From: Minisyncoccota bacterium
GTDB taxonomy: Bacteria; Patescibacteriota; Minisyncoccia; Phycocordibacterales; Phycocordibacteraceae
Length of the DNA stretch: 64,000 bases
Direction of reading: 5' to 3'
NCBI GenBank assembly: GCA_041660025.1
Contig: JBAZXD010000001.1
Coordinates: 305,851 to 369,850, forward strand
In this document: in pieces, positions 1 through 64,000 of the stretch
How positions within the stretch are numbered: the first letter of the stretch is position 1
Layout: every line of letters starts with the position of its first letter
The notes under the pieces: generated by a model
The model's input: only the letters and a program-made list of their open reading frames with translations
What the model was told of the DNA's origin: nothing
Databases searched by the model: none
Program-made: the position numbers and the translations under genes

Positions 1-1
1 C

Positions 2-1069
2 GTGTTCCTCATCGGCGGCGGCACCGGGATGATCGGCGACCCGAAGGAGAAAGGGGAGCGCTCGATGCTCGATGAAAAGACCGTAGCGGCTAACACGCGC
101 GCACTACAGAAACAATTGAAGAGCCTGCTCGGCCGAATCTCGTTCCGCATGGTTGATAACGCCGAGTGGCTCGCGAAAGAACGTTTGCTGCCGTTCTTAC
201 GCGACGTCGGTAAATATTTCACCGTCAATGACCTTATCAAGCGCGAGATAATCAAGAAGCGCATCGACACGCCCGACGAGAGCATCTCCTATGCCGAATT
301 TTCATATTCGCTCCTCCAGGGATTCGACTACCTCACGCTCCACGAGAAATACGGATGCGACCTCCAGATAGGCGGCTCCGACCAGTGGACGAACGTGCTC
401 TCCGGCGTCGACCTCATCCACAAGCGCCTCGGGAAAGAGGTGTATGCATTCGCTTTCCCGCTCACTACCGACGCTTCGGGCAAGAAGTTCGGCAAGAGCG
501 AGGGGAACGCGATCTGGCTCGACGCGAAGAAGACCTCGCCCTTCCGCTTCTACCAGTTCTGGATTAACCTCCCCGACGAGAACATCGAACACTACCTGAA
601 GGTCTACACCTTCCTCCCTCCCGCCGAGATTAACGCGCTCTTAGAGCTCCACCGCAGGACCCCCGGCGAGCGCCAGGCGCAGGAGACGCTCGCGCGGCTC
701 GTGACCGAGATAGTCCACGGCCCTGCCGCCACCGCACAGGCGGCCGCTACCTCCGACGCGCTTTTCGGCGATACTCCCTTCAACGAACTCTCGCGCGAGG
801 CGCTCCAGGTCGCGCTTTCTGAGGCCCCTTCGGTCGCGTTCAAGAAGCGCGACCTCGAGTCCGGTGCTTCGCTCGCCGAGGCGCTCGTTACGGGCGGTCT
901 CGCCTCGTCTAAGTCGGACGCGCGCCGTCTCATTCTCGGGAAGGGCATCACGCTCTCCGGTCAGACCATCGAGAACCCCGACCAAGAAATCCATCCCGGC
1001 GACCTCCCGAACGGCTACGCGCTCGTGCGTAAGGGCAAGCAGGGCGTCCTCATCCTCGTTTTGAAATAA
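2..1069 (+). CDS. tyrS: Tyrosyl-tRNA synthetase, 5'-truncated by window edge
   Basis: Class I aaRS core with KFGKS (KMSKS) motif and GGxTGxIGDP region; C-terminal S4-like tail; the ORF runs off the window start. Confidence 0.9.
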   Translation: MFLIGGGTGMIGDPKEKGERSMLDEKTVAANTRALQKQLKSLLGRISFRMVDNAEWLAKERLLPFLRDVGKYFTVNDLIKREIIKKRIDTPDESISYAEFSYSLLQGFDYLTLHEKYGCDLQIGGSDQWTNVLSGVDLIHKRLGKEVYAFAFPLTTDASGKKFGKSEGNAIWLDAKKTSPFRFYQFWINLPDENIEHYLKVYTFLPPAEINALLELHRRTPGERQAQETLARLVTEIVHGPAATAQAAATSDALFGDTPFNELSREALQVALSEAPSVAFKKRDLESGASLAEALVTGGLASSKSDARRLILGKGITLSGQTIENPDQEIHPGDLPNGYALVRKGKQGVLILVLK

Positions 1070-1079
1070 CCAGTGCGTT

Positions 1080-1607
1080 ATGAAGCAATTTTTACTCCTT
1101 GTAGACGGCATGTCTGGTGGGGGAAAGACTACGGTCACACGATTATTGGCAGATAAATTGCCCCGGACAGCGACTGTCGGTTTCGATAAAATTAAGAAGT
1201 TTGTTTCAGACTTTGAGAGAGGCGCCCGAGACAACCAGATAGCCAGAGAAGTAACTACAGTTATGGTGCAGAAATATTTAGACCTTGGATTGTCAGTGAT
1301 GATCGAGCAACCATTCAGGAACGAAGAAGAGATAGACTTTTATACCAGAGTTGCAGAGGAGCGACACATACCCCTTCATAAGTTTCAATTACACGCCGAC
1401 CCCGCTGTTGCTCTTCAGAGAGTTGTGGCAAGGACAAAAGAAAATAACGGCGACCTTCCTGAAGAACGGGCTCGGCATAACATTTCTTTATTTCAACCAA
1501 GAGGGCACCTGGGCTTCAAAGTTATTGATACGACGAATGCAAAACCCGAAGACATCGCGGAAATTATCTTGAACGAAATCACCAGTGGTGACACTACTTT
1601 GAAATAA
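1080..1607 (+). CDS. P-loop NTPase, predicted small kinase (AAA_33 / zeta-toxin / polynucleotide-kinase-like)
   Basis: Walker A motif GMSGGGKTT near the N-terminus and a ~175-aa size typical of small nucleotide/polynucleotide kinases. GC is visibly lower than in flanking genes. Confidence 0.55.
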   Translation: MKQFLLLVDGMSGGGKTTVTRLLADKLPRTATVGFDKIKKFVSDFERGARDNQIAREVTTVMVQKYLDLGLSVMIEQPFRNEEEIDFYTRVAEERHIPLHKFQLHADPAVALQRVVARTKENNGDLPEERARHNISLFQPRGHLGFKVIDTTNAKPEDIAEIILNEITSGDTTLK

Positions 1608-1636
1608 AGGTCGCAATCGGCTATAGTTATCGCATT

Positions 1637-1720
1637 GCGTCGGTGGCGGAGTGGTCAATCGCAACAGGCTGTAAACCTGTCGGGCATAGCCCTACGAAGG
1701 TTCGAATCCTTCCCGGCGCA
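1637..1720 (+). tRNA. tRNA-Tyr (anticodon GTA), type II with long variable arm, no encoded CCA
   Basis: Manually folded: acceptor GCGTCGG/CCGGCGC (one G-U pair), D arm GCGGAGTGGTCAATCGC, anticodon stem ACAGG/CCTGT with loop CTGTAAA (GTA), long variable arm CGGGCATAGCCCTAC, T arm GAAGG-TTCGAAT-CCTTC, discriminator A. Confidence 0.85.
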
Positions 1721-1861
1721 CAGATTGAGCAAAGCGAAATATGTGCGCCGGAGCACGCCTGGGAGGCGTGTGTGAAGGATTCGAAGACCTTGCGAGCATC
1801 CGCGCTTTGGCGGATCCGCAAGGTGTACTGAAACTGTAAGTTTCGAAAAGCGTACTCGCGG

Positions 1862-1878
1862 TCCTTCCCGGCGCACCA
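1862..1878 (+). repeat. Direct repeat of tRNA-Tyr 3' end (TCCTTCCCGGCGCA + CCA); possible att-site scar or tRNA pseudogene fragment
   Basis: 14-nt exact copy of tRNA positions 1707-1720, here followed by CCA, lies 155 nt downstream. Upstream of it are degenerate T-arm-like segments (gaaggattcgaagacctt, gtttcgaa). Confidence 0.45.
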
Positions 1879-1896
1879 TGCATATTTAAATTAAAT

Positions 1897-1925
1897 AAGG
1901 CCAGCGATTCTGCTGGCCTTATAAA
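1897..1925 (+). terminator. Stem-loop GGCCAGC-gattct-GCTGGCC followed by TTATAAAT
   Basis: Perfect 7-bp GC-rich inverted repeat followed by a T/A-rich run; sits at the 3' end of the minus-strand Cys-rich ORF. Confidence 0.4.
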
Positions 1926-1955
1926 TAATCAATAAATCACGAGAATTTATTTGGT

Positions 1956-2300
1956 CTACAATCTTCCGCAACCACCACCAGTATTACCGATTTTTCTTGA
2001 TGTTTTTTTGACCCATAAATATCTTCTATTGTCCGGAACCACGAAGGAAACGTGCTTTCCTTCACTATACTCGACTTCAGTAACACAATGTCTCGCACTG
2101 CCTTCAACTTGTTCAACACTCCATCCTGAAAACCAGGGTGGTTTTGAGTCCTCCCAACGTTCCTCAGAGTCTGTGACCGTCTCTCTGGTGTCCCATTCCT
2201 TCCATGCCGCACAGTCTGAGGTACAGCACTTGCCGGAATCATCACCTACCCCAAAGGGGCATTTCTTCTGAGACCAATGGCGGCGGGCTTGTTCGGACAT
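1956..2300 (-). CDS. Hypothetical small cysteine-rich protein (orphan, low-GC)
   Basis: 114-aa ORF preceded by a good SD (aaggagtaaaatcATG). Cys-rich (CPFG...CCTSDC...HC). No family recognised. AT-rich relative to neighbours. Confidence 0.45.
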   Translation of the reverse strand: MSEQARRHWSQKKCPFGVGDDSGKCCTSDCAAWKEWDTRETVTDSEERWEDSKPPWFSGWSVEQVEGSARHCVTEVEYSEGKHVSFVVPDNRRYLWVKKTSRKIGNTGGGCGRL

Positions 2301-2586
2301 GATTTTACTCCTTCGAAAGAACGGCGGACCTGTTTAGGAATTGAGTCGGTCAAATGCTTGGCAGTGGGATAGAAAATTCTCTTTCCACCTCCGCTCAAAC
2401 AATAACACCGTAGATTTATTTGTCAAAACCTTTGTTATCCACAATCAGTTCCCGAGACAGATTTTTGGTAAGGAATAAGATACGCTTGTGTAATTCGTAA
2501 ACGTGTGGTATTACAGTCGGTGGATGCGGCTTTACCGTGACTCTGTTTCCTTGTAAAACTCACACAAACGAAAAAGGAGAATACCG

Positions 2587-3621
2587 ATGAAAGCACTTCG
2601 TACAAGCGCGGTTCTCACTGCGTGCATTATTACGATTATGTTCAGCGGACGCATCGCGTTCGGCCAAGATGAGTCGCTGAGCAGTCGGATAGACTCTGCC
2701 TCGACTTCAGCCGAGGAGCAACGGCAAAAGAAAGAAGCGGCGATACCTCGCTGTGATGCTCCGGTCGGCTCGGTAACCATCGCCATGCCGGAACGCAACT
2801 GGTGGCAGCAATATCAGCTGCAATCGCCGGACGCGCTTATCAAGATGTACGTCGCCAAGTCCGGATGCTTTACGCTCGTTGACCGCGGCCGCGGTTTCGC
2901 CATCGCTGAACGCGAACGCGCGCTCGCAAGCGGCGGCAATCTACGGCAAGGATCGAATATCGGCGGCGGACAAATGAAGGCTGCTGATTTCGTCATTACC
3001 CCCGACATCGTAGTGAATAACAACAACTCCGGCGGCAGTGCGATCGGTGCGATCCTTGGGGCCTTTCTACCCGGACCTATCGGGATGATCGCAGGCCAAG
3101 TAAGGATCTCCGACAAGTCGGCTGACGTCACCCTCGCGGTAACGGATGTCCGCAGTTCGGAACAAGTCGTCCTCGCAGAAGGGCAAGCCACGAAGACTGA
3201 TGTCGGGTTCGGCGTTGCCGGTGGCGCGTTCATGGGCGGCGGTTTCGGCGCTGCAGGTGTAGGAAGCTACGCAAACACAGCACTCGGACAAGTGGTTGCG
3301 CTGGCCTACCTCGACGCCTACACGAAGATGGTCGCGAAGATACAAGTTCTCCGGCCGGCCGATGTGGTCGCCGTCGAACCTCCGTCTGCGGTCCAGGCTC
3401 CTCCGCCGCCTCTGGTTACGGCGGAACCGCGAGGAAAGCCTGTCGCAGTGGCGAAGGCAGGTTATCTCTACGATGGCCCTTCGGCAGAGAACCCCTCCAT
3501 CCGCAGTCTGTCTCCCGGTACCATCCTGTACTCGACATCCAAGAAATCGGGTGCGTGGGTGGAAGTAACGGACGACACCGGCAGGAAAGGATGGGTTTTC
3601 GGGAAGCTGCTCTTTCAGTGA
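2587..3621 (+). CDS. CsgG/HfaB-family (curli-secretion-channel-like) protein with N-terminal signal peptide and C-terminal SH3b domain
   Basis: Strong SD (aaaaggagaataccgATG). Hydrophobic signal peptide. The central region aligns block-wise to CsgG (LVDRGRGFAIAERERAL; ADFVITPDIVVNNNNSGGSAIGA; VGFGVAGGAF...GAAGVGSYANT; ALAYLDAYTKMV). C-terminal YLYDGPS...GAWVEVTDDTGRKGWVFGKLL resembles bacterial SH3. Confidence 0.55.
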   Translation: MKALRTSAVLTACIITIMFSGRIAFGQDESLSSRIDSASTSAEEQRQKKEAAIPRCDAPVGSVTIAMPERNWWQQYQLQSPDALIKMYVAKSGCFTLVDRGRGFAIAERERALASGGNLRQGSNIGGGQMKAADFVITPDIVVNNNNSGGSAIGAILGAFLPGPIGMIAGQVRISDKSADVTLAVTDVRSSEQVVLAEGQATKTDVGFGVAGGAFMGGGFGAAGVGSYANTALGQVVALAYLDAYTKMVAKIQVLRPADVVAVEPPSAVQAPPPPLVTAEPRGKPVAVAKAGYLYDGPSAENPSIRSLSPGTILYSTSKKSGAWVEVTDDTGRKGWVFGKLLFQ

Positions 3622-3634
3622 TCGCCCCCTCTAC

Positions 3635-3680
3635 AGGCCTCGGACAACAGTGTTGTTCCGAGGCTGTTTTTTATTCGATA
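3635..3680 (+). terminator. Rho-independent terminator
   Basis: gcctcggacaacag-tg-ttgttccgaggc hairpin followed by TGTTTTTTATT. Confidence 0.55.
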
Positions 3681-3696
3681 TGCTATCGTATTCGGT

Positions 3697-4656
3697 ATGG
3701 CAGACAATAAACCCGTTCTTGTCTCCGGCGTGAAGCCGACCGGCGACCTGCATATCGGCAACTATTTCGGCGCGATGCGCCAGTTCGTCGAGCTGGCAAA
3801 AGGCGGGAAGTATCGCCCCTTCATCTTCGTCGCCGACTACCACGCGCTGAACTCGATGCAGGATGCCGAGGAGATGAAACGGCGCACTCGCGAGATAGTG
3901 ATGGCGTATCTCGCTGTCGGCCTCGACCCAAAGGAGATCACCTTTTTCAAACAATCAGACGTACCTGCGCACACCGAGCTTTGTTGGATTTTCGATACTA
4001 TCACCACGATGCCGTACTTGATGCGCGCCCACGCCTTCAAAGACGCGGAGGCGAAGAATAAAGAAATCAACGTCGGGACCTTCAACTACCCGATGCTGAT
4101 GGCGGCCGACATACTCCTCTACGACGCCGCGGTCGTGCCGGTCGGTGCCGACCAGAAACAGCATATCGAGATAGCGCGCGACACGGCAGAGAAATTCAAC
4201 CGTACGTTCAAGACGAGCGTCTTCACGCTCCCCGAGCCATACATTCTGCCAGACGTCGCGGTCGTTCCTGGCACCGACGGACAGAAGATGAGCAAGAGCT
4301 ATGGGAATGTCATCCCGCTCTTCGGTACGCGCGACGAGCTCGCAAAAGCCGTGATGGGCATCGTCACCGATTCAAGCGGAGAGCGTCCCGAAAACGTGTA
4401 CCGGATACACCGACTCTTCAGAAGCGAGGTGAATCTCAATGCGCTCTACGACGAGCATCGCGGCAATTATAAAGCGCTGAAAGAAACGCTCATCGAAGAC
4501 CTGGACCGCTACCTCGCGCCGATGCGCGCGAAGTATGAAGAGCTCAAAGAAGATTCCGGCATCGTGGACGAAGTTTTGGAGAACGGGAAGCGCGAAGCGC
4601 GTTTCGTCAGCGAGGGCAAGATGGAACAGGTCCGCAAGGCTATTGGTGTAGCATAA
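3697..4656 (+). CDS. trpS: Tryptophanyl-tRNA synthetase
   Basis: HIGH-type motif (GDLHIGNYFG) and KMSKS; the ~320-aa length is typical of bacterial TrpRS. Confidence 0.92.
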   Translation: MADNKPVLVSGVKPTGDLHIGNYFGAMRQFVELAKGGKYRPFIFVADYHALNSMQDAEEMKRRTREIVMAYLAVGLDPKEITFFKQSDVPAHTELCWIFDTITTMPYLMRAHAFKDAEAKNKEINVGTFNYPMLMAADILLYDAAVVPVGADQKQHIEIARDTAEKFNRTFKTSVFTLPEPYILPDVAVVPGTDGQKMSKSYGNVIPLFGTRDELAKAVMGIVTDSSGERPENVYRIHRLFRSEVNLNALYDEHRGNYKALKETLIEDLDRYLAPMRAKYEELKEDSGIVDEVLENGKREARFVSEGKMEQVRKAIGVA

Positions 4657-4660
4657 AGGT

Positions 4661-6013
4661 ATGGAACGAACACTTATCGGAGAGCTGGGGAATCATATCG
4701 GAAAAACGGTCCTGATTTCAGGCTGGGTGGATGTTCGACGGGACCACGGCAAGCTCGTCTTCCTCGATATTCGCGACCGCTCAGGGAAGGTGCAGAGCGT
4801 CTGTCTGCCGAATCATCCCGAGGTCGTCGCTACTGCACAAACCTTGCGCCCCGAATGGGTCGTGCAGGTCGGAGGCGTCGTGAACGAGCGCCCCGAGAAG
4901 ATGCGTACTGAGGGAGTGAACGGGAACGTTGAGCTCGAAGCGACCGCTATCACTGTCCTTGCCGAGGCGCAGGAACTGCCGTTTCCGAAGGATACCGAGG
5001 TCAATTTGGACACCTATCTTGATAACCTCCCGCTCACGCTCAGAAGCGAGCGTGCTCGCGCGATATTCAAAGTGCAGGCCGAGATCGCGCGCGCCTACCG
5101 CGCCTTCCTCGATGCGGAGGGCTTCACCGAGTTCCAGGCGCCGAAGCTCATCGGCGACGACGCCGAGGGCGGAGCAAATGTCTTCTCCGTGCCGTATTTT
5201 AATGACAAGGTCGCTCACCTCGGCACCTCGCCGCAGTTCTATAAGCAGATTATGGTGGGCGTTCTCGAGCGCGTCTACGCTATTGGGAACGTCTATCGCG
5301 CCGAGAAGCACTCCACCACTCGGCACCTGAACGAGTACACCTCGATGGATATGGAGATGGGCTTCATCAGCGACCATCGCGACATTATGGCCATCGAGAC
5401 ACGGCTTATGCATGCACTTATCACGCATCTGCAGAAGACCTGCGCGCAAGAATTTAAGACGCTCGGCGCAACACTGCCGAAGGCACCGGAGGAATTCCCG
5501 ACGATGAAACTTCGCGATGCACTCGAACTCATTTTCAAAGAGACCGGGCGCGATAACCGCAACGAACCCGACCTCGAGCCCGAGGATGAGCGTTGGCTCT
5601 CGGAATGGGCGCTCAAGGAGCATCAAAGTGATTTCCTATTCGTCACGCACTACCCGGTAGCGAAACGGCCGATGTATACCTTTGAAGACCCTGACGATGT
5701 CGGGTACACGCGGAGCTTCGACCTCCTTTTCCGCGGGGTCGAGATAACCACCGGCGGTCAGCGTCGCCACGACTACAACAATCTCGTCGAGGGCATCAAG
5801 GCGAAGGGGCTCGACCCGGAAAAATTCTCGTACTACCTCCAAGCGTTCAAATATGGTATGCCGCCGCACGGCGGATGGGGGATGGGACTCGAGCGCCTCA
5901 CCCAGAAGATGCTCGGGCTCGCGAATGTGAAGGAGGCAACTCTCTTCCCGCGCGATATCAACCGCATCGACCAGCTCCTTTCGGCGCATACCGCCGACAT
6001 TGTCGAGGATTAA
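4661..6013 (+). CDS. aspS: Aspartyl-tRNA synthetase, short archaeal/non-discriminating type (AsnRS not excluded)
   Basis: Class II aaRS: N-terminal OB anticodon-binding fold and a catalytic core with the FYKQ...YRAE...HxxEYT motif series. 450 aa, with no GAD insertion. Confidence 0.85.
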   Translation: MERTLIGELGNHIGKTVLISGWVDVRRDHGKLVFLDIRDRSGKVQSVCLPNHPEVVATAQTLRPEWVVQVGGVVNERPEKMRTEGVNGNVELEATAITVLAEAQELPFPKDTEVNLDTYLDNLPLTLRSERARAIFKVQAEIARAYRAFLDAEGFTEFQAPKLIGDDAEGGANVFSVPYFNDKVAHLGTSPQFYKQIMVGVLERVYAIGNVYRAEKHSTTRHLNEYTSMDMEMGFISDHRDIMAIETRLMHALITHLQKTCAQEFKTLGATLPKAPEEFPTMKLRDALELIFKETGRDNRNEPDLEPEDERWLSEWALKEHQSDFLFVTHYPVAKRPMYTFEDPDDVGYTRSFDLLFRGVEITTGGQRRHDYNNLVEGIKAKGLDPEKFSYYLQAFKYGMPPHGGWGMGLERLTQKMLGLANVKEATLFPRDINRIDQLLSAHTADIVED

Positions 6014-6016
6014 CCA

Positions 6017-7444
6017 ATGAACATCGTTTCGAAAAAAGGGAATATCGAGAGCGCGCCGAAGGGGTACGTGCGCGTCAGCATCACCGAAAAATCGAAAGGT
6101 ACGAAACGTCTCGTGAAGGAAGGTGGGGTAGAGACGCTCGAGATCGGCGTGGGGAAATTCGAAGAATTGAACCGTCGGAAGTTCATTCTCCTCTGCCGCG
6201 CGATCATTCGAGCGGCACACGCAAATAAATCCAGAAAAATCGCACTGCAATTTGACCGTACGCCGAAACTATTCAAGAACCTGAAAGAGTATTCACGCGA
6301 GGAACTCGCCCAGCTTACCGCAGAAAATTTTGAAATGGCGAATTTCGAGTTCACTCATTTCAAGACGAAGCCGAAAGAGGGTTTTGATGCCGTCGAAGAG
6401 GTTTGCGTGTATGAGAAGTCCTCGGTGGGAGTTGAAAAGACGGTACAGAAAGGCCAGGAGATAGGTAAGGCCGTGAATGCCTGCCGAGTGCTCGCGAACA
6501 CCCCCGGAGGCGATATGACGCCGACCGTGCTCGCCCAAGCGGCGCGCGCTGCAGCAAAAGGCCTTCCCATAAAAGTGACGGTGCTCGGCAAAAAAGAAAT
6601 GAAGAAGCTTGGTATGGGCGCCGTACTCGGCGTTGCAAAAGGTTCGACCGAAGCGCCGACTTTTACTATCCTCGAATACAAGGGTGGAAAGGGAAGTCCC
6701 ATTGTGCTCGCGGGTAAGGGCGTCACCTTCGACAGCGGCGGACTCAACCTGAAGCCCTCGAGCAGTATTTACGAAATGCATATGGATATGTCGGGCGCCG
6801 CGTCCGTCATCCACGCGGTAGCGCTTGCTGCGCGCCTGAAGCTTAAGAAACACGTCATCGGACTTTTGCCGGCGGTAGAAAATATGCCTGGCAATAACGC
6901 GCTCCGTCCTGGCGACATCTTGAAATCCCTCTCCGGAAAGACCATCGAGGTGCTCGATACCGACGCGGAAGGCCGGCTCATCCTCGCTGACGCACTCACG
7001 TATGCGAAACGTTTTAAGCCCTCGGTCGTAATCGACGTCGCGACCTTGACCGGGGCCGCGATTTCCGCGCTTGGCCTCTACGCGAGCGCCGTCCTCACCC
7101 GCGACGATAGTCTCGCGGAACGACTCTCACGCGATGGGGAAACGTCCGGCGATTACGTCTGGAGGCTTCCGCTCTGGGACGAATATGAGACCCGAGTAAA
7201 AGGGGAATTCGCCGATATGAAAAATGTCCCGGGCGGTTCGACAAGCCGCTACGGCGGCGCGATCGACGGCGGTATGTTCCTCTGGCAATTTGCCAAGGAG
7301 CTCGACTGCCCGTGGGCGCACCTCGATATCGCGCCTCGGATGACCTCGGCGCCGGGCGACGAGCTCGCGAAGGGCGCCGCCGGTGCGCCGGTACGGCTCC
7401 TCATTCGCTTCATCGAACAATGGCCCCATACCGCAAAACGATGA
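6017..7444 (+). CDS. pepA: Leucyl aminopeptidase (M17)
   Basis: NTDAEGRL signature (LDTDAEGRLILADAL) and a C-terminal catalytic domain typical of the M17 family. Confidence 0.9.
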   Translation: MNIVSKKGNIESAPKGYVRVSITEKSKGTKRLVKEGGVETLEIGVGKFEELNRRKFILLCRAIIRAAHANKSRKIALQFDRTPKLFKNLKEYSREELAQLTAENFEMANFEFTHFKTKPKEGFDAVEEVCVYEKSSVGVEKTVQKGQEIGKAVNACRVLANTPGGDMTPTVLAQAARAAAKGLPIKVTVLGKKEMKKLGMGAVLGVAKGSTEAPTFTILEYKGGKGSPIVLAGKGVTFDSGGLNLKPSSSIYEMHMDMSGAASVIHAVALAARLKLKKHVIGLLPAVENMPGNNALRPGDILKSLSGKTIEVLDTDAEGRLILADALTYAKRFKPSVVIDVATLTGAAISALGLYASAVLTRDDSLAERLSRDGETSGDYVWRLPLWDEYETRVKGEFADMKNVPGGSTSRYGGAIDGGMFLWQFAKELDCPWAHLDIAPRMTSAPGDELAKGAAGAPVRLLIRFIEQWPHTAKR

Positions 7445-7469
7445 CGTTTTGGCTACGGGGTAAAAAACC

Positions 7470-8192
7470 ATGCCGTTTTCTATAAAAACAGATTCATATG
7501 AGGGGCCGTTCGAGGTACTTCTCGACCTCATCGAGGCGAGGAAGCTCCTGGTCAACGATCTCGCGCTCGCGAACATCACGGAGGATTTCATCCAGCACGT
7601 GCGCGCGCAGGAGGCGTTCCCCGTCGAAGAGACCGCGAATTTCATTCAGATCGCCGCGACGCTTCTCCTCATCAAATCCAAGTCGCTCATCCCGGACCTC
7701 GCACTCTCCGAAGAAGAGAATGCGGACGTCGAGGACCTGAAGCGGCGGCTCGCCGCCTATGAGAAAGTGCGGGAGGCCGCACGCGAACTCTCGCGCATCT
7801 ACGGACGGACGGTTATGGCGAGAGAGGGAGAGCGGCCTCCCGAGGTCGTCTTCGCGCCGGCTCGCGACCTTTCGACCAGCGCGCTCGCCGAGGCGATGGC
7901 GCGCGTGCTCGCCGCGCGTGCGGCGGTCGAAGAATTGCCCGAGGCCCGTGTGAAGCCACTCATCACCATCGAAGAGATGATGGATCGGCTCGCGAAGCGT
8001 GTGCAGAGCGCGATGACGCTCTCGTTCAAGGATTTCGCCGGAGGCCAGAAGGAAAAGGTGGAGGTTATCGTCTCATTCCTCGCCTTACTCGAACTCGTAA
8101 AGCAGGGCGCCGTCGCGGCAGAGCAGTACGGCGCCTACGGCGATATCCGCATCAGCCACACCGCCGTCGCTACCGTCCCTCGGTATGGCTAG
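7470..8192 (+). CDS. scpA: Segregation and condensation protein A
   Basis: N-terminal YEGPFEVLLDLIEARKLLVNDLALANITEDF matches ScpA; it is adjacent to scpB. Confidence 0.85.
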   Translation: MPFSIKTDSYEGPFEVLLDLIEARKLLVNDLALANITEDFIQHVRAQEAFPVEETANFIQIAATLLLIKSKSLIPDLALSEEENADVEDLKRRLAAYEKVREAARELSRIYGRTVMAREGERPPEVVFAPARDLSTSALAEAMARVLAARAAVEELPEARVKPLITIEEMMDRLAKRVQSAMTLSFKDFAGGQKEKVEVIVSFLALLELVKQGAVAAEQYGAYGDIRISHTAVATVPRYG

Positions 8193-8565
8193 GGACTGGT
8201 GGCAGAAGGGGAGGGCGTTCGACCTCTGGTCCATCCCGCACTTCCTCTTCGGCGTCCTCACGGCGTTCTTGCCCCCGCTCACGGGCATATCGTTCCTTAC
8301 CGCGCTCGTACTGACCGTCATCTTCGCGATGCTCTGGGAGATTTACGAGAAGTTCGTTGATATTAAAGAGAAGATTCAGAACATTCTGCTCGATATCATC
8401 CTGCCGGTCGTCGCCTTCACCCTTACCTCTCTCATACTCCGCATCTATTCATTCCACTACGATAACCTCCTGGTAGTCGCGGTCGCCGTACTACTCCTCT
8501 ATACGTTCACCAACGTTTCCGGCTGGCTTGCGTACCGCCGTCGCAACCGCGACTTTATGTATTAA
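8185..8565 (+). CDS. Hypothetical integral membrane protein
   Basis: 126 aa with 3-4 predicted TM helices, lying between scpA and scpB. Confidence 0.5.
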   Translation: MARDWWQKGRAFDLWSIPHFLFGVLTAFLPPLTGISFLTALVLTVIFAMLWEIYEKFVDIKEKIQNILLDIILPVVAFTLTSLILRIYSFHYDNLLVVAVAVLLLYTFTNVSGWLAYRRRNRDFMY

Positions 8566-8588
8566 CGGGGCATCCCCAAGCAGAGGCG

Positions 8589-9188
8589 TTGCGAGGGAGG
8601 AGCGCCGCGACTATACTACAGAGAATGCTTACGCCGCCAGCCGCCCTGCACGCCCTCCTTTTCGCCTCCGGAGAACCAGTGGAGAAAAAACAGCTCGCGA
8701 AGCTTCTGGATATCAAGGAAACCGAGCTTGTTGTGGTACTCAAGGCGCTTACCGATTCGCTGAGAGGCAGCGGCGTCGTGCTGGTCGAGACCGATACCGA
8801 GGCGGAGCTGCGTACCGCCTCCGAAGCCTCCGTCATCGTGAAGAAACTCCGCGAGAGCGAGCTCGCGCGCGACCTCGGGAAGGCGAGCCTCGAGACTCTC
8901 GCCGTCATCGCCTACGGCGCCGGCACAACGCGCGGCGAAGTTGATTGGGTGCGCGGCGTCAATTCCTCGACCTCACTCCGCACCCTGCTTATGCGGGGAC
9001 TTATCGAGGGAAGGGAAGACGAGCGCGACAAGCGCCGCATCCGCTACAGCCTCACGACAGAGGCGCTTGCGCATCTCGGCATCGTCCGCACCGGCGATTT
9101 GCCGCGTGTCGAGGAACTCGGCGCCGCCGCGCGCGCGGTCATCGCCGAAGAAGCCGCGCACGCATCTGCGGAGGATACGTCGGCATAG
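8589..9188 (+). CDS. scpB: Segregation and condensation protein B
   Basis: LLFASGEPV...LETLAVIAYGAGTTRGEVDWVRGV pattern of the ScpB winged helix. Confidence 0.85.
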   Translation: MRGRSAATILQRMLTPPAALHALLFASGEPVEKKQLAKLLDIKETELVVVLKALTDSLRGSGVVLVETDTEAELRTASEASVIVKKLRESELARDLGKASLETLAVIAYGAGTTRGEVDWVRGVNSSTSLRTLLMRGLIEGREDERDKRRIRYSLTTEALAHLGIVRTGDLPRVEELGAAARAVIAEEAAHASAEDTSA

Positions 9189-9192
9189 CTAT

Positions 9193-10140
9193 ATGGATTC
9201 ATCCGAACTTCAGAAGCTTGCGCAGCACTCGCGTTCCACGCGCGAGGCGGGCATCGCACTCCTGTTCGCCTCGGGACTGCTCGCACTCTTCCTTTTCGTA
9301 CCGCTCTCGCCGAACGTCGCGGCGCCCGCACCGGTCGCCACCGAACCGTCTACCGTACCGGACGCGTTCGCACAGACCTCTATCGAGGCGGAAGCGGCAA
9401 TCGTCTACGATCTAACGACCGGGGAGACGCTCTATGCGAAGAGCGCCGACGCCCAACTCCCGCTCGCTTCGCTCACGAAGCTCCTGACCGTCTATGCCGC
9501 GCTCGCCGAACTCTCGCCGGATACGCCGATACTCATTTCCGCCGACGCCGCGCGCGTTGAAGCACCGCGCGCGTTCAATCAAGGACAGACTTTCTCGCTC
9601 GCCGACCTCGCGCGACTTACCCTGACCGCCTCGCTGAATGACGGCGCCGCGGCTATCGCCGAAGCCGCCGCCGCGCGCCAGAACCGCTCGCAGAGCGCCC
9701 TGCTCGCCGGCGCCGCGGGCGCGCTCGGCCTCTCCCAAACATATGCGGTGAACGGGAGCGGCCTCGACGTGAACACGGCGATCTCCGGCGGATACGGTTC
9801 GGCACGCGACCTCGCCCGCCTCGCCGGCGCGCTCGTCGAACAAGCTCCGGGAATCGCCGCGGCGACGACACGGAGTTCGGCACAGGCCGTGTCAGAGGGC
9901 GGCACGCGCTTTTCCGTGAAGAATACGGACCCTATGGTCGACACGATGCCGCGACTACTCCTCTCGAAAACCGGATACACCGATCTTGCAGGCGGCAATC
10001 TCGTACTCGTCTTCGACGCCGGCATCCGGCATCCGATCGCCGTCGTCGTGCTCGGCTCCTCGCTTACAGAGCGTTTTACCGATGGCGCGGCGCTCGTATC
10101 CGCCACCCTCGCGCACTTCGCCGGCGTCGCCTCTCTATGA
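9193..10140 (+). CDS. D-alanyl-D-alanine carboxypeptidase (peptidase S11, PBP5-like)
   Basis: SLTKL (SxxK) active-site motif after an N-terminal TM/signal segment. Internal ATG chosen, since the Arg-rich upstream extension of ORF 8941 overlaps scpB. Confidence 0.8.
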   Translation: MDSSELQKLAQHSRSTREAGIALLFASGLLALFLFVPLSPNVAAPAPVATEPSTVPDAFAQTSIEAEAAIVYDLTTGETLYAKSADAQLPLASLTKLLTVYAALAELSPDTPILISADAARVEAPRAFNQGQTFSLADLARLTLTASLNDGAAAIAEAAAARQNRSQSALLAGAAGALGLSQTYAVNGSGLDVNTAISGGYGSARDLARLAGALVEQAPGIAAATTRSSAQAVSEGGTRFSVKNTDPMVDTMPRLLLSKTGYTDLAGGNLVLVFDAGIRHPIAVVVLGSSLTERFTDGAALVSATLAHFAGVASL

Positions 10141-11213
10141 TCGCCTCCGACATCATCAAGGTATTCATCCCCGCGACCACCGCGTTCGTCGTGGGCATCC
10201 TCCTCGCACCGCTTCTGACGCACTATCTCTTTAAGCATCGCGTGTGGAAGAAGGCAGTGAGCAAGACCGCGCTCGACGGCACCCCGGCGGTAGAGTTCGA
10301 GAAACTTCGTATGACGGTCCACACCGGCACCGAGACGTCGACGCCGCGTATGGGCGGGGTCCTCATCTGGGCGAGCGTCGCGCTCGTAACCATCGGCACC
10401 TGGTCGCTCGGACAATTCGTCCCCACACCACTCACCGAGAAACTCGACTTCCTCAGTCGCAGTCAGACCTGGATACCGTTCTTCGCACTCCTCGCCGGCG
10501 CGGCGATGGGCTTTCTGAACGACCTCCTCGATATCCACCCATCGGGCGAGCGGGGCGTACGCCTGCGCACCCGACTTCTCTTCGTCACGCTCGTGTCGCT
10601 CTTCATCGGCTGGTGGTTCTACGCGAAGCTCGGCGTCACGGCGATCGGCATCCCCGCAGACGGCACGTTCACGCTCGGCGTGTTCATCATCCCGCTCTTC
10701 GTCATCATCACGCTCGGGCTCTATGCGGGTGGCGTCATCGACGGCATCGACGGGCTCGCAGGGGGCGTTTTCAGTACCGCGTTTATGGCCTATGCCGGCA
10801 TTGCTTATTTTCAGAATCAGATCGACCTTGCGGCTTTCTCCGCGACGGTGACCGGTGCTATCCTCGCCTTCCTCTGGTTCAATATTCCGCCCGCGCGCTT
10901 CTGGATGACCGAGACCGGCACGATGGGTCTCACGATGACACTCGCCGTCATCGCCTTTATGACCGACACGCCGGGGAACGGCTACGGCGTCGCCGCGCTC
11001 CCCATCATCGCGTTCCCGCTCGTCATCACCGTTCTCTCGAACATCATCCAGGTGGCCTCAAAGCGGTTCCGCGGAAAAAAGGTGTTTCGCATCGCGCCTC
11101 TGCACCACCACTTCGAGGCCATCGGCTGGCCCTCGTATAAGGTGACGATGCGGTATTGGATCATCTCGATTGTCTGCGCCATCGTCGGCATGACCGTAGC
11201 CCTGCTCAAGTGA
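10137..11213 (+). CDS. mraY: Phospho-N-acetylmuramoyl-pentapeptide transferase
   Basis: Polytopic membrane protein with the DGIDGLAGG motif; ATGA overlap with the upstream gene. Confidence 0.92.
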   Translation: MIASDIIKVFIPATTAFVVGILLAPLLTHYLFKHRVWKKAVSKTALDGTPAVEFEKLRMTVHTGTETSTPRMGGVLIWASVALVTIGTWSLGQFVPTPLTEKLDFLSRSQTWIPFFALLAGAAMGFLNDLLDIHPSGERGVRLRTRLLFVTLVSLFIGWWFYAKLGVTAIGIPADGTFTLGVFIIPLFVIITLGLYAGGVIDGIDGLAGGVFSTAFMAYAGIAYFQNQIDLAAFSATVTGAILAFLWFNIPPARFWMTETGTMGLTMTLAVIAFMTDTPGNGYGVAALPIIAFPLVITVLSNIIQVASKRFRGKKVFRIAPLHHHFEAIGWPSYKVTMRYWIISIVCAIVGMTVALLK

Positions 11214-11217
11214 CCCT

Positions 11218-12315
11218 ATGAAGTTCGTCTCCGGCGACCGAATGTTCTTTCTGCTGGTGCTCGGGATCGTACTCACCGGTCTCGCTATATTTTCTTCCGC
11301 AGCGCTCGGCCTCCTGGCCCGGGAGAGCAGTACCGTGTCGCAGGATATCCTGCTTCAAGCCGGACTCGGCATCGGGCTCGGATTCTTGGCGCTTATGCTC
11401 GCCCGCGCGCTCCCGTTCGCGTACCTGAAGCCTCTCGCTCCGTATCTCTACGCGGCATCCATCCTCTTCACGGCGCTCGTCTTCGTTCCCGGTGTCGGAC
11501 TGACCGCGAACGGGGCAACGCGCTGGATCGACCTCGGCTGGACGACCGTCCAGCCGGCGGAGTTCCTGAAGATCGGCTTCGTGCTCGCGCTTGCGTGGTG
11601 GCTCGCGCCGCGCGCGCGCGAGCTCGCGAACGTGAAAAAAGGATTGCTCCCGTTCATTTTCATCCTCGCGTTCCCGACCGTCCTCCTGCTCGCTCAGCCG
11701 AATACCTCGACGACCCTGCTCATCATCGCGACGGGTATCGTTATGTATTTTGCGGCAGGAGCGCCGTGGCGCGACTTCGGCATCCTGGCGGTGGTCCTCA
11801 TCATCGCGCTCACCACCGTCGTCCTCGCACGACCCTATGTGCTCGAGCGCGTGAAGACATTCCTGGACCCTTCCGCCAACTCGCTCAGTAGCGGCTACCA
11901 GATACAGCAATCGCTTATCGCCGTCGGGAGCGGCGGTCTCCTCGGCAGAGGGTTCGGGCAGAGCGTCGAGAAGTTCAATTATCTGCCAGAGCCTTCCGGC
12001 GATTCGGTGTTCGCCGTGTTCGCGGAGGAGACCGGATTCGTCGGCGCGCTCTTCCTCCTCCTCCTCTTCGTCGCGCTCGCGGCGCGCGGCATCGTGATAG
12101 CAGGGAATTCACGCGACCTCTTCGGCGGTCTGCTCGCGCTCGGACTCTCTTTCATTATCATCCTGCAGGCGTTCATCAATATGTCCGCGATGCTCGGCAT
12201 CATCCCGCTCACCGGACTGCCGCTCCCGTTCGTCTCGCACGGCGGTACCGCGCTTATGGCCGCTCTCATTATGTGTGGCCTCATCCTCAACGTCGCGGCT
12301 CATCGCAGGTCATAA
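11218..12315 (+). CDS. ftsW: SEDS-family peptidoglycan polymerase FtsW/RodA
   Basis: 10-TM SEDS architecture located between mraY and murG. Confidence 0.88.
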   Translation: MKFVSGDRMFFLLVLGIVLTGLAIFSSAALGLLARESSTVSQDILLQAGLGIGLGFLALMLARALPFAYLKPLAPYLYAASILFTALVFVPGVGLTANGATRWIDLGWTTVQPAEFLKIGFVLALAWWLAPRARELANVKKGLLPFIFILAFPTVLLLAQPNTSTTLLIIATGIVMYFAAGAPWRDFGILAVVLIIALTTVVLARPYVLERVKTFLDPSANSLSSGYQIQQSLIAVGSGGLLGRGFGQSVEKFNYLPEPSGDSVFAVFAEETGFVGALFLLLLFVALAARGIVIAGNSRDLFGGLLALGLSFIIILQAFINMSAMLGIIPLTGLPLPFVSHGGTALMAALIMCGLILNVAAHRRS

Positions 12316-12321
12316 TCCCGA

Positions 12322-12394
12322 GCCGACATACCGAAAAGAGGTAGTAAGACTTGGCCTAGCGGCCCGGAGCGCGACCTCTTTTCGGTATGTCGGC
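12322..12394 (+). repeat. Structured element copy A: 19-bp perfect stem enclosing a conserved 35-nt core (GTAGTAAGACTTGGCCTAGCGGCCCGGAGCGCGAC)
   Basis: Left arm gccgacataccgaaaagag and right arm ctcttttcggtatgtcggc are perfectly complementary. The identical core recurs at 58471..58505 inside a different stem. Confidence 0.6.
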
Positions 12395-12418
12395 GAAGGT
12401 ACGCTATACTACACACAT

Positions 12419-13558
12419 ATGACTATCGTGTTTACCGGAGGGGGGAGCGGCGGGCATTTCTATCCGATTATCGCCATCGCCGAGGCGCTCCAGGACCTCG
12501 TGCGCGAAGAGCGGCTCGTCGCGCCGAAGCTCTACTACCTCGCGCCGACGTCCTTCGACGAAAAGGCGCTCTTCGAGAACGGTATCACGCACATCCGCAC
12601 ACCGGCGGGGAAGGTGCGGCGCTACGCTTCGATTCGTAATTACACCGATTCTTTCATTACGCTCATCGGAACAATTTCTGCGCTTTTTACGCTCTTCCGT
12701 TTGTATCCGGATGTCGTGATGAGCAAGGGCGGTTACGGAAGCGTGCCGACCGTGCTCGCCGCCCGCCTCCTGCGCATTCCCATCATCATCCACGAGTCGG
12801 ACGCGAAGCCTGGCCGCGCGAATCTGCTCGCCGCCCCGTGGGCGACGAAGATCGCTATCTCCTTCGAGGGCGCCGCATCCTTTTTCCCCGAGAAGACGCG
12901 CAGTCGCATCGCTCGCACCGGCATTCCTATCCGTAAGGCGCTGATGCGCGTGGAGTCTGAGGGCGCGCGGCAATATCTCGGGCTCGAGAACGGCGTGCCG
13001 ACCGTCCTTATCCTCGGCGGTTCCCAGGGCGCGCTGAAGATAAATGAGGCCGTGCTCTCGTCGCTCCCCGACCTCGTGTCCTTCGCCAATATCATCCACC
13101 AGACCGGACAGGTGCATTTCAAGAATATCGCGGCGGTCTCGCAGGTCGCACTCGCGAAGTCCCCGAACGCCTCCCGGTATCACCCCGTAAATTATCTCGA
13201 CGAGACCTCGCTCCAGAGAGCCGCCGCCGTCGCGGACATCGTCGTCTCACGCGCGGGCGCGGGTTCCATCGCCGAGATAGGCCTCTGGAAGAAGCCGGCT
13301 ATCATCATCCCGATACCCGAGTCCGTGAGCCACGACCAGCGCACGAACGCGTACAGCTACGCCCGGACGGGAGCGGCGGTCGTGCTCGAAGAAGAGAATC
13401 TCACGCCGCACCTGCTTGTGTCCGAGGTGCGGCGCATCGTGGGCGACCCGGAGCTCGCGAAGCGTATGGGCGCCTCTGCGGCCGGCTTCACCGACCCGGA
13501 CGCCGCGCGCATCCTCGCGCGCGAACTGCTCGCCGTCGCGCTCACGCACGAATCATGA
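12419..13558 (+). CDS. murG: UDP-GlcNAc:undecaprenyl-PP-MurNAc-pentapeptide GlcNAc transferase
   Basis: N-terminal FTGGGSGGHFYP glycine loop (GT28). Start taken at the internal ATG (MTIVFTGGG); the 5' extension of ORF 12275 would read through the hairpin element. Confidence 0.9.
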   Translation: MTIVFTGGGSGGHFYPIIAIAEALQDLVREERLVAPKLYYLAPTSFDEKALFENGITHIRTPAGKVRRYASIRNYTDSFITLIGTISALFTLFRLYPDVVMSKGGYGSVPTVLAARLLRIPIIIHESDAKPGRANLLAAPWATKIAISFEGAASFFPEKTRSRIARTGIPIRKALMRVESEGARQYLGLENGVPTVLILGGSQGALKINEAVLSSLPDLVSFANIIHQTGQVHFKNIAAVSQVALAKSPNASRYHPVNYLDETSLQRAAAVADIVVSRAGAGSIAEIGLWKKPAIIIPIPESVSHDQRTNAYSYARTGAAVVLEEENLTPHLLVSEVRRIVGDPELAKRMGASAAGFTDPDAARILARELLAVALTHES

Positions 13559-14886
13559 GTACCGTCGTCACTCGTTTTGCTCCTTCTCCGACCGGTCTTC
13601 TTCATGCCGGCAATTACCGCACTGCTGTATTCGCCTATCTTTTTGCAAAACATTCCGGCGGGAAATTCATCGTACGGATAGAGGACACCGACGTAGCGCG
13701 CTCCAAACCGGAATACGAAGAGAATATCCACGAGGCGCTCGCGTGGCTCCGGCTTCCCGCCGACGAGACGTATCGCCAGAGTGAACATCGCGCGCGGCAT
13801 CGCGCACTGCTCGAGAAACTCATAGCCGATGACACCGCATACGTCTCAAAAGAAACGCCGCAAGCTCCGGGCGACCGGGAGGAGGTCATTCGTTTCAGAA
13901 ATCCCGGCGGCACGGTTTCTTTTACCGACGTCATCCGCGGAGAGATAACGACCGATGTAGGCGATCTCGGCGACTTCATCATCGCCCGTTCGCTTGATGA
14001 GCCGGTCTTCCATTTCGCCGTCGTCGTCGATGATGCGGATGAAGGCGTAACGCACGTCATCCGTGGCGGCGATCATATATCGAACACTGCGCGGCAGATA
14101 CTCATCCAGCGCGCGCTCGGTCTCGCCGAACCGCTTTACGCGCACCTGCCGCTTATCCTTGATAGCAGCCACAAGAAGCTCTCTAAGCGCGCCGGGGCGA
14201 AGGCGCTGACCGAGTATCGCGACCTCGGTATACTGCCCGAGGCTCTCTTAAATTATCTCGCATTCCTCGGTTGGAATCCGGGCGACGACCGCGAATACCT
14301 ATCACGAGAAGAGCTGGTCAAAGATTTTGATATTTCTCGCGTACAGAAGGGGAGCGCCATATTCGACGAAGTGAAGCTTCTTTCGGTCAATCAGCATTGG
14401 ATGCGGGCGCTTTCCGTCGAAGATTTCATCGCACACGGCGATTTCGTTGTTCCTGATGTAGAGAAACTCCGAAAAATCGTCCCACTCCTCAAGGAACGTG
14501 CTCATACCTTCGGCGAGGCGCGCGAGATGCTCTCGGGCGAGCTTTCCTGCCTCTTCGAAATCCCGACTCTCGATCGCGAAAAGCTCCTCGCTAAGGAGCC
14601 CTCCGACCGTCCGGAAACGGCGAAAAACGGCCTGGAAGGCCTGTTAAAGCTCATAGAAGCCCTTCCGGACAACGTTTCTGCCGAGGCGGTTAAAGAGGTC
14701 ATTATGCCGCTCGCCGACGCCGAGGAGGCGAAAGGGAAGGGAGGTCGGGGCGCGGTTCTCTGGCCGCTCCGCTACGCGCTCTCCGGGGCTGAGCGTTCGC
14801 CCGACCCGTTCACCCTTCTCTCGATCCTGGGCAGAGACGAGGGGATTTCGCGCATACGGAAGGCTATTGCTATACTCGGAGGATGA
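13555..14886 (+). CDS. gltX: Glutamyl-tRNA synthetase
   Basis: FAPSPTGLLHAGN (HIGH region) and KLSKR (KMSKS variant); 443 aa. Confidence 0.9.
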   Translation: MSTVVTRFAPSPTGLLHAGNYRTAVFAYLFAKHSGGKFIVRIEDTDVARSKPEYEENIHEALAWLRLPADETYRQSEHRARHRALLEKLIADDTAYVSKETPQAPGDREEVIRFRNPGGTVSFTDVIRGEITTDVGDLGDFIIARSLDEPVFHFAVVVDDADEGVTHVIRGGDHISNTARQILIQRALGLAEPLYAHLPLILDSSHKKLSKRAGAKALTEYRDLGILPEALLNYLAFLGWNPGDDREYLSREELVKDFDISRVQKGSAIFDEVKLLSVNQHWMRALSVEDFIAHGDFVVPDVEKLRKIVPLLKERAHTFGEAREMLSGELSCLFEIPTLDREKLLAKEPSDRPETAKNGLEGLLKLIEALPDNVSAEAVKEVIMPLADAEEAKGKGGRGAVLWPLRYALSGAERSPDPFTLLSILGRDEGISRIRKAIAILGG

Positions 14887-16145
14887 AGCGCGTCGGATCC
14901 CTGTTCTTTTTTTTCATATTCGGCGCGGGCCTTGTTCTTAGCGCTCCGGCATCCGTACACGCCGATGCCGCGTCGGATATCCGGTCCCAGATAGATACGA
15001 ACAATCAACAGCTCGAGGCGCTGAAGGCCGAGATTGCCGCCTTTCAACAACAGCTCGATGCGCTCGGCTCGAAGAAGGATACGCTCCAGTCGACTATCAG
15101 TTCGCTCGCCCTCTCGCAGAAACAGCTCGCGACGCAGATCAAGGCGACGCAGAATAAAATCGCCTCGGCGAACCTGAAGATACGAGAACTCACGCTCTCT
15201 ATCGGGGATAAGGAGGCGACCATCGCCGCCGACCAAGACGCGATCGCCAAAGCGCTCCGGAGCATCGCCGAAGGCGAGCGCGCGTCGCTCATCACGACCC
15301 TCATCTCTGCGCATTCCTTCGGCAGTGCCTGGCAGGCCGTCGACGAGAGTGCGCAGTTCAATCGGGCCCTTACCGGCGATATACAAGAGTTGCGCACCGT
15401 CCGCACGGCGCTCGCGACGAACCGGGACGCGGTGACCAAGGCAAAAGCAACTCTCGTGTCGCTCCAGAACGACCTTTCTCTGCAGAAAAAATCTATCGAC
15501 CTCCAGAAGACGGCGCAACAGAAACTCCTAGCCGATACGAAGAACCAGGAGAGCGCGTACCAGAAGATCGTAGCGAGCAAGAAGGCGGAGGAGGCCGCGT
15601 TCGAGTCGGCACTGTTCGAACTCGAATCGCAACTCCAGTACGTCCTCGATCCGAGTAGCGTCCCTCCTGCGGGCAAGGGGGTGTTGCGGTGGCCCTTGAC
15701 CGACGTCTTCATCACCCAGCAATTCGGCAAGACTTCGTCCTCACAGCGCCTCTACACCTCTGGGACGCACAACGGCGTAGACTTCCGCGCACGGATCGGC
15801 ACTCCCATTCGCGCGGCGCTCTCAGGCACCGTGCTCGCAATAAACTACGGCTCTGTCCGGAATTGTCAGTATGGCAAGTGGATACTCATCCAACACCCAA
15901 ACGGCCTCGCAACGCTCTACGCGCATCTCTCCGATATCAGTGTATCGAAAGGGGCTACGGTCTATACCGGACAGGTCATCGGCTTCGCCGGCGATACCGG
16001 CTACGCGATAGGGCCGCACCTGCACTTCACCGTATATATCGCCGAGGCGATCTCCTTTAAGCAGTACACCTGCTGGAATAAATCCGTCGTGACAATACCG
16101 GTCGCGCCCCCAAATGCGTACCTCAACCCGCTTTCGTATCTCTAG
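14883..16145 (+). CDS. M23-family peptidoglycan endopeptidase with N-terminal coiled coil (EnvC-like)
   Basis: Signal peptide, a long Q/A/L-rich coiled coil, and a C-terminal GTHNGVDF...HLHF zinc-peptidase M23 core. Confidence 0.85.
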   Translation: MKRVGSLFFFFIFGAGLVLSAPASVHADAASDIRSQIDTNNQQLEALKAEIAAFQQQLDALGSKKDTLQSTISSLALSQKQLATQIKATQNKIASANLKIRELTLSIGDKEATIAADQDAIAKALRSIAEGERASLITTLISAHSFGSAWQAVDESAQFNRALTGDIQELRTVRTALATNRDAVTKAKATLVSLQNDLSLQKKSIDLQKTAQQKLLADTKNQESAYQKIVASKKAEEAAFESALFELESQLQYVLDPSSVPPAGKGVLRWPLTDVFITQQFGKTSSSQRLYTSGTHNGVDFRARIGTPIRAALSGTVLAINYGSVRNCQYGKWILIQHPNGLATLYAHLSDISVSKGATVYTGQVIGFAGDTGYAIGPHLHFTVYIAEAISFKQYTCWNKSVVTIPVAPPNAYLNPLSYL

Positions 16146-16268
16146 TCGATTCGGAGCAGGGGATTGTGCGAGTTCTGGAAAGAAAATAAAAACCGCCTTC
16201 CATTCCGTTGCACATACTACGTGCGTAGGAATGAAAGGCGATTCGGAACGGCCTGGTGGCCGCGCTCA

Positions 16269-16967
16269 TCAGGTCATAAGCGGAATGTGCTGGCAGGTCG
16301 TCGCCGTAAGGCGGACGCAATCGCACGGCGCGAGCTCGATGGTATCGAGCGCGGTTACGTGTTGCGGGAACAACGCCTGAGCAACAGCGTTGCCCATGAC
16401 CGCGTGGTTGAAGATGGCGATCCGGCGCGCCTCGCTGATCCCCGGAATCGAACCGAACACTTGCCGAGTTTCATCCATAAAGCGGATGAGAACCCCTGTC
16501 ATGTCGAGCCACTTGAATTCCCTGTACGAAATTTCCGACGCAATCGTCTTTTCATTGAACAACTGCTCCATCTTGGCCGACAATGCAAACGTGGCGGCGA
16601 AGTCTGCGTCGCTCGCGGGACAGTACAGCTCGCGACCCTTACCGTCGTACCAGTTCCCCTTAAGGAGGATGAACTGCTCGACGGCCTTCTTGGCCGTCTG
16701 TTGGGCGCGCGGAGCCGCCGAGCAGATGACATGGTCGAAGACGACGCCCAGCGTGGACATAATCTTCCCGAGCTGCTTGGCTTGCGCGATGCCTTTTTCG
16801 GAGAGAACGCGGCCGAAGTCGTCTTCGATTCCGTCCTCAACCTGTTCAGCGTGCCCGTGGCGGAAGATATAGACGACCGCCTCGGGATGCAAGAGTTGCT
16901 GCTTGACCTTTACATCACCGCGAACGTCTCGATCGATAAGGTGTTCGATCTGGGAAGCATTGAACAT
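16269..16967 (-). CDS. Histidine phosphatase superfamily (phosphoglycerate-mutase-like) protein
   Basis: Catalytic RHG motif (IFRHGHAE) near the N-terminus; ~230 aa. Confidence 0.75.
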   Translation of the reverse strand: MFNASQIEHLIDRDVRGDVKVKQQLLHPEAVVYIFRHGHAEQVEDGIEDDFGRVLSEKGIAQAKQLGKIMSTLGVVFDHVICSAAPRAQQTAKKAVEQFILLKGNWYDGKGRELYCPASDADFAATFALSAKMEQLFNEKTIASEISYREFKWLDMTGVLIRFMDETRQVFGSIPGISEARRIAIFNHAVMGNAVAQALFPQHVTALDTIELAPCDCVRLTATTCQHIPLMT

Positions 16968-17112
16968 GGTAGACCTCCACTATTTGACCTACGTTTATGA
17001 ACCCAGTTTTGGCTGGGAGATAGCAAGACCTTCTTACTCTGCTGAAAAGTCTAGCATATAGCTAGTATAATGTCAATATTCTCGAAAACATAGCGCCCTG
17101 GGACGTAAAACC

Positions 17113-17793
17113 TTAATTTTTTGACGAGTCGCGGGTGGCCCAGAGGAGAAGGGAAGCGTAGGTGCGGTACGGGGACCACTTTTCGGCGATGGCGAGGAGG
17201 GAAGAACGCGGAGTGTTTTTCGGCAGGCCATACAGAACCTCCATCGCGCGGACAAGACCGAGATCGCCCGGCGAGAAAACGTCGGCGCGCCCGAGCGCGA
17301 ACATCAGGAACATCTCGACCGACCACGGCCCGAGCCCCCATATCTGCATCAGTTGTCCCGCCGCTTCTGTTTCTGGAATTTTTTTCAGTGCAAGAAGATC
17401 GAGCGATTTATTTTTCACTGCCTTTGCAATTTCCTTCAGCGTCCTGCTCTTCGCACCCGAGAGGCCGGCTTTTTTGAAAGCCGGTAGGGAAGTCCTGATG
17501 ACCGATTCGGGGGTCAATTGACCCTTGCAAGCCTTCTTCACGCGCGCGAAGATAGTGTCGGCGACTGTCGTGCCGAGTTGTTGTGAGATGACGATGGATA
17601 CTAATGACTCAAACAGTTGTGCGCGCGTCTTTTTATCGGAAAGTTGTTCCGGCAGGGAGGCATGGTGCACGCGCGTCGCCTTATGGAAATGCGGATCAAC
17701 CCGCTTAAAATGCTTCAGCGCATCCTGCTTTCTCGTCATGCCGAGATAGTACCACTGGCTTTTCTTCGTTGTATACTGTCCGTAATGATCCAT
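17113..17793 (-). CDS. HhH-GPD DNA glycosylase (AlkA-like 3-methyladenine glycosylase II)
   Basis: HhH-GPD signature LGPWSVEMFLMFALGRADVFSPGDLGL, with conserved Asp after the hairpin. Start set at the internal Met; the ORF as listed extends to 17976. Confidence 0.7.
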   Translation of the reverse strand: MDHYGQYTTKKSQWYYLGMTRKQDALKHFKRVDPHFHKATRVHHASLPEQLSDKKTRAQLFESLVSIVISQQLGTTVADTIFARVKKACKGQLTPESVIRTSLPAFKKAGLSGAKSRTLKEIAKAVKNKSLDLLALKKIPETEAAGQLMQIWGLGPWSVEMFLMFALGRADVFSPGDLGLVRAMEVLYGLPKNTPRSSLLAIAEKWSPYRTYASLLLWATRDSSKN

Positions 17794-18080
17794 GAGATGA
17801 TCCGTCTGGTGTTCTGGACGTTCGTCCTCCTCCTTGCACTGTCGTTCTTCGGTATCTCGATACAGGCCATCATTAACTCTCCCGCTGGCCAGGCGAATGT
17901 CTCTTACCTCCTCGACCTCCTCTCCCAGGCTTGGCTCTGGGCTACGCAGTGGATCCGTCCGTAAGGGGGCATCCATCCATCGTCCGTAGGGGACTCTGTA
18001 CCGTATGTGCGCACAATATATCTTTTGCGCACAGTCCTAGGGAGCATCCGCTCACACCACTTCCCCAAACAGAAATTAAT

Positions 18081-18191
18081 TATTTGAACGCGATGATGAT
18101 GACCTGTAAAAGACTGATGAGCGTACTGGTAAATCCCGTCCAAAAGGCGTAGGTCTGAAGTTGGTCAACGGAACGTCGTTTTTGTGTCATA
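18081..18191 (-). CDS. Putative tail-anchored micro-protein (36 aa), paralog 1
   Basis: MTQKRRSVDQLQTYAFWTGFTSTLISLLQVIIIAFK: basic N-terminus plus a single C-terminal TM helix. Not in the ORF track (<60 aa). Paralogous to the peptide at 18252..18413. Confidence 0.35.
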
Positions 18192-18251
18192 GGGAAGAGG
18201 ATACCACGAGTGTCAGGGGTGCAAGGGACTTACCCACTTCCCTATTCCCCA

Positions 18252-18413
18252 CTATTTCAACAGGAGGACAATCGTCGTCGCGAGCGAGATGAGCGTGGAG
18301 AGAAAGCCGGTCATAACCGCATAGAGCTGGAGCCGACGTGTGCGCGCGCTACGCCCGCCTCTTTTTTGAAGCGGCGCGCTCAAGAGTTGCTTCTGGCTAT
18401 AATCGAGACCCAT
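18252..18413 (-). CDS. Putative tail-anchored micro-protein (53 aa), paralog 2
   Basis: MGLDYSQKQLLSAPLQKRGGRSARTRRLQLYAVMTGFLSTLISLATTIVLLLK shares the RR..LQ.Y...TGF.STLISL core with its neighbour; antisense to listed ORF 18210..18428. Confidence 0.35.
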   Translation of the reverse strand: MGLDYSQKQLLSAPLQKRGGRSARTRRLQLYAVMTGFLSTLISLATTIVLLLK

Positions 18414-18419
18414 ACGGAG

Positions 18420-19190
18420 TTAGCATGAGACGTTCGCGATGATGTAATCGAACGCCTCATCGACCGAATTGACGAGCGTGTAGAGCTCCATATCGGACTT
18501 ATCGATGGCCGCGTGCTTCTCATAAATGGTCTTTTCGATGAACTCAAGAAGCGGAGACCAATACTCCTTGCCGTAGAGAATGATGGGCACTTTGCGGATC
18601 TTCTGCGTCTGCACGAGCGTCACGATCTCGAAGAACTCATCGAGCGTGCCGAAGCCGCCCGGGAAATATATATATACTTCCGACGCATAGGTCAGCATCA
18701 CCTTGCGCACGAAGAAATGGTCGAAGCCGAATCTCTCGTTGAGATAGGGATTGTAGTTCTGGGCATCCTGGAGATTGATGTTGAGCCCTACCGAGGCTCC
18801 TCCGACTTCGAACGCGCCTTTGTTCGCGGCCTGCATAACGCCGGAACTGCCGCCTGTGATGACGGCGAACCCTTTCTTCGAGAGCCGGCCCGCTAATTCT
18901 TCGGCGTCTTTGTACGAATTGTCCCCGAGCGTGGCGCGCGAACTGCCGAAGAATGACGCCGCGAGGCCGTACCGACGAATGATGTCGAATCCTTCGATGA
19001 ATTCCGACATTATCTTGAACACGCGCCAGGATTCTATCTTTCTCGGCTTGCAGACGAGAAGCGGCAGGCCGTCGTCGGGCATCGTGCGCTGTCCTTCGTG
19101 CACTACCTGCGCGAGCCGCTCGGCGGCCTCACGGGTCGGCAGTCCCTTCGATGAATCCACGGTCGGCATCCGGGTCAGATCGTCATTCAT
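18420..19190 (-). CDS. LOG-family protein (TIGR00730; cytokinin riboside 5'-monophosphate phosphoribohydrolase-like)
   Basis: GGSSGVM nucleotide-binding loop and PGGFGTLDEFFE motif. Confidence 0.85.
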   Translation of the reverse strand: MNDDLTRMPTVDSSKGLPTREAAERLAQVVHEGQRTMPDDGLPLLVCKPRKIESWRVFKIMSEFIEGFDIIRRYGLAASFFGSSRATLGDNSYKDAEELAGRLSKKGFAVITGGSSGVMQAANKGAFEVGGASVGLNINLQDAQNYNPYLNERFGFDHFFVRKVMLTYASEVYIYFPGGFGTLDEFFEIVTLVQTQKIRKVPIILYGKEYWSPLLEFIEKTIYEKHAAIDKSDMELYTLVNSVDEAFDYIIANVSC

Positions 19191-19215
19191 AGGAATATGC
19201 CGTAATGATAGCAGA

Positions 19216-19563
19216 TTAGAAACCCTTGCAGTTCACTGCCGGCGCATAGCCCGCGGCCGCGGCGGCCGCGGCAGAGGCGAACCACACCTTATTCGCCTCC
19301 GAGATGCGCTCTGCACCGGCGCACCCCGGCAAGTAATATTTCGTACCGGACTTCGAGGCGACGATCGGTCCCGCCGCCGATTCGGCGGCGGGGAGCGCCG
19401 TTTCGAGGGTCATTCCACCCACTTTCCCGACATCCAGACCCGCGAGATACCCCAAATAGAAGCTGAGCGAGGAAGCAAACACGAGGACCATGAGAACGAG
19501 CATATCCCGCGGCGCCTGGGCAACGAGACTTTTGCATTTTTCTCGCGCTTCTGCTATAGTCAT
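19216..19563 (-). CDS. Membrane-anchored protein with a C-terminal Y-x-P-x-C...N..F.S...A..AGY.P...C motif
   Basis: N-terminal TM helix; the C-terminus KYYLPGCAG..I.EANKVWFAS..AAAAAGYAPAVNC matches a conserved Cys-motif pattern (family name not recalled). Confidence 0.55.
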   Translation of the reverse strand: MTIAEAREKCKSLVAQAPRDMLVLMVLVFASSLSFYLGYLAGLDVGKVGGMTLETALPAAESAAGPIVASKSGTKYYLPGCAGAERISEANKVWFASAAAAAAAGYAPAVNCKGF

Positions 19564-19582
19564 CAGGTAAAACTATACCACT

Positions 19583-19855
19583 ATGGCATCAACGAAAGCA
19601 GGCGGCTCAGCGAAAAACCTTAATACTTCAAACCCGAAATACCTCGGCGTGAAGCTCGCCGACGGTGCATCGGCCCGCCCGGGAATGGTCATCGTCCGCC
19701 AGCGCGGCACGAAAATTGAGGCCGGCAAGAATGTGCGCGTCGGTCGCGACCACACGCTCTTCTCAATCGCGAACGGCACCGTCGCCTTCCGCACTCGCCG
19801 CAAGACGAACTTCACCGGCCGCATCATCTCCAAGACCGTCGCCGACGTCGTCTAA
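19583..19855 (+). CDS. rpmA: 50S ribosomal protein L27
   Basis: GGSAKN...LGVK..DG......IIVRQRGTK..AG.NVG.GRDHTLF pattern of L27. Confidence 0.92.
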   Translation: MASTKAGGSAKNLNTSNPKYLGVKLADGASARPGMVIVRQRGTKIEAGKNVRVGRDHTLFSIANGTVAFRTRRKTNFTGRIISKTVADVV

Positions 19856-19861
19856 CTTCAA

Positions 19862-19903
19862 ATAAAAAACACGGCGCCGGGAGGCGCCGTGTTTTTTATT
19901 TGA
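19862..19903. terminator. Bidirectional rho-independent terminator between rpmA and rplI
   Basis: ataaaaaacacggcgcc-ggga-ggcgccgtgttttttatt: a GC stem flanked by an A-run on one side and a T-run on the other. Confidence 0.6.
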
Positions 19904-19905
19904 AG

Positions 19906-20349
19906 TTACTCTGCTTCGATGGTTATAGAAAACTTCCCGAACGTATCCGCGGCCGCGACCGGGATATCGAACGTGCCGAGCTCCTTGATCGGCTTCTCGA
20001 GCTTGATGGCGTCTTCGGGGAGGTCGATATGCGCCTGCTCCTTCGCCGCCGAACGTATCTCGGGCTCCCCTACCGCGTCGTAGAGATGTCCCTTCTCGTT
20101 CGCTTTCACCTTAATCACGATACGCGTCTCTGCGAGCGTACTGATGTTCTGCGCGAGGAGTGCGGTATCGAGCGCCGAGCGGTCGGTCCTCTGCTTGCGG
20201 CGCGTCTCGGCCTCCTGGCTCGCTCCGGAGGTCGCGGGGATCGCGAATTTACCCGGAATGAGGTAATTAAGCGCGTAGCCGTCCGCCGCCTCCACTGCGT
20301 CATGAGCGCGCCCCATACCCTTCACGTCTTTGATCAAAATAACTTTCAT
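19906..20349 (-). CDS. rplI: 50S ribosomal protein L9
   Basis: MKVILIKDVKGMGRAHDAVEAADGYALNYLIP matches the L9 N-domain; start placed at the MKVIL Met. Confidence 0.88.
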   Translation of the reverse strand: MKVILIKDVKGMGRAHDAVEAADGYALNYLIPGKFAIPATSGASQEAETRRKQRTDRSALDTALLAQNISTLAETRIVIKVKANEKGHLYDAVGEPEIRSAAKEQAHIDLPEDAIKLEKPIKELGTFDIPVAAADTFGKFSITIEAE

Positions 20350-20444
20350 ATCAGCCACCTTACTGCAAAGTGAGCCGAATTGCAAGACATTTCCTAATGT
20401 TTTGCGTGAGGCGAACGCATGCAGAAAGCCCTTCCGAGGGCTTA

Positions 20445-21722
20445 CTATTTGCCCGTAGTCAAAAATTGTATCGCGCGGGCCATTTGCGGGTCTACCTTCG
20501 GGATGGTGGTGGCGCCGGGGGCGTTATACGCGACGGTGATGTCCGGCGTGATGCCGTTGCCCATAATCCAGTGGCCAGCGGGAGTGATCCAGCGCGCGAC
20601 CGTCACCTTGAGCGAGCCGCCCGCGAGGTCGATGAGCGTCTGCACCGAGCCCTTCCCGAACGATTTTGTGCCGATAACCGTTCCCGCATCATTATCCTGG
20701 AGCGCGCCCGCGACTATCTCAGAGGCAGAGGCGGAACCGCCGTCGATAAGCACGACGATCTTCGTCCCCGCCGATACATCGGCGTACCCGTAGCTCGTGT
20801 GCACATTGTTCGGCTCCTTCCCGCCGAAATCTTCGGTCACTATCTTCGCGCCCTTGGGCAAGAAGTGGCTCACGATATCAACCGCCGCGTCGAGGTAGCC
20901 GCCCGGGTTGCCGCGCAGGTCGATGACCAGCTTCTTCGAGCCGGAGGAGTAGAAGCGCGCGAGCGCCTTGGCGAAGAGGGTCGGCGAACTGGAGGTGAAT
21001 TGATAGAGCGCGATGTGATACACACCGCTCGCCTCGTCGATGCCGTCGTCCGTCTCCGGGATCTGAATTGTCTGACGGATGATCTTGATGTCGAGGAGCT
21101 TGCCGTCGCGGATGATAGTGAGCTCGACCGTCGTGCCGACCGGACCGCGGATCTGGCTCACCGCTTTCTCGGTCGAGACGCCGTCGGTCGACTTCCCGTC
21201 GATAGCGGCGATCTGGTCGCCTGACTTAATTCCCGCCGCTTCCGCGGGGGTGCCCTTCAAGGGAGCGACGACGGTCAGGATGCCGTTCTTCACATCAATC
21301 TCCATACCGACGCCGGCGAAGCTTCCCGAGATGGTCTCGGCGAACGCCTGAGCCTCCTTCGGCGGAAGGAAGACGGTGTAGGGGTCTCCGTACGAGGAAG
21401 CGAGACCCTGAATAGCGCCGAAGAGGCGCTCCTTGCCTGTGGGGAGAGTCGAAGAGGCTTGCGTGATGACGTAATTCGCCTCAAGCGCGTTCCACGCCTT
21501 CCAGAAGTTGGCGAGATCGACGTTTGCATCCGGCGTCGCGTCGAGGCCGTCGCCGATGAGCGGAATGCGCGCGACGACTGCGGCGGCAGAGTTGTTGCCG
21601 CTTACGGCGAATCCGGCGCTAAAGGCAAGAGCGGCGACGAGCGCGAAGGAGATGCCGCGCGTCGCGATAGAACGCCCGCGCTTGAATACTTCCTGCGGTT
21701 CCATATCCCGGGAGTATACCAT
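20445..21722 (-). CDS. Carboxyl-terminal processing protease (S41, Ctp/Prc) with PDZ domain
   Basis: PDZ segment (GSFAGVGMEIDV...GDQIAAIDGKST) followed by the S41 core (GNPGGYLDAAVDIVSHF...GSASASEIVAGALQD...KSFGKGSVQ). Confidence 0.85.
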   Translation of the reverse strand: MVYSRDMEPQEVFKRGRSIATRGISFALVAALAFSAGFAVSGNNSAAAVVARIPLIGDGLDATPDANVDLANFWKAWNALEANYVITQASSTLPTGKERLFGAIQGLASSYGDPYTVFLPPKEAQAFAETISGSFAGVGMEIDVKNGILTVVAPLKGTPAEAAGIKSGDQIAAIDGKSTDGVSTEKAVSQIRGPVGTTVELTIIRDGKLLDIKIIRQTIQIPETDDGIDEASGVYHIALYQFTSSSPTLFAKALARFYSSGSKKLVIDLRGNPGGYLDAAVDIVSHFLPKGAKIVTEDFGGKEPNNVHTSYGYADVSAGTKIVVLIDGGSASASEIVAGALQDNDAGTVIGTKSFGKGSVQTLIDLAGGSLKVTVARWITPAGHWIMGNGITPDITVAYNAPGATTIPKVDPQMARAIQFLTTGK

Positions 21723-21774
21723 CGCGCGGTGGAACGAGACAGTACGGTGAGGCGACGCATGGTATTCTAGACGT

Positions 21775-22695
21775 ATGATATTCCGGTATGCGTACCCGGG
21801 CGGCGTATGGGTAGACCTCGAACGTCCAAGCGTCGATGAGATCCAGCAAATCGCGGAAGAATTTTCGATCAACGAACGCATCAAAGACGAGCTCGTCTTC
21901 CCTACCCCCTCGCCGCTCGTCGCCCAGGACGAGCGAATGGCGCTCCTGGTGCTTCACTTCCCCACTCACGAGACGGACGGCGGCGAGACGAAGAGTCAGG
22001 AGATCGACTTCGTCGTCGGAAGCAATTTCATCGTGACCGTGCGCTACGACGTTGTCGTACCGCTCCACCATCTGAAAAAAGTGTTGGAGACGCAGGAGCT
22101 CGTCGGCGAGCATGAGGGGATCGCCACCGATGTCCTGCTCGAGATACTCTTCGCACATCTCTACACCTCCGCGCGCGACCAGACCAATCATCTCGCGAGC
22201 AATCTCTCGCACGTCGAGCGCGAGATGTTCGACGGCCACGAGCGCGCGACGGTGCGGCGTATATCGGATATCGGCCGCGAATTCCTGCATTTGGATGCGG
22301 CGCTCGCGGACCAAGAGGAGACGCTGGTCTGCTTCCTGAAGATGCTCGCCGGCCGCGGCTTCTTCGGCGCTTCATTCGCCGAACGCTCGGAGCGCATCCT
22401 GACCGAGCGCACGCAGGTAATGCGGCTTGTCGGGACGCATCGCACCATCGCGAGCGAGCTGCGCCAGACCAACACCGCCCTGCTTGAAGCACGTCAGAAC
22501 GAAATTATGAAGACGCTCACGACGATCACCGTGCTCGTCCTTCCGCTCGAACTCATCGCCTCCGTTCTCGTCTTGCATCTGCCCGGAACGCCCCTTTTGG
22601 ATAATCCGAACGCCTTCTATATCGTTCTGGCGATCATGTTCGGCGCCGTCGGGCTCACGACGATATTCTTCATCCGCAAGCGCTGGATATTCTGA
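21775..22695 (+). CDS. CorA-like divalent cation transporter, divergent (no canonical GMN motif)
   Basis: Cytoplasmic alpha/beta domain plus two C-terminal TM helices in a CorA arrangement. At the position of YGMNF the sequence reads VLHLPG. Confidence 0.65.
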   Translation: MIFRYAYPGGVWVDLERPSVDEIQQIAEEFSINERIKDELVFPTPSPLVAQDERMALLVLHFPTHETDGGETKSQEIDFVVGSNFIVTVRYDVVVPLHHLKKVLETQELVGEHEGIATDVLLEILFAHLYTSARDQTNHLASNLSHVEREMFDGHERATVRRISDIGREFLHLDAALADQEETLVCFLKMLAGRGFFGASFAERSERILTERTQVMRLVGTHRTIASELRQTNTALLEARQNEIMKTLTTITVLVLPLELIASVLVLHLPGTPLLDNPNAFYIVLAIMFGAVGLTTIFFIRKRWIF

Positions 22696-22698
22696 CGT

Positions 22699-24159
22699 AT
22701 GGAGTGGCTTGATCGCATACTGAAGAAACGAACCCCCGCCCCGCGCCTCCGCCCCGCGCAAGTATTTTTCACCAACACGCTCTCGAGCTCGAAAGAGCTT
22801 TTCATATCCCAGCGGCCCGGAGTCGTCTTGATGTATACCTGCGGACCAACGGTCTATAGCCGGGCGCATATCGGCAATCTGCGAGCGCAAGTCTTCTCGG
22901 ACACGGTCGCCCGCGTGCTTGGCTCTGCGGGCTACCACGTGCGGCGCGTCATCAACATCACCGATGTCGGCCACCTCGTCGGCGATGGCGACCGCGGCGA
23001 GGACAAGATGAATGTGGGGGCGGCGCGCGAACACACGACACCCGCGGCGATCGCAGAACGCTACACGAAGCTCTTTATCGAAGACCTCGCCGAGCTCAAC
23101 ATCAATACTGATGATATCCGGTTCCCGCGCGCGACCGACTACATTAAAGAACAGATTGCGCTCGCGAAGACGCTTGAGGAAAAAGGGTTCGCTTACCGCA
23201 TCGCGGACGGCCTCTACTTCGACACCGGGCGATTCCCGAATTACGGCAGGCTCGGCAACCGCCAGAACGCCGAGCTGAAGAGAGAGGCGCGCGTCCCGCT
23301 CGTCAAAGGCAAACGGCACCCGAACGATTTCGCGCTCTGGCGCACAGCGAAGCCGCACGACCTCCAGCAGTGGGACAGTCCGTGGGGCCGCGGCAATCCG
23401 GGCTGGCACATCGAATGCTCGGCGATGATCCGCGCACTCTTGGGCCAGGAAATCGATATCCATACCGGCGGCGAAGATCTCGCACAGATACATCACAATA
23501 ATGAGATCGCGCAATCTGAAGCAGCGAGCGGCCGCCCGTTCGTCCATTACTGGATGCACAATGCTTTCCTGAATATGGGAGGCGAGAGGGTTTCGAAGTC
23601 GATCGGAAACGTCGTGTATCTCTCGGACATTATTGAAAAAGGATTCTCTTCTCTCTCGATGCGCTATTTCTTCTTCCAGGCGCACTACCGCACTCCCCTC
23701 TCCTTCTCCTGGGACGCGCTTGCGGGAGCCGCCGGCGCGCTCGACCGGCTCTGGAGACTCGCGCGCGATGTCGCAGATGAATCCAAACGCAAGAGTGCTC
23801 CTTCCGAAGCGCGCGAGCACTTCTTGGTGGCGATGCGCGACGACCTCGCGACACCGCAAGCGCTCGGCATCCTCTGGGACGCACTCAGGAGCGAAGACTA
23901 TGCCCCCGAGGAGAAATGGGGTCTCCTCGAGGACGCCGAGACGCACCTCGGGCTCTCACTCACGCACCCGCCCGCCATAGGCATCCTTACCGAAGCCGAG
24001 ATACCCAAGGAGGTGCGCGAATTGCTTGCTCGCAGGGAGGCAGCGCGCAATTCCAAGGATTTCAGGGAGGCTGACCTCCTCCGGGTCGAGATCGAGAACA
24101 GTGGATATCGTGTGGATGACGGGCCCTCCGGAGCAGTGTTGATTCGGAAGACTTTTTGA
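22699..24159 (+). CDS. cysS: Cysteinyl-tRNA synthetase
   Basis: CGPTVYSRAHIGN (HIGH), the Zn-binding Cys, and a KMSKS-like RVSKSIGN motif. Confidence 0.92.
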   Translation: MEWLDRILKKRTPAPRLRPAQVFFTNTLSSSKELFISQRPGVVLMYTCGPTVYSRAHIGNLRAQVFSDTVARVLGSAGYHVRRVINITDVGHLVGDGDRGEDKMNVGAAREHTTPAAIAERYTKLFIEDLAELNINTDDIRFPRATDYIKEQIALAKTLEEKGFAYRIADGLYFDTGRFPNYGRLGNRQNAELKREARVPLVKGKRHPNDFALWRTAKPHDLQQWDSPWGRGNPGWHIECSAMIRALLGQEIDIHTGGEDLAQIHHNNEIAQSEAASGRPFVHYWMHNAFLNMGGERVSKSIGNVVYLSDIIEKGFSSLSMRYFFFQAHYRTPLSFSWDALAGAAGALDRLWRLARDVADESKRKSAPSEAREHFLVAMRDDLATPQALGILWDALRSEDYAPEEKWGLLEDAETHLGLSLTHPPAIGILTEAEIPKEVRELLARREAARNSKDFREADLLRVEIENSGYRVDDGPSGAVLIRKTF

Positions 24160-25532
24160 TACAATTGGCGGCAATGGCTTCTGCCGATCGCGTCCCGCCC
24201 CAGTCGCTCGAATCCGAGCGCGCACTTCTCGGCGCCCTCCTCTTGAAGCCCGATGCGGTGCACGATGTCTCGGACCTCATCCACAGCGACTCCTTCTACG
24301 CGGAGAAACACCGACTCATCTTCGGTGCGATGCGCGAGCTCGCCGACCGCGGCGAACCGATCGACCAGCTCTCCCTCTCCGCGCGCCTCCAAGACCAGGG
24401 ACTGCTCGAGCGCGCCGGCGGCAGGAGCTACCTCGCCGAACTTGCCGGCTCGGCACCGACGCCCGGCAACTTCTCCCACTACGCCGAACTCGTCTCGCGC
24501 AAATACTTGATGCGTTCTCTCATCGATGCCGCGTACGGCATTACCGAATCCGCCTTCGACGACGCACGCGAAACGATGGAGGTGCTCGACGAAGCCGAGA
24601 AGAGTATCTACGCCATCGGCAATGCCTCCGCCGCGCATAAGTTCACCGCGATCGGCGACAAGATACACGAAGCGTGGGAGCGCATCGAGGCACTCTCCCA
24701 TAAGGAGGACGGCATCCGCGGCGTCCCGTCGGGCTTCCCCGCTCTCGACAATCTCCTCTCGGGCTTCCATCCCTCCGACCTCGTCATCATCGCCGCGCGC
24801 CCCTCGGTCGGTAAAACTTCGCTCGCGCTCGACATCGCGCGCAACGCCGCCGTGCGCCACAACGTCCCGGTCGGCATATTCTCCCTCGAGATGAGCTCTG
24901 AGCAGATCATCGACCGTATGCTCTCCGCGGAATCGTTCGTCAACTCGTGGAAACTGCGCACCGGGCAGGTACGGGACGAAGAGGACTTCAGTCGCATCCG
25001 CGATGCGCTCGAGATCCTTTCGAAGGCGCCCATTTACATCGACGACAAGCCGGGCAATAACATCCTCGCGATGCGTGCCGTAGCACGGCGGCTGAAGCGC
25101 GAGCGCGGCATCGGTCTCATCATCGTCGACTACCTCCAGCTTATGGCGCCGACCACGACGAAAGCCTCTGACTCGATGGTCCAGCAGATAACGGAGATTT
25201 CCCGCTCGTTGAAAGGACTTGCGCGCGAGCTCGAAGTGCCGGTCATCGCGCTCTCCCAGCTCTCGCGCGCGGTGGAACAAAGAGGCGGCAAACCGCGCCT
25301 CTCCGACCTCCGCGACTCGGGCTCAATCGAGCAGGACGCTGACGTGGTGATGTTCATTCATCGCGACGATAAGAGTAATAAGGAGAGCGACCGCCCGAAC
25401 ATCGCCGAAATCCTCATCGAGAAGCACCGCAACGGCCCGACGGGTAAGACCGAGCTTTACTTCGACGAGAAGCGCGCCACCTTCCAGCCGGTCGACACCG
25501 CGGGCTACGGCGAACTCGCCGCGGAATTTTAA
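24156..25532 (+). CDS. dnaB: Replicative DNA helicase
   Basis: N-terminal ESERALLGALLL primase-binding domain and a C-terminal RecA-like domain with Walker A RPSVGKTS. Confidence 0.92.
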   Translation: MIQLAAMASADRVPPQSLESERALLGALLLKPDAVHDVSDLIHSDSFYAEKHRLIFGAMRELADRGEPIDQLSLSARLQDQGLLERAGGRSYLAELAGSAPTPGNFSHYAELVSRKYLMRSLIDAAYGITESAFDDARETMEVLDEAEKSIYAIGNASAAHKFTAIGDKIHEAWERIEALSHKEDGIRGVPSGFPALDNLLSGFHPSDLVIIAARPSVGKTSLALDIARNAAVRHNVPVGIFSLEMSSEQIIDRMLSAESFVNSWKLRTGQVRDEEDFSRIRDALEILSKAPIYIDDKPGNNILAMRAVARRLKRERGIGLIIVDYLQLMAPTTTKASDSMVQQITEISRSLKGLARELEVPVIALSQLSRAVEQRGGKPRLSDLRDSGSIEQDADVVMFIHRDDKSNKESDRPNIAEILIEKHRNGPTGKTELYFDEKRATFQPVDTAGYGELAAEF

Positions 25533-26137
25533 TGATGGATAAGATAGACGAACTCGCGTCCGCGCTCGCCCGCCTCCCCGGCATCGGGCCGCGTCAGGGC
25601 AAGCGATTCGTTTTTTACTTGCTTTCCGCACCGGCTACCGAACGTACGAAGCTCGCGGAGCTCATCGCCTCGCTCGGCAAAGATGTCCGCCAGTGCCCCG
25701 ACTGTCTGCGTTTCTATAACGGCACTACGGCGAATCTCTGCGGCTACTGCTCCGACACGAGGCGCGATGATGCTCAACTGATGCTCGTCGAGAAGGACCA
25801 GGATCTCGCGGCAGTCGAGCGCGCCGGCACGTACAAAGGCCGCTATTTCGTCCTTGGCGGTGTGCTCACCCTCTCGGGCAAGGGCGCCATCCGCGAAAAA
25901 GAATTATTGAAAATAGTGGAGAAACGCCTGAAAAATAATTTAAAAGAAGTCGTGCTCGCACTCTCGGCGACCTCTGAGGGCGAGCACACGGCCGACCGTG
26001 TGCGCGAGCTCCTTGCTCCCTACCGCGACTCGGTGGTGACCTCGATACTCGGTCGCGGACTCTCTACCGGCAGTGAGCTCGAATATTCCGACGCCGAGAC
26101 GCTCCGCGCCGCCCTCACGAACCGCAAAGAAACCTGA
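25532..26137 (+). CDS. recR: Recombination protein RecR
   Basis: LPGIGPRQGKRF HhH, C4 zinc finger (CPDC...CGYC), Toprim. Confidence 0.92.
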   Translation: MMDKIDELASALARLPGIGPRQGKRFVFYLLSAPATERTKLAELIASLGKDVRQCPDCLRFYNGTTANLCGYCSDTRRDDAQLMLVEKDQDLAAVERAGTYKGRYFVLGGVLTLSGKGAIREKELLKIVEKRLKNNLKEVVLALSATSEGEHTADRVRELLAPYRDSVVTSILGRGLSTGSELEYSDAETLRAALTNRKET

Positions 26138-26145
26138 CCGCACGC

Positions 26146-29100
26146 TTACGGCGTCGTTGTCGTCGCGCTCGCCGTAGTATCGGTCGTAGCGGTTGTGTCC
26201 GTTGTGGCGGCGGTAGTATCAGTCGTTGTCGTAGTTGTGTCGGCTGTAATGGTTGTATCCGTTGTCGTGGTGGCTGTGTCGGTCGTTACGATAGTCGTAT
26301 CGGTCGTCGTTGTAGTCGTGTCTGTCGGCGGAGTGGTAGTAGCTGTGTCGGTCGTAGTGGTCGCGGTAGTTGAGTCGGTCGTCAATGAGACGTCCGTAAT
26401 GGTAATGGTCGCGTCCACCAAGGTCGTCGACGTGGCTATCGGGGTGATTGATATATCCGTGGTGGATGCCGTTCCCGAAGTGCCCGTCGCCTGAGTGTTC
26501 ACGAATGCCAAGAGCGCCTTCACATCGTCCTTGGTGAGACACTGGTCATCCACACAGATCTTCTCGCTTGCGCGGAATGTCTTTGCAAAGAGGTCTCCGA
26601 TGCCGTTGCTCGCATTCGCGAACCAGCTCGTTATCTGCTCGGTGGAAGAGGCGATTGATATCATCGGCGACCCGCTTGCGCTGCTCACTGCCCCGCTCTC
26701 AAGGGCGGCTACACGGTCCTCAAGCGAGGTCATACGGGTGGTAAGAGCCTCTACCTTGGCGACCAGGGCCTGGGTGGCGGCGAGGTTGAAGGTGGCGAGC
26801 TTGTAGAGGTCCACGCCCAGCCCATCCGGGGAGAGGATTTCGGGGGCGATGGTAGCCGCATCTTCTGCGATGAAGCCCAGGCGGAGTGGGTCCTGCTGGT
26901 CCTCTATTGTATAGCGATAGGTGGCGACCTTGAGATTCACGAGTTGGTCGAGCATATCGTCGGTGGAGGAAGCGTTGAGATAATTGATGTCGGTCTTGGC
27001 CGAGCGGGTGGAAGTGTTGATGAAGCCGGTGGCGCCGATGTCCCCTGCGACCGTGAGGGTGTGGTTCGGGGTGGAAGTGCCGATGCCGATGTTTCCGGAA
27101 GCATCAATCGTGAGTACGGTCGTGGTGCCGAAATTGTTTTGGATAAATGCGGTCGTGAAAGCAATTTCCTGGATGGCCGAAGTCAAAACGGGGACAAATT
27201 TCTCATAATTAAGAGTGTAGTACCCGTCCGGTCCCATCGTCACTGTTTCCGGAAACAGCGGCAATACTTGTTGTGCGATAAAACCGAGTTGGGTTGACGT
27301 TGAAATTGCGAACGTCGGATGCTGGTCATAATAGAGCTGGTTCCATGTGTGGGTTATCGGCTGTATCTGCATAATGCGTGCAAGAGTGGAGCCTAACGGC
27401 TGTATATTCGTCTTTAATCTCTCATCAGATGCCTGGCTCATACACCAAGAATACTGGGTGCTGCAAATGTTTCCGGCCATCGTTAGAAGGCCGCCCATAG
27501 TCATATCAAAGAGATCCGCCGGAGCCGACCAGCCACCGATGCGGAAGACGTTGTCGGAATCAAGCCCCATATTGACGGCGTAGGCTCCAGCGCGATGGAA
27601 GCTCATCGTCGCGCCACTTCCATTATTGGAATATGCCACAAGGGTCTGACATCCTGCACAAGCAGTATCGTTATTAGAAATAAAATTGTTTCCAGCACTC
27701 CATGTTCCCGTCAAGGCGCTGACATTTGTCGCAGTTCCCCCGTTTGCCGGCGCGCTTCCGGCAGTATTGGCATAGCTCACGCTGAAGTTGGATGGGTTCC
27801 ATACATAGTAATTTGAGCCGTCGTTTGAGCCCCAGAGCCACGACGGCTGGCCTCCCTGCCCGCTCCAGTTAAACGGTTTACTTGAAACATTGCCCCACGC
27901 AACGCTATTCGCCGCCCCAGCAGTTAAGCTCGCCGCCGTTCCCGAGAGACCCGCGCCAGAACCATTGAATTGAGAAGCGGAGACAGCACCTGTTGCGGAG
28001 ATAGTGCCTGCCGATGAGACAGTATTAAAATGGCTGTCATTGTTTAGGTCAATATAGTAAGTGGTACTGCTATCAAGGTCATACATATACCGAGAACGAA
28101 GGCTTCCATCCGTCTGCGTGATAAACCCGCCTTGGGCGCTTAGAGTACCGGCAGCCGCGACGGTGCCAGTGAAACTCGCAGCACTTGAAATCGTCTGGCC
28201 GTTGATAGTGCTTGCCGCATTTATAGTACCGGCGCTGTTTATGACGATGTTGCCGTTCGCCGATGAGATGCCGGTGTCGCTCATATACATCGAGCCCGTG
28301 CCGGTGCGGAGCGTCCCCTTCACCCACAGGTTGCTCGCGAAGGTAGAGGTGGCGTTTGTGCCCGTGCCGTTCACATCGATGAAGCCCGCGAAAGTTGAAG
28401 TCGCGCTTTCCGAGGTAGCGGTGAAGTACGGGGCTGAGATTGAAGAAGTGGCAGTGAACCCACTCGCGGTGATGGTGCCGTCGAAGACTGCGTCCCCTGC
28501 GACGGAGAGTTTCGCATACGGACTCGTCGTCCCGATACCGACGTTGCCATTTGATAAAATTTTAACCTGGCTAGTAGAGTTATTAGCCGACAAATCAATA
28601 CCGCCTACTGCGTTTGTGGCAATAGCATAAGAACCGTTTGTGTCAAAATAACGGTCAAGCCCTGTGTAACCAACTTTATTAATGCCATTAATTTGGCCAT
28701 CTGAACGGAAAACCGCCACATAATTTGCTGAATTATTATTCGCTACAGCAAAAACCCTGGCCACTGCGGGCGCGTTTGTAGAGTTAGTTTCTATGTCAAG
28801 TTGATACTGCGGACTCGTCGTCCCGATGCCGACGTTGCCGGTTGTTGTGATGTTCCCTGCGTTGTCTAGTCTCAGTCTCTCTGCTGTTGATGATGCGTCG
28901 TAGAACCTTAATCCGCCGGCAGAATCGGCTCCGGCAATATTTGAAATTTGCCAGAAATGCGCATTGGCTCCTGAATTGTTTAATGACACGGAAAAATCAC
29001 CTGTGTCCGCGAAGGTTGCCGTTCTGGCGCTTAAAAGTCCACCTGAATCAATTGACGCAACAACTGAATCGTTACTGTTTTTCCATTGGGTCAAGTTTGC

Positions 29101-32100
29101 TGTCTGTCCGGCAAAGCCTCTCACTATTAGACCAATATCGGAAACCGCGCCGGAGTTTATTTGTAATTTTGCCCCCGGATTCGCCGTCCCAATCCCCACA
29201 TTCCCGCCGTTCGTGACGATGAAGTTTGTGGCGGTGGAACTCCCGACGACGAATGCGGGGCCCGTGATGCCATTCGGATTCACGCTCAACTGCCCCCACG
29301 GGCTCGTCGTCCCGATGCCGACGTTGCCTTGAGCATCAACAACAGACAAAGCCACATTGCTGCTATTTTGCCATTCAGTCAAATTGGCTGTTTGGGATGC
29401 CGCTGCCCGAACAACAAATGTTTTTACGCCCGTACCACCACTTGTTATAAGAACCCCCGGATTAGTGCCGATGTCACCACGGGGTTCAAAACGAATAGAA
29501 GTTCCATATTCTGTAATAGGAACACTGAGTTTTATATTGCTTGTATGTACACCAAACTGAGGAGAAGAGGCAAGTGACGCATTCGGTGCCCAAAGGCCTA
29601 GAACATTCCATGTCGATCCCTGAATACCTACATAAGCAGTCGTGCCGTCTGTCGTCTTTATGGCCAACTGCCCCGCACTAGTACCCGCGACTGTCCCTGA
29701 CGACAGGGTAAGCAAATTGGTCGGCGCTGCCGTCCCAATCCCCACATTCCCCCCGTTCGTCACAATGAAGTTGGTGGCGGTAGAGGAACCGACGACGAAT
29801 GCGGGGCCCGTGATGCCGTTCGGGTTCACGCTCAACTGTCCCCACGGACTCGTCGTCCCGATGCCGACGTTGCCTTGAATTATCATTCCGTCTGTCGGCG
29901 CGGCAATAGCAGCATATGTGCTACCGATGCTCACGTTACCAGTCACGCCAAAACGACTTCCAAAAGTAGTACCATTGCCAACAATTACCTTTTGGTTGGC
30001 AGTATCATAGCTCATAAAGTAATCAGCACCGTTCCCCAACACTCCTATCTTCCCTACATCTCTTTGTGTGTAATTAAAGTAGGTACTGGCGTCAATATAT
30101 AATAGCTGACCGGTAGATTTTACCCAGCCAGCGATATTCAATTTGTAACCCGCGGGGTCTATCGTCCCAATCCCCACATTCCCCCCGTTTGTCACGATGA
30201 AGTTCGTGGCGGTGGACGAGCCAACAACGAAGGCTGGGCCCGTGATGCCGTTCGGATTCACGCTCAACTGCCCCCACGGGCTCGTCGTCCCGATGCCGAC
30301 GTTGCCGTTATTTAGAATCCTCATCGCTTCCGTCGCGCCGTTGTTCCCCGTCTGGAATATTATATCTGCACCAGTTGTTCCTACTCCACTGGTAGAACGC
30401 AAGGTTAATGGAGTAGCTACTCCATTCCCACCGTAGTAAATACTTCCACCAGTACTTAAAGTAGCTAATACTCCAGAACCCACTTGTAAGGTGATGGGAT
30501 TGTTCACACTATAAAGTTGCATTCCACTTGATGCTCCACCACTAATTGCACTATAAGAACCAAAATAGCCAATGGTAGTTCCAGCTCTTGAAAAGGTCAT
30601 ACTAGGCCCTGTACTACTATTACTCCCGCCATCTATGGTGATGGTTGGAGAACTGGCTATTGCTCCATTCCCAACAGTAAGCAATGTTCCCGGACTCGCC
30701 GTCCCAATCCCCACATTCCCCCCGTTTGTCACGATGAAGTTCGTGGCGGTGGAACTTCCGACGACGAAGGCGGGGCCGGTGATGCCGTTTGGATTCACGC
30801 TCAACTGCCCCCACGGGCTCGTCGTCCCGATGCCGACGTTCGCCCCGTTCCCAAGTATCAAGCTGTTTGATGCGGTAACCTGGGCATTATAGCCAATTGC
30901 GGTGGCGTTGGTCAGATTATTGGTTGAGCCGTTGCCGGCATCGTAACCGATGAAAGTATTATTACTTCCCGTCGTGTTGGAAATTCCGGCTCTCATGCCA
31001 AGAGCAGTATTACCTGTGCCGGTTGTATTACCTCCTAATGCGTTCCAACCAAGCCCCGAGTTCCGTTCTCCGACTCCGGTCGTTAGACTAAGCGCGCTTG
31101 CGCCGACGGCAGTATTATAATTAGCGGTCGTATTCGCCTGCAATGCCGAATTGCCAATTGCAGTATTCTCGCCTCCGCTTGTATTGTATCTTAAGGAACT
31201 AACACCTACTGCCGTATTTGTGGATCCTCCTGCATTACTTTGAAGAGCAACATATCCTATGGCTATATTGGAGTAACCGGTTGTAACGCCAGGTAGAGCA
31301 TAATTACCCAAAGCAATATTTTGTCCTATGCCGGAAGTTGTTAAATTACCGCTAGGAGAACCGATAAAAATATTTTCCGTTCCGGTCTTGTGAATGAAAG
31401 TTGCACCGTTAAATTGGTATGTTGAAGTCGCGTTTACATTAGAAGCAACAATATCCCCGACAACCGAGAGTTTCGCGTACGGACTCGTCGTCCCGATGCC
31501 GACGTTGCCGGAAGCTGAAATACGCATTTTTTCGGAGAGGGACTGAAGTGTAGTCCCTGACGAGCCTGCGTCTGACGTTGAGAATGTAAGAGCTCCTCCC
31601 TCTGCGTTGCCGGTAGCTTTTCCTCCAGCCAAGGTAACACTTGCGCCGGCAATATTTGTACCTGACCCACCTGTCCCGTTAAGAACAAATCCCGAAGGGG
31701 TCGCGCTAATAATCCCTTTCCCAAAATAAGCCGTCGTAATGGCTTGAGTTGAGTCGTCGGCGCCAACGACAAGGGTATTCGCAACATTTGATAATGAACC
31801 CTGCCCGATAGCTATAGCTCCGAGGGCGGTTGCGCTCGCGCTCTGACCTAAAGCAAGAGCCCTTTCGGCAGACGCGACCGAACTTCCTCCAACGGCCGTT
31901 GACAAAGCACCGCTGGCGGATGTGTTGTGGCCAATTGCTGTAGAAATACTGTTAGCGGCTGATGCGTTGTAACCAAATGCAACACTGCTCCCCCCACTGG
32001 CGCTGGCCCCTCTGCCTATAGCAGTACTTAAGCTGGCCGATACTGATGCTCCGTGCCCAACAGCCAAGCTGTCTGCGGAAGTGCCTGTTGTTGATAAGTA

Positions 32101-34137
32101 ACCAACAGCCATTGACCTGTCTCCATTTGCAATGGAACCAAAACCAAACTTTTCACTTTGAGAACCGGAGCCCGGACTCGTGATGTTGCCCGTCACAATC
32201 GCGGCTCCAGCCACAGACAGCAAGTTGTATGGCGAGGTCGTCCCCACCCCCACATTCCCGCTGCCGGTCACCGTGAAGAATGTCGTGGCCGACGAAGAGG
32301 AAGAAATGCGGAATACGTCGCCGGTCTGTCCGGCGACGCTCTGGAGGGTGAGGGTGGTGTTGGTGGTGGAAGCAGAGGCGTCCTGGATGAAGAGCGGGTG
32401 ATTGAATTCGAAGCGCTTGGCGGATTCAGCCGAGTTCCAGGTGAGGAGGGCGTTCGGGGATATGGTGCCTCGCTCAAAGGAGAGATACGCGTTCTCGGTG
32501 TCGGCAGTGGCGTTGTCGGAGTTGATGTTGAAGGTCTCGGCGGTGAGGTTGCCTCCCGTGAGGGTGCCGACGATGGTGGAGGCGTTCACTTCGTTCGCGT
32601 AGATCTTGTCGAAGCGGACGGCGGGGGTGCCGATGTCCACCGTGTCGTCGAGGGCCTGGATGTTGCCGATGATGGTGTTAGAGCCGATGCGGAGGGTGCC
32701 GGCTGATGCGGTGATGTCGTGGTTGCCGGAGCCTGTGAAGGTGATACCGGAGCCTGTGCCGGTGAGGTACGCTCCAGTGCTTCCTCCCACCGAGAAGTTC
32801 CCGGAGAAGGAAGAAGTGGCTGAGGAGTCGGTCGCCATGAAGTTCTGCCCCACGACCTGTCCAGCAATGGAGAGGAGCGAGTACGGACTTGTGGTGCCGA
32901 TGCCGATGTACCCGGTTGTGGAGTCGACGACGAGCTTGTCGGTGCCGACCGTGAGCCCGCCGGCGAAGGTACTCGTGGCGGTGGTGGAGGTGGCAACGAA
33001 GTGTGGTGCGGTGGCGCTCTGGTATGAGGTGAGGGCGCCGGTGGCGATGAGAGAGCCGGAGGTGAAATCGTCGGCGGTGAGGGTATCGAAGGCGCCGCTC
33101 GTGGCAGAGACGCTGGTGCCGTTCGTGAGCGCGCCACCGTCGAAGGTGCCGCCCCTGAAGTCGCCGTTTCGTACGATGAGGTCAGAGAGGTCTTCGATCA
33201 TATTGACCTGCTGGATGGTGGTGACGTTGGTGGCCACCTGGCTCGCAACGGGCTGGATGAGGCTCGAGACCCGCGTGAGGAGCTCGGTGCGGAGCGAGGT
33301 GAGGGACTGGTTGACGAAGTCTTCGGAGACGCCACGGACGATGGTGGAGTAGTAGTTGGTGGGGTTGAGGGTGGTAACGACACGGGTGACGGCAGGAGGA
33401 GTGATGCTTGCCCTGTTGGGTGCGGAACTATCTGATGGGGGGGCGACGGGGAATGCTGGCTCGCTGGTCACAAGCTGAGATTCATCGAACGGCATCGTGG
33501 CCGGTAGTGGATTAGAGACAACGGCGAGGGGCGATGGCTCGTTAAAGATCCCTGCGAGCACATCTTGGGTACGAGAGAAAAGGCCGTTGATAGTTTCGTA
33601 CGTAGCAAGCGCCACCTGTTCCCCGAATGAAAGCGTGGGCTGAGCGGCGGCAACTGCCGCGATTTGTTTCTCGTTATTCGTGAGATGTGGAACGATTGTA
33701 GATTGCGCCGCGACTATTCCCAGCACGACGATGAATGTTGCGACAGAGAATGCGAATACATTGGTGCGCAATGATGCGCTCCAAATATCGAACCGCGACG
33801 CCGAGTGGTGTGAGAGCGAACGGGACAGTTCCGACGGGAGTTGCTGTTGAAGTGGTTTTGTCAGAGCCTTTACCGTGCGACGTACTGGAGGACGGTGCGA
33901 ATGGTATTCAGCCGCGTGGACGCGGGAACGGATCTGCGAAAGTTCTTCCTTGCGTTCCGCCTGCAGGTCAAGGAAGCGGATGAGCGAGTTGCGTTTGATC
34001 ATCCACACCTTGCCAACCTGAACTCCTTCGACTTCGCCGGACCGCGCAAGACGTCGGAGATAGCTCGAAGTATATCCGGAAAGTTTTCCAGCGTACCGAG
34101 TCGTTATCAGATCTTTTTTATATAAATTCGATTTCAT
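26146..34137 (-). CDS. Giant (2663 aa) membrane-anchored surface protein of phage-tail-fibre type. N-terminal HTH, one TM helix, long GNVGIGTTSP-type repeat region, two tandem S74-like intramolecular chaperone/autoprotease modules, coiled coil, Thr-rich tail
   Basis: Single uninterrupted ORF. The N-terminus carries an excisionase/MerR-like HTH (LSGYTSSYLRRLARSGEVEGVQVGKVWMI). A TM helix (FAFSVATFIVVLGIVAA) follows. More than 10 copies of the GxVGIGTTSP(W/Y)xxLxV tail-fibre motif are present. The SDERLKTNI and SAKTDINYL segments, each followed by a GFIAQQ/GFIAED block, resemble peptidase S74. The C-terminus is a TDTT low-complexity tail. Confidence 0.85.
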   Translation of the reverse strand: MKSNLYKKDLITTRYAGKLSGYTSSYLRRLARSGEVEGVQVGKVWMIKRNSLIRFLDLQAERKEELSQIRSRVHAAEYHSHRPPVRRTVKALTKPLQQQLPSELSRSLSHHSASRFDIWSASLRTNVFAFSVATFIVVLGIVAAQSTIVPHLTNNEKQIAAVAAAQPTLSFGEQVALATYETINGLFSRTQDVLAGIFNEPSPLAVVSNPLPATMPFDESQLVTSEPAFPVAPPSDSSAPNRASITPPAVTRVVTTLNPTNYYSTIVRGVSEDFVNQSLTSLRTELLTRVSSLIQPVASQVATNVTTIQQVNMIEDLSDLIVRNGDFRGGTFDGGALTNGTSVSATSGAFDTLTADDFTSGSLIATGALTSYQSATAPHFVATSTTATSTFAGGLTVGTDKLVVDSTTGYIGIGTTSPYSLLSIAGQVVGQNFMATDSSATSSFSGNFSVGGSTGAYLTGTGSGITFTGSGNHDITASAGTLRIGSNTIIGNIQALDDTVDIGTPAVRFDKIYANEVNASTIVGTLTGGNLTAETFNINSDNATADTENAYLSFERGTISPNALLTWNSAESAKRFEFNHPLFIQDASASTTNTTLTLQSVAGQTGDVFRISSSSSATTFFTVTGSGNVGVGTTSPYNLLSVAGAAIVTGNITSPGSGSQSEKFGFGSIANGDRSMAVGYLSTTGTSADSLAVGHGASVSASLSTAIGRGASASGGSSVAFGYNASAANSISTAIGHNTSASGALSTAVGGSSVASAERALALGQSASATALGAIAIGQGSLSNVANTLVVGADDSTQAITTAYFGKGIISATPSGFVLNGTGGSGTNIAGASVTLAGGKATGNAEGGALTFSTSDAGSSGTTLQSLSEKMRISASGNVGIGTTSPYAKLSVVGDIVASNVNATSTYQFNGATFIHKTGTENIFIGSPSGNLTTSGIGQNIALGNYALPGVTTGYSNIAIGYVALQSNAGGSTNTAVGVSSLRYNTSGGENTAIGNSALQANTTANYNTAVGASALSLTTGVGERNSGLGWNALGGNTTGTGNTALGMRAGISNTTGSNNTFIGYDAGNGSTNNLTNATAIGYNAQVTASNSLILGNGANVGIGTTSPWGQLSVNPNGITGPAFVVGSSTATNFIVTNGGNVGIGTASPGTLLTVGNGAIASSPTITIDGGSNSSTGPSMTFSRAGTTIGYFGSYSAISGGASSGMQLYSVNNPITLQVGSGVLATLSTGGSIYYGGNGVATPLTLRSTSGVGTTGADIIFQTGNNGATEAMRILNNGNVGIGTTSPWGQLSVNPNGITGPAFVVGSSTATNFIVTNGGNVGIGTIDPAGYKLNIAGWVKSTGQLLYIDASTYFNYTQRDVGKIGVLGNGADYFMSYDTANQKVIVGNGTTFGSRFGVTGNVSIGSTYAAIAAPTDGMIIQGNVGIGTTSPWGQLSVNPNGITGPAFVVGSSTATNFIVTNGGNVGIGTAAPTNLLTLSSGTVAGTSAGQLAIKTTDGTTAYVGIQGSTWNVLGLWAPNASLASSPQFGVHTSNIKLSVPITEYGTSIRFEPRGDIGTNPGVLITSGGTGVKTFVVRAAASQTANLTEWQNSSNVALSVVDAQGNVGIGTTSPWGQLSVNPNGITGPAFVVGSSTATNFIVTNGGNVGIGTANPGAKLQINSGAVSDIGLIVRGFAGQTANLTQWKNSNDSVVASIDSGGLLSARTATFADTGDFSVSLNNSGANAHFWQISNIAGADSAGGLRFYDASSTAERLRLDNAGNITTTGNVGIGTTSPQYQLDIETNSTNAPAVARVFAVANNNSANYVAVFRSDGQINGINKVGYTGLDRYFDTNGSYAIATNAVGGIDLSANNSTSQVKILSNGNVGIGTTSPYAKLSVAGDAVFDGTITASGFTATSSISAPYFTATSESATSTFAGFIDVNGTGTNATSTFASNLWVKGTLRTGTGSMYMSDTGISSANGNIVINSAGTINAASTINGQTISSAASFTGTVAAAGTLSAQGGFITQTDGSLRSRYMYDLDSSTTYYIDLNNDSHFNTVSSAGTISATGAVSASQFNGSGAGLSGTAASLTAGAANSVAWGNVSSKPFNWSGQGGQPSWLWGSNDGSNYYVWNPSNFSVSYANTAGSAPANGGTATNVSALTGTWSAGNNFISNNDTACAGCQTLVAYSNNGSGATMSFHRAGAYAVNMGLDSDNVFRIGGWSAPADLFDMTMGGLLTMAGNICSTQYSWCMSQASDERLKTNIQPLGSTLARIMQIQPITHTWNQLYYDQHPTFAISTSTQLGFIAQQVLPLFPETVTMGPDGYYTLNYEKFVPVLTSAIQEIAFTTAFIQNNFGTTTVLTIDASGNIGIGTSTPNHTLTVAGDIGATGFINTSTRSAKTDINYLNASSTDDMLDQLVNLKVATYRYTIEDQQDPLRLGFIAEDAATIAPEILSPDGLGVDLYKLATFNLAATQALVAKVEALTTRMTSLEDRVAALESGAVSSASGSPMISIASSTEQITSWFANASNGIGDLFAKTFRASEKICVDDQCLTKDDVKALLAFVNTQATGTSGTASTTDISITPIATSTTLVDATITITDVSLTTDSTTATTTTDTATTTPPTDTTTTTTDTTIVTTDTATTTTDTTITADTTTTTTDTTAATTDTTATTDTTASATTTTP
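26149..26465 (-). repeat. Degenerate tandem repeat encoding a Thr/Asp-rich C-terminal tail
   Basis: DNA shows reiterated gtcgt(a/t)g.. units; protein reads TDTTATTDTT.. for ~105 aa. Confidence 0.6.
29190..30850 (-). repeat. Four near-identical ~140-bp intragenic DNA repeats at ~540-bp spacing, encoding identical 46-aa cassettes
   Basis: Repeated DNA blocks recur at about 29.2-29.33, 29.74-29.88, 30.17-30.30 and 30.70-30.85 kb, e.g. ggactcgtcgtcccgatgccgacgttgcc and attccccccgttcgtcacgatgaagtt.gtggcggtgga. Each encodes GNVGIGTTSPWGQLSVNPNGITGPAFVVGSSTATNFIVTNGGNVGIGT. Confidence 0.8.
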
Positions 34138-34559
34138 TCTTAAAGCCGAAACTAATCAGATAATAACTGATTATTTCCACTTTCTATAAATCCTATAAGT
34201 GGATAACTTCTTGGCCACGCGAGGAGATACTTTTTGCTCTGGCACCGAGGCTTCTCAGAGGGTCAAAACAACTAGTACGAAACGCTATCCGCATACCCCT
34301 TTTGACCTCGAAATGGAGTGTCTCGGCAGAACCTTTCGTAATTGCCTTTATATACGCTGTTTAAATGCTCTATACGCCCCCTAAAGAGGCTTTTCTGGTA
34401 AATATCCGAGAGAACATCTTGCGGTATAGTGTTGTATTGCTGATATTGGATCTTGCCGAAAAAAGTAGTCCGGAGAAATTATGTCTATCTGGTGCTTAAA
34501 TGCCTATCACGTCTAGCCGAGACAAGAAAGCCAATGTTTTGGCGTATGGAATAGCAAAA

Positions 34560-34592
34560 TAAAAACACCCTCGCGGGTGTCTTTATTTTCAA
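34560..34592 (-). terminator. Rho-independent terminator downstream of the DEAD-box helicase gene
   Basis: On the minus strand: acacccgcgagggtgt hairpin followed by TTTTATTTT. Confidence 0.5.
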
Positions 34593-34602
34593 AGAGGGTT
34601 GA

Positions 34603-35961
34603 TTATCGCTCCGAGACGAAGGTCAGCGCCTTACCCTTCATTGCGGCGCGGCCGGTGCGGCCGATGCGATGGACGTAATCCTCGTAGGTCGAGGGGAGGT
34701 CGTAGTTGATGACGTGCGAGACGGCGGGGATGTCGATGCCGCGCGCCGCGACATCGGTCGCCACGAGCACACTCACCTTCCCCGCTTTGAAGGCCTCTAG
34801 CGCGCGCTGGCGCGCGCCTTGGGTCTTATTGCCATGGATGCTTTCGGCGTGGATGTGCAGCCGGGAGAGCGCCTTGGCGAGCTTCTCGACGCCGAACTTC
34901 GTGCGCCCGAAGACAAGCACTTTGCTAAAATCGCGATCCTTCAGCATCTCAGAGAGCACGTCGAACTTATCCTTTCCGCGTGGAATGCGGACGACATCTT
35001 GATCAACGCTCGACGGCGTGTCGCGCGTCTTGACCGAGATGATGACCGGACTCGAGAGAAAGTCACCAATGAGCTTCTCAATATCCCTTCCCATCGTCGC
35101 TGAGAAGAAGAGCGTGTGGCGCTCCTTACGCATCTTGGAGAGAATCATCCGCATATCGTCGATGAATCCCATATCGAGCATACGGTCCGCCTCGTCGAGA
35201 ACGACCGTGCCGAACTCAGTGAGCACAAGCGCCTTGCGCTCCATCAGATCCTTGAGGCGCCCGGGAGTGCCGATGACGAATGCCGGATCGTGCCGGAGCT
35301 GGGAGATCTGCGGGCCGATGTTCGCCCCGCCGACCGCGACCATACCGCGGAAGCCAAGCCCCTTGGCAAAGCCTGCGAGTTCCTTCTCGATCTGCACTGC
35401 GAGTTCACGCGTGGGCGCCATGATAAGGATGCGCTCGCCCTTCTGCTTCATCACCTTGTCGATGAGCGGAATGAGGAATGCCGCCGTTTTCCCGGTCCCC
35501 GTCTCGGCGAGCCCGACGACGTCCTGTCCGAGAAGTGCGTGCGGGATAGCCTTGTCCTGAATAGGCGTCGGCGACTCATACTTACGCGCGATGATATTCG
35601 CCTTCAGATGCGCATTGATATCGAAGTCTGAGAACTTGTGCTCCGGAACGAATACCGGCTCCTCAGTCGTGACGACTGTCTTGTTCATAAACTTCGAGAT
35701 CTCGGCCTCCGTCTCGCCGAAAGAGCCGAAGCCTCCGCGACGCGCCGGGGCGCGACCGCGACTGCCGCCGCTAAACCCGCCGCGTGCGCCATAACCACCC
35801 TTAGACGGGAAACGGGAACTGCCGCCGCTACGGCCGCCAAAACGGCTCGGACCCGTGCTCCCGTGCCCGGACGGGCGCGGCGAATACGGGCGATTACTAT
35901 CGCTTCGAGAACCTCCTGAAGAACTTCCTGCTGATTGATGATTCCAACGCCCTACTTGCAT
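34603..35961 (-). CDS. DEAD-box ATP-dependent RNA helicase with N-terminal RG/SG-rich extension
   Basis: Q-motif (F.D..L......Y..PTPIQ), AETGTGKT, VLDEAD, SAT and HRIGRTGR motifs. ~90-aa Gly/Arg/Ser-rich N-terminus; an alternative start at MNKTVV (35688) is possible. Confidence 0.85.
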   Translation of the reverse strand: MQVGRWNHQSAGSSSGGSRSDSNRPYSPRPSGHGSTGPSRFGGRSGGSSRFPSKGGYGARGGFSGGSRGRAPARRGGFGSFGETEAEISKFMNKTVVTTEEPVFVPEHKFSDFDINAHLKANIIARKYESPTPIQDKAIPHALLGQDVVGLAETGTGKTAAFLIPLIDKVMKQKGERILIMAPTRELAVQIEKELAGFAKGLGFRGMVAVGGANIGPQISQLRHDPAFVIGTPGRLKDLMERKALVLTEFGTVVLDEADRMLDMGFIDDMRMILSKMRKERHTLFFSATMGRDIEKLIGDFLSSPVIISVKTRDTPSSVDQDVVRIPRGKDKFDVLSEMLKDRDFSKVLVFGRTKFGVEKLAKALSRLHIHAESIHGNKTQGARQRALEAFKAGKVSVLVATDVAARGIDIPAVSHVINYDLPSTYEDYVHRIGRTGRAAMKGKALTFVSER

Positions 35962-36017
35962 AATGAATATAGCTAGCTAAATAAAAGCCTTTGAAGTCTG
36001 CTCTCGAATGTAAAAGT

Positions 36018-36335
36018 CTAAGAAATCGAATCGATCTTAACCTTGAGAATTGGCTGGCGATGCCCTTTGCGCTTGTAGTAGCGGCTCTTCGGCTTATACT
36101 TCACCACCTCGACTTTCTTATCCAATCCGGCGAGAACAACGGTGCCCTTGACCTCTGCACCCTTGATAACGGGCGCACCGATGGTCGTGTCCGAGCCGTT
36201 GTCGACGAGGAGCACCTCGCCAAAGACAACTGTGTCACCTTTTTTCAAATCCCCCGGGAGCTTCTCTATAGCAATAGTGTCGCCTTTAGAGACGACATAC
36301 TGCTTCCCGCCGGTCTTGATTACGGCCACTTCCAT
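36018..36335 (-). CDS. rplU: 50S ribosomal protein L21
   Basis: MEVAVIKTGGKQYVVSKGDTI...KYKPKSRYYKRKGHRQ matches L21; start placed at the MEVAV Met. Confidence 0.9.
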   Translation of the reverse strand: MEVAVIKTGGKQYVVSKGDTIAIEKLPGDLKKGDTVVFGEVLLVDNGSDTTIGAPVIKGAEVKGTVVLAGLDKKVEVVKYKPKSRYYKRKGHRQPILKVKIDSIS

Positions 36336-36377
36336 AGTCCCCATAATCTAGCATTTCCGGCCCCAATAGGCAAGCTT

Positions 36378-37466
36378 TTACTCTTCTGAGGTTACAGGCT
36401 TATCTAGCAGTTCGGGTTCGATGCCGATTTTACTTTCAGCGATGCGGTAGACATCCTTGTCTATCTTGCCGAGCTCTTTGTAGCCTGCGTTATAGTGCGA
36501 AACAGTCGTCCCGAGCGAGACGCCGAGCTTTTTATAGAACTGCTCGTAGGAGGCGACATGCTTCCCGAGCTCCCCTACCCTCTGCTGTATCTCAACTGCC
36601 TTCTTCTCTATCTGGAGCGCTTTTAATCCCTGCATCACGGTTTGTAAATAAGCTAAGAAGGAGGTCGGCGAGACTATAATGACTTTATATTTGCTTGATG
36701 CTCGTTGAATGAGGTTCTCGTCTTCCCCGGCGCCGACTTGGTTCGTGAGGAGGTCGTAATAGATGCCCTCGGAGGGGATGAACATAAAGGCGAAGTCCAT
36801 CGTGTTCTCTTCAGGGCGGATATACTTCGCCGTCTCCTGAATGCGCATCTTGAGGTCGTTCACGAACGCCTTCTCGGCATTGGCGCGTTCGGGACTGCCT
36901 ATCTGGGTGCTCACGAAGCGGTTGTAATTGTCGAGCGAGAACTTAGAGTCTATCGGGACGATTTTGTCGTTCACGAAAACGGCGGCGTCTACTATCTCGC
37001 CGTTCTTGAACGGATACTGGATCTGGTACATACCCGGCGGCAAAACGTTCTTAAGCACGGTCTCCAAGTAATACTCGCCGAGAATGCCGCGTTGCTTCGG
37101 ATTCTTAAGCAAATCCTGGAGCGATTGCAGTTGTTCGGCGAAGCCTTGCGTCTGGCGACCGATCTCTTTCACCGAGGTGACTTCCTGCGTGATCTCTTTG
37201 ATAAGTCGCGAGGACTCGGTAAATTGGCGATGAGCATTCTCCTGCATCGACTTCGAGGATTCGGCGACGCGCGCGTCGAGCGTCCGCTCGAGATTCTGTA
37301 GCTGTTGTTGGAGAAGGACCATACCGCTTCCCTCCTCGGGGATGGTTTCGCGCCGGCGGAATATGAGATACAGGCCGATGCCCTGTACGAAAAGGAGGGC
37401 GAGCACGATAAGAGCAACCGTGAACAAATCCATATCTGATATACTACCTCGCATATGGCTATCCAC
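36378..37466 (-). CDS. rmuC: DNA recombination protein RmuC
   Basis: N-terminal TM, a long coiled coil, and a C-terminal RmuC nuclease-like domain (FMFIPSEGIYYDLL...VIIVSPTSFLAYLQTV). The start may be the internal Met at 37433. Confidence 0.78.
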   Translation of the reverse strand: MDSHMRGSISDMDLFTVALIVLALLFVQGIGLYLIFRRRETIPEEGSGMVLLQQQLQNLERTLDARVAESSKSMQENAHRQFTESSRLIKEITQEVTSVKEIGRQTQGFAEQLQSLQDLLKNPKQRGILGEYYLETVLKNVLPPGMYQIQYPFKNGEIVDAAVFVNDKIVPIDSKFSLDNYNRFVSTQIGSPERANAEKAFVNDLKMRIQETAKYIRPEENTMDFAFMFIPSEGIYYDLLTNQVGAGEDENLIQRASSKYKVIIVSPTSFLAYLQTVMQGLKALQIEKKAVEIQQRVGELGKHVASYEQFYKKLGVSLGTTVSHYNAGYKELGKIDKDVYRIAESKIGIEPELLDKPVTSEE

Positions 37467-37913
37467 GAAACCCTGAAGAAATCAATTCCCGACGCGCTCC
37501 GCGCGCATGATGAAGTGCGGCTCCGGACGCTCCGCTCGCTCGTGACCGCGATGACGAACGAAGTTGTCGCCAAGAAGCGCAAGCCGGATGAATATCTCAC
37601 CGACGATGAGGCATTCGCGGTTGTGAAGCGCGCCGCCAATCAGCGCAAGGATTCCATCGAGCAGTTCGAGAAGGCGTCCCGTAACGACCTCGCCGAACCC
37701 GAGAAGCTCGAACTCGCCATCCTCGAGTCCTATCTCCCCGCTCTGATGAGCCGTGAAGAGATTCTTCCCATCGCAAAAGCGAAAATGGCGGAACTCGGCA
37801 TCTCCAGTAAAGCCGACGCCGGCAAATTTACTGGTGCATTGATGAAGGAATTGAAAGGCAAGGCTGACGGCGGCGACGTGAAGGCGGTTGTGGACTCCCT
37901 TCTCGCGCAATAA
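37455..37913 (+). CDS. GatB/YqeY domain protein
   Basis: Sequence (LRTLRSLVTAMTNEVVAKKRK...DDEAFAVVKRAANQRKDSIEQF) matches the YqeY family. Confidence 0.8.
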   Translation: MAIHETLKKSIPDALRAHDEVRLRTLRSLVTAMTNEVVAKKRKPDEYLTDDEAFAVVKRAANQRKDSIEQFEKASRNDLAEPEKLELAILESYLPALMSREEILPIAKAKMAELGISSKADAGKFTGALMKELKGKADGGDVKAVVDSLLAQ

Positions 37914-37953
37914 CAGCTATTGACAGTCACCCTCCTTTTGTCATACTTCGGCT

Positions 37954-38232
37954 ATGTCCACCAACATGGAGGGACGTATGAAAGCCACTGCGAGTCAGGA
38001 GGAGTTTAATCCTGTGACCGCTGACTATGGTCCGTCGAGGGAACAACTTGCAAAACTTTTTGCGCCTCACATAGGTAAGCCGTTGTCTCATCAGCAGAAG
38101 CTGGAAAGAATAGCGCGAGAGCTTTATAACGGCGACATGAAAAAGGCTGAGGCGTTCGAACGCGACGCGGCTGCTCACGAACGCGAAATCCAAAGAACCA
38201 TTCCTACGGGCGAAAAAGAGGAGAGTATTTGA
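37954..38232 (+). CDS. Hypothetical protein (low-GC orphan)
   Basis: 92-aa ORF in an AT-rich segment with a terminator immediately downstream; no recognisable family. Confidence 0.4.
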   Translation: MSTNMEGRMKATASQEEFNPVTADYGPSREQLAKLFAPHIGKPLSHQQKLERIARELYNGDMKKAEAFERDAAAHEREIQRTIPTGEKEESI

Positions 38233-38257
38233 TCACTCCTTCCTTTTTGCCGATTTC

Positions 38258-38290
38258 TGACCGGCTGAAACAGGCCGGTTTTTTATTTTC
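38258..38290 (+). terminator. Rho-independent terminator
   Basis: accggc-tgaaacag-gccggt followed by TTTTTTATTTT. Confidence 0.55.
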
Positions 38291-38319
38291 CGTAAGTTGA
38301 GGTTGTTGGGAGAAAAATG

Positions 38320-38352
38320 TAACCCCCGCGCGGCGTACCGCGCGGGGGTTGA
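38320..38352 (-). terminator. GC-rich hairpin downstream of minus-strand gene 38360..38632
   Basis: CCCCCGCGCG-gcgtac-CGCGCGGGGG 10-bp perfect stem. On the minus strand it is followed by ttacatttttctc. Confidence 0.4.
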
Positions 38353-38359
38353 TTGTCGT

Positions 38360-38632
38360 TCATCGCTTCGGCCATACATATGCGGCGGCTTTTTTGAACA
38401 AGCTCCCCAGACCGAAAACGATGAGCGCACCGGCAAAGAAGAGTCCATCCAGCCAGTCTTCAACCTTTGAATCCTTCATTACGAGTTCTTTTTCTTTCGG
38501 CGGCAAGCTGGCGAGAGGACCTTCTTGATAAAGACCGAGATCCTCCATCACAAGCAGCACATATGCCATGATATTCTGCCGAAAAAGGTACAGGACCAAA
38601 ACAACGAGCAGAAAAATCGTCACAACAATCAT
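38360..38632 (-). CDS. Hypothetical small membrane protein
   Basis: 90 aa, two predicted TM helices. Confidence 0.45.
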   Translation of the reverse strand: MIVVTIFLLVVLVLYLFRQNIMAYVLLVMEDLGLYQEGPLASLPPKEKELVMKDSKVEDWLDGLFFAGALIVFGLGSLFKKAAAYVWPKR

Positions 38633-38715
38633 GTCGTCCCCCAGGTTGGTGGATGAAGCGAATTTGCCCGTGTTTAGGATACTACTAGTATCGAAATAAT
38701 CAACACATTTTTAAT

Positions 38716-38790
38716 TGGTGACCCTACTGGGAATCGAACCCAGCTTCCAAGCTTGAGAAGCTTGTGTCCTAACCGATAGACGATAGGGCC
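38716..38790 (-). tRNA. tRNA-Glu (anticodon CTC) with encoded CCA
   Basis: Reverse complement folds as GGCCCTA acceptor, anticodon stem CAAGC/GCTTG with loop TTCTCAA (CTC), T arm CTGGG-TTCGATT-CCCAG, and 3' end TAGGGTCACCA. Confidence 0.8.
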
Positions 38791-38824
38791 TCAGATTTTT
38801 TATACCAAATTTTTGCATGGCGCG

Positions 38825-40099
38825 CTATGCGCGCCGTTTCCAGGCTTTTTCTTGACGGACGAGTTTCGAAACATCAGCAGGGTCGGCGAGCAGGGCCTCG
38901 ACGATGCGTTCGGTACGGATGGACTGCGAACCTTTCACCAAGATAACGTCGCCTGCTCGCACGAGCGCGGGGAGCTCGAGTGCCACCGCGCGAGCGTTAT
39001 CAAACGAAGCGACTTCGGTATTCCCGCGCGCGCCCGCGAAGGCGCGGGCGCGAATACCGACCGTGATGATGAGGTCGGCCGATTCTCCCGCGAGCGTACT
39101 GATGCGTTCGTGCTCCATAACCGAATAGCGGCCGAGCTCAAGCATATCGCCGAGCACAGCAACGCGACGTTTCGCGTTCGGGAACGCTTTGAGTGTCGCG
39201 AGCGCCTCCTCGACCGCCGCGGGCGACGCGTTGTACGAATCATCAATGATGATCGAACCGCTCTTCCCGGCGAGGAGACGCCCGCGCCCGGCCGGCGGCT
39301 CATACCTCTTCAGCGCGGTAAGCGCCTCGGAAACCGGTATCTCGAACGCGAGGGCGGCCGCGAGGGCGGCCGCGACCGGAAGAAGCTGTGTCGCCCCGAC
39401 CGAGCCGCTCACGACAAGCTCTTCTTGGACATCTTTCATATGCATCTGCGCCCGCATACCGACAACCTTTCCGTCTTCCGTATAAAAACCGGTATCGCTC
39501 AAGCGCACCGAGGCGGATGCCGCACTACCATAGGAGATAACGCGGGAGGGTGTGCGTAGGGCATTCTCGAGCGCATACGGGTCGTCGGCGGGGACGATAA
39601 GCGGCGCTCCGGCGGAGAGCGCGTAGGCGGGAGAGAATTCCTCTTCACGCACCGCCTCAGGAGAGGCGTATGCCTCGACGTGCACCGATATCTCGGGCAA
39701 TCGCGTTACGACGACGGCGTCCGGCGTCGCGATGCGCAGTATCCGCGCGAGGTCGCCCGGCTTGTCCGCGCCCGTCTCGAGTACGAGCAGGGTCGGATAA
39801 TGATTCGGCAATACGAGGAGCGCGACAGCGCTCCTCACGATAGCGAGCCAAGCGAGAGGGTCCTGCCACGGATTCCCCACGCCGAGGATAGTGAAGGGAA
39901 CGCCGAATTCACTGTTGAAGCTCTTCTCGCTCTTACGCACATAGAAGCGCGATGCGAGTACCGCCGCCACTGCATCCTTTGTCGACGTCTTCCCTACCGA
40001 CCCTGTCACCATCACGATCCTTGGAGCGTAGCGGCGCACGACCGCGCGCGCGAGGAGCGCGAGCGCGAATGCGACGATTGATTTGAATAGGTTTTTCAT
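38825..40099 (-). CDS. murF: UDP-MurNAc-tripeptide--D-Ala-D-Ala ligase
   Basis: Mur ligase P-loop VTGSVGKTSTKD, central and C-terminal Mur ligase domains (DDSYNASP). Sits in dcw cluster context after ftsI. Confidence 0.9.
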   Translation of the reverse strand: MKNLFKSIVAFALALLARAVVRRYAPRIVMVTGSVGKTSTKDAVAAVLASRFYVRKSEKSFNSEFGVPFTILGVGNPWQDPLAWLAIVRSAVALLVLPNHYPTLLVLETGADKPGDLARILRIATPDAVVVTRLPEISVHVEAYASPEAVREEEFSPAYALSAGAPLIVPADDPYALENALRTPSRVISYGSAASASVRLSDTGFYTEDGKVVGMRAQMHMKDVQEELVVSGSVGATQLLPVAAALAAALAFEIPVSEALTALKRYEPPAGRGRLLAGKSGSIIIDDSYNASPAAVEEALATLKAFPNAKRRVAVLGDMLELGRYSVMEHERISTLAGESADLIITVGIRARAFAGARGNTEVASFDNARAVALELPALVRAGDVILVKGSQSIRTERIVEALLADPADVSKLVRQEKAWKRRA

Positions 40100-41844
40100 G
40101 GTGTGGTAGCGGCACCTACCTGCGCTGGCAGGCCGCGATCGGGCGGTACTTCGTAATAGTCGATGAGAAAGTGCACGAGGTCAAGGAACGTCGCATCGAG
40201 CGTCTCTGACGCATAGGTAACTCCTTGTGGGTCGTTCGTGTAGAGCAGGATGATGAATCGCGGACTGTAGGAGGGGAAGAAGCCGACAAAGGAGTGGAAA
40301 AAACGGTCTGTGTAATAGCTCCCGCCCGGTGTGGTGAGCTGGGCGGTGCCGGTCTTCGCCGCCACCGACATCGTCGGGATGATGGCTTTGCCGTTCTCGA
40401 GTTTCTCGTCGACGAGCGCCGTCATCATCTCTGTTGTCTCGCGCGCCGCGGCGGCCGAGAAGACCGGTACGGTCTCGCTCCAGTCGAGCTCCCGTTCTAT
40501 ACCGGAGTTCAGGCGGACCGCGCGCACCAGATGCGGCTTCACCATCACGCCGCCGTTGGCGATAGCGCCGAGCGCGCGCATCATCTGTACCGGCGTCACC
40601 GCGATGCCCTGGCCGAAGGCGGCCGTGTCGTAGCCGATCTGCTGCGGCTTCGAGAGATTCCCCAGGAGTGCGCCGCTCTCGTTCGGCAGATCGATGCCGG
40701 TCTTCTGCCCGAACAGCTTCGTGAAGTAGGTGCGGAACTTGTCCTGTCCGAGCTCTGTCGCGAGCCATGCCGCGCCGACATTCAGGGATTGCATGATAAT
40801 CTGTTTTATCGGTATGACCCCGCGCGCTTTCGAATCCCAGTTGCAGATGCGCGCGGTGTTCACGGTGATACAGCCCGTGTCGTTGTAGGTCGTGTTCGGC
40901 ATAACGACGCCCGCATCAAGCGCCGCGGTCATCGTGAGCGGCTTCATAATGGAGCCGAATTCGTGCACGTGCTCCACGAGCGGGTTCCCGAGCAGTGCCC
41001 CGGTAATATCCTGCAGGTCGTTCGCGTCGTAGGCGGGATACTTCGCGAGTGCAAGGATCGCCCCCGTTGAGGGGTCCATAATGATGCCGCCCGATTCTCT
41101 GCTTGAGTAGCGCCGATTCAATTTCACCAAGTCGTCCTGGAGCCGCGTCTGGACCTCAGGCTCGATGGTCGTCACGATGTCGCCCTCGCGCGCGTCCCGC
41201 GCAGTAACGAGCAGATTGCCCACGTTCGAGAAAAGTTCTGCGAAGAAATTCTTATAGAGCGAGTCGCCCGAGCGGCCGAGCGTGCCGTCGTACGTCGCTT
41301 CAAGACCGGTCCGGCCCGCGAGTGTATCGCCCGAGCCGTAAGACACGATACCGATGGACTGCGCCGCGAGCGTATCGCCCGGGTACTGGCGCCAGCGCTC
41401 GCGCAGGACCTGGACGCCGGGGATGTCTTGCGCGGCGAGCGTCTTCCCCTTGTCGTCGGAAAGGCGGTGCGAAACTTCGATGTAGACCTGATTCTTCTTC
41501 AGGGTGGCGGCGAGGAATGCTTCGTGCGAGAGCATAGTGTCAGAGGAGGCGGCAATAGCAGCATATGCGGCCTCGGGGTCTTGGATCGTCTGCGGATTTA
41601 TCGCAACAAGAAAGCCGGTCGCAAGCGTCGCGGCGGAGATAAGGGTGCCGTCCTTGCGGGTAAAATAGACCGAGCCGCGGTCAAAGAGCCCGCTCCCCCC
41701 AGAAGCGAACTGCCGATCGGCCTTCAGGGTGTACTCCTCTCCGTGCACGATCTGTATGAAATAGAGGCGGATACTGATCAGGAGTGCGGCAAGAATGATG
41801 CACACGAGGATAATGCGTATGCGGGAAAGGAACTGTGCGCGCAT
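40096..41844 (-). CDS. ftsI: Penicillin-binding protein 3 / peptidoglycan D,D-transpeptidase
   Basis: N-terminal TM anchor, PBP dimerisation domain, transpeptidase motifs (SxxK: GSIMKP; SxN; KTGT). Confidence 0.9.
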   Translation of the reverse strand: MRAQFLSRIRIILVCIILAALLISIRLYFIQIVHGEEYTLKADRQFASGGSGLFDRGSVYFTRKDGTLISAATLATGFLVAINPQTIQDPEAAYAAIAASSDTMLSHEAFLAATLKKNQVYIEVSHRLSDDKGKTLAAQDIPGVQVLRERWRQYPGDTLAAQSIGIVSYGSGDTLAGRTGLEATYDGTLGRSGDSLYKNFFAELFSNVGNLLVTARDAREGDIVTTIEPEVQTRLQDDLVKLNRRYSSRESGGIIMDPSTGAILALAKYPAYDANDLQDITGALLGNPLVEHVHEFGSIMKPLTMTAALDAGVVMPNTTYNDTGCITVNTARICNWDSKARGVIPIKQIIMQSLNVGAAWLATELGQDKFRTYFTKLFGQKTGIDLPNESGALLGNLSKPQQIGYDTAAFGQGIAVTPVQMMRALGAIANGGVMVKPHLVRAVRLNSGIERELDWSETVPVFSAAAARETTEMMTALVDEKLENGKAIIPTMSVAAKTGTAQLTTPGGSYYTDRFFHSFVGFFPSYSPRFIILLYTNDPQGVTYASETLDATFLDLVHFLIDYYEVPPDRGLPAQVGAATTP

Positions 41845-41853
41845 AGTCTCGAC

Positions 41854-42147
41854 TTACCGCAGAGCGGTTGCACTCTCCGCCCGAACGAACTCCTTCGCGA
41901 CCGGCTTCGCGTAGCCCTCTGCGCTGTAGTCGATGTTGGTAATATGCAAAACGCCCGCGAGATACCGGCCTTCGAGGACCGCAACGGCTGATTCATCATT
42001 CCTCACCGATTGCGAGAATTCGACTGTGAGCGTGGCGTAGCTCATAACAACGGCGATAAGGCCGATGTAGGCGACGAGGAGAACCGCGACCGCGCCGAAA
42101 CAAAGTGAGACGACCGAGTATGGGAGATGGAAGCGTAAATTATGCAT
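41854..42147 (-). CDS. ftsL: FtsL-like cell-division membrane protein
   Basis: 97-aa bitopic protein located between rsmH and ftsI, as in canonical dcw clusters; sequence itself is not diagnostic. Confidence 0.5.
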   Translation of the reverse strand: MHNLRFHLPYSVVSLCFGAVAVLLVAYIGLIAVVMSYATLTVEFSQSVRNDESAVAVLEGRYLAGVLHITNIDYSAEGYAKPVAKEFVRAESATALR

Positions 42148-43090
42148 AGGTATGGTGCGACACTACCGCGTCGACCGGTTCCCGGACGCCGAGGTTCGTT
42201 CGTTCGAAGATGCGCAGCTTCGCACTTCGCGCGCGACGGTTCGCGATGACCTCTGCGCGCGCGGGGACGATCGGCTTCTTCGGCGAGAGCATCCCGAGCC
42301 CCGCGAGCGCGGCATCGCGCAAAAGATTTTTCACGATGCGGTCCTCGATACTGTGGAACGAGATGACCGCGAGACGCCCTTCCGGCGCGAGCGCCGAGAG
42401 CGCGGCCGCGAGCCCCTCGCGTAGACTCCCGATCTCGTCGTTTACCGCTATGCGAAGTGCCTGGAAGGTCTTGGTCGCGGGATGCGTCTTGCCCTTGTGG
42501 TACCAGGCAGGCGTCCCCGCCTTGATCGCGATGACGAGGGCGCCGGTTGTGAGGATGCGCCCCTTCGCACGCGCGGCGACGATCGCGCGGGCGATAGGCC
42601 GCGCGAAGCGCTCTTCGCCGTAGGTAAAGAGAATATCAGCAAGCTCGTCTTCCGAAGAGCTGTTGACGATATCGGCGGCCGTCTCGCCACTCTCCGAATA
42701 ATTCATAAGAAGCGGCTCGTCATCCTGAAATGAAAAGCCACGCGGCGCGGCTATCTGATAGCCGCTCCACCCGAGATCAAAAAGGATCTTCGTGATCGGC
42801 GCGATCCCGAGCCGCTCAAGAATGCGCGTAAGATTGCGAAAATTATCGTTCACGATATGAGCGACCGGTCGCTCGGGTCGACGGTCCTGCGCGTACGCCT
42901 CGCGTGCCCGCTCGACGGCCGCCGGGTCGGCGTCGATGCCGACGAGGATGCCCCCCTCGCCGAGCGCGGCAAGGAGCAGGGCGAAATGCCCTGCACCGCC
43001 GATGGTCGCGTCAACGACCGTATCGCTCGGCTGTACGTCGAGCGCCTCCAGCACCTCGCTCATCAGCACACTGTCGTGGCGGGCTTCCAT
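42140..43090 (-). CDS. rsmH: 16S rRNA (cytosine1402-N4)-methyltransferase
   Basis: HDSVLMSEVLEAL start region, SAM-binding DATIGGAGH, and conserved FHSIEDRIVK. Start taken at MEARHDSV rather than the Arg-rich upstream extension. Confidence 0.88.
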   Translation of the reverse strand: MEARHDSVLMSEVLEALDVQPSDTVVDATIGGAGHFALLLAALGEGGILVGIDADPAAVERAREAYAQDRRPERPVAHIVNDNFRNLTRILERLGIAPITKILFDLGWSGYQIAAPRGFSFQDDEPLLMNYSESGETAADIVNSSSEDELADILFTYGEERFARPIARAIVAARAKGRILTTGALVIAIKAGTPAWYHKGKTHPATKTFQALRIAVNDEIGSLREGLAAALSALAPEGRLAVISFHSIEDRIVKNLLRDAALAGLGMLSPKKPIVPARAEVIANRRARSAKLRIFERTNLGVREPVDAVVSHHTYA

Positions 43091-43091
43091 A

Positions 43092-43520
43092 TCAATTCGG
43101 GCCGCCGACTTTCTCGGCGAAGGCGTCCGCATCGCGTTCAATCGCCGTCGTATACATCTTCCACGCCGCCTCGTCCCAAATTTCGATACGATTCGCGACG
43201 CCGGCGATGACCGTCTTATTCTTGAGTCCGGCAAAACTCTTCAAATGGTCGGGGACAAGCACGCGCCCAACCGCATCAACCTCCGCCTCCATCGCGCCGG
43301 CGAGGAAGAGACGCGCCAGCCCGCGCGCCGCCGCCGTCCCGCTCGCGTGTACCGCGCGGCTCCCGGCCTCTCGCTCCCACGTCTTCTTCGGATAAACGAA
43401 GAGACAATGGTCGAGGCCGCGCGTCAGAACGACGGCGCGGCCGAGACCCTTCCGGAACTTGGCCGGAAGCGAAATGCGATTCTTGGGGTCGAGCGTGTGC
43501 AGGTATTCGCCGATGAACAT
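43092..43520 (-). CDS. mraZ: Transcriptional regulator MraZ
   Basis: Two DxxxR-containing MraZ repeats (LDPKNRISLPAKFR ... GRVLVPDHLK), at the head of the dcw operon. Confidence 0.85.
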   Translation of the reverse strand: MFIGEYLHTLDPKNRISLPAKFRKGLGRAVVLTRGLDHCLFVYPKKTWEREAGSRAVHASGTAAARGLARLFLAGAMEAEVDAVGRVLVPDHLKSFAGLKNKTVIAGVANRIEIWDEAAWKMYTTAIERDADAFAEKVGGPN

Positions 43521-43651
43521 GTTGAAATCAGCGGGTCAGATGAGGAAACAGGCCACCACTCCCATTTTCCACTTCTTCCCACTAATAGGCTAGTCTACAC
43601 CACTCTCCCCCACTCTCCCTACCGAAGTTATCCCCACCTCCCTTCCCAAAC

Positions 43652-43690
43652 AAAAACCGGCGCGGCAAAAGCCGCGCCGGAGTGAGAAAT
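43652..43690 (-). terminator. Rho-independent terminator downstream of class-I lysS
   Basis: On the minus strand: ccggcgcggcttttgccgcgccgg followed by TTTTTGTTT. Confidence 0.5.
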
Positions 43691-43695
43691 CATGC

Positions 43696-45264
43696 CTATA
43701 CTACAGCTTCGTTCAAACGAGCGATGACAAAATCACGCGGGAGGCCAGCGAGGAACCATCCGGCTTTCGGTCCCGAATCGCGATTGAGGAATATGCGATA
43801 GATCGCCTGGAAAAGCTCCTTGGGCGATATGGGAATTTCGGTTTTGAGCTCATGCAGGCGCAGGTGGAGCTCCTCGCCCGTGCGTTCCCCTCCCTGCAGG
43901 TATCCGGCGAGCGCGCCGAGCGCCTTTTTCTGCGTATCGCTAAGCTCGACGTCCGGCATCTCCTCTTGCAGTTCATATTTAAATTCTTCAGGCGCGTAGG
44001 TGGCGAGCCAGAACTTCGCGTACCGGGCGCGCTCGTCGAGCGCGAGTCTTTCATCTTCGGCCAGGACGCTCCCCTTCGCACGCGTCGCCTCCTCGACAAG
44101 CGAGAGATGCGCCATCTGCACGATGAACGCCACTTCGCGAAACCGCATCTGCCACGGGGCCGAGAGCCCCGCGCGCTCCTCTGGCAATTCGCAGAGAGCG
44201 AAGAGACGTGAATAATCGTCGGCCTTTCCTTCACGCACGCCCTCCGCGAGCTCGTCATACCAGTCGTAGAGGCGCGGCACCGATTCGCCTGCCGGGTCGA
44301 CATCGATCTGTTCGCGGATATCCTTCCCGATGAGCGCGAGACGGAACACCTGTGGCGGGAAGAGGTCGCTCATATCCTTGGCCGAACTGCCTCGGCCTTT
44401 GGATGACGACATTTTCTTCCCACCGATAAGGAAGAATTCGTACGGCATATCAAAGGGCGGTTCGAAGTCGAATATCTCGCGCGCGATATGATTCGCGACG
44501 TCGCGCGAGCCGCCCCGCGTCGAGTGGTCTTTGCCGCCGCCCTCAATGTCGATGCCTTGCGCGGCCCACTTCGCCGCCCATTCGACTTTCCAGAAGAGTT
44601 TCGCCGCGCCTTTCCACGGGGCAATGCGGCCTGTGTGCCCGCAGGGCGCGCATTCGTCCGGCGAACGGTCGCAGGCGTACGCAACGGTCTCGCCGTCGAA
44701 GTCGTGCGCGCGCGTCGTCATCATTTTCCCGCACTTCTCGCACACGACCGAAACCGGCAACCACGATTCGTCTTTCCCAGATCCGGAAACTTCTTTCAGA
44801 ATTCTGCGGATGTCGTCCGCGCGTTCAAGCGCTGTCTTCATAAGCGCATCCATCTTCCCCGACCGATATAGTTCCGTCGCGCGATAGTAGCTCGGCGTGA
44901 AGCCGGCTTTCTTGTGCACAGCGATGAACTCGTCGCCGAAATATTCCGCGTAATTCTCAAATCCCGGTTCCGGGCTCGGGACCGCATACAGCGGCTTTCC
45001 TAAATGTTCCCGAAACTTTTCTACATCAAGATATCCGGGAATGGAGTCGAACGGGTCGAAGTCGTTCAGTTCAAACCGAAATTCGTTCGCAACGCCGTAC
45101 TCTGCGAGAACTTCCGAAATGAGCCCGTGGACCGCGACGCCGCGCATCGAGCCCACGTGTACGCGACCGGAGAGCGTCTTCTCGTCGCGAATGAGGAACG
45201 TCTTTCCGTCCCGCGGCGCGCGCGTATCCCGTATCTCACCCGCTATCCGGTCGGCCCACAGCAT
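43696..45264 (-). CDS. lysS: Lysyl-tRNA synthetase, class I (archaeal-type)
   Basis: HVGSMRG HIGH-type motif, KMSSSKG (KMSKS), Zn-binding CxxC...CxxC segment; ~520 aa, as for LysRS-I. Confidence 0.85.
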   Translation of the reverse strand: MLWADRIAGEIRDTRAPRDGKTFLIRDEKTLSGRVHVGSMRGVAVHGLISEVLAEYGVANEFRFELNDFDPFDSIPGYLDVEKFREHLGKPLYAVPSPEPGFENYAEYFGDEFIAVHKKAGFTPSYYRATELYRSGKMDALMKTALERADDIRRILKEVSGSGKDESWLPVSVVCEKCGKMMTTRAHDFDGETVAYACDRSPDECAPCGHTGRIAPWKGAAKLFWKVEWAAKWAAQGIDIEGGGKDHSTRGGSRDVANHIAREIFDFEPPFDMPYEFFLIGGKKMSSSKGRGSSAKDMSDLFPPQVFRLALIGKDIREQIDVDPAGESVPRLYDWYDELAEGVREGKADDYSRLFALCELPEERAGLSAPWQMRFREVAFIVQMAHLSLVEEATRAKGSVLAEDERLALDERARYAKFWLATYAPEEFKYELQEEMPDVELSDTQKKALGALAGYLQGGERTGEELHLRLHELKTEIPISPKELFQAIYRIFLNRDSGPKAGWFLAGLPRDFVIARLNEAVV

Positions 45265-45289
45265 GGGCTTATCGTACCATTAAATCACT

Positions 45290-45763
45290 CTAGGCCACCT
45301 TCTCGATGGTGTAGGTCTGTTTGCCGGAGGGGGTGTCGAAGGTGAAAGAATCGCCCTTCTTCTTGCCCATCAGGGCGGCACCGAGCGGCGAGACGTGGGA
45401 GAGCTTCTTCACGCGCATATCCGCCTCCTCGCTCCCGACGATGGTGTATTCGTGCACGTCGTCGTTCCCCTCCTTCTTTATCGACACTTTAGAATTGAAG
45501 CTCACTTCGCTCTTCTTCTTGCCGTCGGTGTGTATCTTCGTATTTTTAACTAGATCTTCGAGTTTCTTGATACGTTCCTCCGTCGCGGCCTGCAGGTCGC
45601 GCGCTTCCTGGTACTCAGCATTCTCCGAGAGGTCGCCGAGCGACCGCGCGTATTCGAGGTTCTTGGCGATCTCGGTGCGGCGCACCGTCTTCAGGTGCTC
45701 CAACTCCTTAATCATCTCGTCAAATTTTTCTTGCGAGACAACGCTCTCTTGCATATCGCTCAT
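45290..45763 (-). CDS. greA: Transcription elongation factor GreA
   Basis: N-terminal coiled coil (KELEHLKTVRRTEI...GDLSENAEY) and C-terminal FKBP-like domain. Confidence 0.88.
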   Translation of the reverse strand: MSDMQESVVSQEKFDEMIKELEHLKTVRRTEIAKNLEYARSLGDLSENAEYQEARDLQAATEERIKKLEDLVKNTKIHTDGKKKSEVSFNSKVSIKKEGNDDVHEYTIVGSEEADMRVKKLSHVSPLGAALMGKKKGDSFTFDTPSGKQTYTIEKVA

Positions 45764-45791
45764 ATAGTGAGGGCATTGTACGCGAGTGTTG

Positions 45792-47507
45792 TCATTGCGC
45801 AAGCACTGCGGTCGCCGCCGAGCCTCCGACGTAGGGAGAATTTTCGAGAGAGAGCGCCTCGAGGAAGTCGCGCATCGCGTTCACCGCCTGACTGCCGGAG
45901 CCTTCCGGTCCGCGCTCGAGCACGACGGCGAACGCGTACTGCGGATTCTCGTACGGAAAAAACCCTACCACCCAGGAGTTGTCATATTGATTGCGCGTGC
46001 CCGTCTGCGCGGTGCCGGTCTTCGCCGCGACGGAGACGTACGGGAAGTTGAGCGCGCTCGCGAGCGCGCTCGTCACCGTCTGGCGCATACCCTCCTGCAC
46101 GACCGTGAGTGCGGCGGAGTCGACCGGTACGGTCGTATAGGTCGGCGCCTGTTCCGCAAGCAAGGTCGGCGTGAAGAGCTTCCCCCCGTTCGCCACCGCC
46201 GCGATCGCGCGCGCCATCTGGAGCGGCGTCACCTGCACCGAATACTGCCCTATCGCGGTGAAGTACGTGTCGCCGAGATACCACGGCTCGTTAAATACTT
46301 CTTTCTTCCACGCGGGCGTCGGGATGAGCCCTGCGGCTTCCCCGGAGAGGTCGATGCCCGTCGGGTTCCCGAGACCGAACTGCGCATACCAGTACGCGAG
46401 CCGGTCGATGCCGAGCCCCTTCTGGTTCCCGAATCCGCCGCCGACCGTATAGAAAAAGATATCCGAGGACCAGGCAATCGCCTTCCGCACGTCCATCGGG
46501 CCGAGCGCCCGCCACCCTTTATAGATGAATTCCTTCCCGGGATGATACGGGTCCGGTATCGAGATGAATCCGGGGTCGTCGATGACCGTATTCGGTGTAA
46601 TGATGCCGTCGGTCAAGGCGCCGGAGGCGACGAGCGGCTTCACGATAGAGCCGGGGGCGTAGACGCCCTGCACCGCGTGATCGAGGAAGGGACGGCCGGG
46701 GTCGCGGTTGTAGAGGTCGATCGTACTCGACGGGCCGCCGCTGCTCATCACGTTCGGGTCGTAGCTCGGGTACGAGACGAGCGCGCGCACCGCGCCGCTG
46801 TGCGTGTCGAGGATGACGCCGGCACCGGCGATGAAGCGCTTACTGCTTGCCGTCTGTGCGATCGCGCGTGCAAAAAGTTTCTGGAGATCCGCGTCGATCG
46901 AGAGCTGGAGCGTCTTCCCCGCCTCCGCCCTGACGATCATGCCTTCGGAGCGGACTCTGCCGAGCGCGTCCGTCTCGGTGAGTAATTGCCCGTTCTTGCC
47001 GGCGAGGAGCGCATCATACTCAGACTCAAGACCGGCGATACCGGTCTGACTCGTATCGTAATACTTCCCGCTTGCATCCTTCTTCGGATATGAGACGTAA
47101 CCGATGACCTGGCTCAGCGACGGGTACGGATATCTGCGGACGGTGCTTCCCTGCCCGCCGCTGGATGAGTCGTCCTCCCGCGCGACGTTCTCGGCGACTA
47201 CGACGCCGTTCACGTCGGTGATGACGCCGCGCGGCGCGAAAAGAATTCTCGCTTCGAGGCTGTTGTGCGCGCTCTCAGCGGCGAGCGCCGCGCCGCGCGT
47301 GATCTGAAGGTCCCACGCGCGCACGATGAGGATAACGAAAAGGATCGAGAGTGTCGTCGCGAGTGAGAAAAATATGCTGGGCGAGAGCGGTTTCTCGAGC
47401 CTGCCTTCGAAACGTGTCCGATCGAAGGCGGACACGTTCGACGCGTCGAGGAATATCTCATCGGGCGCGATCTCCGGATCTTGCCGCTGTCTCCGTCGCC
47501 ACATCAT
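45792..47507 (-). CDS. mrdA: Penicillin-binding protein 2 (elongasome transpeptidase)
   Basis: TM anchor, PBP dimerisation domain, SxxK (GSIVKP), SxN and KTGTA motifs; directly downstream of mreBCD. Confidence 0.85.
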   Translation of the reverse strand: MMWRRRQRQDPEIAPDEIFLDASNVSAFDRTRFEGRLEKPLSPSIFFSLATTLSILFVILIVRAWDLQITRGAALAAESAHNSLEARILFAPRGVITDVNGVVVAENVAREDDSSSGGQGSTVRRYPYPSLSQVIGYVSYPKKDASGKYYDTSQTGIAGLESEYDALLAGKNGQLLTETDALGRVRSEGMIVRAEAGKTLQLSIDADLQKLFARAIAQTASSKRFIAGAGVILDTHSGAVRALVSYPSYDPNVMSSGGPSSTIDLYNRDPGRPFLDHAVQGVYAPGSIVKPLVASGALTDGIITPNTVIDDPGFISIPDPYHPGKEFIYKGWRALGPMDVRKAIAWSSDIFFYTVGGGFGNQKGLGIDRLAYWYAQFGLGNPTGIDLSGEAAGLIPTPAWKKEVFNEPWYLGDTYFTAIGQYSVQVTPLQMARAIAAVANGGKLFTPTLLAEQAPTYTTVPVDSAALTVVQEGMRQTVTSALASALNFPYVSVAAKTGTAQTGTRNQYDNSWVVGFFPYENPQYAFAVVLERGPEGSGSQAVNAMRDFLEALSLENSPYVGGSAATAVLAQ

Positions 47508-47761
47508 CCCCTGATACTACTCGCCCTCAGCCGACTGCGCACGAGGGCGGCGATGATTGACACGACGAGGCCATAGAGCGTAAAGACCGGCAGAGTACCC
47601 GCCGACGGCGCATAGTAGAGAGTGTCGGCGAAAAGGCCGACGGCGACGGGGACCAGCGGTTCGAAAAGTGAAGCGATGAGCGCAAGCAGGACCGAGAGCG
47701 GCCACGGGAAGAACAGCACGGAAACGAAGGTAGCTATCGTGAGTATGCCGTTGCGGATCAT
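47504..47761 (-). CDS. mreD: Rod shape-determining protein MreD (start uncertain)
   Basis: Hydrophobic 3-TM segment after mreC. The listed ORF extends to 48052, but that part is Arg-rich and overlaps mreC; the real start is probably near 47761-47850 (GTG/TTG possible). Confidence 0.5.
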   Translation of the reverse strand: MIRNGILTIATFVSVLFFPWPLSVLLALIASLFEPLVPVAVGLFADTLYYAPSAGTLPVFTLYGLVVSIIAALVRSRLRASSIRG

Positions 47762-48600
47762 AACGGTGTTGAGGTGGCAGAGAAGAACGAGTCCTGCAGA
47801 GCCGTACCGGTATCGCGGAGCGAAACCCACGTTGTCGAGAAGAGATTGAACATCGGCGTGATGCGGAGCGTCACTCCAGGCGCCGATGGGTCGCTGTCGA
47901 CGCGCGCGACGATCCCGATCGGGAGCTGTCCCGGACCGGGAACGAACACTCGGTCGCCGACCGTGATGTTCGCGGAGCGCGCAAGCGATGCGCTCATCGC
48001 GCCGGCGCCGGCGCCGAAGATGTCTATCGGCACGCTCGCCTCTCCCACCCACCCGCGTGTTACCTTCCCCGGCGCCGAGAAAAGCGTTACGCGGGAGAAG
48101 TCCCTCGCGACCGCTGAAACGACACCGAGCGGCACACCTCCGGCGCCGAAAGCCTCCATACCGAGCGCAACACCGCTCTCGGAACCCGCGGCGAGCACGA
48201 GCGTGTCGTAAGGGCTCTGGGGCGGGCGCGCGACGACGCCGGCGATGAGCTCGGCGGTTCTCTGCGCGCTTGCTGTGCCGCCGAGCCCTGCGAGCGCGGA
48301 GACCTTCTGGAGCAGTGCCTGATTCTCACTCGCGAGCGCCGCGTTCTGGCTCATCAACTGTTCATTCTTTGCGGAGAGCGCGGCGGCGTCGCCGAAACTG
48401 CTGAGGAACGCGTGGTTCTTCGCGGCGATGTTCTCCGCGATGCGGAATACCGGCGCGAACGTATGCAAAAAGAGGTCCGGCGCGAGGAGTCGCACGAGGA
48501 GCGCGAGAACGGCGCAGGCGAGCGCAAGCGTGCCCCACGAGACGCTCGCGGACGAGAGGAGCGCGTTACGCTTCGCTAAGAATGTCCTCTTCATCGACAA
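47758..48600 (-). CDS. mreC: Rod shape-determining protein MreC
   Basis: N-terminal TM, coiled coil (NEQLMSQNAALASENQALLQKV), C-terminal beta domain. Confidence 0.8.
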   Translation of the reverse strand: MSMKRTFLAKRNALLSSASVSWGTLALACAVLALLVRLLAPDLFLHTFAPVFRIAENIAAKNHAFLSSFGDAAALSAKNEQLMSQNAALASENQALLQKVSALAGLGGTASAQRTAELIAGVVARPPQSPYDTLVLAAGSESGVALGMEAFGAGGVPLGVVSAVARDFSRVTLFSAPGKVTRGWVGEASVPIDIFGAGAGAMSASLARSANITVGDRVFVPGPGQLPIGIVARVDSDPSAPGVTLRITPMFNLFSTTWVSLRDTGTALQDSFFSATSTPL

Positions 48601-49618
48601 AAAAATCTGAAAACGGTTCGGGATCTTCGGTCACGATGCCCGCACCGCGCACGACCGCCGTGAGCGGGTCGGGCGTGACCCGCACCGGCACGCCGAGCAT
48701 CTTCGCCAATATCTGCGGCAGACCGCGGAGAAGGGCTCCGCCGCCGAAGACCGTCACGCCGTGCTGGAGCACGTCCGAGAGGAGCTCGGGCGGCGTGTTC
48801 TCGATAACCTCCTTCATCGTTTCCATCAGGGCGTCGAGCGACGGTGCGATCGCCTCGCGCACGTGCGCGTCGGTCAGCGTTATTTCGCGCGGCAGACCGG
48901 TCGCGAAATCGCGCCCGCGCACGCTCCGCGAGAGCGTCTCAGCGAGCGGCATAACCGCACCGATGGCTATCTTCACATCCTCGGCGGTGCGTTCGCCGAT
49001 GCCGAGCTTGAATTCGCTCCGCACGAATTCGATGATGTTGTCGTTGAAACGATCCCCCGCAACGTGCGAACTCTTCGCCGAGACGACGCCTCGCAGAGAA
49101 ATGACGGCGATGTCGGTCGTACCGCCGCCGATATCGAGCACCATCGTGCCGACCGCTTCATGGACCGGCAGTTTCGCGCCGATGGCGCCGGCGACCGGCT
49201 CTTCGAGGATGATCGCCTCGCGCGCGCCCGCATTCTTCGCCGCGTCCCGGACCGCGCGGCTCTGCACGTTGGTTACGCCGGTGGGCACGCCGATCACGAC
49301 GCGCGGACCGAAGAGCCGTACCCGGCCGTTCTGTGCCTTGTTGATGAGGTAGGTAAGCAGTTCCTCGGTCACCTCGAAGTCGGAGATGACGCCGTGGGAA
49401 AGCGGGCGCACGACGCGGATGTGCGCAGGTGTCTTGCCGAGCATCATCTTCGCTTCCCTCCCGACGGCGACGACCTGGTGCGTCTTGTCGTTGACCGCCA
49501 CCACCGACGGCTCGTTGATGACCACGCCCTTCCCGCGCACGTACACGAGCGTGTTCGCGGTCCCAAGGTCGATCGCGATGTCGCTACTGAAGAGGGCGTT
49601 CTTTGAGAATTTCGGCAT
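48566..49618 (-). CDS. mreB: Rod shape-determining protein MreB (actin homolog)
   Basis: DLGTANTLVYV phosphate-1 motif and GGGTTD phosphate-2. Start at MPKFSKN; the ORF's upstream extension is Arg-rich junk overlapping proS. Confidence 0.9.
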   Translation of the reverse strand: MPKFSKNALFSSDIAIDLGTANTLVYVRGKGVVINEPSVVAVNDKTHQVVAVGREAKMMLGKTPAHIRVVRPLSHGVISDFEVTEELLTYLINKAQNGRVRLFGPRVVIGVPTGVTNVQSRAVRDAAKNAGAREAIILEEPVAGAIGAKLPVHEAVGTMVLDIGGGTTDIAVISLRGVVSAKSSHVAGDRFNDNIIEFVRSEFKLGIGERTAEDVKIAIGAVMPLAETLSRSVRGRDFATGLPREITLTDAHVREAIAPSLDALMETMKEVIENTPPELLSDVLQHGVTVFGGGALLRGLPQILAKMLGVPVRVTPDPLTAVVRGAGIVTEDPEPFSDFFVDEEDILSEA

Positions 49619-49622
49619 ACCC

Positions 49623-50864
49623 TTAGGCGAAGAGTTCTGCGCGCGCCTTCTTCTCGACCGCGCCGGTCGCGCGGTTAACCACTTCGAATGTTCCCGTGGC
49701 GACCGCGTCCTTACCGACCACGATGCGCGTCGGGATGCCGAGCAGGTCGCTATCCGCGAACTTCTCGCCGGCGCGTACATCGCGGTCGTCGTAGAGCACT
49801 TCCACCCCTGCTTCGACAAGCTCAGTATAAAGGCCTTCTGCACACTTTGTTATTTCATTACCCTCTTTTCCGAGCGATACCAGGTGCACGGCAAACGGCG
49901 CGACGGCCTCGGGCCAGACGAGCCCCTTCTCATCAGCGAGCGTCTCGACGATGATGCCCATAAGGCGCGTCGGGCCGATACCGTAGCTCCCCATAACGAC
50001 CGGCACCGACTTCCCCTCCGCATCCTTATACGAGAGGCCGAGCGATTCGGAAAAACGCGTGCCGAGGTTGAAGATATTGCCCGCCTCGATGGCGCGCTTC
50101 TCGACCAACGTATCGCGTTTGAGCTCGAGTGTAGCGAGGGTCTTGTCGGTACAGACCTCCTTGTTGACCGCAATGCGCTTCTCTTCGTCTATATAAATAG
50201 TATCCTCGCCGGCCTCCGATACGGTCTGGAACTCCTCGGAGAATTCGCTGAATATCCCGCCGGAGGCGAAGGTAACGTAGGTCCGTTCACCGATACCCAT
50301 GCGCTCGAACACTTTGATATATGCCGCGCGAGCTTTGTCATAAAATACTTTGTGCTCCGCCTCGTCTTTTGAGAACGAGTACAGGTCTTTCATCAGGAAC
50401 TCCTTGCCGCGCATAATGCCCGACTTCGCGCGAAGCTCATTGCGGAACTTGTTCTGGAATTGATATGCGTAGACCGGCAGGTCGCGGTACGAGGAGATAT
50501 GCTCCGTCATAATGCGCGTGAGCGGCTCCTCATGCGTTATCGCGAGCCCGGTCTCGCCGCCGCTCTTAAAGGAGGTCTTGAACCAGTTGTCGACCTTATC
50601 GTCGTCCCATCTATCGGTGCGGCTCCAGAGCTCCTTATCTTGAAGCGCGGTCATCACGAGCTCCTGCCCGCCGATAGCGTTCATCTCTTCGCGGATGATC
50701 TGGACGATTCTGTTGAGCGTACGCAGACCGAGCGGGAGATACGAATACACGCCCGCCATCTCCTTGTGGATGTAGCCCGCGCGCACCAAGAGTTGTGCGT
50801 TCTTCGCGACCTCATCGCTCGGCGCGAACTTCCGCGTTTTGGTAAAAAGCTTCGACTGCCTCAT
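49623..50864 (-). CDS. proS: Prolyl-tRNA synthetase, short form without editing insertion
   Basis: Class II aaRS with N-terminal QLLVRAGYI...SYLPLGLR ProRS pattern and a C-terminal anticodon-binding domain; 413 aa. Confidence 0.8.
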   Translation of the reverse strand: MRQSKLFTKTRKFAPSDEVAKNAQLLVRAGYIHKEMAGVYSYLPLGLRTLNRIVQIIREEMNAIGGQELVMTALQDKELWSRTDRWDDDKVDNWFKTSFKSGGETGLAITHEEPLTRIMTEHISSYRDLPVYAYQFQNKFRNELRAKSGIMRGKEFLMKDLYSFSKDEAEHKVFYDKARAAYIKVFERMGIGERTYVTFASGGIFSEFSEEFQTVSEAGEDTIYIDEEKRIAVNKEVCTDKTLATLELKRDTLVEKRAIEAGNIFNLGTRFSESLGLSYKDAEGKSVPVVMGSYGIGPTRLMGIIVETLADEKGLVWPEAVAPFAVHLVSLGKEGNEITKCAEGLYTELVEAGVEVLYDDRDVRAGEKFADSDLLGIPTRIVVGKDAVATGTFEVVNRATGAVEKKARAELFA

Positions 50865-50981
50865 GCGCCACAGTATACCCCCAAGCGAAGCGAAGCTCTA
50901 GTATCGCTTTTGTGGGGATGGTTGCTAAAAACGAGGTTGTATTGTAGTTTTTGCTTGTCGCTCATTGTTAAGGAGGCACAC

Positions 50982-51164
50982 ATGATCTGCCGAGATTTCA
51001 TGGGGAAAGATCCGAATGTTCTCTACTGTTCCGAATGCCGGGACATAGGGAGAGAACATCGGATCGAGAACAGGCCGACAGGCTCTATGGAAGGATATTG
51101 TACCGGCTGCAAAAAGGTACAACCCTTCATCTGCGCCAAGCTCGCCGAGAGCGTCAGTGCCTAA
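50982..51164 (+). CDS. Small zinc-ribbon protein (CxxC...CxxC)
   Basis: 60 aa, preceded by a strong SD (ttaaggaggcacacATG); CSEC...CTGC spacing typical of a Zn ribbon. The long upstream part of listed ORF 50460 is antisense to proS and is rejected. Confidence 0.55.
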   Translation: MICRDFMGKDPNVLYCSECRDIGREHRIENRPTGSMEGYCTGCKKVQPFICAKLAESVSA

Positions 51165-51221
51165 CACATTATTGTCCGCGGAGAGCGCTCGTCTGCTCCC
51201 GCGGACTTTTGTTTTATATAC

Positions 51222-52328
51222 TTACCCGACGATCTTGAAGATGTCGTGCGCGGTGACGACGAGCATCAGGAGGATGAGGAAGAGGAAGCCGATGCCATTC
51301 AGGGCTTGCGCGACACTCGCCTTGATAGGCCGACGGATGATGCTCTCGATGATGACGAAGAGGAGGCGGCCGCCGTCGAGCGCGGGGATGGGGATGAGAT
51401 TGATAAGCGCGAGGTTGATGGAAATGATGGCCATAATGGAGAAGAGATAGCCGAACCCCTGCATCGAGGCGGTGCCGACGACGCCCGCGATGCCGACAGG
51501 TCCCGCGACCTGCGAGAGGTCGGCGGAGAGGGTGAATATGCCGTAAAAGAAATGCCAGAGCCCGACGGCGGTCAGCTGTATCGCGCCCCAGGTGAGCGTC
51601 GCGCCCTCAATGATCGCCGCGCCGAGCGAGAGCGGCACGACGCCAACGGCGGCGACCTCGACCCCGAGCGCGGCGCGCGAGGGATCAGTGGAGATGATGC
51701 CGGCTTCAGGCCGCGCGAATATCGTCTCCTCTTCCCCGCTTGCGTGCCGGACGGAAAGTGCGATGGTCGTGTTCCCTCCCCCGTCCGAAACGAACTTCGT
51801 GAACGCGGCCGGATCCGCCCCCGAGAAAGCGTAATGCCCGTCTTCAGCGGAGAGGATGGTGTCGCCCGGAAGGAGTCCCGCGCGCGCGGCAGGCGAGGCG
51901 GGGAGCACCTGGGCTACCGCGAGCTCCACGTTTTGAGCTATTGCAATCTCCTCATCCCCGAGCGCGCGCGGTGTGCCGGTGATAAGCGCGCCGGTAATGA
52001 GCACGTAGGCGAAGAGGAGGTTCATCGCGATACCAGCGACGAGCACGAGCGCCTGTGCGAGACGCGGTTTCGAAGAGAATGCGCGAGCATCCCGGGCTTG
52101 TTCGGGAGACAAGCCATCCTCGCCATAAATCTTCACGAAGCCGCCGAAGGGCAGCCAATTGAGCGTGTAGGAGGTCTCGTTTATCTTCCCGATAACGAGG
52201 GCGCGCGGCGGATATCCGAGCCCGAATTCGTCCACGCGCATCCCCGAAAGTTTTGCCGCGATGAAATGCCCGAATTCGTGCACCACGATGAGCGCGACGA
52301 TGACGACGATGAATATCAGGATGCTCAT
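51222..52328 (-). CDS. rseP: Site-2 protease RseP (M50) with PDZ domain
   Basis: HEFGH zinc motif in TM1, central PDZ, and the C-terminal LDGG motif. Confidence 0.88.
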   Translation of the reverse strand: MSILIFIVVIVALIVVHEFGHFIAAKLSGMRVDEFGLGYPPRALVIGKINETSYTLNWLPFGGFVKIYGEDGLSPEQARDARAFSSKPRLAQALVLVAGIAMNLLFAYVLITGALITGTPRALGDEEIAIAQNVELAVAQVLPASPAARAGLLPGDTILSAEDGHYAFSGADPAAFTKFVSDGGGNTTIALSVRHASGEEETIFARPEAGIISTDPSRAALGVEVAAVGVVPLSLGAAIIEGATLTWGAIQLTAVGLWHFFYGIFTLSADLSQVAGPVGIAGVVGTASMQGFGYLFSIMAIISINLALINLIPIPALDGGRLLFVIIESIIRRPIKASVAQALNGIGFLFLILLMLVVTAHDIFKIVG

Positions 52329-52382
52329 GATTGCTTGAGTGTACTACATTTCCCGCTCTCTATTGTGCTCCGACAAAATGAT

Positions 52383-52410
52383 TTGACATTCTTCTGAAAA
52401 ACATATAGAG
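52383..52410 (+). promoter_or_regulatory. Candidate sigma70-like promoter (TTGACA ... TATAGA)
   Basis: ttgacattcttctgaaaaacatatagagt lies upstream of gene 52458; spacing of 15-16 nt is slightly short. Confidence 0.3.
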
Positions 52411-52457
52411 TGCACTTAGGAGCAGTCCCCCCCCTGTAACCAACCAAGGAGCGGTCC

Positions 52458-52736
52458 ATGAAAGGAAAACAGATTGGGGACACGTATGTCCTCATGGCAA
52501 AAGCAGAACAAGAAACGGGATATGAACACCCGAGTGGGAAAAGGGATATTTCGGAAACGAAAACGTATGACATATTCAGGCGCTTCAAGGCCGCGACGTT
52601 GCCGGAAGCTCAACGGAAAGCCAAGGCGATACTCGTAAAGTTCAAAAAGGACCGTCCTAAGCGCCTCGGAGGTATCAGTTGGGAATATCAAGCGCACATC
52701 GTTTCAAAATCACTCATGAAAGTAGTGCCGCTTTAG
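52458..52736 (+). CDS. Hypothetical small basic protein (low-GC orphan)
   Basis: 92 aa with a good SD (aaggagcggtccATG) and a downstream terminator. Confidence 0.45.
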   Translation: MKGKQIGDTYVLMAKAEQETGYEHPSGKRDISETKTYDIFRRFKAATLPEAQRKAKAILVKFKKDRPKRLGGISWEYQAHIVSKSLMKVVPL

Positions 52737-52751
52737 TCCTCAACGGATATG

Positions 52752-52790
52752 GAAAGCCCCGCTTGCACGGGGCTTTTTTATCACTGTGCT
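52752..52790. terminator. Bidirectional terminator between 52458..52736 and frr
   Basis: aaagccccg-cttgcac-ggggcttttttat. Confidence 0.55.
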
Positions 52791-53332
52791 ATCTCGGTTT
52801 CTTTGCGTTCCAGAATTTTCGCAAGGGCGTCGTTGCCGGCGTCGATGAGTTTTTGTATCTCTCCTTTGAGGCGCTTCACCTCATCTTCTCCCATACCGCC
52901 CGCCGCCTCCGCCGCTTCGAGCGCCTTCAAGGCGTCGGTGCGGTGCGAGCGGAGGGTCACCTTCGCTTGTTCGGTCTTGTCTCCCGCGATCTTCGAGAGC
53001 TGTGCGCGCCGCTCGCTCGTGAGCTCGGGAAATGACACCCGCAACCCTTGATCGTCGGTCGCGACGCCGACGCCGAGATCGGCGTCGACAATCCCCTTCT
53101 CTACCGCTTTCAGAATGCTCATATCCCAGGGGATGACGCGGAGCGTGCGCGCGTCCTCGACCGAGACACTCGCGAGTTCTCGAAGCGCAGTGCGCGTGCC
53201 ATAGGCCTCGGGCTTCACCGCGTCGAGAAGGCTCGGCGTTGCGCGGCCAGTGCGTACACCGGAGAGTTCGCGCGCGAGCCACTCCTCGGTCTCCTTGATG
53301 TTCACCTTCAGTTTTGAAAAGTCGTATGCCAT
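52781..53332 (-). CDS. frr: Ribosome recycling factor
   Basis: Full-length RRF pattern (VRTGRATPSLLD...RELASVSVED...LRVSFPELTSERR). Confidence 0.92.
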   Translation of the reverse strand: MAYDFSKLKVNIKETEEWLARELSGVRTGRATPSLLDAVKPEAYGTRTALRELASVSVEDARTLRVIPWDMSILKAVEKGIVDADLGVGVATDDQGLRVSFPELTSERRAQLSKIAGDKTEQAKVTLRSHRTDALKALEAAEAAGGMGEDEVKRLKGEIQKLIDAGNDALAKILERKETEIAQ

Positions 53333-53341
53333 ATAGTTACA

Positions 53342-54019
53342 TCATACCAAACCTTTCGGGATGACGAGCGAGAGATGTTCGAGAATCATACGCACCGGAG
53401 CGCTCCGGTCGTAGAGATGTCCGCGCAGGGTCGCGATATCGGATAAGAGCGCAGCGACTCCGTCGCCGCGCTTGAGCTTTTCATACGCCACCGCTTCCAC
53501 TCCATTCAGTATCGCAATCGCCTCTTCGCGATTCTCGCGCCGCTCCTCCTCATCCTTCCCGCTCGTAAGATTCTTGATAAGCGCACTGCGCTTCTCCTTG
53601 CTCGCCTTCATAAACTCCGCCGCCGCCGCCGGAATAAAGGACTTACGAAGTCCTTTATGAGTGTCGAGTACTTGGACGCGGGAACGGAGGGTTGGAAGGA
53701 GACCACCAAGGGACGGCAGTATGAAAAAAAGATATGTTCCAGAAGGCGGCTCTTCGAAGAGCTTCAGGAGCGCGTTCTGGGCTTCGTGGTAGGCGCGGTT
53801 CGCGGCGATGATGACGACCTTTGTGTCGCCCGCAAACGGCGCCCCCGCGGCGAGTTCAGACACTCGCCGCGCATCCTCGACCGAGAGCAGTCCGTACTTC
53901 AAAACGATGATGTCAGGATTCCCCTGCACCTTCATCCCGAGCTCCCGCTCCGCCCACGCCTGCGCCGCTTCAATCCCCTCCTCCGCTCCCGCCTCGATAA
54001 CAAACGCATGGTGCCGCAT
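53342..54019 (-). CDS. holB: DNA polymerase III delta'-like subunit (HolB-like, no Walker A)
   Basis: Conserved ALLKLFEEPP, LPTLRSRVQ sensor-2 region and C-terminal helical domain; N-terminus lacks a P-loop. Confidence 0.6.
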   Translation of the reverse strand: MRHHAFVIEAGAEEGIEAAQAWAERELGMKVQGNPDIIVLKYGLLSVEDARRVSELAAGAPFAGDTKVVIIAANRAYHEAQNALLKLFEEPPSGTYLFFILPSLGGLLPTLRSRVQVLDTHKGLRKSFIPAAAAEFMKASKEKRSALIKNLTSGKDEEERRENREEAIAILNGVEAVAYEKLKRGDGVAALLSDIATLRGHLYDRSAPVRMILEHLSLVIPKGLV

Positions 54020-54149
54020 GAGGTGATTATACTCGATATGATTGTTCTTCTTGAATCATTTGACAATATATGAGATATATGCAAAAATATTCTTGGTTTT
54101 TGATTGGCACGCTGTATAGGTGTCTTGTACAAACCGTGGAGAAACGATT

Positions 54150-54290
54150 GTGAAAAAATCCCTGTTCTTCCTGGGCCTTGCGGCCTTTGGTAGTTATCCT
54201 TTCCTCGGATTGGTTGTGCCTGCGACCCTCGGTTTTTTCTTGATGATCGGGGCAATCCTCCCTGAGAAGGCCTCTCACTACCACTGGTAG
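54150..54290 (+). CDS. Putative 46-aa hydrophobic micro-protein (GTG start)
   Basis: ggagaaacgattGTG start context; VKKSLFFLGLAAFGSYPFLGLVVPATLGFFLMIGAILPEKASHYHW. Not in the ORF track (<60 aa). Confidence 0.3.
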   Translation: MKKSLFFLGLAAFGSYPFLGLVVPATLGFFLMIGAILPEKASHYHW

Positions 54291-54391
54291 TGGACCTCGC
54301 TCATCGCCCGCAGAAGCTGTCGCTTCTCGGGCGGTTTCTGTTTTTATATCAAGAATTTAATATTCCAACATTCTTGAGAATGTGAGAATGT

Positions 54392-55417
54392 TCATTGCTT
54401 CGCGAGGATGCTTTTTTGGTACGTATCGAGATGCTTCAGCGCGATGCCGGTGCCGCGCGCGACGCAGTAGTAGGGGTCGTTGGCGAGCTTCGCGACCACG
54501 CCCGTGCGGCGGAAGACGAGCTCCGGCATCTGGCGAAGTTGAGAGGAGCCGCCGGTGAGGATGATGCCGTTGTCGATGATGTCGGCGGCGAGCTCGGGCG
54601 GCGTGTCCTGGAGCACCTTGCGTATCGCCTGCGTCATCTCGCGCAGTTCCCGCGACATCGCCTGCACGATATCGTTCGTCGAGATGTCGACCGTGCGCGG
54701 GAGCCCGCTCATCAGGTCGCGCCCCTTGACCGGCAGAGAGAGCTCTTCGTTCATCGGTACGGCCGCGCCGATCTTTATCTTAATTTCTTCCGCAGTCTTA
54801 TCGCCGATGGCGAGGTTGTGTTGCTTCTTCACGTGGTCAATGACCGCGCGGTCGAGCCGGTCGCCCGCGCACTTCACGCTCGTCGAGGCGACGATGCCGC
54901 CGAGAGAGATCACCGCGACGTCGATGGTGCCGCCGCCGATGTCCGCGACCATCCGCCCCATCGGCTCGTGGATAGGGATGCCCGCGCCGATAGCCGCGAG
55001 GATGGGCTCCTTCACCACGTATGCGTTCTTGGCCCCGGCCTTGAGCGCGGCCTCGATGACCGCGCGCTTCTCGGTCGAGGTGACCCCCGCGGGGACCGAG
55101 ACGAGCACCGTCGGCCTGAACGGATTGTGTCCGAGCGCCTTTTTCATAAAATATCTGAGCATCGCTTCGGTCACGCGGTAATCCGCGATAACCCCGTCCT
55201 TCATCGGGCGGTACGCGATAATGTCGCCCGGCGTGCGGCCAATCATCTTCTTCGCCTCCGCGCCGATGGCGAGTATCTTGTTACCGCCCTGCTTGCCGTG
55301 CGCCTTGCCCACCGCGACGACCGAGGGTTCGTTGATGATGACGCCCTTGCCGGGCACGAAGACGAGCACGTTGGTCGTCCCGAGGTCGATACCGAGCTTT
55401 GGAGAGAAGAAAGACAT
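54392..55417 (-). CDS. MreB/Mbl-like actin homolog (second paralog)
   Basis: LGIDLGTTNVLVFV, DIGGGT and other actin-fold phosphate motifs; ~45% similar to the mreB at 48.5 kb. Confidence 0.85.
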   Translation of the reverse strand: MSFFSPKLGIDLGTTNVLVFVPGKGVIINEPSVVAVGKAHGKQGGNKILAIGAEAKKMIGRTPGDIIAYRPMKDGVIADYRVTEAMLRYFMKKALGHNPFRPTVLVSVPAGVTSTEKRAVIEAALKAGAKNAYVVKEPILAAIGAGIPIHEPMGRMVADIGGGTIDVAVISLGGIVASTSVKCAGDRLDRAVIDHVKKQHNLAIGDKTAEEIKIKIGAAVPMNEELSLPVKGRDLMSGLPRTVDISTNDIVQAMSRELREMTQAIRKVLQDTPPELAADIIDNGIILTGGSSQLRQMPELVFRRTGVVAKLANDPYYCVARGTGIALKHLDTYQKSILAKQ

Positions 55418-55463
55418 TGTTTACATACTACCAAATGGTAGGATAGTTCGCATGCAAGGAGAA

Positions 55464-56762
55464 ATGAATTTCGTCATCGAGGGCGGGAAATCGCTCTCGG
55501 GCTCGGTCGAGGTAAGTCGGTCTAAGAACGGCGCCGTCGCCCTCCTCGCCGCCTCCCTCCTCAACCGCGGCAGGACGACGCTTCACCAGATGCCGAAGAT
55601 CGAAGAGGTAAACCGGCTCATCGAAGTACTTAAATCGATCGGCGTCCAGGTTGAGTGGCGGGGCTCGAGTCTCGTGATATCGCCACCTGAGAAGATTGAT
55701 CTCGGGCTCATCGACACCGAAGCCGCGACCAAGACCCGCAGCATTCTCATGTTCATCGGTCCCCTGATCCACCTCTTCAACGATTTTGAATTACCGCAAT
55801 CGGGCGGCTGTACGCTCGGGCTCCGTTCTATCCGCCAACACTTATGGGTGCTCGAGAAATTCGGCGTCACGATCGAGACGCTCACCGACCGCTATCAGAT
55901 AACGCGGAGCGAACTGACTCCCGCGACCATCATTCTCTACGAGGCGAGCGATACCGCGACCATCAACGCCCTCTTGGCCGCCGCGCGACTCTCCGACACA
56001 TCGGTCATTAAATACGCATCCGCGAATTATCAGGTGCAGGAGGTGTGCGGATTCCTCCGGGCGCTCGGCGTCGCTATCGAAGGCGTCGGCACGAGCACGC
56101 TTACCGTCACCGGCATCGCGGAGATACGGCGCGATATCGAGTACACCGTGGCCGAGGACCCGACCGACGCGATGTTCTTCATCACCGCCGCCGTCGCAAC
56201 CAAGAGCGCGCTCACGATTCGAAAAGCGCCTATCGAATTCCTCGAGGTAGAGCTGTTCGTGCTGGAGAAAATGGGACTGCGGTTTACCGTCGCCCCTGCC
56301 AGCGTGTCGGAAAACGGCATCACCAAGCTTGCTAATATCTCCATCGAGCCGTCAGAGCTCGTTGCATTCCCAGAAAAAATTCATGCACGTCCCTACCCCG
56401 CCCTCAACATCGACAATTTGCCGTTCTTCGCCGTTATCGCGACGCAGGCGAGGGGTACGACCCTCATCCACGATTGGTCCTACGAGAAGCGCGCCATCTA
56501 CTACACCGAGCTCGACCGTCTTGGCGCGCGTACCAATCTCCACGACCCGCACCGCATCTCGATCGAGGGCCCGACCACGCTCAAGGCCGCAGAGGTTATC
56601 TGCCCACCCGCGCTCCGACCCGCGACCATCATCCTCGTCGCAATGCTCGGGGCGAAAGGCCATTCGACACTCCGCAATGTCTACAGCATCAATCGCGGCT
56701 ACGAGAATATCGTCCGCCGCCTCCAGGAGCTCGGCGCCTCTATCGAATCCCACACCGGATAG
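55464..56762 (+). CDS. murA: UDP-N-acetylglucosamine 1-carboxyvinyltransferase
   Basis: MNFVIEGGKSLSGSVEVSRSKNGAVALLAASLL N-terminus (EPSP-synthase fold), preceded by SD caaggagaaATG. The 5' extension of ORF 55221 is antisense to mreB2. Confidence 0.9.
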   Translation: MNFVIEGGKSLSGSVEVSRSKNGAVALLAASLLNRGRTTLHQMPKIEEVNRLIEVLKSIGVQVEWRGSSLVISPPEKIDLGLIDTEAATKTRSILMFIGPLIHLFNDFELPQSGGCTLGLRSIRQHLWVLEKFGVTIETLTDRYQITRSELTPATIILYEASDTATINALLAAARLSDTSVIKYASANYQVQEVCGFLRALGVAIEGVGTSTLTVTGIAEIRRDIEYTVAEDPTDAMFFITAAVATKSALTIRKAPIEFLEVELFVLEKMGLRFTVAPASVSENGITKLANISIEPSELVAFPEKIHARPYPALNIDNLPFFAVIATQARGTTLIHDWSYEKRAIYYTELDRLGARTNLHDPHRISIEGPTTLKAAEVICPPALRPATIILVAMLGAKGHSTLRNVYSINRGYENIVRRLQELGASIESHTG

Positions 56763-56764
56763 GT

Positions 56765-57058
56765 ATGAAATCCATCGGCGAGATGCTCCCCGAGTTCGAG
56801 AAGAAAAGGGCGGAGGCGCCCAAAGGGAGAAAGCGCCAGACCGAGCGCGGCGAAATGATGCGCTTCTTCCTCCGTCATTTGAATTATTCCCGCAAGCAGG
56901 ACGGTCTCGCGCCGATGACGATGGCGCATCTCGGTACCGTCCTTGAGCAGATACCGACACAAGATTTGTATTATTTAAAAAGTGTCTGCAGTCAGGCCAA
57001 AAATTTCGGCAAGAAATTCTGGTGGGAACTCGACCCGACCAAGCACCCTCCCCGCTGA
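56765..57058 (+). CDS. Hypothetical protein
   Basis: 97 aa, start 3 nt after the murA stop; basic; no recognised family. Confidence 0.45.
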   Translation: MKSIGEMLPEFEKKRAEAPKGRKRQTERGEMMRFFLRHLNYSRKQDGLAPMTMAHLGTVLEQIPTQDLYYLKSVCSQAKNFGKKFWWELDPTKHPPR

Positions 57059-57079
57059 TTTTTTGATATAGTTCGCCCT

Positions 57080-58426
57080 ATGAAAGAGATTGTGCAAGAT
57101 GGTGCACCGGTGCTCCGCGAGGTCGCAAGCCCCGTGCCGGAAGAGCTCTTCGGGACGCCGGAACTCGCTCAGATTATCGCCGATATGACCGAGGCGCTCG
57201 ACCGCGAGCTCGAGGGCGTGGCGCTCGCCGCGCCGCAGATCGGCGTTTCCTATCGCATCTTCATCGTGCGGAAGGACCGCACGATAGACGTACATCGTGA
57301 TGAGTCGCATAAACTTTCTTCGCCGAAAGAGTTGGCACCCGAGGTTGAGGTATATATCAATCCTGAAATATTGAAGACCTCGCGGAGGCGTGCGGTGGTG
57401 GACGAGGGCTGTCTCTCAGTCCGCGGCATCTACGGCTCAACCAAGCGGCACGAGCGCGTCACGCTCCGCGCGCGGCGGGTCGACGGTTCCCGCTTCGAGC
57501 GCGGCGGCGGCGGCATAATGGCGCAGATATTCGAGCACGAAACTGACCACCTCAACGGCATCCTCTTCATCGATCATGCTGAACAGCTCATCAGTATCCC
57601 GCGCGGGTCGGCGCATCCGTTCATCTATTTCGGTACGCCACAGGTCGCGAGCGACACACTTGAGATCCTTATCGAACGCGGTTTTCTCCCCTCGCTCGTG
57701 GTCACCTCGCCGGACGCCCCGAAGGGTCGCGGTCTCGCGCTCGCTTCATCAGAGACAAAGGTGTGTGCACTCGCACACGGCATCCCCGTCCTCACCCCCG
57801 AGAAGCTCGATGCCGAAATAATCGCTACTCTCGCCGCACTCGGGGCTGAGTACGCTATCGTCGTCGCCTACGGCAAGATATTCCCCGACGAGCTTATTAA
57901 GGCCTTCCCGCTCGGGGTACTGAACGTCCACTACTCGCTCCTACCGAAGTATCGCGGCGCGACGCCGCTTGAGGCCGCATTGCGCGCGGGCGAGACCGAG
58001 ACCGGAGTCTCGGTCCAGAAGATGGTGCGAGAGCTCGACGCCGGCGACATCATTGCTCAGGAGGCTGTGCCAATCGCTCCCGGCGAGACTGCACGCGAGC
58101 TGCGCCCGCGGCTCATCAAGCTCGGCGCGACGCTCCTCGCCGATACGCTCCCCGCCTATCTTGAAGGCAGTGTCGTCTCCGTTCCCCAGGATGCAGCGCT
58201 CGCTTCGCGCTCAGGGAAGTTGAAGAAGGAGGACGGTCTTCTCGCGCTCGACGCGCCCGCTGAGGAGAATTGGAACAAGTACCGCGCATATGCGGATAGC
58301 ATCGGCACGTATTTCTTTGAAAACGGCAAACGGATGAAGATAACGAGCGCAACATTTAAAAACGGGAAATTCCTCATCGAACGCGTCATCCCCGAAGGCA
58401 AGCGCGAAATTGAGTACAGAAGTTAG
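57080..58426 (+). CDS. def-fmt: Peptide deformylase / methionyl-tRNA formyltransferase fusion protein
   Basis: One 448-aa ORF. Residues 1-~180 carry Def motifs (GVALAAPQIG, EGCLS, QIFEHETDHLNG). Residues ~181-448 carry Fmt motifs (FIYFGTPQVA N-terminus, HYSLLPKYRG, C-terminal beta domain). No stop or start at the junction. Confidence 0.8.
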   Translation: MKEIVQDGAPVLREVASPVPEELFGTPELAQIIADMTEALDRELEGVALAAPQIGVSYRIFIVRKDRTIDVHRDESHKLSSPKELAPEVEVYINPEILKTSRRRAVVDEGCLSVRGIYGSTKRHERVTLRARRVDGSRFERGGGGIMAQIFEHETDHLNGILFIDHAEQLISIPRGSAHPFIYFGTPQVASDTLEILIERGFLPSLVVTSPDAPKGRGLALASSETKVCALAHGIPVLTPEKLDAEIIATLAALGAEYAIVVAYGKIFPDELIKAFPLGVLNVHYSLLPKYRGATPLEAALRAGETETGVSVQKMVRELDAGDIIAQEAVPIAPGETARELRPRLIKLGATLLADTLPAYLEGSVVSVPQDAALASRSGKLKKEDGLLALDAPAEENWNKYRAYADSIGTYFFENGKRMKITSATFKNGKFLIERVIPEGKREIEYRS

Positions 58427-58451
58427 AAGTCAATTTCAAAACGTCCACGAG

Positions 58452-58524
58452 AGCCGGTGCGAAGAAAAACGGTAGTAAGACTTGGCCTAGCGGCCCGGAG
58501 CGCGACCGTTTTTCTTCGTACCGG
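58452..58524 (+). repeat. Structured element copy B: 19-bp stem (one G-U) enclosing the same 35-nt core as at 12341..12375
   Basis: Left arm gccggtgcgaagaaaaacg and right arm cgtttttcttcgtaccggc. The arms differ from copy A but remain complementary; the core is identical. Confidence 0.6.
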
Positions 58525-58546
58525 CGAACGAGTTTTGAAATGATTT

Positions 58547-58909
58547 CTAGCGGCCGAAGCGCAGGATGCGCTTGATCGCCGCGCCGCCGCGCTTCATCAG
58601 CCGTTGCGTGCGGCCGCGCGAGCGCCGTATCTCGGCTTCGAGCTCGCTCCGCACCCTGTCCGCCGCGCTCTCGGGATTCGGCTTTACCGCTTCCGCGTGG
58701 AAGACTTGGTCGTTGATGATGAGCCGCGCGACGAGGCGGCAGGGCTCCGACGAGCGCCCCTCGGGCGGCGCCTCCTCGACCTCTATCTCGAGCAGAGCGC
58801 GGTCGCCCTCCTCTCCGAGCAGGCGGAGCGGTGCCGCGAGCTTCTTCTCGATAAGCGCTTCGGTCTCGGGACTCAGCGTAAACTTTGTCGCCTTGATCGT
58901 AATGTTCAT
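58547..58909 (-). CDS. hpf: Ribosome hibernation promoting factor (HPF/RaiA family)
   Basis: MNITIKATKFTLSPETEALIEKKL matches the S30AE family; start placed at the MNITIK Met. Confidence 0.85.
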   Translation of the reverse strand: MNITIKATKFTLSPETEALIEKKLAAPLRLLGEEGDRALLEIEVEEAPPEGRSSEPCRLVARLIINDQVFHAEAVKPNPESAADRVRSELEAEIRRSRGRTQRLMKRGGAAIKRILRFGR

Positions 58910-58937
58910 AGGAGCGGTATCAGCTGGTAAGCAAAGC

Positions 58938-59159
58938 TTATTCGATACTAACACTTATCATTTTAGCGCGTGAACGGTGTCCTGTCAGGATGCGCACACT
59001 GCCTAATGGCTTTCCGAGGCGCAGGGCAACGAGCTCGCGCACACGCAGATTGGCGCGATTCCCGCTCGCCGGCTCCCGCACCGAGATGAGGAGCGTCTCT
59101 CCCTTCTCTTCGACCTTCTCCTTCTTCGCATCCGGCGTGACGAATATTTTGATATACAC
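58938..59159 (-). CDS. DUF167/YggU-family protein
   Basis: IKIFVTPDAKKEKVEE..LLISVREPASGNRANLRVRELVALRLGKP matches UPF0235. Confidence 0.7.
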   Translation of the reverse strand: MYIKIFVTPDAKKEKVEEKGETLLISVREPASGNRANLRVRELVALRLGKPLGSVRILTGHRSRAKMISVSIE

Positions 59160-59203
59160 ACTCCTATACTACCGTCCGCGCGGGTATACAATCAACAGCA
59201 GCT

Positions 59204-59824
59204 ATGTTCAAGGATCGCAAAGATGCAGGGAAACAGCTCGCACGAAAACTCGCGGTCTATGCGGGGAAGTCTACCGTCGTTCTCGCGCTCCCGCGCGGCG
59301 GAGTCGTCACCGGATACGAGATTTCCCGGGCGCTAAAAGCACCCTTCGATATCATCGCGGTGCGCAAGGTCGGCCATCCGTCCAACCCGGAATATGCGGT
59401 CGGCGCGGTCGATGAGAACGGCGCTTCCCTCTTCAATAAAGAAGAGGCCGCGACGATAGACGCGAAACTGCTCCGTCAGGAAACCGCCAAGGAGCTCACA
59501 GAGGCTCGGCGACGGAGCGTCGTCTATCGCGGCGGGAGAGCGTCGCTGGATCTTGTCGGGAAAATTGTCCTCCTCGTAGATGACGGCATCGCGACCGGCC
59601 TTACCATGCGGCTTGCAGTGCGCTCTGTGAAGGCTCAAGAGCCGGAAAAAGTGATCGTCGCGGCACCCGTTGCGCCGCTTGAAGCTATTCAGTATCTCAA
59701 GAAAGAAGGAGCTGATGACGTTATCACGCTCGAGCCGCCCGAAGCCTTTAACGGCGCCGTCGGCGCCCACTACGAACAGTTCGAGCAGGTGGAGGATGCG
59801 GAGGTTGTAAGATTGTTGCGCTAG
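59204..59824 (+). CDS. Phosphoribosyltransferase-domain protein
   Basis: PRPP-binding motif VLLVDDGIATGLTM. Confidence 0.8.
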   Translation: MFKDRKDAGKQLARKLAVYAGKSTVVLALPRGGVVTGYEISRALKAPFDIIAVRKVGHPSNPEYAVGAVDENGASLFNKEEAATIDAKLLRQETAKELTEARRRSVVYRGGRASLDLVGKIVLLVDDGIATGLTMRLAVRSVKAQEPEKVIVAAPVAPLEAIQYLKKEGADDVITLEPPEAFNGAVGAHYEQFEQVEDAEVVRLLR

Positions 59825-60060
59825 GGCTTCGGATACTGCGCGCGCAGATAGGCAACGATATCGTCCGATTCGTACATCTCGATTCCCTTCTCGCTGTCGA
59901 CGAGGTACGGCACCTGCCGCTTCCCGCCGCGCGCGACGAGCTCAGCGGCGACCGCGTCGTCCGCGATATTCTTCTCGTCAAACGCGATACCGAGCTCCGC
60001 CCCCGCATCGAGCACCTTGTGGCAGAACGGGCATCCGGTCTTCACGTAGAGCGTGAGCAT
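59821..60060 (-). CDS. Glutaredoxin-like protein
   Basis: CPFC active site and thioredoxin-fold length (79 aa). Confidence 0.8.
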   Translation of the reverse strand: MLTLYVKTGCPFCHKVLDAGAELGIAFDEKNIADDAVAAELVARGGKRQVPYLVDSEKGIEMYESDDIVAYLRAQYPKP

Positions 60061-60064
60061 ATCT

Positions 60065-60283
60065 TTATAACTTCCCGATTTCCTTTAAGTCTTTGTCTGG
60101 AATATATAGGATAAACAATCCGATAATGATGCCCCCGAGCGCAGTCCAGACAGGACTACTGCCAAAGAGCCACTTGTCGAATCCGTCCAGCACATACCAG
60201 ATGCCGCGCCAGATCAGGACCAGACCGATAACTATAGAAATGTTTCGAGCGAAATATTGCAATGTGATTTTATTTTTCAACAT
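60065..60283 (-). CDS. Hypothetical small membrane protein
   Basis: 72 aa, two TM helices. Confidence 0.45.
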   Translation of the reverse strand: MLKNKITLQYFARNISIVIGLVLIWRGIWYVLDGFDKWLFGSSPVWTALGGIIIGLFILYIPDKDLKEIGKL

Positions 60284-60376
60284 AAGTAAGTGGGTCCCTC
60301 CATTCTACCGCACAAATGGGCCGAAGTGAACGGCTCAGACGGGGTCTGAGCCGTTCACCGCGCTATACTGGGAGAT

Positions 60377-60700
60377 ATGGAACACCTACATACAGAGGGA
60401 GGGGACAGAGCCAGGGTAACCCCAGAATCTATACAATCGGCGGCAATTAGGTTTAACGGCGGTACGTACACCGGAATAAACCATGCCTATGCTATTCGCC
60501 AGCTTGAAAAAGAGCATCCCGATTGGCAGAGCGTAAATAAGGAACCTGTTCAAGAAGGATTTCTCACGAGTGCCGGAAGATTTGTTGATAGGGACGAGGC
60601 GGGAGAAATCGCAGAGAGAGCGAGCCAGCTCGACCACTTGGACGGAGAAGAGAGAGCGGGCGCGACCTCAAATCTGGACTCCTATCACCTGCCCCATTAA
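60377..60700 (+). CDS. Hypothetical protein (low-GC)
   Basis: 107-aa ORF with no recognised domain. Confidence 0.4.
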   Translation: MEHLHTEGGDRARVTPESIQSAAIRFNGGTYTGINHAYAIRQLEKEHPDWQSVNKEPVQEGFLTSAGRFVDRDEAGEIAERASQLDHLDGEERAGATSNLDSYHLPH

Positions 60701-60710
60701 AAAGATTCCG

Positions 60711-60911
60711 CTAGATACTTGTGCCTGCCCCTCCTTTCTTCCTGTTCTTTACCGCTCCCACTATGCCGGCAATCACTGCGAGGAGTCCGAGCAGTTGCCC
60801 TCCGGGGCTATCGTCCATTTCGCCATAGACAATCATAAATGCCCCGAATGCTATCGCGAGGATGGAGTACGCTACCCTGCGCATATTCATTTGCTTCATA
60901 TCTCTTTGCAA
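60711..60911 (-). CDS. Hypothetical small membrane protein (TTG start in track)
   Basis: 66 aa, two TM helices and a basic C-terminus. Confidence 0.4.
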   Translation of the reverse strand: MQRDMKQMNMRRVAYSILAIAFGAFMIVYGEMDDSPGGQLLGLLAVIAGIVGAVKNRKKGGAGTSI

Positions 60912-61009
60912 CCCTCACAACGACCCTCTGGTTTCTGTACAGAACATTGCGACATATGGTTTTTCGGTTAGAATGCAGACACGCCTTCCGCAAGGAGGGC
61001 GCACCACAT

Positions 61010-61081
61010 TCCGCGGTAGCTCAGTGGTAGAGCGGCTCGCTGTTAACGAGTTGGTCGTAGGTTCGAATCCTACCCGCGGAG
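61010..61081 (+). tRNA. tRNA-Asn (anticodon GTT), no encoded CCA
   Basis: Acceptor TCCGCGG/CCGCGGA, D arm GCTCAGTGGTAGAGC, anticodon loop CTGTTAA (GTT), T arm GTAGG-TTCGAAT-CCTAC, discriminator G. Confidence 0.85.
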
Positions 61082-61097
61082 CTTAGTTTTCAAAATT

Positions 61098-61580
61098 ATG
61101 GATACCCTCACTTTGACGAGTCCTGCATTCGAAAATAACGGGATGATTCCCGCGAAGTACACCTGCGACGGGGATCGCGAACTCTCGCCGCCGCTCGCTA
61201 TCGACGGCGTGCCAGAGGCGGCGAAGTCGCTCGTGCTTGTTATGGACGACCCGGACATTCCAGAAGTGAAGAAGCGGGAGTTCGGGCTCGAGGCCTTTGA
61301 CCACTGGGTGCTCTTCAATATCCCGCCAAAGACGCGTGAGATACCCGAGGGTACCGCGGCGGGCACGCCAGGCGCCACCACCCGGGGCGAGCCGCACTAC
61401 GTCGGCCCCTGCCCGCCGCCCGAGTACGAGCCGCGCGAGCACCGCTACTTCTTCCGGCTCTACGCGCTCGACGCTCCCCTCCCGCTCCCCGCCGGTGCGA
61501 CGAAAGACGAGGTGCTCTCGGCGCTCGCGCCGCACCTCCTCGCCGAAGCAGAGCTCGTCGGCCGTTACTCCAGGAAATAA
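61098..61580 (+). CDS. YbhB/YbcL-family PEBP (Raf-kinase-inhibitor-like) protein
   Basis: PEBP signature (DPDIP...FDHWVLFNIP...PPxxxHRYFFRLYALD). Confidence 0.85.
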   Translation: MDTLTLTSPAFENNGMIPAKYTCDGDRELSPPLAIDGVPEAAKSLVLVMDDPDIPEVKKREFGLEAFDHWVLFNIPPKTREIPEGTAAGTPGATTRGEPHYVGPCPPPEYEPREHRYFFRLYALDAPLPLPAGATKDEVLSALAPHLLAEAELVGRYSRK

Positions 61581-61669
61581 TCCTCCGACGAATCTGGTTG
61601 CGTGGACACAAAATCGGGCGTATAAGACAAAAGGAACGATTAGATAAACCACTACAAAGGAGCAATACG

Positions 61670-62359
61670 ATGTTGCCCACACGGGAAATGATTGAAATGT
61701 TGCAGGCTGCGCTTATGCAGGGGGATTGGAAAATCCTGATGGTACCCGCCCCCGGCAGTAGTCTGCTGAATACGGTTCCCATCATCGACTTCCGATTTCA
61801 GGATATTCTGGTCCTGGTCCTCGACCTTCAGCACGAGACCGGGGAGAAGGAGACGCTGAGAGCTCAAGTGAAGAGCGTCGATATCCAAGGACAGTTCGGC
61901 ACCGGCGGTACCGAACCGCGGAGGTTCACGGTCTCTTTCCGCGATACTTCTGGGACCCTGCATCAGCAAGCGCTGGAGGGCATCGGAGGCTGGGGCATAC
62001 TCGGGTCCGGGGACGTCGGTCTGGCATTCATCCGCGACAAGGATGCTCCGCCGGGCTGGCCACTCCATCGGAATGGTTCCCGTGTATACGGGTTCGAGGA
62101 ACACTTAAGCCGTCTCGGAAGCGGCGAGAATCTCCTCAGAACTTCACGTATTGCCCAGCCCAAAGCCCTCCTGGTCGATGATGTGCTCGCGACGGGCGAC
62201 CGCGTGTTGTCCACTCCGCGACAAGGATGCAACGGCTCCATCCTCGTCCACTTGACCGGCGGATTCGATGGTCACTGGATCGAGATGGCGCCACGGCTCC
62301 CGATTGCCCTGCTCACGAAGGAGGATAATGCTCCGCAGGGGCTCTGGAACCTTCAATAG
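61670..62359 (+). CDS. Hypothetical protein
   Basis: 229 aa from the ATG with a strong SD (caaaggagcaatacgATG); no recognised domain. Confidence 0.5.
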   Translation: MLPTREMIEMLQAALMQGDWKILMVPAPGSSLLNTVPIIDFRFQDILVLVLDLQHETGEKETLRAQVKSVDIQGQFGTGGTEPRRFTVSFRDTSGTLHQQALEGIGGWGILGSGDVGLAFIRDKDAPPGWPLHRNGSRVYGFEEHLSRLGSGENLLRTSRIAQPKALLVDDVLATGDRVLSTPRQGCNGSILVHLTGGFDGHWIEMAPRLPIALLTKEDNAPQGLWNLQ

Positions 62360-62375
62360 GCAAGACGCTCGACAC

Positions 62376-62418
62376 CGGCCGCACTTTCTCGCGAGAGAAA
62401 TGTGCGGCTATTTTTTTA
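62376..62418 (+). terminator. Rho-independent terminator
   Basis: ccgcactttctcgcgagagaaatgtgcgg hairpin followed by CTATTTTTTTATT. Confidence 0.45.
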
Positions 62419-62441
62419 TTATCTGGGAATGAGAATATCTC

Positions 62442-63482
62442 CTATTCTCTCGGCAGGTGCGGATAGATCGAGAGAAGCGCGAAGAGGAGGCTGGCGCAGA
62501 GCGGCCCGAGGAAGAGGCCTGCGGCGCCGAAGAACGCAAGACCGCCAAAGACGGAGAGGAGAACGATGAGCGGGTGGAGTTGGGTTCCCTTCCCCATCAG
62601 ACGTGGACCGAGGAAGTTGTCGATAAGCCCGACCGCGAGCACGCTCCAGATCAGGAGCCCCACCGCCGGCGTTATCGCGCCCATAAGGAACAGGTAAGCG
62701 ACGCCGGGGATGAGAACGAGCGAGGTGCCGATGCCGGGGATGAGCGCAGAGAGTGCGGCCACCACACCCCAGAGAACGCTGTTTGGCACGCCGAAGAATG
62801 TGAACCCAATCCCCGTCAGGATGCCCTGTATGACGGCGATGGTGAGGCTCCCTCGAATGACCGAATTTATGGCGCGCTCGAGGCGCGAGAACACGATGTC
62901 GTCGTCGGTGTCCCGCAGAGGGCTCACACTGATCACTTCCCGCTTCAGTCGTGCGCCGTCGCGGAGGAAATAATAGAGCGCGACGAGAAATATGAAGAAG
63001 TCGAGGAGTACCCGGGCGGTGCTCCCGAATGCGCCGCCCAAGTTCTGTATCAGCCAGGCGAGACCGTCTTTCATATGCTGGTCGATGGAGGCCGAGAGGT
63101 CCGCGCTCGAGAGCGCGAGGCTCGGCGCGTACTGCGCGGTGAGGTCGTTTGTATATCGGAACACGGTGCCGAGGTATGTCTCGCCGCCGCCGCTTGCGAG
63201 AGAGCCGTACAGACTCCGTGCCTCGCCGGCAATCTGCACGGTAACGAAGGTAAGCGGCACCACGATACAGACCACCGTAAGCGCCATCGTCGCGAACGCC
63301 GCGAGCCCCGGCGAGCCGCTCATACGGCTCAGTATCGCCCGATAGAGCGGCTGGAGCACCACCGCGAACACGACCGCGAGCACCACGGCGATAAGGAACG
63401 GACGGAAAATGAAGAAGGCAAGGACTGAGGAAACAGCGACGAGCGCGATGAGGAAATAGTGTTGCGGTGTCTTCGTATTCAT
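62442..63482 (-). CDS. AI-2E family transporter (PerM/UPF0118)
   Basis: 8-TM topology with the family's conserved central loop (RLKREVISVSPLRDTDDDIVFSRLERAINSVIRG). Confidence 0.85.
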   Translation of the reverse strand: MNTKTPQHYFLIALVAVSSVLAFFIFRPFLIAVVLAVVFAVVLQPLYRAILSRMSGSPGLAAFATMALTVVCIVVPLTFVTVQIAGEARSLYGSLASGGGETYLGTVFRYTNDLTAQYAPSLALSSADLSASIDQHMKDGLAWLIQNLGGAFGSTARVLLDFFIFLVALYYFLRDGARLKREVISVSPLRDTDDDIVFSRLERAINSVIRGSLTIAVIQGILTGIGFTFFGVPNSVLWGVVAALSALIPGIGTSLVLIPGVAYLFLMGAITPAVGLLIWSVLAVGLIDNFLGPRLMGKGTQLHPLIVLLSVFGGLAFFGAAGLFLGPLCASLLFALLSIYPHLPRE

Positions 63483-63657
63483 ATCGGATAGTATATACAG
63501 TTTGCTCCTCGTTGGATACTCGCGAACGCAACCCTTTGTCGATTCGAGGAGTTATAGGAGATGGAAGCACCTTGTCAGGATGAGGATAGCCGAGGAGATG
63601 CACCCTGTGTCTCGCTGCTTCGATATTCGAAACGGCTTATCCATCATAAAAACTCCT

Positions 63658-63840
63658 ATGGGAATATTGCACGCCCTAGGGTTCGGCCTCTTCCTCATCA
63701 TCCTTCTATTCCTCTTGCCCGATGTCTTCTCCGAACTCGCGAAAACAATCATTGTGTTCCTGCAGAGTTCTCAAGAAGCGTTTGCGGCCGCCGGAATACT
63801 CGCCTCGTACGCCGGACATATTCCGCCCGTCGTACCCTAA
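63658..63840 (+). CDS. Hypothetical small membrane protein
   Basis: 60 aa from an internal Met of ORF 63502; hydrophobic; terminator follows. Confidence 0.35.
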   Translation: MGILHALGFGLFLIILLFLLPDVFSELAKTIIVFLQSSQEAFAAAGILASYAGHIPPVVP

Positions 63841-63845
63841 CAGCG

Positions 63846-63885
63846 AAAAACCATCCTTCTCCTCCGAGGATGGTTTTTTATTTCT
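63846..63885 (+). terminator. Rho-independent terminator
   Basis: aaaaccatcc-ttctcctccga-ggatggttttttatttc. Confidence 0.55.
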
Positions 63886-64000
63886 CTGAATGAATTGTGG
63901 GAAACAAGGCAGCTACCGTTGGGTGCGGTAGCTGTGAGAGACGACGATTCATAGGATGACATAGCCCTGAACGATGAGTGGCAGGCAATATTCTCTGATT

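Follow-up and report, generated by a model that had tools for sequence, protein, structure and literature searches.

Among the systems closest to the locus described here are recombination sites that work as folded single strands. In integron attC sites and in the CTX-phi attP(+) and other Xer-dependent elements (IMEX), a single strand folds to a hairpin that rebuilds the duplex recombination site, an inverted copy pairs with the direct copy of the core site, and direct repeats flank the inserted unit. Arrays can accumulate at one site and the enzyme acts in trans. The non-coding element reported here, which adjoins the tRNA-Tyr gene in a 64,000-nucleotide stretch of a Minisyncoccota genome (hereafter the window), resembles these sites in such respects, although an enzyme in trans is only proposed for it, most of its units are without cargo, and its recombination is something that we infer. 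It differs from attC in lacking the RYYYAAC/GTTRRRY boxes (by inspection), an intI gene among the window ORFs scanned and a nearby attI. Moreover, its stem, which varies among copies, reproduces 15–21 bp of a tRNA gene, and its apical part is conserved whereas that of attC is variable.

Islands and prophages that target tRNA genes (those with P4-type integrases and the tycheposons of Prochlorococcus) likewise insert at the 3' end of the gene, regenerate the tRNA by a copy that they bring along, and leave a direct repeat of the 3' end. Tandem accretion with old tRNA remnants pushed outward is also shared, as seen at the loci designated L230 and L227. In contrast, the present unit is only 155 bp long, is without integrase or cargo, and has an extra inverted copy of the target as well as a conserved structured core. 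REPINs, REP sequences and MITEs (Correia, RUP, ERIC) are, like the element, short, non-coding, multi-copy, intergenic, hairpin-forming and non-autonomous, and often lie beside terminators. Their termini are conserved and recognized by a transposase, whereas those of the element follow the adjoining tRNA and its center is conserved; unlike MITEs, it is placed strictly after tRNA genes. Guide-bearing mobile RNAs (group I IGS/P1, group II EBS-IBS, the IS110 bridge RNA and IS200/605) combine a conserved core with variable target-complementary segments, and the 5' arm of the element is similarly antisense to what immediately precedes the insertion. However, at ~135 nt it is far too small for a group I or II intron, has no Rfam match and no recombinase or reverse transcriptase ORF, and carries a target copy that pairs with its own guide. 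Finally, tRNA-like RNAs (the tRNA-like domain of tmRNA, YrlA and viral TLS) have acceptor-like and T-stem-like helices stacked end to end, as has the element, which contains UUCGA and in some copies ends in CCA. Its 5' strand, though, is the reverse complement including N73 and C74 and gives a blunt end, its UUCGAA is the complement of the T-loop and not a copy of it, and the tRNA and tmRNA models do not match.

The intact tRNA-Tyr(GTA) gene, which belongs to class II and has a long variable arm, was located on the plus strand at 1637–1721 by ARAGORN and at 1637–1720 by Rfam (60.7 bits), in agreement with the original prediction made from the letters of the window. A promoter-like site (TTGAAA-17-TATAGT, 1599–1627, plus strand; a consensus match only) lies 10 nt 5' of it. 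The gene encodes position 74 (C), while C75 and A76 are not encoded. Its final 15 nt (DR1, 1707–1721, plus strand), comprising T-loop nucleotide 60, the 3' strands of the T-stem and the acceptor stem, A73 and C74, are repeated exactly at 1862–1876 (DR2, plus strand), with a start-to-start distance of 155 nt. The repeat, TCCTTCCCGGCGCAC, has only these two exact copies in the 64 kb window, and permitting up to two mismatches added one extra site (0.35 expected). An exact repeat of 14 nt plus CCA had been predicted at 1862–1878; the repeat and the CCA are there, and the length is corrected to 15 nt. The second copy is followed by CA (1877–1878, plus strand) and thus reads ...GCGCA-CCA, while the tRNA gene itself reads ...GCGCA-CAG. 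We read this CA as the original gene-encoded C75 and A76, which would have been displaced by the insertion. The pieces between the repeats that had been taken for degraded parts of a T-arm are actually exact inverted copies of the tRNA end: GAAGGATTCGAA (1774–1785) is 100% complementary to TTCGAATCCTTC (1701–1712), and GTGCGCCGG (1743–1751) is the complement of CCGGCGCAC.

An intact, hairpin-shaped non-coding element of ~135 bases occupies 1743–1878, and the second copy of the tRNA-Tyr end forms its 3' arm. The 5' arm is the reverse complement of the final 21 nt of the tRNA, split by a small hairpin, and a conserved three-hairpin core is present between the arms. All of the following parts are on the plus strand. 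A spacer of the short class (AGATTGAGCAAAGCGAAATAT, 1722–1742) precedes the first part of the 5' arm (1743–1751), which is the 5' strand of helix P1 and the reverse complement of the acceptor 3' strand, A73 and C74. Hairpin P2 (1753–1771; 8 bp, all of which covary; loop GGG within UGGGA) is placed exactly at the acceptor/T-stem junction of the arm. The second part of the arm (1774–1785) is the exact reverse complement of the T-loop and the T-stem 3' strand, and P3 is formed by 1774–1780 and 1861–1867. The nested palindrome noted earlier at ~1788–1828 is real and forms P4 (1787–1824), a long hairpin with a variable tip. It is followed at 1825–1849 by the conserved junction GUAC, hairpin P5 (1829–1845, loop UGUAA, with a conserved U·G pair at its base) and the junction AAAA, and then by the small hairpin P6 (GCG-UACU-CGC, 1850–1859), which is missing from some copies and has compensatory AUG/CAU variants. 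DR2 closes the structure with the 3' strands of P3 (1861–1867) and P1 (1868–1876). The minimum free energy (MFE) of the window element is −71.5 kcal/mol (z = −6.1). In the MFE structure of a read-through transcript, the 3' half of the tRNA is paired with the 5' arm and the 5' end of the tRNA with DR2. A terminator scan did not call the element, which has no GC-rich hairpin with a direct U-run; the sole call nearby was a minus-strand hairpin at 1895–1922.

In every copy of the element, a conserved core is framed by two arms. Positions 54–74 of the adjoining tRNA gene are present as their reverse complement in the 5' arm, with P2 interrupting it at the 65/66 junction; the core is composed of P4, P5 with the loop UGUAA, an optional P6 and fixed junction sequences; and the 3' arm directly repeats tRNA positions 60–74, most often over 15 nt. 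Because the arms pair, the folded strand has a stem with the same sequence as the duplex at the 3' end of the tRNA gene. A covariance model gave 8 full matches (123–163 bits) beside tRNA-Tyr in 80 Kaiserbacteria loci plus the window, and 92 matches in 72 metagenome loci. Compensatory changes were observed in 15 of the 48 pairs among the 8 genome copies. With 88 distinct copies, double changes were found in 42 of the 48 pairs, 92.9% of cells were paired compared with 36–47% when the partner was slid, and none of 500 shuffles matched the observed values. The conserved U·G pair was kept in 84 of these copies. On the sense strand G·U is in excess over A·C, and the two are nearly equal in P4 (39:30). 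In approximately two thirds of the other copies, an A-run, a GC hairpin and a T-run make up the spacer, so that the tRNA end, the spacer and the 5' arm form one long palindrome. Truncated copies (L037, L041, L014, L067 and L078) and tandem arrays with different core types within one array were also found. Rfam 15, including its self-cleaving ribozymes and group I/II introns, gave no match over the element in the window (E ≤ 10) or at 8 further loci (E ≤ 1), and full-text literature searches found no description of such an element. It represents an apparently undescribed family in Paceibacteria/Kaiserbacteria (CPR) genomes.

Every copy for which an upstream tRNA could be detected is directly 3' of that tRNA on the same strand. 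An upstream tRNA was detected for 55 of the 92 metagenome copies, and those copies are downstream of it on the same strand, usually 16–60 nt off. The arms of metagenomic copies usually match their own upstream tRNA, and at least 12 isotypes are represented beside copies (Tyr, Ile, Gln, Asn, Ser, Val, His, Lys, Leu, Arg, Trp and Asp). In a survey of 154 tRNAs, an inverted and then a direct copy of the tRNA's own 3' end was present downstream of 41 and upstream of none, with a modal direct-repeat length of 15 nt. Among 32 copies, the 5' arm complements N73 in 31 and N74 in 28, it follows the complement of the 3' strand at G·U sites in 17 of 18 cases, and the variant T-loops TTCAAAT and TTCAAGT are present in 5' arms as reverse complements. 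Co-evolution links the 5' arm and DR2 to the tRNA 3' strand (L230, L036, L249 and L193), and arms foreign to the resident tRNA occur at L013, L067 and L198. The modules of arms plus P2 look tRNA-type-specific, and cores are exchanged between modules. An encoded CCA is found in 3 of 41 tRNAs with the element versus 30 of 113 without (p = 0.013), and CA follows DR2 in 8 of 24 copies (33%). The nearest downstream gene is on the same strand at 39 loci and on the opposite strand at 22, and is convergent in the window. A 5' leader or riboswitch identity is rejected because the orientation of the downstream genes is inconsistent with it.

Compact relatives run from tRNA-Tyr to trpS in ~30 nt and have no element, which indicates that the element is an insertion; the prediction of an insertion beside the tRNA is borne out by this comparison. 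The inserted DNA adjoining tRNA-Tyr is the 155 bp at 1722–1876, i.e., the spacer, 5' arm, core and 3' arm. Full or partial copies are present at ~26% of the Kaiserbacteria tRNA-Tyr loci and absent from ~74%. The window and L008 share 98% identity over the element but 76% over tyrS, and the identity block stops exactly where DR2 ends; in other pairs at a similar tyrS divergence the elements are 66–83% identical. At L230, two element copies enclose a restriction-modification gene island, and the outer copy is preceded by the decayed remnant of a tRNA 3' end, which shows that tRNAs of this kind are indeed sites of classical island integration.

A Pfam census of 132 downstream ORFs yielded housekeeping genes and no recurrent integrase, transposase or reverse transcriptase, and all-versus-all clustering of 809 neighboring ORFs yielded only synteny and housekeeping genes, with no associated protein. 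Within the window there was no integrase among 25 ORFs scanned, no recombinase among 20 and no intI. Integrase pseudogene fragments, for which a search had been suggested, were absent from both the neighboring and the window ORFs. Neither a recombinase, nor an excised form, nor an empty/filled strain pair was observed, and an exact look-up of the window TrpRS protein, aimed at strain variants, returned no record. ParB-like ORFs are present near the element in 3–5 loci.

The tRNA-Tyr locus is a hotspot for variable DNA. An AAA_33/zeta-toxin-like P-loop kinase gene of low GC (1080–1607, plus strand) is inserted between tyrS and tRNA-Tyr. Downstream, beyond the element, are a terminator-like hairpin of 11 bp with a minus-strand T-run (1895–1922, minus strand), which ends a Cys-rich ORF of 114 amino acids without Pfam match (1956–2300, minus strand) in variable DNA between the element and trpS, and a CsgG-like gene with an SH3 domain (2587–3621, plus strand), which is variable here, just 4 of 80 relatives having homologues, on one or the other side of the tRNA. 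The AT-rich islet described earlier at 1880–2580 is low in GC in parts (0.39–0.46 at ~1900–2100 and 0.40 at 2300–2600), but it reaches 0.51–0.53 at 2100–2400, and GC is also low 5' of it, at 1100–1600 (0.44–0.46, across the kinase gene and the tRNA), so the pattern is wider and patchier. This stretch, with its terminator hairpin, Cys-rich ORF and promoter region, is separate variable DNA outside the repeat unit, and does not belong to one remnant together with the duplicated segment as had been supposed. No further tRNA remnant above the shuffled background was detected at 1879–3700 as an outer border.

The reading that we prefer, and to which we give about an even chance, is that the element is a small non-autonomous selfish insertion element homing to the 3' ends of tRNA genes. 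Integration would be a recombination within the 15-bp repeat ending at position 74. It would regenerate an intact tRNA gene, now without the encoded C75-A76, and push the original tRNA 3' end and its flank to the far side, so that the encoded CA would end up beyond the second copy. The substrate would probably be a folded single strand, and a 155-nt circle could form a dumbbell whose stem mimics the target duplex, by the same folded-strand logic as in attC sites and the CTX-phage attP(+) hairpin. The recombinase, of which none is encoded nearby, would act in trans. The tRNA would remain functional, and precise loss of the element could occur via the direct repeats. The integration chemistry of the element is pure inference.

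Several observations speak against homing. The center is conserved and the ends are variable, the opposite of DNA transposons and of attC. The conserved junction nucleotides, the U·G pair and the excess of G·U over A·C fit RNA at least as well as folded DNA. Retargeting to another isotype needs both arms and P2 to be changed, and type-specific modules of arms plus P2 with exchanged cores could equally reflect resident paralogues evolving in concert. The 98% identity with L008 could result from homologous replacement of a block of tRNA plus element, and not from mobility specific to the element.

It is possible, but in our view doubtful, that the element acts in cis as an RNA module of the tRNA transcription unit, controlling tRNA maturation or providing a processing or stability signal. 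The constant position immediately downstream on the tRNA strand, the co-evolution of tRNA 3' strand, 5' arm and DR2, the conserved unpaired nucleotides and U·G pair of the core, the sense-strand bias toward G·U and the lack of an associated protein gene all fit such a module. It might perhaps act as a switch of three segments, namely the 3' half of the tRNA, the antisense 5' arm and DR2. With a similarly modest likelihood, the core could be a sensor or protein-binding domain that chooses between pairing of the 5' arm with DR2, in which case the tRNA folds free, and invasion of the tRNA. The alternative pairings are energetically real, as judged by the MFE structure of the read-through transcript. 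On the other hand, approximately two thirds of the copies have a strong terminator-like hairpin and U-run before the element, with no room for a separate promoter, so that many copies should be poorly transcribed. The element is also dispensable, given its absence from most Kaiserbacteria tRNA-Tyr loci, and its truncated copies, foreign arms and mixed-core tandem arrays resemble selfish DNA. P1 pairs N73 and C74 in a blunt end, unlike a substrate of RNase P, an aminoacyl-tRNA synthetase or the CCA-adding enzyme, and CCA follows DR2 in only a third of copies; downstream genes on either strand also argue against a leader. The original prediction had named a second copy within a functional RNA gene as evidence against itself; the finding comes close to this, although an RNA role is putative.

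A passive, functionless DNA palindrome, made by template switching at a terminator hairpin (quasi-palindrome correction) with covariation due to arm-to-arm conversion, is improbable. The perfect palindromes of 25–30 bp formed by tRNA end, spacer and 5' arm in many copies (e.g., L249 and L193) and the near-equality of G·U and A·C in P4 are consistent with it, but it leaves unexplained both the near-identical copy in a divergent genome and the occurrence of the same core and junctions, P2 always at 65/66 and a fixed 15-nt repeat beside 12 isotypes.

That the repeats are the attL and attR of an excised or decayed tyrosine-integrase island, with the sequence between and beyond them as debris, is very improbable and already largely refuted by conservation: the direct repeat, the hotspot of variable genes flanking the tRNA on either side and the L230 island would suit it, but only 140 bp lie between the repeats, non-coding and with both sequence and structure kept across 100 copies, the exact inverted tRNA end there is foreign to att scars, neither an integrase gene nor a fragment of one is found among the neighbors, no tRNA remnant is present at 1879–3700 to mark an outer border, and the AT-rich DNA is outside the repeats and not between them. 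The repeat does look like the product of insertion at a tRNA 3' end, as originally proposed, but not like the scar of an integrase-borne island; what had been regarded as the decayed remnant of an excised integrase-carrying element is intact, conserved and covarying beside at least 12 isotypes, with no integrase nearby.

Other identities were considered and rejected. For a second tRNA, a tRNA-Sec or allo-tRNA, a tmRNA or a permuted tRNA, nothing but the true tRNA is detected by ARAGORN and Rfam, and the 5' arm, as a reverse complement, extends over N73 and N74. The P5 loop CUGUAAG is not a mimic of the Tyr anticodon, as the same loop is present beside Asn, Ser, Gln, Trp and other tRNAs, and UUCGAAG is not a T-loop mimic, as variant T-loops occur as reverse complements (e.g., ATTTGAA for TTCAAAT). 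A retroviral-type primer-binding site does not apply because the arm complements gene-encoded sequence and not CCA. For a phage or plasmid origin, pattern scans of viral contigs gave chance matches only, and blastn against phage and plasmid collections gave no match to the element. Hammerhead and other self-cleaving ribozymes have no Rfam signal, and the core does not match their consensus by inspection. Terminal arms that vary with the adjoining tRNA, and the position of the repeat inside the hairpin, speak against a MITE or REPIN, which would have inverted repeats conserved at the termini and a short target-site duplication outside them.

A bolder proposal, which we consider rather unlikely and advance tentatively, is that the family is a new class of programmable, protein-gene-free mobile nucleic acid or a new cis-acting RNA switch that gates the maturation of individual tRNAs. 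As a programmable element, it would consist of a structured core of ~70 nt and exchangeable guide-like arms, antisense and sense copies of the final 15–21 nt of the tRNA, and would insert site-specifically at tRNA position 74/75 via a folded single-stranded DNA or RNA intermediate. For annotation, the locus is a warning against taking every duplicated tRNA 3' end for the scar of a prophage or island. If true, either version would be a new tool-like principle in which the choice of target is written in 15–21 nt, and the family would be a minimal homing element with a folded-strand target mimic or a tRNA-specific RNA regulator. CPR bacteria would then carry a widespread, unnoticed family of tiny structured elements at many tRNA 3' ends, which would account for the high variability of tRNA-flanking regions in their streamlined genomes.

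The tRNA-Tyr(GTA) gene, located by ARAGORN and Rfam at 1637–1721, ends in TCCTTCCCGGCGCAC (1707–1721; DR1), and a repeat finder detected the same 15 nt, without mismatch and 155 nt apart, at 1862–1876 (DR2), directly followed by CA. No further exact copy is present in the 64 kb window; the two occurrences confirm the duplicated tRNA-Tyr 3′ end reported in the original prediction. The same output contained two inverted copies of the tRNA end that had been overlooked: GTGCGCCGG (1743–1751) is the reverse complement of the tRNA-Tyr acceptor 3′ strand together with A73 and C74, and GAAGGATTCGAA (1774–1785) is perfectly antisense to TTCGAATCCTTC of the T-loop and T-stem. The segment 1743–1878 has a minimum free energy (MFE) of −71.5 kcal/mol (z = −6.1). 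In the predicted fold, helix P1 (1743–1751 with 1868–1876) is followed by hairpin P2 (1753–1771) and helix P3 (1774–1780 with 1861–1867). Inside P3 are the sequence UUCGAAG, the long hairpin P4 (1787–1824), which is the nested palindrome noticed previously, a GUAC junction, hairpin P5 (1829–1845) with the loop UGUAA, an AAAA junction, and the small hairpin P6 (1850–1859). Because 1861–1867 and 1868–1876 pair in P3 and P1, respectively, the duplicated tRNA end forms the 3′ strand of both helices.

A TyrRS-based scan yielded 80 loci (L-numbers), all from CPR genomes of the Kaiserbacteria/Paceibacteria group. The gene backbone of tyrS, tRNA-Tyr, trpS, and aspS is kept among these relatives, and the intervals flanking tRNA-Tyr range from ~30 nt to several kb. 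The compact loci L009, L040, and L034 have ~30 nt from the tRNA to trpS and do not carry the hairpin; therefore, 1722–3696 of the window is inserted DNA, and likewise the kinase gene at 1080–1607. The expectation of an insertion at tRNA-Tyr was thus partly right, but the locus is not a decayed scar left by the excision of an integrative element. No tRNA remnant marking an outer border was found in the window. The low GC content is real but patchy, and the kinase gene on the 5′ side of the tRNA shares it. The AT-rich stretch at 1880–2580, formerly assigned to the integration remnant, is instead separate variable DNA with a minus-strand terminator (1895–1922), a Cys-rich ORF without a Pfam match (1956–2300), and promoter regions. 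The low-GC AAA_33/zeta-toxin-like P-loop kinase gene (1080–1607), between tyrS and tRNA-Tyr, has a single weak homologue among the 80 relatives (L017, 29%), elsewhere in position, and appears to have been inserted separately, 5′ of tRNA-Tyr. The CsgG-like plus SH3 lipoprotein gene (2587–3621) also occurs in L003, L005, L023, and L066; only a few relatives have it at the tyrS/tRNA-Tyr/trpS locus, and the tRNA side differs.

Full homologues of the element lie 3′ of tRNA-Tyr in L005, L007, L008, L035, L046, L036, and L079, and partial or variant forms in about a dozen further loci. Alignment of eight full copies gave 48 consensus pairs, and compensatory changes were seen at 15. A pattern restricted to the conserved junctions retrieved 72 metagenome loci, in which a covariance model built from the eight copies detected 92 elements. 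An upstream tRNA was detected for 55 of the 92 (Tyr, Ile, Gln, Asn, Ser, Val, His, Lys, Leu, Arg, Trp, and Asp), each element lying 3′ of its tRNA in the same orientation, mostly at 16–60 nt and at some tRNAs as two to three tandem copies. Covariation was very strong: in 88 distinct copies fitted to the covariance model, 92.9% of cells were paired (36–47% with the partner slid) and 42 of 48 pairs showed double changes, values reached by none of 500 shuffles; an independent MAFFT alignment was concordant. The core is conserved. P1 and P3 vary among copies, in most cases in agreement with the adjacent tRNA, and the commonest 3′ arm repeats tRNA positions 60–74 (15 nt) without mismatch. In a generic test, 41 of 154 tRNAs had their own 3′ end copied, inverted then direct, on the downstream side; none had it upstream. 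At least two further core types share the arm architecture, namely type 2 (GGATTCGAA-AGACGGAGC...GAGTCGGGGTCGCGAG...GTGACCGAAA) and type 3 (GGATTCGAACCGCGGGCCGCAGC...GGTTTCGAGCTCAGCAGAGCGAG). These other core types occur at L013 7225–7372, L053, L193 1283–1405, L224, L251 2813–2978, and L261 236–401, and 3′ of tRNA-Tyr in L012 and L018; L062 has a minimal form with arms and P6 only.

Among 32 copies, the 5′ arm complements N73 in 31 and N74 in 28; it is the complement of the 3′ strand at 17 of 18 tRNA G·U sites, and it mirrors variant T-loops as reverse complements. Therefore, it is antisense to the 3′ end of the tRNA gene.

Several observations support insertion and mobility. The element is 98% identical between the window and L008 (tyrS, 76%), the identity block stopping exactly at the DR2 end, and elements of other pairs at this divergence are 66–83% identical. 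Cores of 91–98% identity stand beside different isotypes with differing arms and P2; in L013, L067, and L198 the arms correspond to a tRNA-Tyr variant that differs from the resident tRNA. Truncated copies occur in L037, L041, L014, L067, and L078. Arrays mix different core types, and a decayed tRNA 3′ remnant and a spacer stand before every outer copy. CCA is encoded by 3 of 41 tRNAs with the element and 30 of 113 without it (p = 0.013), and 8 of 24 copies have CA after DR2, near the CCA frequency of element-free tRNA genes; both fit insertion between positions 74 and 75.

Our preferred reading, to which we give about an even chance, is a non-autonomous element homing to the 3′ ends of tRNA genes. 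The inserted 155-bp unit comprises the spacer, antisense arm, core, and 15-bp repeat. In a single-stranded circle or hairpin form, the stem would reproduce the target duplex, and a trans-acting recombinase would exchange strands within the repeat, regenerating the tRNA and displacing its original end. The insertion, the family, and its structure are demonstrated; how integration proceeds and which enzyme acts are inferred. Integron attC sites and CTX-phage attP(+) likewise use a folded strand that reproduces the target duplex, as the element presumably does. A mini-hairpin motif of the GCGAAGC type recurs in short spacers and P4 tips of many copies (e.g., L005 spacer AAAATAAGCGAAGCGCATTTT; P4 tip GGAGCGAAGCGAAC); GCGAAGC is an unusually stable mini-hairpin in DNA, which may hint at a single-stranded DNA stage.

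The main rival, a cis-acting RNA whose antisense arm pairs with either the tRNA or DR2, seems to us possible but rather doubtful. It is favoured by the MFE structure of a read-through transcript (1637–1880), where the antisense arm pairs with the tRNA 3′ half, and DR2 and CCA pair with the tRNA 5′ acceptor strand; a conserved U·G pair and an excess of G·U over A·C also fit RNA. However, a terminator-like hairpin precedes the element in about two-thirds of copies, the element is dispensable, and its decay and stacking resemble selfish DNA. The modelled shape of the tRNA-plus-element transcript is that of a “tRNA with a 155-nt insertion in the T-loop”. Substrate mimicry of RNase P, synthetase, or CCA-adding enzyme targets is argued against by the folded end, which is blunt because P1 pairs N73 and C74. 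The element is not a leader of downstream genes; the constant UGUAA, whatever the tRNA, rules out the P5 loop as an anticodon mimic, the G·U-site pattern and N73/N74 complementarity rule out a 5′ arm copied from tRNA 5′ strands, and the reverse-complemented variant T-loops rule out a T-loop mimic.

Among 132 ORFs lying 3′ of elements, a Pfam census found housekeeping genes; integrases, transposases, and reverse transcriptases did not recur. Twenty ORFs of the window encode cell-envelope, division, and repair functions; a very large ORF (2663 aa) occupies 26146–34137 on the minus strand. Rfam 15 gave no match to the element in the window or eight other loci, no copies were found in viral contigs or phage and plasmid records, and no description of such an element was found in the literature searched. 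ParB-like nuclease-domain ORFs lie near elements in three to five metagenome loci (L252 639–2000; L195 1458–2750) with inconsistent adjacency, and a 601-aa protein with a ~45-aa repeated motif (W-Y-x-x-E-Y-K-N-H-x-G-W-P...Y-K-x-x-G-W) is encoded between element copies at L251 794–2599 (minus strand).

Of 74 related loci, 12 have the tRNA-Tyr gene oriented opposite to tyrS, whether or not they carry the element (L005, L007, L008, L010, L017, L031, L048, L049, L060, L064, L066, and L069); at this hotspot the tRNA gene itself changes orientation or place. At L230 3185–5874, two element copies flank a restriction-modification island with an N6_N4 methyltransferase, a likely nuclease, and two unknown ORFs; a decayed tRNA 3′ remnant stands before the outer copy. 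Such tRNAs also serve classical islands, which are separate from the element. The element family is linked to tRNA genes and is not specific to tRNA-Tyr.

What the first reader, a model, noticed from the sequence alone, without database searches (positions are those of the whole stretch)
2587..3621. CsgG-family secretion-channel homolog fused to a C-terminal SH3b domain, next to a low-GC islet
The mature region aligns block-by-block with curli-channel CsgG. LVDRGRGFAIAERERAL corresponds to FIPLERQGLQNLLNERKI, ADFVITPDIVVNNNNSGGSAIGA to ANIMVEGSIIGYESNVKSGGVGA, and ALAYLDAYTKMV to the C-terminal amphipathic helix region. The protein ends in a bacterial SH3-like domain (...GAWVEVTDDTGRKGWVFGKLL). 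CsgG proteins are outer-membrane nonameric channels. A CsgG-like protein carrying a peptidoglycan-binding-type SH3b domain is an atypical combination and raises the question of what it secretes or anchors. This is particularly open in a lineage often thought to lack a classical outer membrane. The gene has one of the clearest SD sequences in the window and sits beside an AT-rich segment carrying an orphan Cys-rich ORF.
Basis: partly seen in the sequence, partly recalled or inferred. Interest (0 to 1): 0.55.

Follow-up and report, generated by a model that had tools for sequence, protein, structure and literature searches.

The report
Wall-tethered CsgG-like protein in CPR bacterium
A tiny, probably single-membraned bacterium of the candidate phyla radiation keeps a well-conserved relative of the CsgG outer-membrane channel fused to a cell-wall-binding SH3 domain. 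The domain pairing is common in Proteobacteria, but it is puzzling in a cell that should have no outer membrane to put it in.

Summary
The ORF at 2587-3621 is real. It encodes a 344-aa exported protein with a Pfam CsgG domain (E=5e-10, above cut-off), a Pro/Ala-rich linker and a C-terminal SH3b domain. AlphaFold models match CsgG crystal structures best. The same protein, with a start 17 codons too late, is already deposited as 'CsgG/HfaB family protein' from a Candidatus Paceibacterota (CPR) MAG.

The CsgG+SH3 pairing is not atypical. It defines an uncharacterised subfamily of about 1,600 clusters at 50% identity, mostly proteobacterial. The gene always stands alone, without csgE/F or curli genes, and most members lack a lipobox.

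The notable point is where it occurs. The gene sits at the same TyrRS/tRNA-Tyr/TrpRS locus in four related CPR assemblies and is under purifying selection (dN/dS about 0.2). The window encodes peptidoglycan synthesis genes but no outer-membrane machinery. The tree and the gene contexts also show lateral exchange with diderm bacteria.

Best reading: a wall-tethered, ring-forming CsgG-type module whose two glycine-rich hairpins insert into a membrane. Which membrane, and whether it forms an open pore, cannot be decided with these tools.

Verdict: known kind, new variant, moderate interest.

The parts
2574..2579 (+). Shine-Dalgarno AAGGAG, 7 nt upstream of the ATG
   Evidence: Read from the sequence. 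It supports the 344-aa start over the 327-aa start of the deposited annotation (P0001).
2587..3621 (+). CDS, 344 aa: CsgG-fold plus SH3b exported protein
   Evidence: ORF; Pfam; homologues; dN/dS 0.17-0.25.
2587..2664 (+). Signal peptide, aa 1-26 (MKALR / TSAVLTACIITIMFSG / RIAFG, then QDE). Sec type I, no valid lipobox.
   Evidence: Read from the sequence. A published-style lipoprotein pattern is negative for the window and positive for 19 of 120 family members. All homologues carry an N-terminal signal. No SignalP or LipoP was available.
2665..2751 (+). N-terminal extension, aa 27-55, with the family motif S-x-STSAEEQRxKKEA-x-IP just before invariant Cys56
   Evidence: Alignments; predicted as two helices of low to medium confidence.
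2752..3351 (+). CsgG-fold alpha/beta core, aa 56-255 (Pfam CsgG aa 82-253), ending in a long C-terminal helix (aa 232-255)
   Evidence: Pfam at 39.5 bits. AlphaFold core pLDDT 85-95. Foldseek best hits are CsgG 4uv2/4uv3/6l7c, E about 1e-5 to 3e-6, probability 1.0, TM 0.36-0.50 on the target.
2782..2826 (+). Loop between strand 1 and helix 1 (aa 66-80, PERNWWQQYQLQSPD) with invariant Trp72-Trp73. It occupies the position of the CsgG constriction loop.
   Evidence: Invariant columns. hhalign aligns PERNWW with CsgG PASNF (low confidence). Family alignment.
3022..3111 (+). Glycine-rich hydrophobic hairpin 1 (aa 146-175), at the position of the CsgG TM1 hairpin
   Evidence: BLASTP and hhalign register. 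Conserved Gly149/150/154/158/163/166. pLDDT below 50 in both models. The ascending arm has helix-like periodicity.
3196..3273 (+). Glycine-rich hairpin 2 (aa 204-229, KTD-x-G[FW]G ... G-x-x-Y), at the position of the CsgG TM2 hairpin
   Evidence: Register; family alignment. The ascending arm has strand-like periodicity of 170-180 degrees. pLDDT below 50.
3352..3438 (+). Pro/Ala-rich linker, aa 256-284
   Evidence: Low pLDDT with no secondary structure. It is about 18 residues longer in the window's clade than in typical proteobacterial members.
3439..3618 (+). SH3b domain, aa 285-344
   Evidence: Pfam SH3_3 at 29.6 bits against 27. pLDDT 90-98. Foldseek matches SH3b domains of BT_1314, YrvJ, CPE1231 and CPF_0587 at rmsd 1.3-2.7 A.
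3633..3673 (+). Intrinsic-terminator-like hairpin followed by UUUUUU, 12 nt after the stop codon
   Evidence: strand folding gives -21.9 kcal/mol, z = -4.10. TrpRS starts at 3697, so the gene is a monocistronic unit.
1637..1721 (+). tRNA-Tyr(GTA), the conserved neighbour of the gene
   Evidence: ARAGORN and Rfam. A tRNA-Tyr flanks the gene in L081, L084 and L085, and a tRNA-Leu flanks it in L083.
1080..2586 (.). Variable low-GC insertion zone between TyrRS and the gene. It holds an AAA_33/zeta-toxin-like kinase (1080-1607, +), the tRNA-Tyr, a duplicated tRNA 3' end, and a Cys-rich ORF (1956-2300, -).
   Evidence: GC profile; Pfam; repeats. The content differs in each related locus: nothing in L081, a LAGLIDADG endonuclease in L084, a 157-aa ORF in L085.

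Best explanation
The gene encodes an exported envelope protein built from three parts: a CsgG-fold core, a flexible Pro/Ala linker of about 30 residues, and a C-terminal SH3b domain.

Shown:
- The domain identities.
- A Sec-type signal peptide.
- Monocistronic organisation (own SD and terminator).
- Purifying selection.
- Conserved position in a CPR lineage.
- Membership of a large stand-alone subfamily centred in Proteobacteria.

Inferred:
- As in CsgG, the core assembles into a ring.
- The two glycine-rich hydrophobic hairpins per subunit (aa 146-175 and 204-229), which sit exactly where CsgG has its TM1 and TM2 hairpins, insert into the adjacent lipid bilayer.
- The invariant Trp72-Trp73 pair, in the loop equivalent to the CsgG constriction loop, lines the central opening.
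- The SH3b domain holds the ring to peptidoglycan through the linker.

In Proteobacteria the membrane would be the outer membrane. In this CPR cell, which makes peptidoglycan but is expected to have only a cytoplasmic membrane, the module most likely sits in the wall zone on the outer face of that membrane. It would work there as a wall-tethered membrane-docking ring or small pore. The gene most likely came from diderm bacteria by lateral transfer next to a tRNA gene and was then inherited vertically. Its cargo is unknown because no partner gene is linked anywhere.
For: Identity:
- Pfam CsgG and SH3_3 both exceed their curated cut-offs.
- Two AlphaFold models (pLDDT 75 and 77.5) give CsgG as the best PDB match, ahead of hairpin-less relatives of the fold (PelC, LpoB, GNA1162, CT253), and SH3b domains for the C-terminus.

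Hairpins and constriction loop:
- BLASTP and hhalign place the two Gly-rich segments on CsgG TM1 and TM2.
- Their glycines and the flanking aromatics are nearly invariant across the family.
- They are disordered in monomer models, like TM1/TM2 in the pre-pore CsgG crystal form 4uv2, which is the top hit.
- W72/W73 are invariant and align with the CsgG N55/F56 constriction motif. That stacked aromatic plus H-bond ring is described as required in CsgG-like translocators (PMC4594475).

Export and expression:
- Every family member has a signal peptide.
- The window gene has its own SD and terminator.

Functional in CPR:
- The order TyrRS/tRNA-Tyr/gene/TrpRS/AspRS/ScpA/ScpB/S11/MraY holds in the window, L081, L084 and L085.
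- Housekeeping neighbours are 72-92% identical. The gene is 55-65% identical, with the same rank order.
- dN/dS is 0.17-0.25.

Wall target:
- The window encodes MraY, FtsW, MurG, MurA-like, a Mur ligase, two PBPs, S11 and M23 peptidases and MreB/C.

Lateral origin:
- The bulk of the family is proteobacterial.
- P0006 (CPR locus) is 80% identical to P0019, which sits beside a TpsB/Omp85 gene and TraG-like genes. P0025 (CPR locus) is 70% identical to a Burkholderiales protein.
- A tRNA gene is adjacent in all five CPR-type loci.
Against: - No multimer could be modelled, so ring formation, stoichiometry and a barrel are all inferred from homology.
- Sequence similarity to E. coli CsgG itself is marginal (E=0.034 and 0.18). 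Neither family profile finds CsgG in the PDB by sequence.
- Foldseek TM-scores are modest (0.36-0.50).
- Hairpin 1 has a period-4 'hhGG' glycine-zipper pattern and apolar residues on both faces. That fits a short helical re-entrant hairpin at least as well as a water-lined beta-barrel.
- The window protein and most family members lack the lipid anchor. NanoporeDB (PMC13397529) cites that anchor as essential for CsgG bilayer insertion.
- An ungated CsgG-type barrel in an energy-transducing cytoplasmic membrane would be harmful.
- No substrate or accessory gene is linked in any lineage.
- That this particular organism lacks an outer membrane is an expectation from its phylum (PMC8871954) plus 64 kb without OM genes. 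It has not been observed.
Confidence: 0.45

Rival explanations
1. Non-pore tether or scaffold. The CsgG-fold core acts like its hairpin-less fold relatives (LpoB, PelC, GNA1162), as a membrane-proximal ring or adaptor. The glycine-zipper hairpins only dip into one leaflet of the cytoplasmic membrane, and the SH3b domain binds the wall. The protein would staple membrane to peptidoglycan, or position wall enzymes, without conducting anything.
For: - Hairpin 1 has helix-like periodicity, high uniform hydrophobicity and GxxxG spacing.
- AlphaFold draws short helices there, at low confidence.
- There is a sub-threshold LpoB Pfam hit, and LpoB and PelC appear in the Foldseek list.
- No cargo or accessory genes are linked anywhere.
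- This reading is compatible with a single-membrane cell.
- Peptidoglycan synthesis genes lie within 5-10 kb in all four related loci.
Against: - CsgG, not the hairpin-less relatives, is the best structural and HMM match.
- Both insertions are kept at the exact TM1/TM2 positions, with CsgG-like lengths and aromatic ends.
- The invariant WW in the constriction-loop position is not explained by a tether role.
- The Sphingobium subgroup has lost the SH3 domain but kept the hairpins, so tethering is not the core function.
Confidence: 0.3
2. Host-directed pore. CPR bacteria live attached to other cells. The protein would be exported, held at the symbiont surface by SH3b, and would insert its hairpins into the host's outer membrane at the contact site to open a conduit for metabolites.
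For: - The window protein and P0021/P0014 have cleavable Sec signals without a lipid anchor, so they can leave the membrane.
- The linker is longer in the CPR-containing clades.
- The closest relatives outside CPR are in diderm bacteria.
- Self-inserting beta-barrel pores are a known principle (the anthrax PA63 comparison in PMC4594475).
Against: - Other CPR copies at the same locus (P0006, P0025) do carry a lipobox and would stay on the symbiont's own membrane.
- The family is widespread in free-living Proteobacteria as a single housekeeping-looking gene.
- Nothing here identifies a host.
- This rival is entirely inferential.
Confidence: 0.1
3. The puzzle is only apparent. Either the contig is not from a single-membrane organism (mis-binned or chimeric), or this CPR lineage has an outer lipid layer. 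In either case the protein would be an ordinary outer-membrane CsgG-family ring.
For: - The envelope architecture of most CPR has never been observed (PMC8871954).
- GC of 58% is high for CPR.
- P0019, 80% identical to a CPR-locus copy, lies beside an Omp85-family TpsB gene on a contig of unknown origin.
Against: - The gene is embedded in a 387-kb contig, between housekeeping genes whose order is shared by four assemblies. Two of them were independently labelled Paceibacterota or Minisyncoccota.
- No BamA, Lpt, Lol, TolC or OmpA-type gene occurs in the 64 kb.
- L094 lacks the conserved gene order and carries TraG-like genes and RadC, which marks it as a mobile element. Its TpsB has proteobacterial named relatives.
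Confidence: 0.07
4. A decaying or neutral passenger from a past transfer, with no function in the CPR host.
For: - It sits next to a tRNA gene and a variable insertion zone.
- The lipobox is absent in the window copy.
Against: - The reading frame is intact in four diverged assemblies.
- dN/dS is 0.17-0.25, with synonymous sites saturated.
- All family-invariant residues are retained.
- The gene has a strong SD and its own terminator.
Confidence: 0.03

Closest known systems
CsgG, the curli secretion channel of E. coli (type VIII secretion; PDB 4UV3, 4UV2, 6L7A)
   Same: - Same Pfam family (PF03783, above cut-off) and the best structural match.
- Same order of core elements.
- Two inserted hairpins at the TM1 and TM2 positions.
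- An aromatic-bearing loop at the constriction position.
- A long C-terminal helix.
   Different: - No lipobox in the window protein or in most of the subfamily.
- No csgE/csgF/csgA/csgB nearby.
- An extra N-terminal extension of about 30 residues, with a conserved Cys pair (C56, C94).
- A C-terminal linker plus SH3b domain.
- Glycine-zipper-like hairpins in place of amphipathic ones, and WW in place of the Y/N/F rings.
- The host is expected to have no outer membrane.
- Pairwise sequence similarity is only marginal.
HfaB of Caulobacter (holdfast-anchor export), the other named member of the 'CsgG/HfaB family'
   Same: NCBI files the window protein under this family name. From my own knowledge, HfaB shows that CsgG-family proteins serve cargoes other than curli.
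   Different: HfaB is encoded with its substrates (hfaA, hfaD) and has no SH3b domain (my own knowledge, not tested here). The window gene has no linked cargo.
Hairpin-less relatives of the fold: PelC, LpoB, GNA1162, CT253, Cj1090c
   Same: Same alpha/beta core. They appear lower in the Foldseek lists, and LpoB gives a sub-threshold Pfam hit. They are envelope lipoproteins, and PelC forms rings without spanning the membrane.
   Different: They lack the two long inserted hairpins and the SH3b domain. The LpoB HMMs fall below their cut-offs (19.1 against 22.3 bits; 14.8 against 110.55).
SH3b-bearing cell-wall proteins (for example the NlpC/P60 enzyme BT_1314, B. subtilis YrvJ, and clostridial surface-protein SH3 domains)
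   Same: The C-terminal 60 residues superpose at rmsd 1.3-2.7 A and pass the SH3_3 cut-off. In those proteins the domain targets the protein to peptidoglycan (established knowledge).
   Different: There the SH3b domain is attached to wall hydrolases. Here it is attached to a CsgG-fold membrane module. Peptidoglycan binding was not tested.
Outer-membrane-to-wall tethers (OmpA, Pal, Lpp): functional analogy only
   Same: A membrane-embedded or membrane-anchored part is joined by a flexible segment to a peptidoglycan-binding part (established knowledge). The layout is the same here.
   Different: There is no sequence or fold relationship. Those proteins use OmpA-like domains or covalent links, not SH3b.

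Membership tests
CsgG/HfaB family (Pfam PF03783) | Match to the family HMM above the curated gathering score | tested here: met
   39.5 bits against 20.8, E=5e-10, aa 82-253 on profile positions 41-202 of 210.
CsgG/HfaB family (Pfam PF03783) | CsgG alpha/beta core fold | tested here: met
   Foldseek top 15 hits are CsgG chains, E from 3e-6 to 2e-4, probability 1.0, TM 0.36-0.50 on the target, for two independent models. The TM-scores are modest because the hairpins are unmodelled.
CsgG/HfaB family (Pfam PF03783) | Two inserted segments at the TM1 and TM2 positions that can form the membrane hairpins | tested here: inconclusive
   Position and length fit. Conformation is undecided: pLDDT is below 50. 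The ascending arm of hairpin 1 has helix-like periodicity and that of hairpin 2 strand-like periodicity.
Canonical curli channel CsgG (type VIII secretion) | N-terminal lipobox and lipidated Cys | tested here: not met
   The window protein fails the lipoprotein pattern and has an AFG/Q Sec-type site. Only 19 of 120 relatives are pattern-positive.
Canonical curli channel CsgG (type VIII secretion) | Genetic linkage to csgE, csgF and curlin genes | tested here: not met
   The neighbours are tRNA synthetases, ScpA/B and wall-synthesis genes. No partner recurs in 93 related loci. For comparison, the E. coli csgDEFG-csgBAC layout is shown.
Canonical curli channel CsgG (type VIII secretion) | Nonamer with a composite 36-stranded barrel | not testable with these tools
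   Only single-chain prediction was available. The feature is taken from PMC4594475.
Canonical curli channel CsgG (type VIII secretion) | Constriction formed by a stacked aromatic ring plus H-bond donor ring (F56, N55, Y51) | tested here: inconclusive
   N71-W72-W73 align with N55-F56, and W72/W73 are invariant. However, the hhalign probability is low and no coordinates could be inspected.
Canonical curli channel CsgG (type VIII secretion) | Outer-membrane location | not testable with these tools
   The phylum is expected to be monoderm (PMC8871954; kingdom Bacillati). No OM-biogenesis genes occur in 64 kb. There is no direct observation.
Bacterial SH3 domain (SH3b, Pfam PF08239 SH3_3) | HMM match above the gathering score, and an SH3 beta-barrel fold | tested here: met
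   29.6 bits against 27. pLDDT 90-98. rmsd 1.3-2.7 A to solved SH3b domains.
Bacterial SH3 domain (SH3b, Pfam PF08239 SH3_3) | Binding to peptidoglycan | not testable with these tools
   Needs a sacculus pull-down. Context only: the window encodes a full wall-synthesis set.
LpoB (PBP activator) | Match to the LpoB HMMs above their cut-offs | tested here: not met
   PF13036 at 19.1 bits against 22.3. TIGR02722 at 14.8 against 110.55.

The most novel reading that the evidence does not exclude
A CsgG-type oligomeric beta-barrel pore works in a bacterium with a single membrane. It would either be a gated wall-tethered pore in the symbiont's own cytoplasmic membrane, or a pore the symbiont plants in its host's outer membrane to draw metabolites. 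It would have been acquired from, and still be exchanged with, diderm bacteria.
Probability: 0.15. Interest if true: 0.8.

Novelty: new variant of a known kind. Interest (0 to 1): 0.45.

Why it matters
CsgG is the textbook peptide channel of the Gram-negative outer membrane and the pore used in nanopore sequencing. This subfamily differs from it in four ways:
- it has a wall-binding SH3b tether;
- it usually has no lipid anchor;
- it has no partner genes;
- its hairpins are glycine-rich.

The subfamily is large but, as far as my literature searches show, undescribed. Its conservation under selection in CPR bacteria is a concrete handle on two open questions. One is what the CPR cell envelope really looks like. 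The other is how these episymbionts exchange material with, and genes from, their hosts. Cultured Proteobacteria (Dyella, Sandarakinorhabdus, Sphingobium) carry relatives, so the biochemistry is testable now. If the protein is merely a membrane-to-wall staple, it is an ordinary envelope protein with an unusual pedigree.

Tried and rejected
- Sequence searches of the PDB with the single protein and with two family profiles never reached CsgG. hhalign against authentic E. coli CsgG gave probability 0.33. The CsgG assignment therefore rests on the Pfam HMM and the structure comparison, not on direct similarity.
- A deeper 101-sequence alignment sharpened the core but did not resolve the hairpins. 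Model coordinates are not exposed, so the Cys56-Cys94 distance and the Trp positions could not be measured.
- Looking up the window's own contig by exact protein failed twice. I annotated the window with Pfam instead.
- Contamination or mis-binning was considered and rejected because the gene order is conserved in four assemblies.
- LpoB membership was rejected because the scores are sub-threshold.
- A defence-island reading of the low-GC islet found nothing significant in PADLOC.
- The structured segment after tRNA-Tyr gave only sub-threshold Rfam hits and is not conserved in sister loci.
- A search for conserved neighbours across 93 loci found only within-taxon gene-order conservation.
- The literature holds no paper linking CsgG to CPR/Patescibacteria/Parcubacteria, or CsgG-like proteins to SH3.
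- The crude signal-peptidase-I site finder gave unreliable positions and was not used. The AFG/Q site is my reading of the sequence.
- The NJ tree has no support values and is midpoint-rooted, so the direction of transfer is an inference.
Full report
OBSERVATION

An AAGGAG box ends 7 nt before the ATG. A hairpin followed by six U's lies 12 nt after the stop codon (-21.9 kcal/mol, z = -4.1). TrpRS starts at 3697, so the gene is a self-contained transcription unit.

Pfam gives CsgG (PF03783) at E=5e-10, 39.5 bits against a cut-off of 20.8, over aa 82-253. It gives SH3_3 (PF08239) at 29.6 bits against 27, over aa 292-342. LpoB appears only below threshold, and NCBIfam has no family-level model for the protein.

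STRUCTURE

Two AlphaFold runs used family alignments of 69 and 101 sequences and gave mean pLDDT of 75 and 77.5. Both show a confident alpha/beta core (pLDDT 85-95), a long C-terminal helix (aa 232-255), an unstructured Pro/Ala-rich linker (aa 256-284) and a very confident SH3 barrel (pLDDT 90-98).

Foldseek against the PDB puts CsgG chains in the first 15 places for both models: 4uv2 pre-pore, 4uv3 membrane form, and the 6l7a/6l7c CsgFG complexes. E-values run from 3e-6 to 2e-4, with probability 1.0 and TM 0.36-0.50 on the target. SH3b domains follow (BT_1314, YrvJ and clostridial SH3 domains, rmsd 1.3-2.7 A). After those come the hairpin-less relatives of the fold: PelC, LpoB, GNA1162, CT253 and Cj1090c.

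Direct sequence similarity to E. coli CsgG, fetched from MG1655, is only marginal: BLASTP E=0.034 and hhalign E=0.18. Neither family profile finds CsgG in the PDB by sequence. It places the two glycine-rich segments, aa 146-175 and 204-229, on CsgG's TM1 and TM2 hairpins. It also places PERNWW on the constriction-loop motif PASNF.

Trp72 and Trp73 are invariant in the 69-sequence alignment, as are Cys56 and Cys94. The hairpin glycines are invariant (G150, G158, G213) or nearly so.

Both hairpins stay below pLDDT 50 in the monomer models. This resembles the disordered TM1/TM2 of the non-lipidated pre-pore crystal form.

Hydrophobic-moment analysis is mixed. The ascending arm of hairpin 1 peaks at 90-100 degrees, with a period-4 'hhGG' glycine-zipper look. 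The ascending arm of hairpin 2 peaks at 170-180 degrees and is framed by G[FW]G and GxxY. All four E. coli arms peak near 150 degrees.

The fold and the positions of the functional elements are therefore CsgG-like. Whether the hairpins make a barrel is open.

SIGNAL PEPTIDE AND START CODON

The N-terminus reads MKALR / TSAVLTACIITIMFSG / RIAFG, then QDE. That is a Sec type I signal peptide. A published-style lipoprotein pattern is negative for it and positive for 19 of 120 relatives.

Among relatives, the subgroup P0002-P0032 often carries a clean lipobox (LALGGC, FSGC, LAGC). Most proteobacterial members have AxA-type sites. Lipidation, a defining trait of canonical CsgG, is therefore not a trait of this subfamily.

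The deposited annotation of this very protein (P0001, 327 aa) starts at Met18, inside the hydrophobic core. It is almost certainly 17 codons too short.

THE FAMILY

The database search found 1293 relatives. An exhaustive profile search of 1.84 billion cluster representatives found 1613 at E<=1e-3 and 305 at E<=1e-30. The scan of species-representative genomes returned 80 loci. Every one with a taxon label is proteobacterial (Rhodanobacteraceae, Steroidobacteraceae, Sphingomonadaceae and others), at 49% identity or less.

The SH3-like C-terminus is present in all proteobacterial members aligned, even where Pfam does not call it. Only a Sphingobium subgroup ends right after the C-terminal helix, at 256 aa. 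The 'atypical combination' is therefore the normal architecture of a large, uncharacterised CsgG subfamily.

The gene stands alone everywhere. Contexts in Burkholderiales and in two large proteobacterial contigs share nothing. Clustering of neighbouring ORFs over 93 loci found only within-taxon conservation. I found no paper that describes the subfamily or links CsgG to CPR.

THE ORGANISM AND THE LOCUS

P0001 is labelled Candidatus Paceibacterota. NCBI treats that name as a synonym of the phylum Minisyncoccota, kingdom Bacillati.

The window is a run of housekeeping and wall genes. They include TyrRS, TrpRS, AspRS, GluRS, a class I LysRS, ScpA/B, an S11 carboxypeptidase, MraY, FtsW, MurG, a Mur ligase, two PBPs, MraW, MreB/C, a MurA-like enzyme and an M23 peptidase. 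No outer-membrane biogenesis gene is present.

The same order (TyrRS, tRNA-Tyr, CsgG-SH3, TrpRS, AspRS, ScpA, ScpB, S11, MraY) is found in three other assemblies. These are L081 (P0021), L084 (P0006) and L085 (P0025, labelled Minisyncoccota).

Housekeeping proteins are 72-92% identical among the four. CsgG-SH3 is 55-65% identical, with the same rank order: window-L084 closest, L085 farthest. dN/dS is 0.17-0.25, with synonymous sites saturated.

This is a functional gene inherited within a CPR lineage, not a mis-binned fragment. The few CPR characterised so far are monoderm, and most have never been examined (PMC8871954).

LATERAL EXCHANGE

In an NJ tree the window protein falls in a clade with P0002-P0023. 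A sister clade holds P0025 (CPR locus), P0024, P0030 and the Burkholderiales/Sulfuricellaceae proteins P0026/27/29. The alpha- and gammaproteobacterial bulk lies outside both (no support values, midpoint root).

Each CPR copy has closer relatives elsewhere than among the other CPR copies at the same locus. P0006 is 80% identical to P0019, and P0025 is 70% identical to the Burkholderiales P0027.

P0019 sits on a contig beside a ShlB/Omp85-type TpsB gene, a 1224-aa ORF, two TraG/TrwB-like genes and RadC. That looks like a mobile element. Its TpsB has Sphingomonas and Azospirillum as named relatives.

A tRNA gene abuts the gene in all five CPR-type loci. tRNA-Tyr lies before it in the window, L084 and L085 and after it in L081. 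tRNA-Leu lies before it in L083.

The stretch between TyrRS and the gene differs in every assembly.

My inference is acquisition from diderm bacteria by integration next to a tRNA, then vertical descent with occasional replacement or export.

MECHANISM

Shown: an exported, selected, stand-alone protein with a CsgG-fold core, a linker and an SH3b domain.

Inferred, at about 0.45 confidence:
- It assembles into a CsgG-like ring.
- Its two hairpins per subunit enter the neighbouring bilayer.
- The Trp pair lines the opening.
- The SH3b domain ties the ring to peptidoglycan through the linker. The linker is about 18 residues longer in the window's clade than in typical Proteobacteria.

The layout of membrane, then ring, then wall is the same whether the membrane is a proteobacterial outer membrane with the wall beneath it or a CPR cytoplasmic membrane with the wall above it.

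Points against an open pore in the CPR cell:
- An ungated barrel in an energised membrane would be harmful.
- The window protein has no lipid anchor.
- Hairpin 1 has a helix-like pattern.
- No cargo gene is linked.

Hence the main rival (0.3) is a non-conducting membrane-to-wall staple or scaffold, in the manner of PelC or LpoB. A host-directed pore (0.1), an unrecognised outer layer or wrong taxonomic assignment (0.07), and a dead passenger gene (0.03) are less likely.

COMPARISON AND VERDICT

The protein is a member of the CsgG/HfaB Pfam family: both the HMM test and the fold test are met.

It is not a canonical curli or type VIII secretion CsgG. The lipobox and csgE/F/A/B linkage tests were run and not met. 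Stoichiometry, barrel formation and location could not be tested.

It works most like CsgG with an added OmpA/Pal-style wall tether.

The exact protein is already annotated with the family name, and the architecture is common in databases. What is new is the recognition of the subfamily's distinct features and of its conserved presence in a presumably single-membraned CPR lineage. I rate it a new variant of a known kind, interest 0.45.

Noticed in passing
window 4661-6013 (AspRS), compared with L081 8348-9739, L084 10098-11486 and L085 12216-13613: At the same position in the shared gene order, AspRS comes in two types. Window and L085 are 62% identical to each other, and L081 and L084 are 88% identical. 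Across the two pairs identity is only 39-44%, while all other neighbours are 72-92% identical. This looks like in-place replacement of an essential synthetase by a distant homologue.
   Followed up: partly
window 1707-1721 and 1862-1876; segment 1722-1882: The last 15 nt of tRNA-Tyr (TCCTTCCCGGCGCAC) are repeated exactly 155 nt downstream. The 161-nt stretch after the tRNA folds unusually well (-72 kcal/mol, z = -4.75), closed by an acceptor-like stem GCGCCGG/CCGGCGC that is followed by ACCA. Rfam hits are sub-threshold only, and the segment is not conserved in the sister loci. It may be an integration scar or a tRNA-derived element.
   Followed up: partly
window 1956-2300 (minus strand): The 'orphan' Cys-rich ORF (114 aa) has a promoter-like site (2426-2399), an AAGGAG box and a terminator (1922-1895). 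It also has six homologues at 53-80% identity in metagenomes, none with a Pfam domain or a name. It is a small conserved family of unknown function, not an orphan.
   Followed up: partly
window 1080-1607 (plus strand): A low-GC (43-47%) gene for an AAA_33 / zeta-toxin-like P-loop kinase is wedged between TyrRS and tRNA-Tyr. It is absent from that position in L081, L084 and L085. L084 instead carries a LAGLIDADG homing endonuclease there. This is an insertion hot spot.
   Followed up: partly
window 2587-2637, compared with the deposited protein P0001: The public annotation starts the protein at Met18 (327 aa), which removes the signal peptide. The upstream ATG with a strong SD gives the 344-aa form that matches all homologues.
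   Followed up: yes
L094 5325-12042 (Logan contig SRR5080639_31983): A CsgG-SH3 gene (P0019, 80% identical to a CPR-locus copy) is followed by a ShlB/Omp85 TpsB gene and a 1224-aa ORF with no Pfam domain, amid TraG/TrwB-like genes and RadC. A second pairing is likely, because CsgG-SH3 P0032 and TpsB homologue P0153 both come from an NCBI contig of exactly 30,072 bp. This may be a mobile cassette that links this subfamily to two-partner secretion.
   Followed up: partly
L085 (JBTSHI010000011.1, Minisyncoccota MAG) and L088 (JBTSHV010000001.1, Burkholderiales MAG): Two MAGs with adjacent accession prefixes, which may come from the same submission, carry CsgG-SH3 proteins that are 70% identical. 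That is closer than L085's copy is to the other CPR copies at the same locus (55-59%). This hints at transfer between co-occurring CPR and Burkholderiales.
   Followed up: no
window 26146-34137 (minus strand): A giant 2663-aa ORF whose only Pfam hit is a Peptidase_S74 (endosialidase chaperone) domain near aa 2237-2299. It is probably a large self-processing surface fibre.
   Followed up: no
window 57080-58426 (plus strand): A single 448-aa ORF fuses peptide deformylase (aa 1-169) to methionyl-tRNA formyltransferase (aa 185-430). These are normally two adjacent genes.
   Followed up: no
L083 (JGI Ga0376277_0003951), gene at 3283-4356: A fifth small-genome-type context for the gene (P0014, 62% identical, GC 46%). 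It lies between tRNA-Leu and a cation-efflux gene, near VKOR/DsbA genes, and does not share the TyrRS locus. The gene has therefore landed next to different tRNAs in different lineages.
   Followed up: partly

Follow-up and report, generated by a model that had tools for sequence, protein, structure and literature searches.

A palindromic repeat family of CPR bacteria with an invariant tip and freely varying stems, probably mobile

Two hairpins sharing an identical core within a 64,000-nt stretch of a Minisyncoccota genome (the window) belong, on balance, to a large family of mobile palindromic interspersed elements that behave like selfish DNA, rather than constituting RNA signals specific to the genes beside them. 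The family-wide orientation of the element and the lack of a promoter, of a recurrent neighbouring protein family and of any Rfam match together argue against a gene-specific signal. The family is apparently undescribed, and its short palindromic repeats are known to date only from the candidate phyla radiation (CPR, or Patescibacteria).

The 35-nt core GTAGTAAGACTTGGCCTAGCGGCCCGGAGCGCGAC occurs exactly twice in the window, both times on the + strand (12341-12375 and 58472-58506), with no third window match at up to three mismatches and none in 100 shuffles. An earlier, sequence-only reading of this DNA had reported the same identical pair, correctly placed for the first copy and one base low for the second; the inverted repeats that it described around each core are real, but their length is 21 nt rather than 19. 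Copy A is a 73-nt hairpin (12322..12394, + strand) between ftsW and murG, consisting of a perfect 21-bp stem (arms 12322-12342 and 12374-12394, 21 nt each, complementarity 100%) and an apical module whose invariant 29 nt, GTAAGACTTGGCCTAGCGGCCCGGAGCGC, lie at 12344..12372 (+), as delimited by position-wise conservation in 115 copies. Copy B is likewise a 73-nt hairpin (58453..58525, +), lying between convergent def-fmt and HPF-like genes, with its invariant 29-nt module at 58475..58503 (+) and a 21-bp stem (arms 58453-58473 and 58505-58525, 21 nt each, complementarity 95%) in which the sole exception is G58459 opposite T58519, the G·U on the + strand that had been pointed out before. The '35-nt core' is thus the 29-nt invariant module plus three covarying stem pairs. 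Both copies bear a conserved GA...GA(A) foot, which in copy A comprises GA at 12320..12321 and GAA at 12395..12397 (both +). Outside the stem of copy B an additional 9-bp helix can be read from the sequence, formed by TTTCAAAAC (58434..58442, +) and GTTTTGAAA (58532..58540, +), with the foot held in the internal loop between helix and stem, and the predicted fold reaches 58424-58548. Folding energies were -47.9 kcal/mol for copy A (z = -8.8 against shuffles) and -46.6 kcal/mol for copy B (z = -7.1), and the covariance model scored them at 76.6 bits (E = 2.6e-16) and 75.5 bits, respectively. The arms of the two copies agree at 10 of 19 positions and are compensated at every position at which they differ, in keeping with the earlier description of divergent arms that keep their pairing. 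The gene context given there was also borne out by Pfam: copy A starts 7 nt past the FtsW stop, with MurG about 25 nt downstream of the hairpin, and copy B starts 26 nt past the stop of a Def-Fmt fusion, with a convergent HPF-like gene on its other side.

Across the family, the layout is GA, a covarying stem of 20-45 bp, the 29-nt apical module GUAAGACUUGGCCUAGCGGCCCGGAGCGC, the returning stem and GA(A), giving elements of about 75-110 nt with a modal total length of 73 nt (38/141 copies). The apical module is almost invariant, and is composed of closing pairs G-C and U·G, a 4x3 purine-rich internal loop, a 7-bp helix with a U/C mismatch and a UAGC tetraloop, whereas the stem is free in sequence with its pairing kept: information content in 115 copies was 1.6-2.0 bits in the tip versus 0.0-0.3 bits in the outer arm positions. 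Among 113 copies, 88.9% of stem cells were paired versus 66.5% in shuffles, and the covariation score was 0.528 versus 0.136 in shuffles and at most 0.215 in slid controls; the same structure was predicted independently by RNAalifold. The apical helix itself covaries from GGCC/GGCC to GGGC/GCCC, with 13 double compensatory variants versus 7 single changes. The hairpin is under selection for pairing, as had been proposed from the two window copies. In 49 of 141 copies the stem is bracketed by GA...GA, versus less than 1% expected, and the copies have in common an arm consensus, GA-GCCGGC...GAAAAAG, in which GCCGGC is loose and present in one subfamily. One Peribacteria genome carries seven copies with seven different stems, and the complete 805-kb CPR genome OY970216.1 has at least four copies. 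Several genomes combine a uniform module, inner stem and A/T tracts with outer stems that differ; larger structured variants are also known (L111/L115), as are copies with other sequence inserted inside the module or loop (L111/L115, L077). In the few cases where copies lie in tandem (L033, L054), it is part of the element itself that has been duplicated.

To our knowledge, almost nothing has been known of mobile or regulatory non-coding elements in the CPR. The search for the core across genomes that the sequence-only reading had recommended was made with an exact 20-mer from the core, a sampling that favours intact tips, and matched more than 118 stretches in 76 GTDB species genomes, each labelled CPR or unclassified, together with more than 120 metagenome contigs. 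The taxa include Paceibacteria, Kaiser-, Adler- and Nomurabacteria, Saccharibacteria including Nanosyncoccus, and Peribacteria. The arms stay complementary in these further copies, and the core was encountered neither at many sites without flanking inverted repeats nor as part of a known Rfam family or IS terminus, any of which would have spoken against that reading. The Rfam search that it had also called for matched no family: Rfam 15 at the gathering threshold returned three tRNAs only for the whole window, at E <= 10 only chance miRNA-type hairpins for copy A (best 23 bits versus a cut-off of 52), and only tRNA and rRNA matches for eighteen related loci. Neither the 35-mer nor the 20-mer matched any of 2.9 million viral contigs, by which a viral origin or phage att site was rejected. 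A tRNA or tmRNA origin was also rejected, the best local alignment to 128 predicted tRNAs and tmRNAs being no better than that of shuffled modules, and no fit was seen to K-turn, hammerhead (CUGANGA...GAAA), sarcin-ricin loop, SECIS or SRP domain IV motifs when their consensus motifs were compared by eye with the covariation-supported register. A full-text literature search for the tip sequence and for CPR hairpins, repeats and non-coding RNA produced unrelated matches only, and 2026 preprints on intergenic features made no mention of the CPR.

A gain of the element can be seen at copy A, the one clean filled/empty pair among close relatives. The ftsW-murG spacer measures 104 nt here, compared with 19, 19 and 15 nt in three relatives whose FtsW is 95%, 88% and 83% identical, and the empty site in those relatives has neither arm and no hairpin, indicating that the whole hairpin was gained. 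The approximate gained block (12316..12397, +) comprises tcccGA, the hairpin and GAa; its junctions, TAA|tccc GA...GA a|ggta, permit an AA repeat of at most 2 nt, and the empty sites of this single pair lack the GA. By these comparisons copy A is recent. The 20-nt arm of copy A had no match in the metagenome contigs, so that transposition of an identical unit from a donor with the same stem is not directly seen. Copy B is an old copy, its site also being occupied in two genomes (L067, L115) with Def-Fmt 72-75% identical. At occupied equivalent sites with flanking proteins 70-75% identical, the tip is intact and the stems have diverged by about 30%, which resembles purifying selection acting in situ and gives a hint of some function for the host. 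Filled alleles appear to have spread between related genomes by homologous recombination, and such transfer, along with ascertainment by the exact 20-mer, weakens the point about purifying selection but leaves it standing.

About 13-14% of copies form in-frame insertions in protein-coding genes, with the element facing either way (14 of 100 copies in open frames in the metagenome sample). In all 15-16 intragenic copies defined by flank homology the reading frame is open, and only the four stop-free frames of the module are used, half of the copies being antisense to the mRNA. The host genes encode ValRS, ArgRS, IF-2, RarA/MgsA, MiaA, PrmC, an IscS-like Aminotran_5 enzyme and a Wzy_C O-antigen ligase. 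Predicted peptides of such inserts include KTWPSGPER, VRLGLAARS, ALRAARPSL and RSGPLGQVL. Among 120 CPR RarA homologues, most have a short empty loop and about 20 contain an insert, intact or decayed, with two or more orientations or frames represented, a pattern that indicates repeated gain followed by decay; empty intragenic sites in RarA and ValRS have no hairpin.

The strand on which the element folds can be read from its wobble pairs. In two independent samples, counted by a strand-symmetric method (walker), G·U outnumbered A·C by 93:27 (p = 1e-9) and 104:38 (p = 3e-8), a ratio of roughly 3:1 which indicates that the element's own (+) strand is the folded one, as had been surmised from the single G·U of copy B. 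The same bias is found in every gene-orientation class, and intragenic copies antisense to their host mRNA still show 15:3 when read on the strand of the element. That strand coincides with the C-rich one at 60 of 96 loci (p = 0.018). An explanation by replication strand was rejected, this bias being merely weak and the two copies of one locus (L052), 3.2 kb apart, lying in opposite orientation.

These observations are together best accommodated by mobility of the element, which probably moves via a folded single strand read by an enzyme. In the proposed mechanism, one strand of a source copy, always of the same polarity and in the form of ssDNA or RNA, would fold and be offered to an enzyme acting in trans. 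That enzyme would read the invariant tip sequence-specifically and the stem merely as a helix, and would then copy or insert the hairpin elsewhere, the unit gained being the whole hairpin. Selection on such a folded intermediate is proposed to give rise to the frozen tip, the freely covarying stems and the tolerance of G·U (G·T) but not A·C on one strand, whichever way the host locus is transcribed. Landing sites would lie between genes, usually a few nucleotides from a stop codon and in either orientation; where the element landed in coding sequence, only in-frame, stop-free insertions in tolerant protein loops would survive, presumably translated. After insertion, copies would decay or persist, and some may secondarily serve the host as bidirectional hairpins at gene ends. 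A more tentative extension, possible but considerably less probable than mobility as such, is that the invariant tip is the recognition and catalysis site of a new mobilisation mechanism, in which a CPR-wide enzyme or the RNA itself would recognise a structured loop on a folded single strand and copy whole hairpins to new sites, including into coding DNA. That enzyme could be a housekeeping nucleic-acid enzyme parasitised by the element, which would explain a tip frozen across the superphylum.

Several points weigh against mobility. No transposase, reverse transcriptase or HUH enzyme was linked to the element in slices of about 8 kb around the copies, and when 411 neighbouring ORFs were clustered all-against-all, no family occurred in more than five of about 115 loci, the small clusters being the same gene neighbourhoods recurring in different genomes; the mobilising step is one that we infer outright. 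Conservation of 29 nt across a superphylum far exceeds that of any selfish repeat known to us. Further, 48 of 119 copies (40%) have their inner stem preceded by an A-tract and followed by a T-tract, as in bidirectional terminators, and a T-rich tract (at least 5 of 7) follows the inner stem in 53 of 119.

The tracts bear most directly on the strongest alternative, that the element is a cis-acting RNA element of its host transcript, whether it stabilises the RNA in the 3' UTR or between cistrons, marks a site of RNase processing, or acts as an intrinsic terminator in both directions with its conserved tip bound by a host protein. Many intergenic copies do lie about 0-10 nt from a stop codon, the stem part of the model also matches an ordinary terminator-like hairpin in the window (19862-19899), two invariant U·G wobbles lie within the module, and stems that drift around an intact tip at equivalent sites would suit such a role. 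However, gene-context calls based on a codon-usage score and flank homology gave flanking-gene orientations relative to the element of (-,-) 21, (+,-) 18, (+,+) 12 and (-,+) 6, so that orientation is unbiased or slightly antisense; the copies inside ORFs occur in both orientations, and the G·U bias tracks the strand of the element, not that of the mRNA. The remaining 60% of copies have no tracts, the covarying outer stem lies beyond the T-tract, where it would be untranscribed in a terminated RNA, and the full hairpin is followed by no U-tract, as had been seen at the outset, with a consensus terminator scan calling neither copy A nor copy B. Nor was a conserved promoter found, the 50 nt upstream aligned on the hairpin foot reaching at most 0.15 bits with no positional enrichment of a -10-like hexamer, and no sigma-70-like site lying near copy A or B. 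The earlier suggestion of a 3'-UTR RNA element belonging to the upstream gene is not supported, given the orientation, the missing promoter, the roughly 14% of intragenic copies and the strand of the G·U bias, and a cis-acting role is unlikely as the general explanation of the family. The lack of a conserved upstream promoter likewise speaks against an independent small-RNA gene.

Somewhat less probable still is that the copies are SINE-like dispersed pseudogenes, by-products of a single essential gene for a small hairpin RNA that every CPR genome would possess, with the tip frozen by the function of the master RNA. This would account for a tip as conserved across the superphylum as rRNA or tRNA, for a strand-specific G·U tolerance independent of insertion context, and for the decay of inserted copies alongside larger structured variants (L111/L115). 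A single master would however produce uniform stems, and stems differ within one genome, both between copies A and B (10/19) and among the seven Peribacteria copies. None of the copies showed conservation of promoter or synteny, the Rfam models, those of SRP, 6S, RNase P and Y RNA included, gave no match, nor did tRNA or tmRNA, and retro-copying is rare in bacteria, with no reverse transcriptase linked here.

It is also improbable, to a slightly greater degree, that only a module of 29-37 nt is mobile, homing into the loops of pre-existing hairpins or terminators so that the stems are local sequence. In favour, the L27/L9 convergent site in the window is a plain perfect 26-bp hairpin (19853-19908), where the relative with 95% identical FtsW has a diverged, module-bearing L27/L9 hairpin with a similar A-rich arm; the sequence inserted inside the module or loop in L111/L115 and L077 shows that loops are insertion-prone, and the genomes with a uniform module, inner stem and tracts under different outer stems fit the same idea. 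The two L27/L9 hairpins are otherwise unalignable, however, and independent gains fit equally. The shared arm consensus and modal length of 73 nt would be unexpected of local sequence, and the RarA and ValRS empty sites have no hairpin. For copy A, the earlier proposal of a 35-bp module inserted into a pre-existing hairpin fails on the armless empty site in three relatives.

A duplex DNA binding site for a nucleoid, replication or segregation protein, with the palindrome incidental, is very improbable: orientation independent of transcription and a conserved tract of 29 bp would fit it, but the strong covariation and the one-strand bias of G·T over A·C require single-strand folding, copies are found decaying inside coding regions, the paired copies in L052 face opposite ways, and cruciform extrusion is unlikely with a spacer of 29 nt. 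The copies are scarcely credible as tiny introns or as bypass elements, excised from the mRNA or passed over in it, despite the compact, highly conserved structure and its presence within essential genes, since removal would lift the constraint by which the intragenic copies are all frame-open in four stop-free frames ((4/6)^15, about 0.002, before requiring lengths divisible by three), and half of them are antisense.

Among known systems, the mobile element favoured here resembles in its behaviour the Rickettsia palindromic elements (RPEs), reportedly described by Ogata et al. in Science in 2000 as lying between genes and in frame inside essential protein genes. Both are small palindromic repeats found intergenically and in frame in essential genes, where they add a tolerated peptide, and both are confined to one lineage of reduced-genome, host-dependent bacteria with no linked transposase. 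RPEs measure 100-150 bp and keep their sequence over the full length within a single genus, whereas the CPR element has a free stem and a fixed 29-nt tip, spans a superphylum and has no apparent sequence relationship to them. It seems to behave like an RPE without being one, membership by descent being implausible given that all matches are CPR or unclassified.

The REP/BIME/REPIN elements, which are mobilised by RAYT (Y1 HUH) transposases and which the CPR element also resembles in behaviour, are similarly extragenic hairpins, often near gene 3' ends, in both orientations and with long vertical persistence; REPs are recognised as folded ssDNA and carry a short foot tag, GTAG, as the CPR element carries GA. 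In REPs, however, the stem is conserved and the loop or spacer variable, the reverse of the pattern here, and they are species- or genus-specific and essentially extragenic; no RAYT is linked to the CPR element in the slices of about 8 kb around its copies. The REP foot tag GTAG/CGTC is absent, 49 of 141 copies having GA...GA(A) at the foot; a GTAG does occur within the core of the two window copies, where it belongs to the covarying inner stem and is replaced elsewhere by AGGG, TGGG or GGAG. Rolling-circle origins of CRESS-DNA viruses, geminiviruses and RCR plasmids, with their HUH Rep nick sites, share an invariant loop on a variable paired stem and a single strand read by one enzyme, but theirs are single sites with 9-11 nt loops on small replicons, in contrast to a 29-nt structured tip in multiple chromosomal copies, with no Rep gene nearby and none on viral contigs. 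Bacterial MITEs (Correia/CREE, ERIC, BOX, RUP) are also short non-autonomous hairpin repeats next to or within transcription units, but they conserve terminal inverted repeats, the transposase binding sites, and show target-site duplications, whereas the termini here vary except for the GA foot and the loose GCCGGC, and no duplication is evident. Bidirectional intrinsic terminators share the A-tract, GC-rich inner hairpin and T-tract of 40% of copies, and many copies lie between convergent genes; the CPR element differs in its family-wide invariant loop, in a long outer stem beyond the T-tract, in occurring also in ORFs and between divergent genes, and in the majority of copies without tracts. 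A CRISPR array was rejected, the copies being solitary and 46 kb apart with no tandem repeat/spacer array, as was an integron attC site, given an invariant centre with variable ends (the opposite pattern) and copies inside housekeeping genes. The sequence-only reading had already set REPs, MITEs and CRISPRs aside, and the varying stems, varying termini and solitary copies agree with it.

The CPR/Patescibacteria make up a large share of bacterial diversity, with tiny genomes and little non-coding DNA. The element provides a near-perfect 20-29 nt marker for the CPR, present in dozens of species of different classes and absent from the viral collection, and insertion polymorphisms such as copy A, absent at 95% FtsW identity, are usable as strain markers and for following recombination in uncultivated populations. 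Its in-frame inserts can yield annotation and alignment artefacts in host proteins, and would represent selfish or semi-domesticated DNA that reshapes essential proteins (aminoacyl-tRNA synthetases, IF-2, RarA) in minimal genomes. Together, the fixed loop, the free stem and the wobble bias on one strand point to an intermediate that is single-stranded and to a protein that reads it specifically, for which the element could serve as bait in pull-downs. Should the loop-directed mechanism prove true, it would amount to a new class of mobile element and offer a new way into the biology of CPR genomes.

The 35-nt core string occurs exactly twice in the window, both times on the + strand, at 12341-12375 and 58472-58506, and no further match with up to three mismatches was found in the window, nor in any of 100 shuffles. 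In copy A, the 73-nt hairpin between ftsW and murG, the 21-nt + strand arms (12322-12342 and 12374-12394) pair perfectly, and in copy B, the 73-nt hairpin 3' of def-fmt, the 21-nt + strand arms (58453-58473 and 58505-58525) pair with one G·T. The folding energies of the two 73-nt units as RNA were -47.9 kcal/mol for copy A and -46.6 kcal/mol for copy B (z = -8.8 and -7.1), with weaker folding of the complementary strands. The neighbours confirmed by Pfam were FtsW (11218-12315) and MurG (from 12419) for copy A, and the Def-Fmt fusion (57080-58426) and an HPF-like gene on the - strand (58547-58954), convergent with def-fmt, for copy B. The 448-aa def-fmt ORF carries Pep_deformylase at residues 1-169 and Formyl_trans_N with Formyl_trans_C at 185-430; the fusion was also found in L067 and L115, two of the numbered genome slices (L numbers) from related CPR genomes. 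The sequence-only reading, which had described two identical cores, their inverted-repeat arms and the upstream ftsW and def-fmt genes and had inferred a hairpin, was correct in its observation and its structural inference, save that the copy B core lies one base to the right of where it had been placed. No third family member was detected in the window, even by unfiltered covariance-model search. Elsewhere in the window, the - strand at 27000-33000 holds a block of long internal direct repeats (families D1-D4), with 152-nt units spaced 546, 432 and 537 nt apart and common motifs of 56-58 nt; GC falls to approximately 0.50-0.52 at 28-32 kb and GC skew then jumps to +0.22 at 32-34 kb. This block is probably one or more large repetitive surface-protein genes.

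A scan of a species-dereplicated genome collection with the 20-mer GACTTGGCCTAGCGGCCCGG, the middle of the core, returned more than 118 matching stretches from at least 76 assemblies (counted by accession prefix). Among the matches listed, all assemblies were Patescibacteria (CPR) by label or unclassified, and the lineages represented were Paceibacteria, Kaiser-, Adler- and Nomurabacteria, Saccharibacteria (among them an oral Nanosyncoccus and genomes from ruminant gut) and Peribacteria. Among metagenome contigs, more than 120 matched a second pattern with looser constraints. The viral collection gave zero matches, Rfam searches of the window, copy A and 18 related loci gave no family matching the element, and full-text literature searches for this string or a comparable CPR element returned nothing relevant. 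The hairpins form a CPR-wide, multi-copy family in which a frozen, structured tip is carried on a covarying stem.

This architecture was resolved from an alignment of 115 copies anchored on the tip. The module comprises 29 positions, GU(A/U)(A/G)GACUUGGCCUAGCGGCCCGGAGCGC, each carrying 1.6-2.0 bits except for two variable positions; in the 35-nt core first proposed, the outermost three bases on each side covary and belong to the stem. The pair adjoining the module is a purine-purine mismatch in 62/113 copies, the G-C pair four positions out is conserved (104/115 and 89/115), and the five positions beyond it are rich in A on the 5' arm and in U on the 3' arm. Outer stems have a median of 21-22 pairs and a maximum of approximately 45, the modal hairpin length is 73 nt (38/141 copies), as in both window copies, and a GA...GA(A) foot lies beside the stem in 49/141 copies, against an expectation of less than 1%. 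Stem pairing was observed in 88.9% of cells compared with 66.5% in shuffles, the covariation score was 0.528 compared with 0.136 in shuffles and no more than 0.215 in slid controls, double changes occurred in 15 of the 16 outer pairs, and RNAalifold independently predicted the same structure. Compensatory variants recovered in an unbiased N3...N3 metagenome search support pairing of the apical GGCC/GGCC helix; the search yielded 102 canonical copies, 13 carrying the double compensatory GGGC/GCCC, 7 singly changed (including 2 wobbles) and 1 chance match.

Variant classes included one that is a base pair shorter (GUUGAAUYGGCCUAGCGGCCCGAGCGC) and another whose tips hold extra inserted hairpins. 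In the genome CAZJZB01, two copies (L115:5237-5360, + strand, and L111:2010-2140, - strand) carry a near-identical insertion of approximately 56 nt directly after the tip sequence ...GGAGCG, itself a hairpin with compensatory differences between the copies (CCUG/CAGG and CCCG/CGGG) and absent from all other fetched loci and from viral contigs; it is either a nested small element targeting the tip or a larger structural variant. A further case of sequence insertion into the tip is L077:1215-1284 (-), which has a perfect palindrome of 16 nt, TCCGCCAGCTGGCGGA, in place of the 5' half of its apical helix. At L054:2480-2620 (-), a complete copy is preceded by approximately three repeats of a 43-nt unit, in which the module's first 14 nt precede the 5' arm, and at L033:1790-1920 (-) two copies lie 84 nt apart, the first without most of its 3' arm. 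Both are partial tandem duplications of the element and look like products of slippage or recombination at GACTTGG.

The strand that folds was identified with a strand-symmetric stem walker accepting G·T and A·C equally. G·U exceeded A·C by 93:27 in the genome sample (p = 1e-9) and by 104:38 in an independent metagenome sample (p = 3e-8), and the two closing U·G wobbles of the module were present on the element strand in 109/113 and 113/113 copies. It is therefore the element's own + strand that folds, upholding a conclusion originally drawn from a single G·U. The bias was equal across all gene-orientation classes and persisted in intragenic copies antisense to the mRNA (G·U 15 : A·C 3 on the element strand), so the host mRNA is not where the selected fold forms. 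The family folds as a single strand of fixed polarity, independently of host transcription.

Relative to flanking genes scored by codon usage, the orientation classes were (-,-) 21, (+,-) 18, (+,+) 12 and (-,+) 6, in agreement with simpler ORF calls, and within operons antisense placement was at least as common as sense. No promoter-like signal was conserved in the 50 nt upstream of copies aligned on the hairpin foot, none was found near copy A or copy B, and no neighbouring protein family recurred in more than 5 of approximately 115 loci. Given the unbiased orientation, the missing promoter and the element-strand G·U bias, the earlier suggestion that the hairpins serve ftsW and def-fmt as 3'-UTR RNA elements is unsupported as an explanation for the family. 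Secondary use by the host as a bidirectional hairpin or terminator is possible, since A/T tracts flank 40% of copies and many abut stop codons or sit between convergent genes; such a role cannot be the defining function of the element. At L106:590-1130, two oppositely oriented copies approximately 370 nt apart bracket a gene-free stretch with an ordinary terminator-like hairpin (AAAAAGCCGGCGAGAGCCGGCTTTTT, at ~711-736) and a tRNA-like T-arm sequence (GGATTCGAACCCTC, at ~835-850) where Rfam calls no tRNA.

Approximately one in seven copies falls within a long ORF that extends hundreds of nucleotides beyond it in both directions. Translation and Pfam identified the hosts as genuine housekeeping proteins with an insert of 25-30 residues, placed either inside a domain or between two, namely RarA/MgsA (between Walker A and Walker B), IF-2, ArgRS (in the DALR domain), an Aminotran_5 enzyme (IscS/NifS-like), MiaA, a PrmC-like methyltransferase and a Wzy_C O-antigen ligase; ValRS was identified from its own sequence and alignment to homologues in related loci rather than by Pfam. 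Four of the module's six frames lack stop codons, and intragenic copies use precisely those four, encoding VRLGLAARS or KTWPSGPER in sense and ALRAARPSL or RSGPLGQVL in antisense orientation. Flank homology, a measure independent of ORF continuity, gave 15-16 intragenic copies with the frame open in all, and 14 of 100 testable copies in the metagenome sample lay in open frames. The same loop was occupied in different orientations or frames across genomes in RarA (L059 vs L020/L095), MiaA (L090 vs L048) and Wzy_C (L036 vs L018). Among 120 CPR RarA homologues, most had a short 'empty' loop and approximately 20 an intact or visibly decayed insert (e.g. RSRPLGQALPF, VGLGACDRSA), which points to a tolerant site with repeated gain and then decay. 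The element inserts into both intergenic and coding DNA, with frame-preserving survivors that later decay.

Three relatives with FtsW homologues 95%, 88% and 83% identical have fully syntenic dcw clusters with ftsW-murG spacers of 19, 19 and 15 nt, all lacking the hairpin, compared with 104 nt in the window; the alignment places the extra block, tcccGA + 73-nt hairpin + GA(a), between the ftsW stop codon and ...GGTA. Neither arm is found at the empty sites; copy A therefore arose by recent acquisition of the complete unit, which contradicts, for this copy, the proposed insertion of a module into a pre-existing hairpin. One relative, its FtsW 84% identical, has two small ORFs (83 and 163 aa; no Pfam match on record) in the equivalent spacer (L121:9766-10859 and L122:3920-5013). 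Copy B is old: two genomes with 72-75% identical Def-Fmt likewise carry an element at the site 3' of def-fmt, with a recognisably related stem in L067 and the 56-nt structured insertion in the tip of L115. At valS, the filled allele L111 (2380-2660) and the empty allele L001 (4090-4330), taken from genomes with 86-88% identity in the neighbouring proteins, differ by the element and approximately 15 flanking codons; those codons in L111 resemble filled L041, yet the neighbouring proteins of these two genomes are only 69-75% identical. This mosaic pattern suggests homologous recombination as a further route by which filled alleles spread. Separately, a perfect 26-bp palindrome with a 4-nt loop (TAACTTCAAATAAAAAACACGGCGCC gg.. 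GGCGCCGTGTTTTTTATTTGAAGTTA) at 19853-19908 of the window spans the stop codons of two convergent genes, which synteny with L119 identifies as those for ribosomal proteins L27 and L9, and the relative with 95% identical FtsW has a diverged member of the hairpin family at this site (L119:7869-7924, -). The two spacers are unalignable apart from sharing a hairpin site, and hairpin turnover at gene ends seems to be rapid in this lineage.

The probable explanation for these patterns is that the element is mobilised via a folded single-stranded intermediate, either ssDNA or RNA, with a trans-acting enzyme that would read the tip by sequence and the stem by shape alone. Tips do remain intact at the same sites between genomes whose flanking proteins are only 70-75% identical and whose stems have diverged by approximately 30%, an observation in favour of a host-level function, although such a function is considered unlikely; under mobilisation, selection on the intermediate, rather than on individual inserted copies, would maintain the tip and the wobble bias. 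Rickettsia palindromic elements (RPEs), which likewise insert in frame into the essential genes that reduced genomes retain, are the closest in behaviour. REP/REPIN sequences are similar as extragenic hairpins near gene ends that are recognised as single strands; however, the CPR stem is not conserved, unlike the stems of REP/REPIN and the terminal inverted repeats of MITEs, and the REP GTAG tag is absent. Rolling-circle origins, stem-loops read by HUH Rep proteins, similarly combine an invariant loop with a variable stem. For the CPR family, neither a target duplication at the one clean filled-empty pair (copy A) nor a linked gene in the approximately 8-kb slices around the copies is evident, and it differs in both taxon and sequence from RPEs, REP/REPIN and rolling-circle origins, of which it is not a member. 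The family is classified among interspersed palindromic mobile elements, for which its inverted pattern of conservation and its invariance across a superphylum are unusual.
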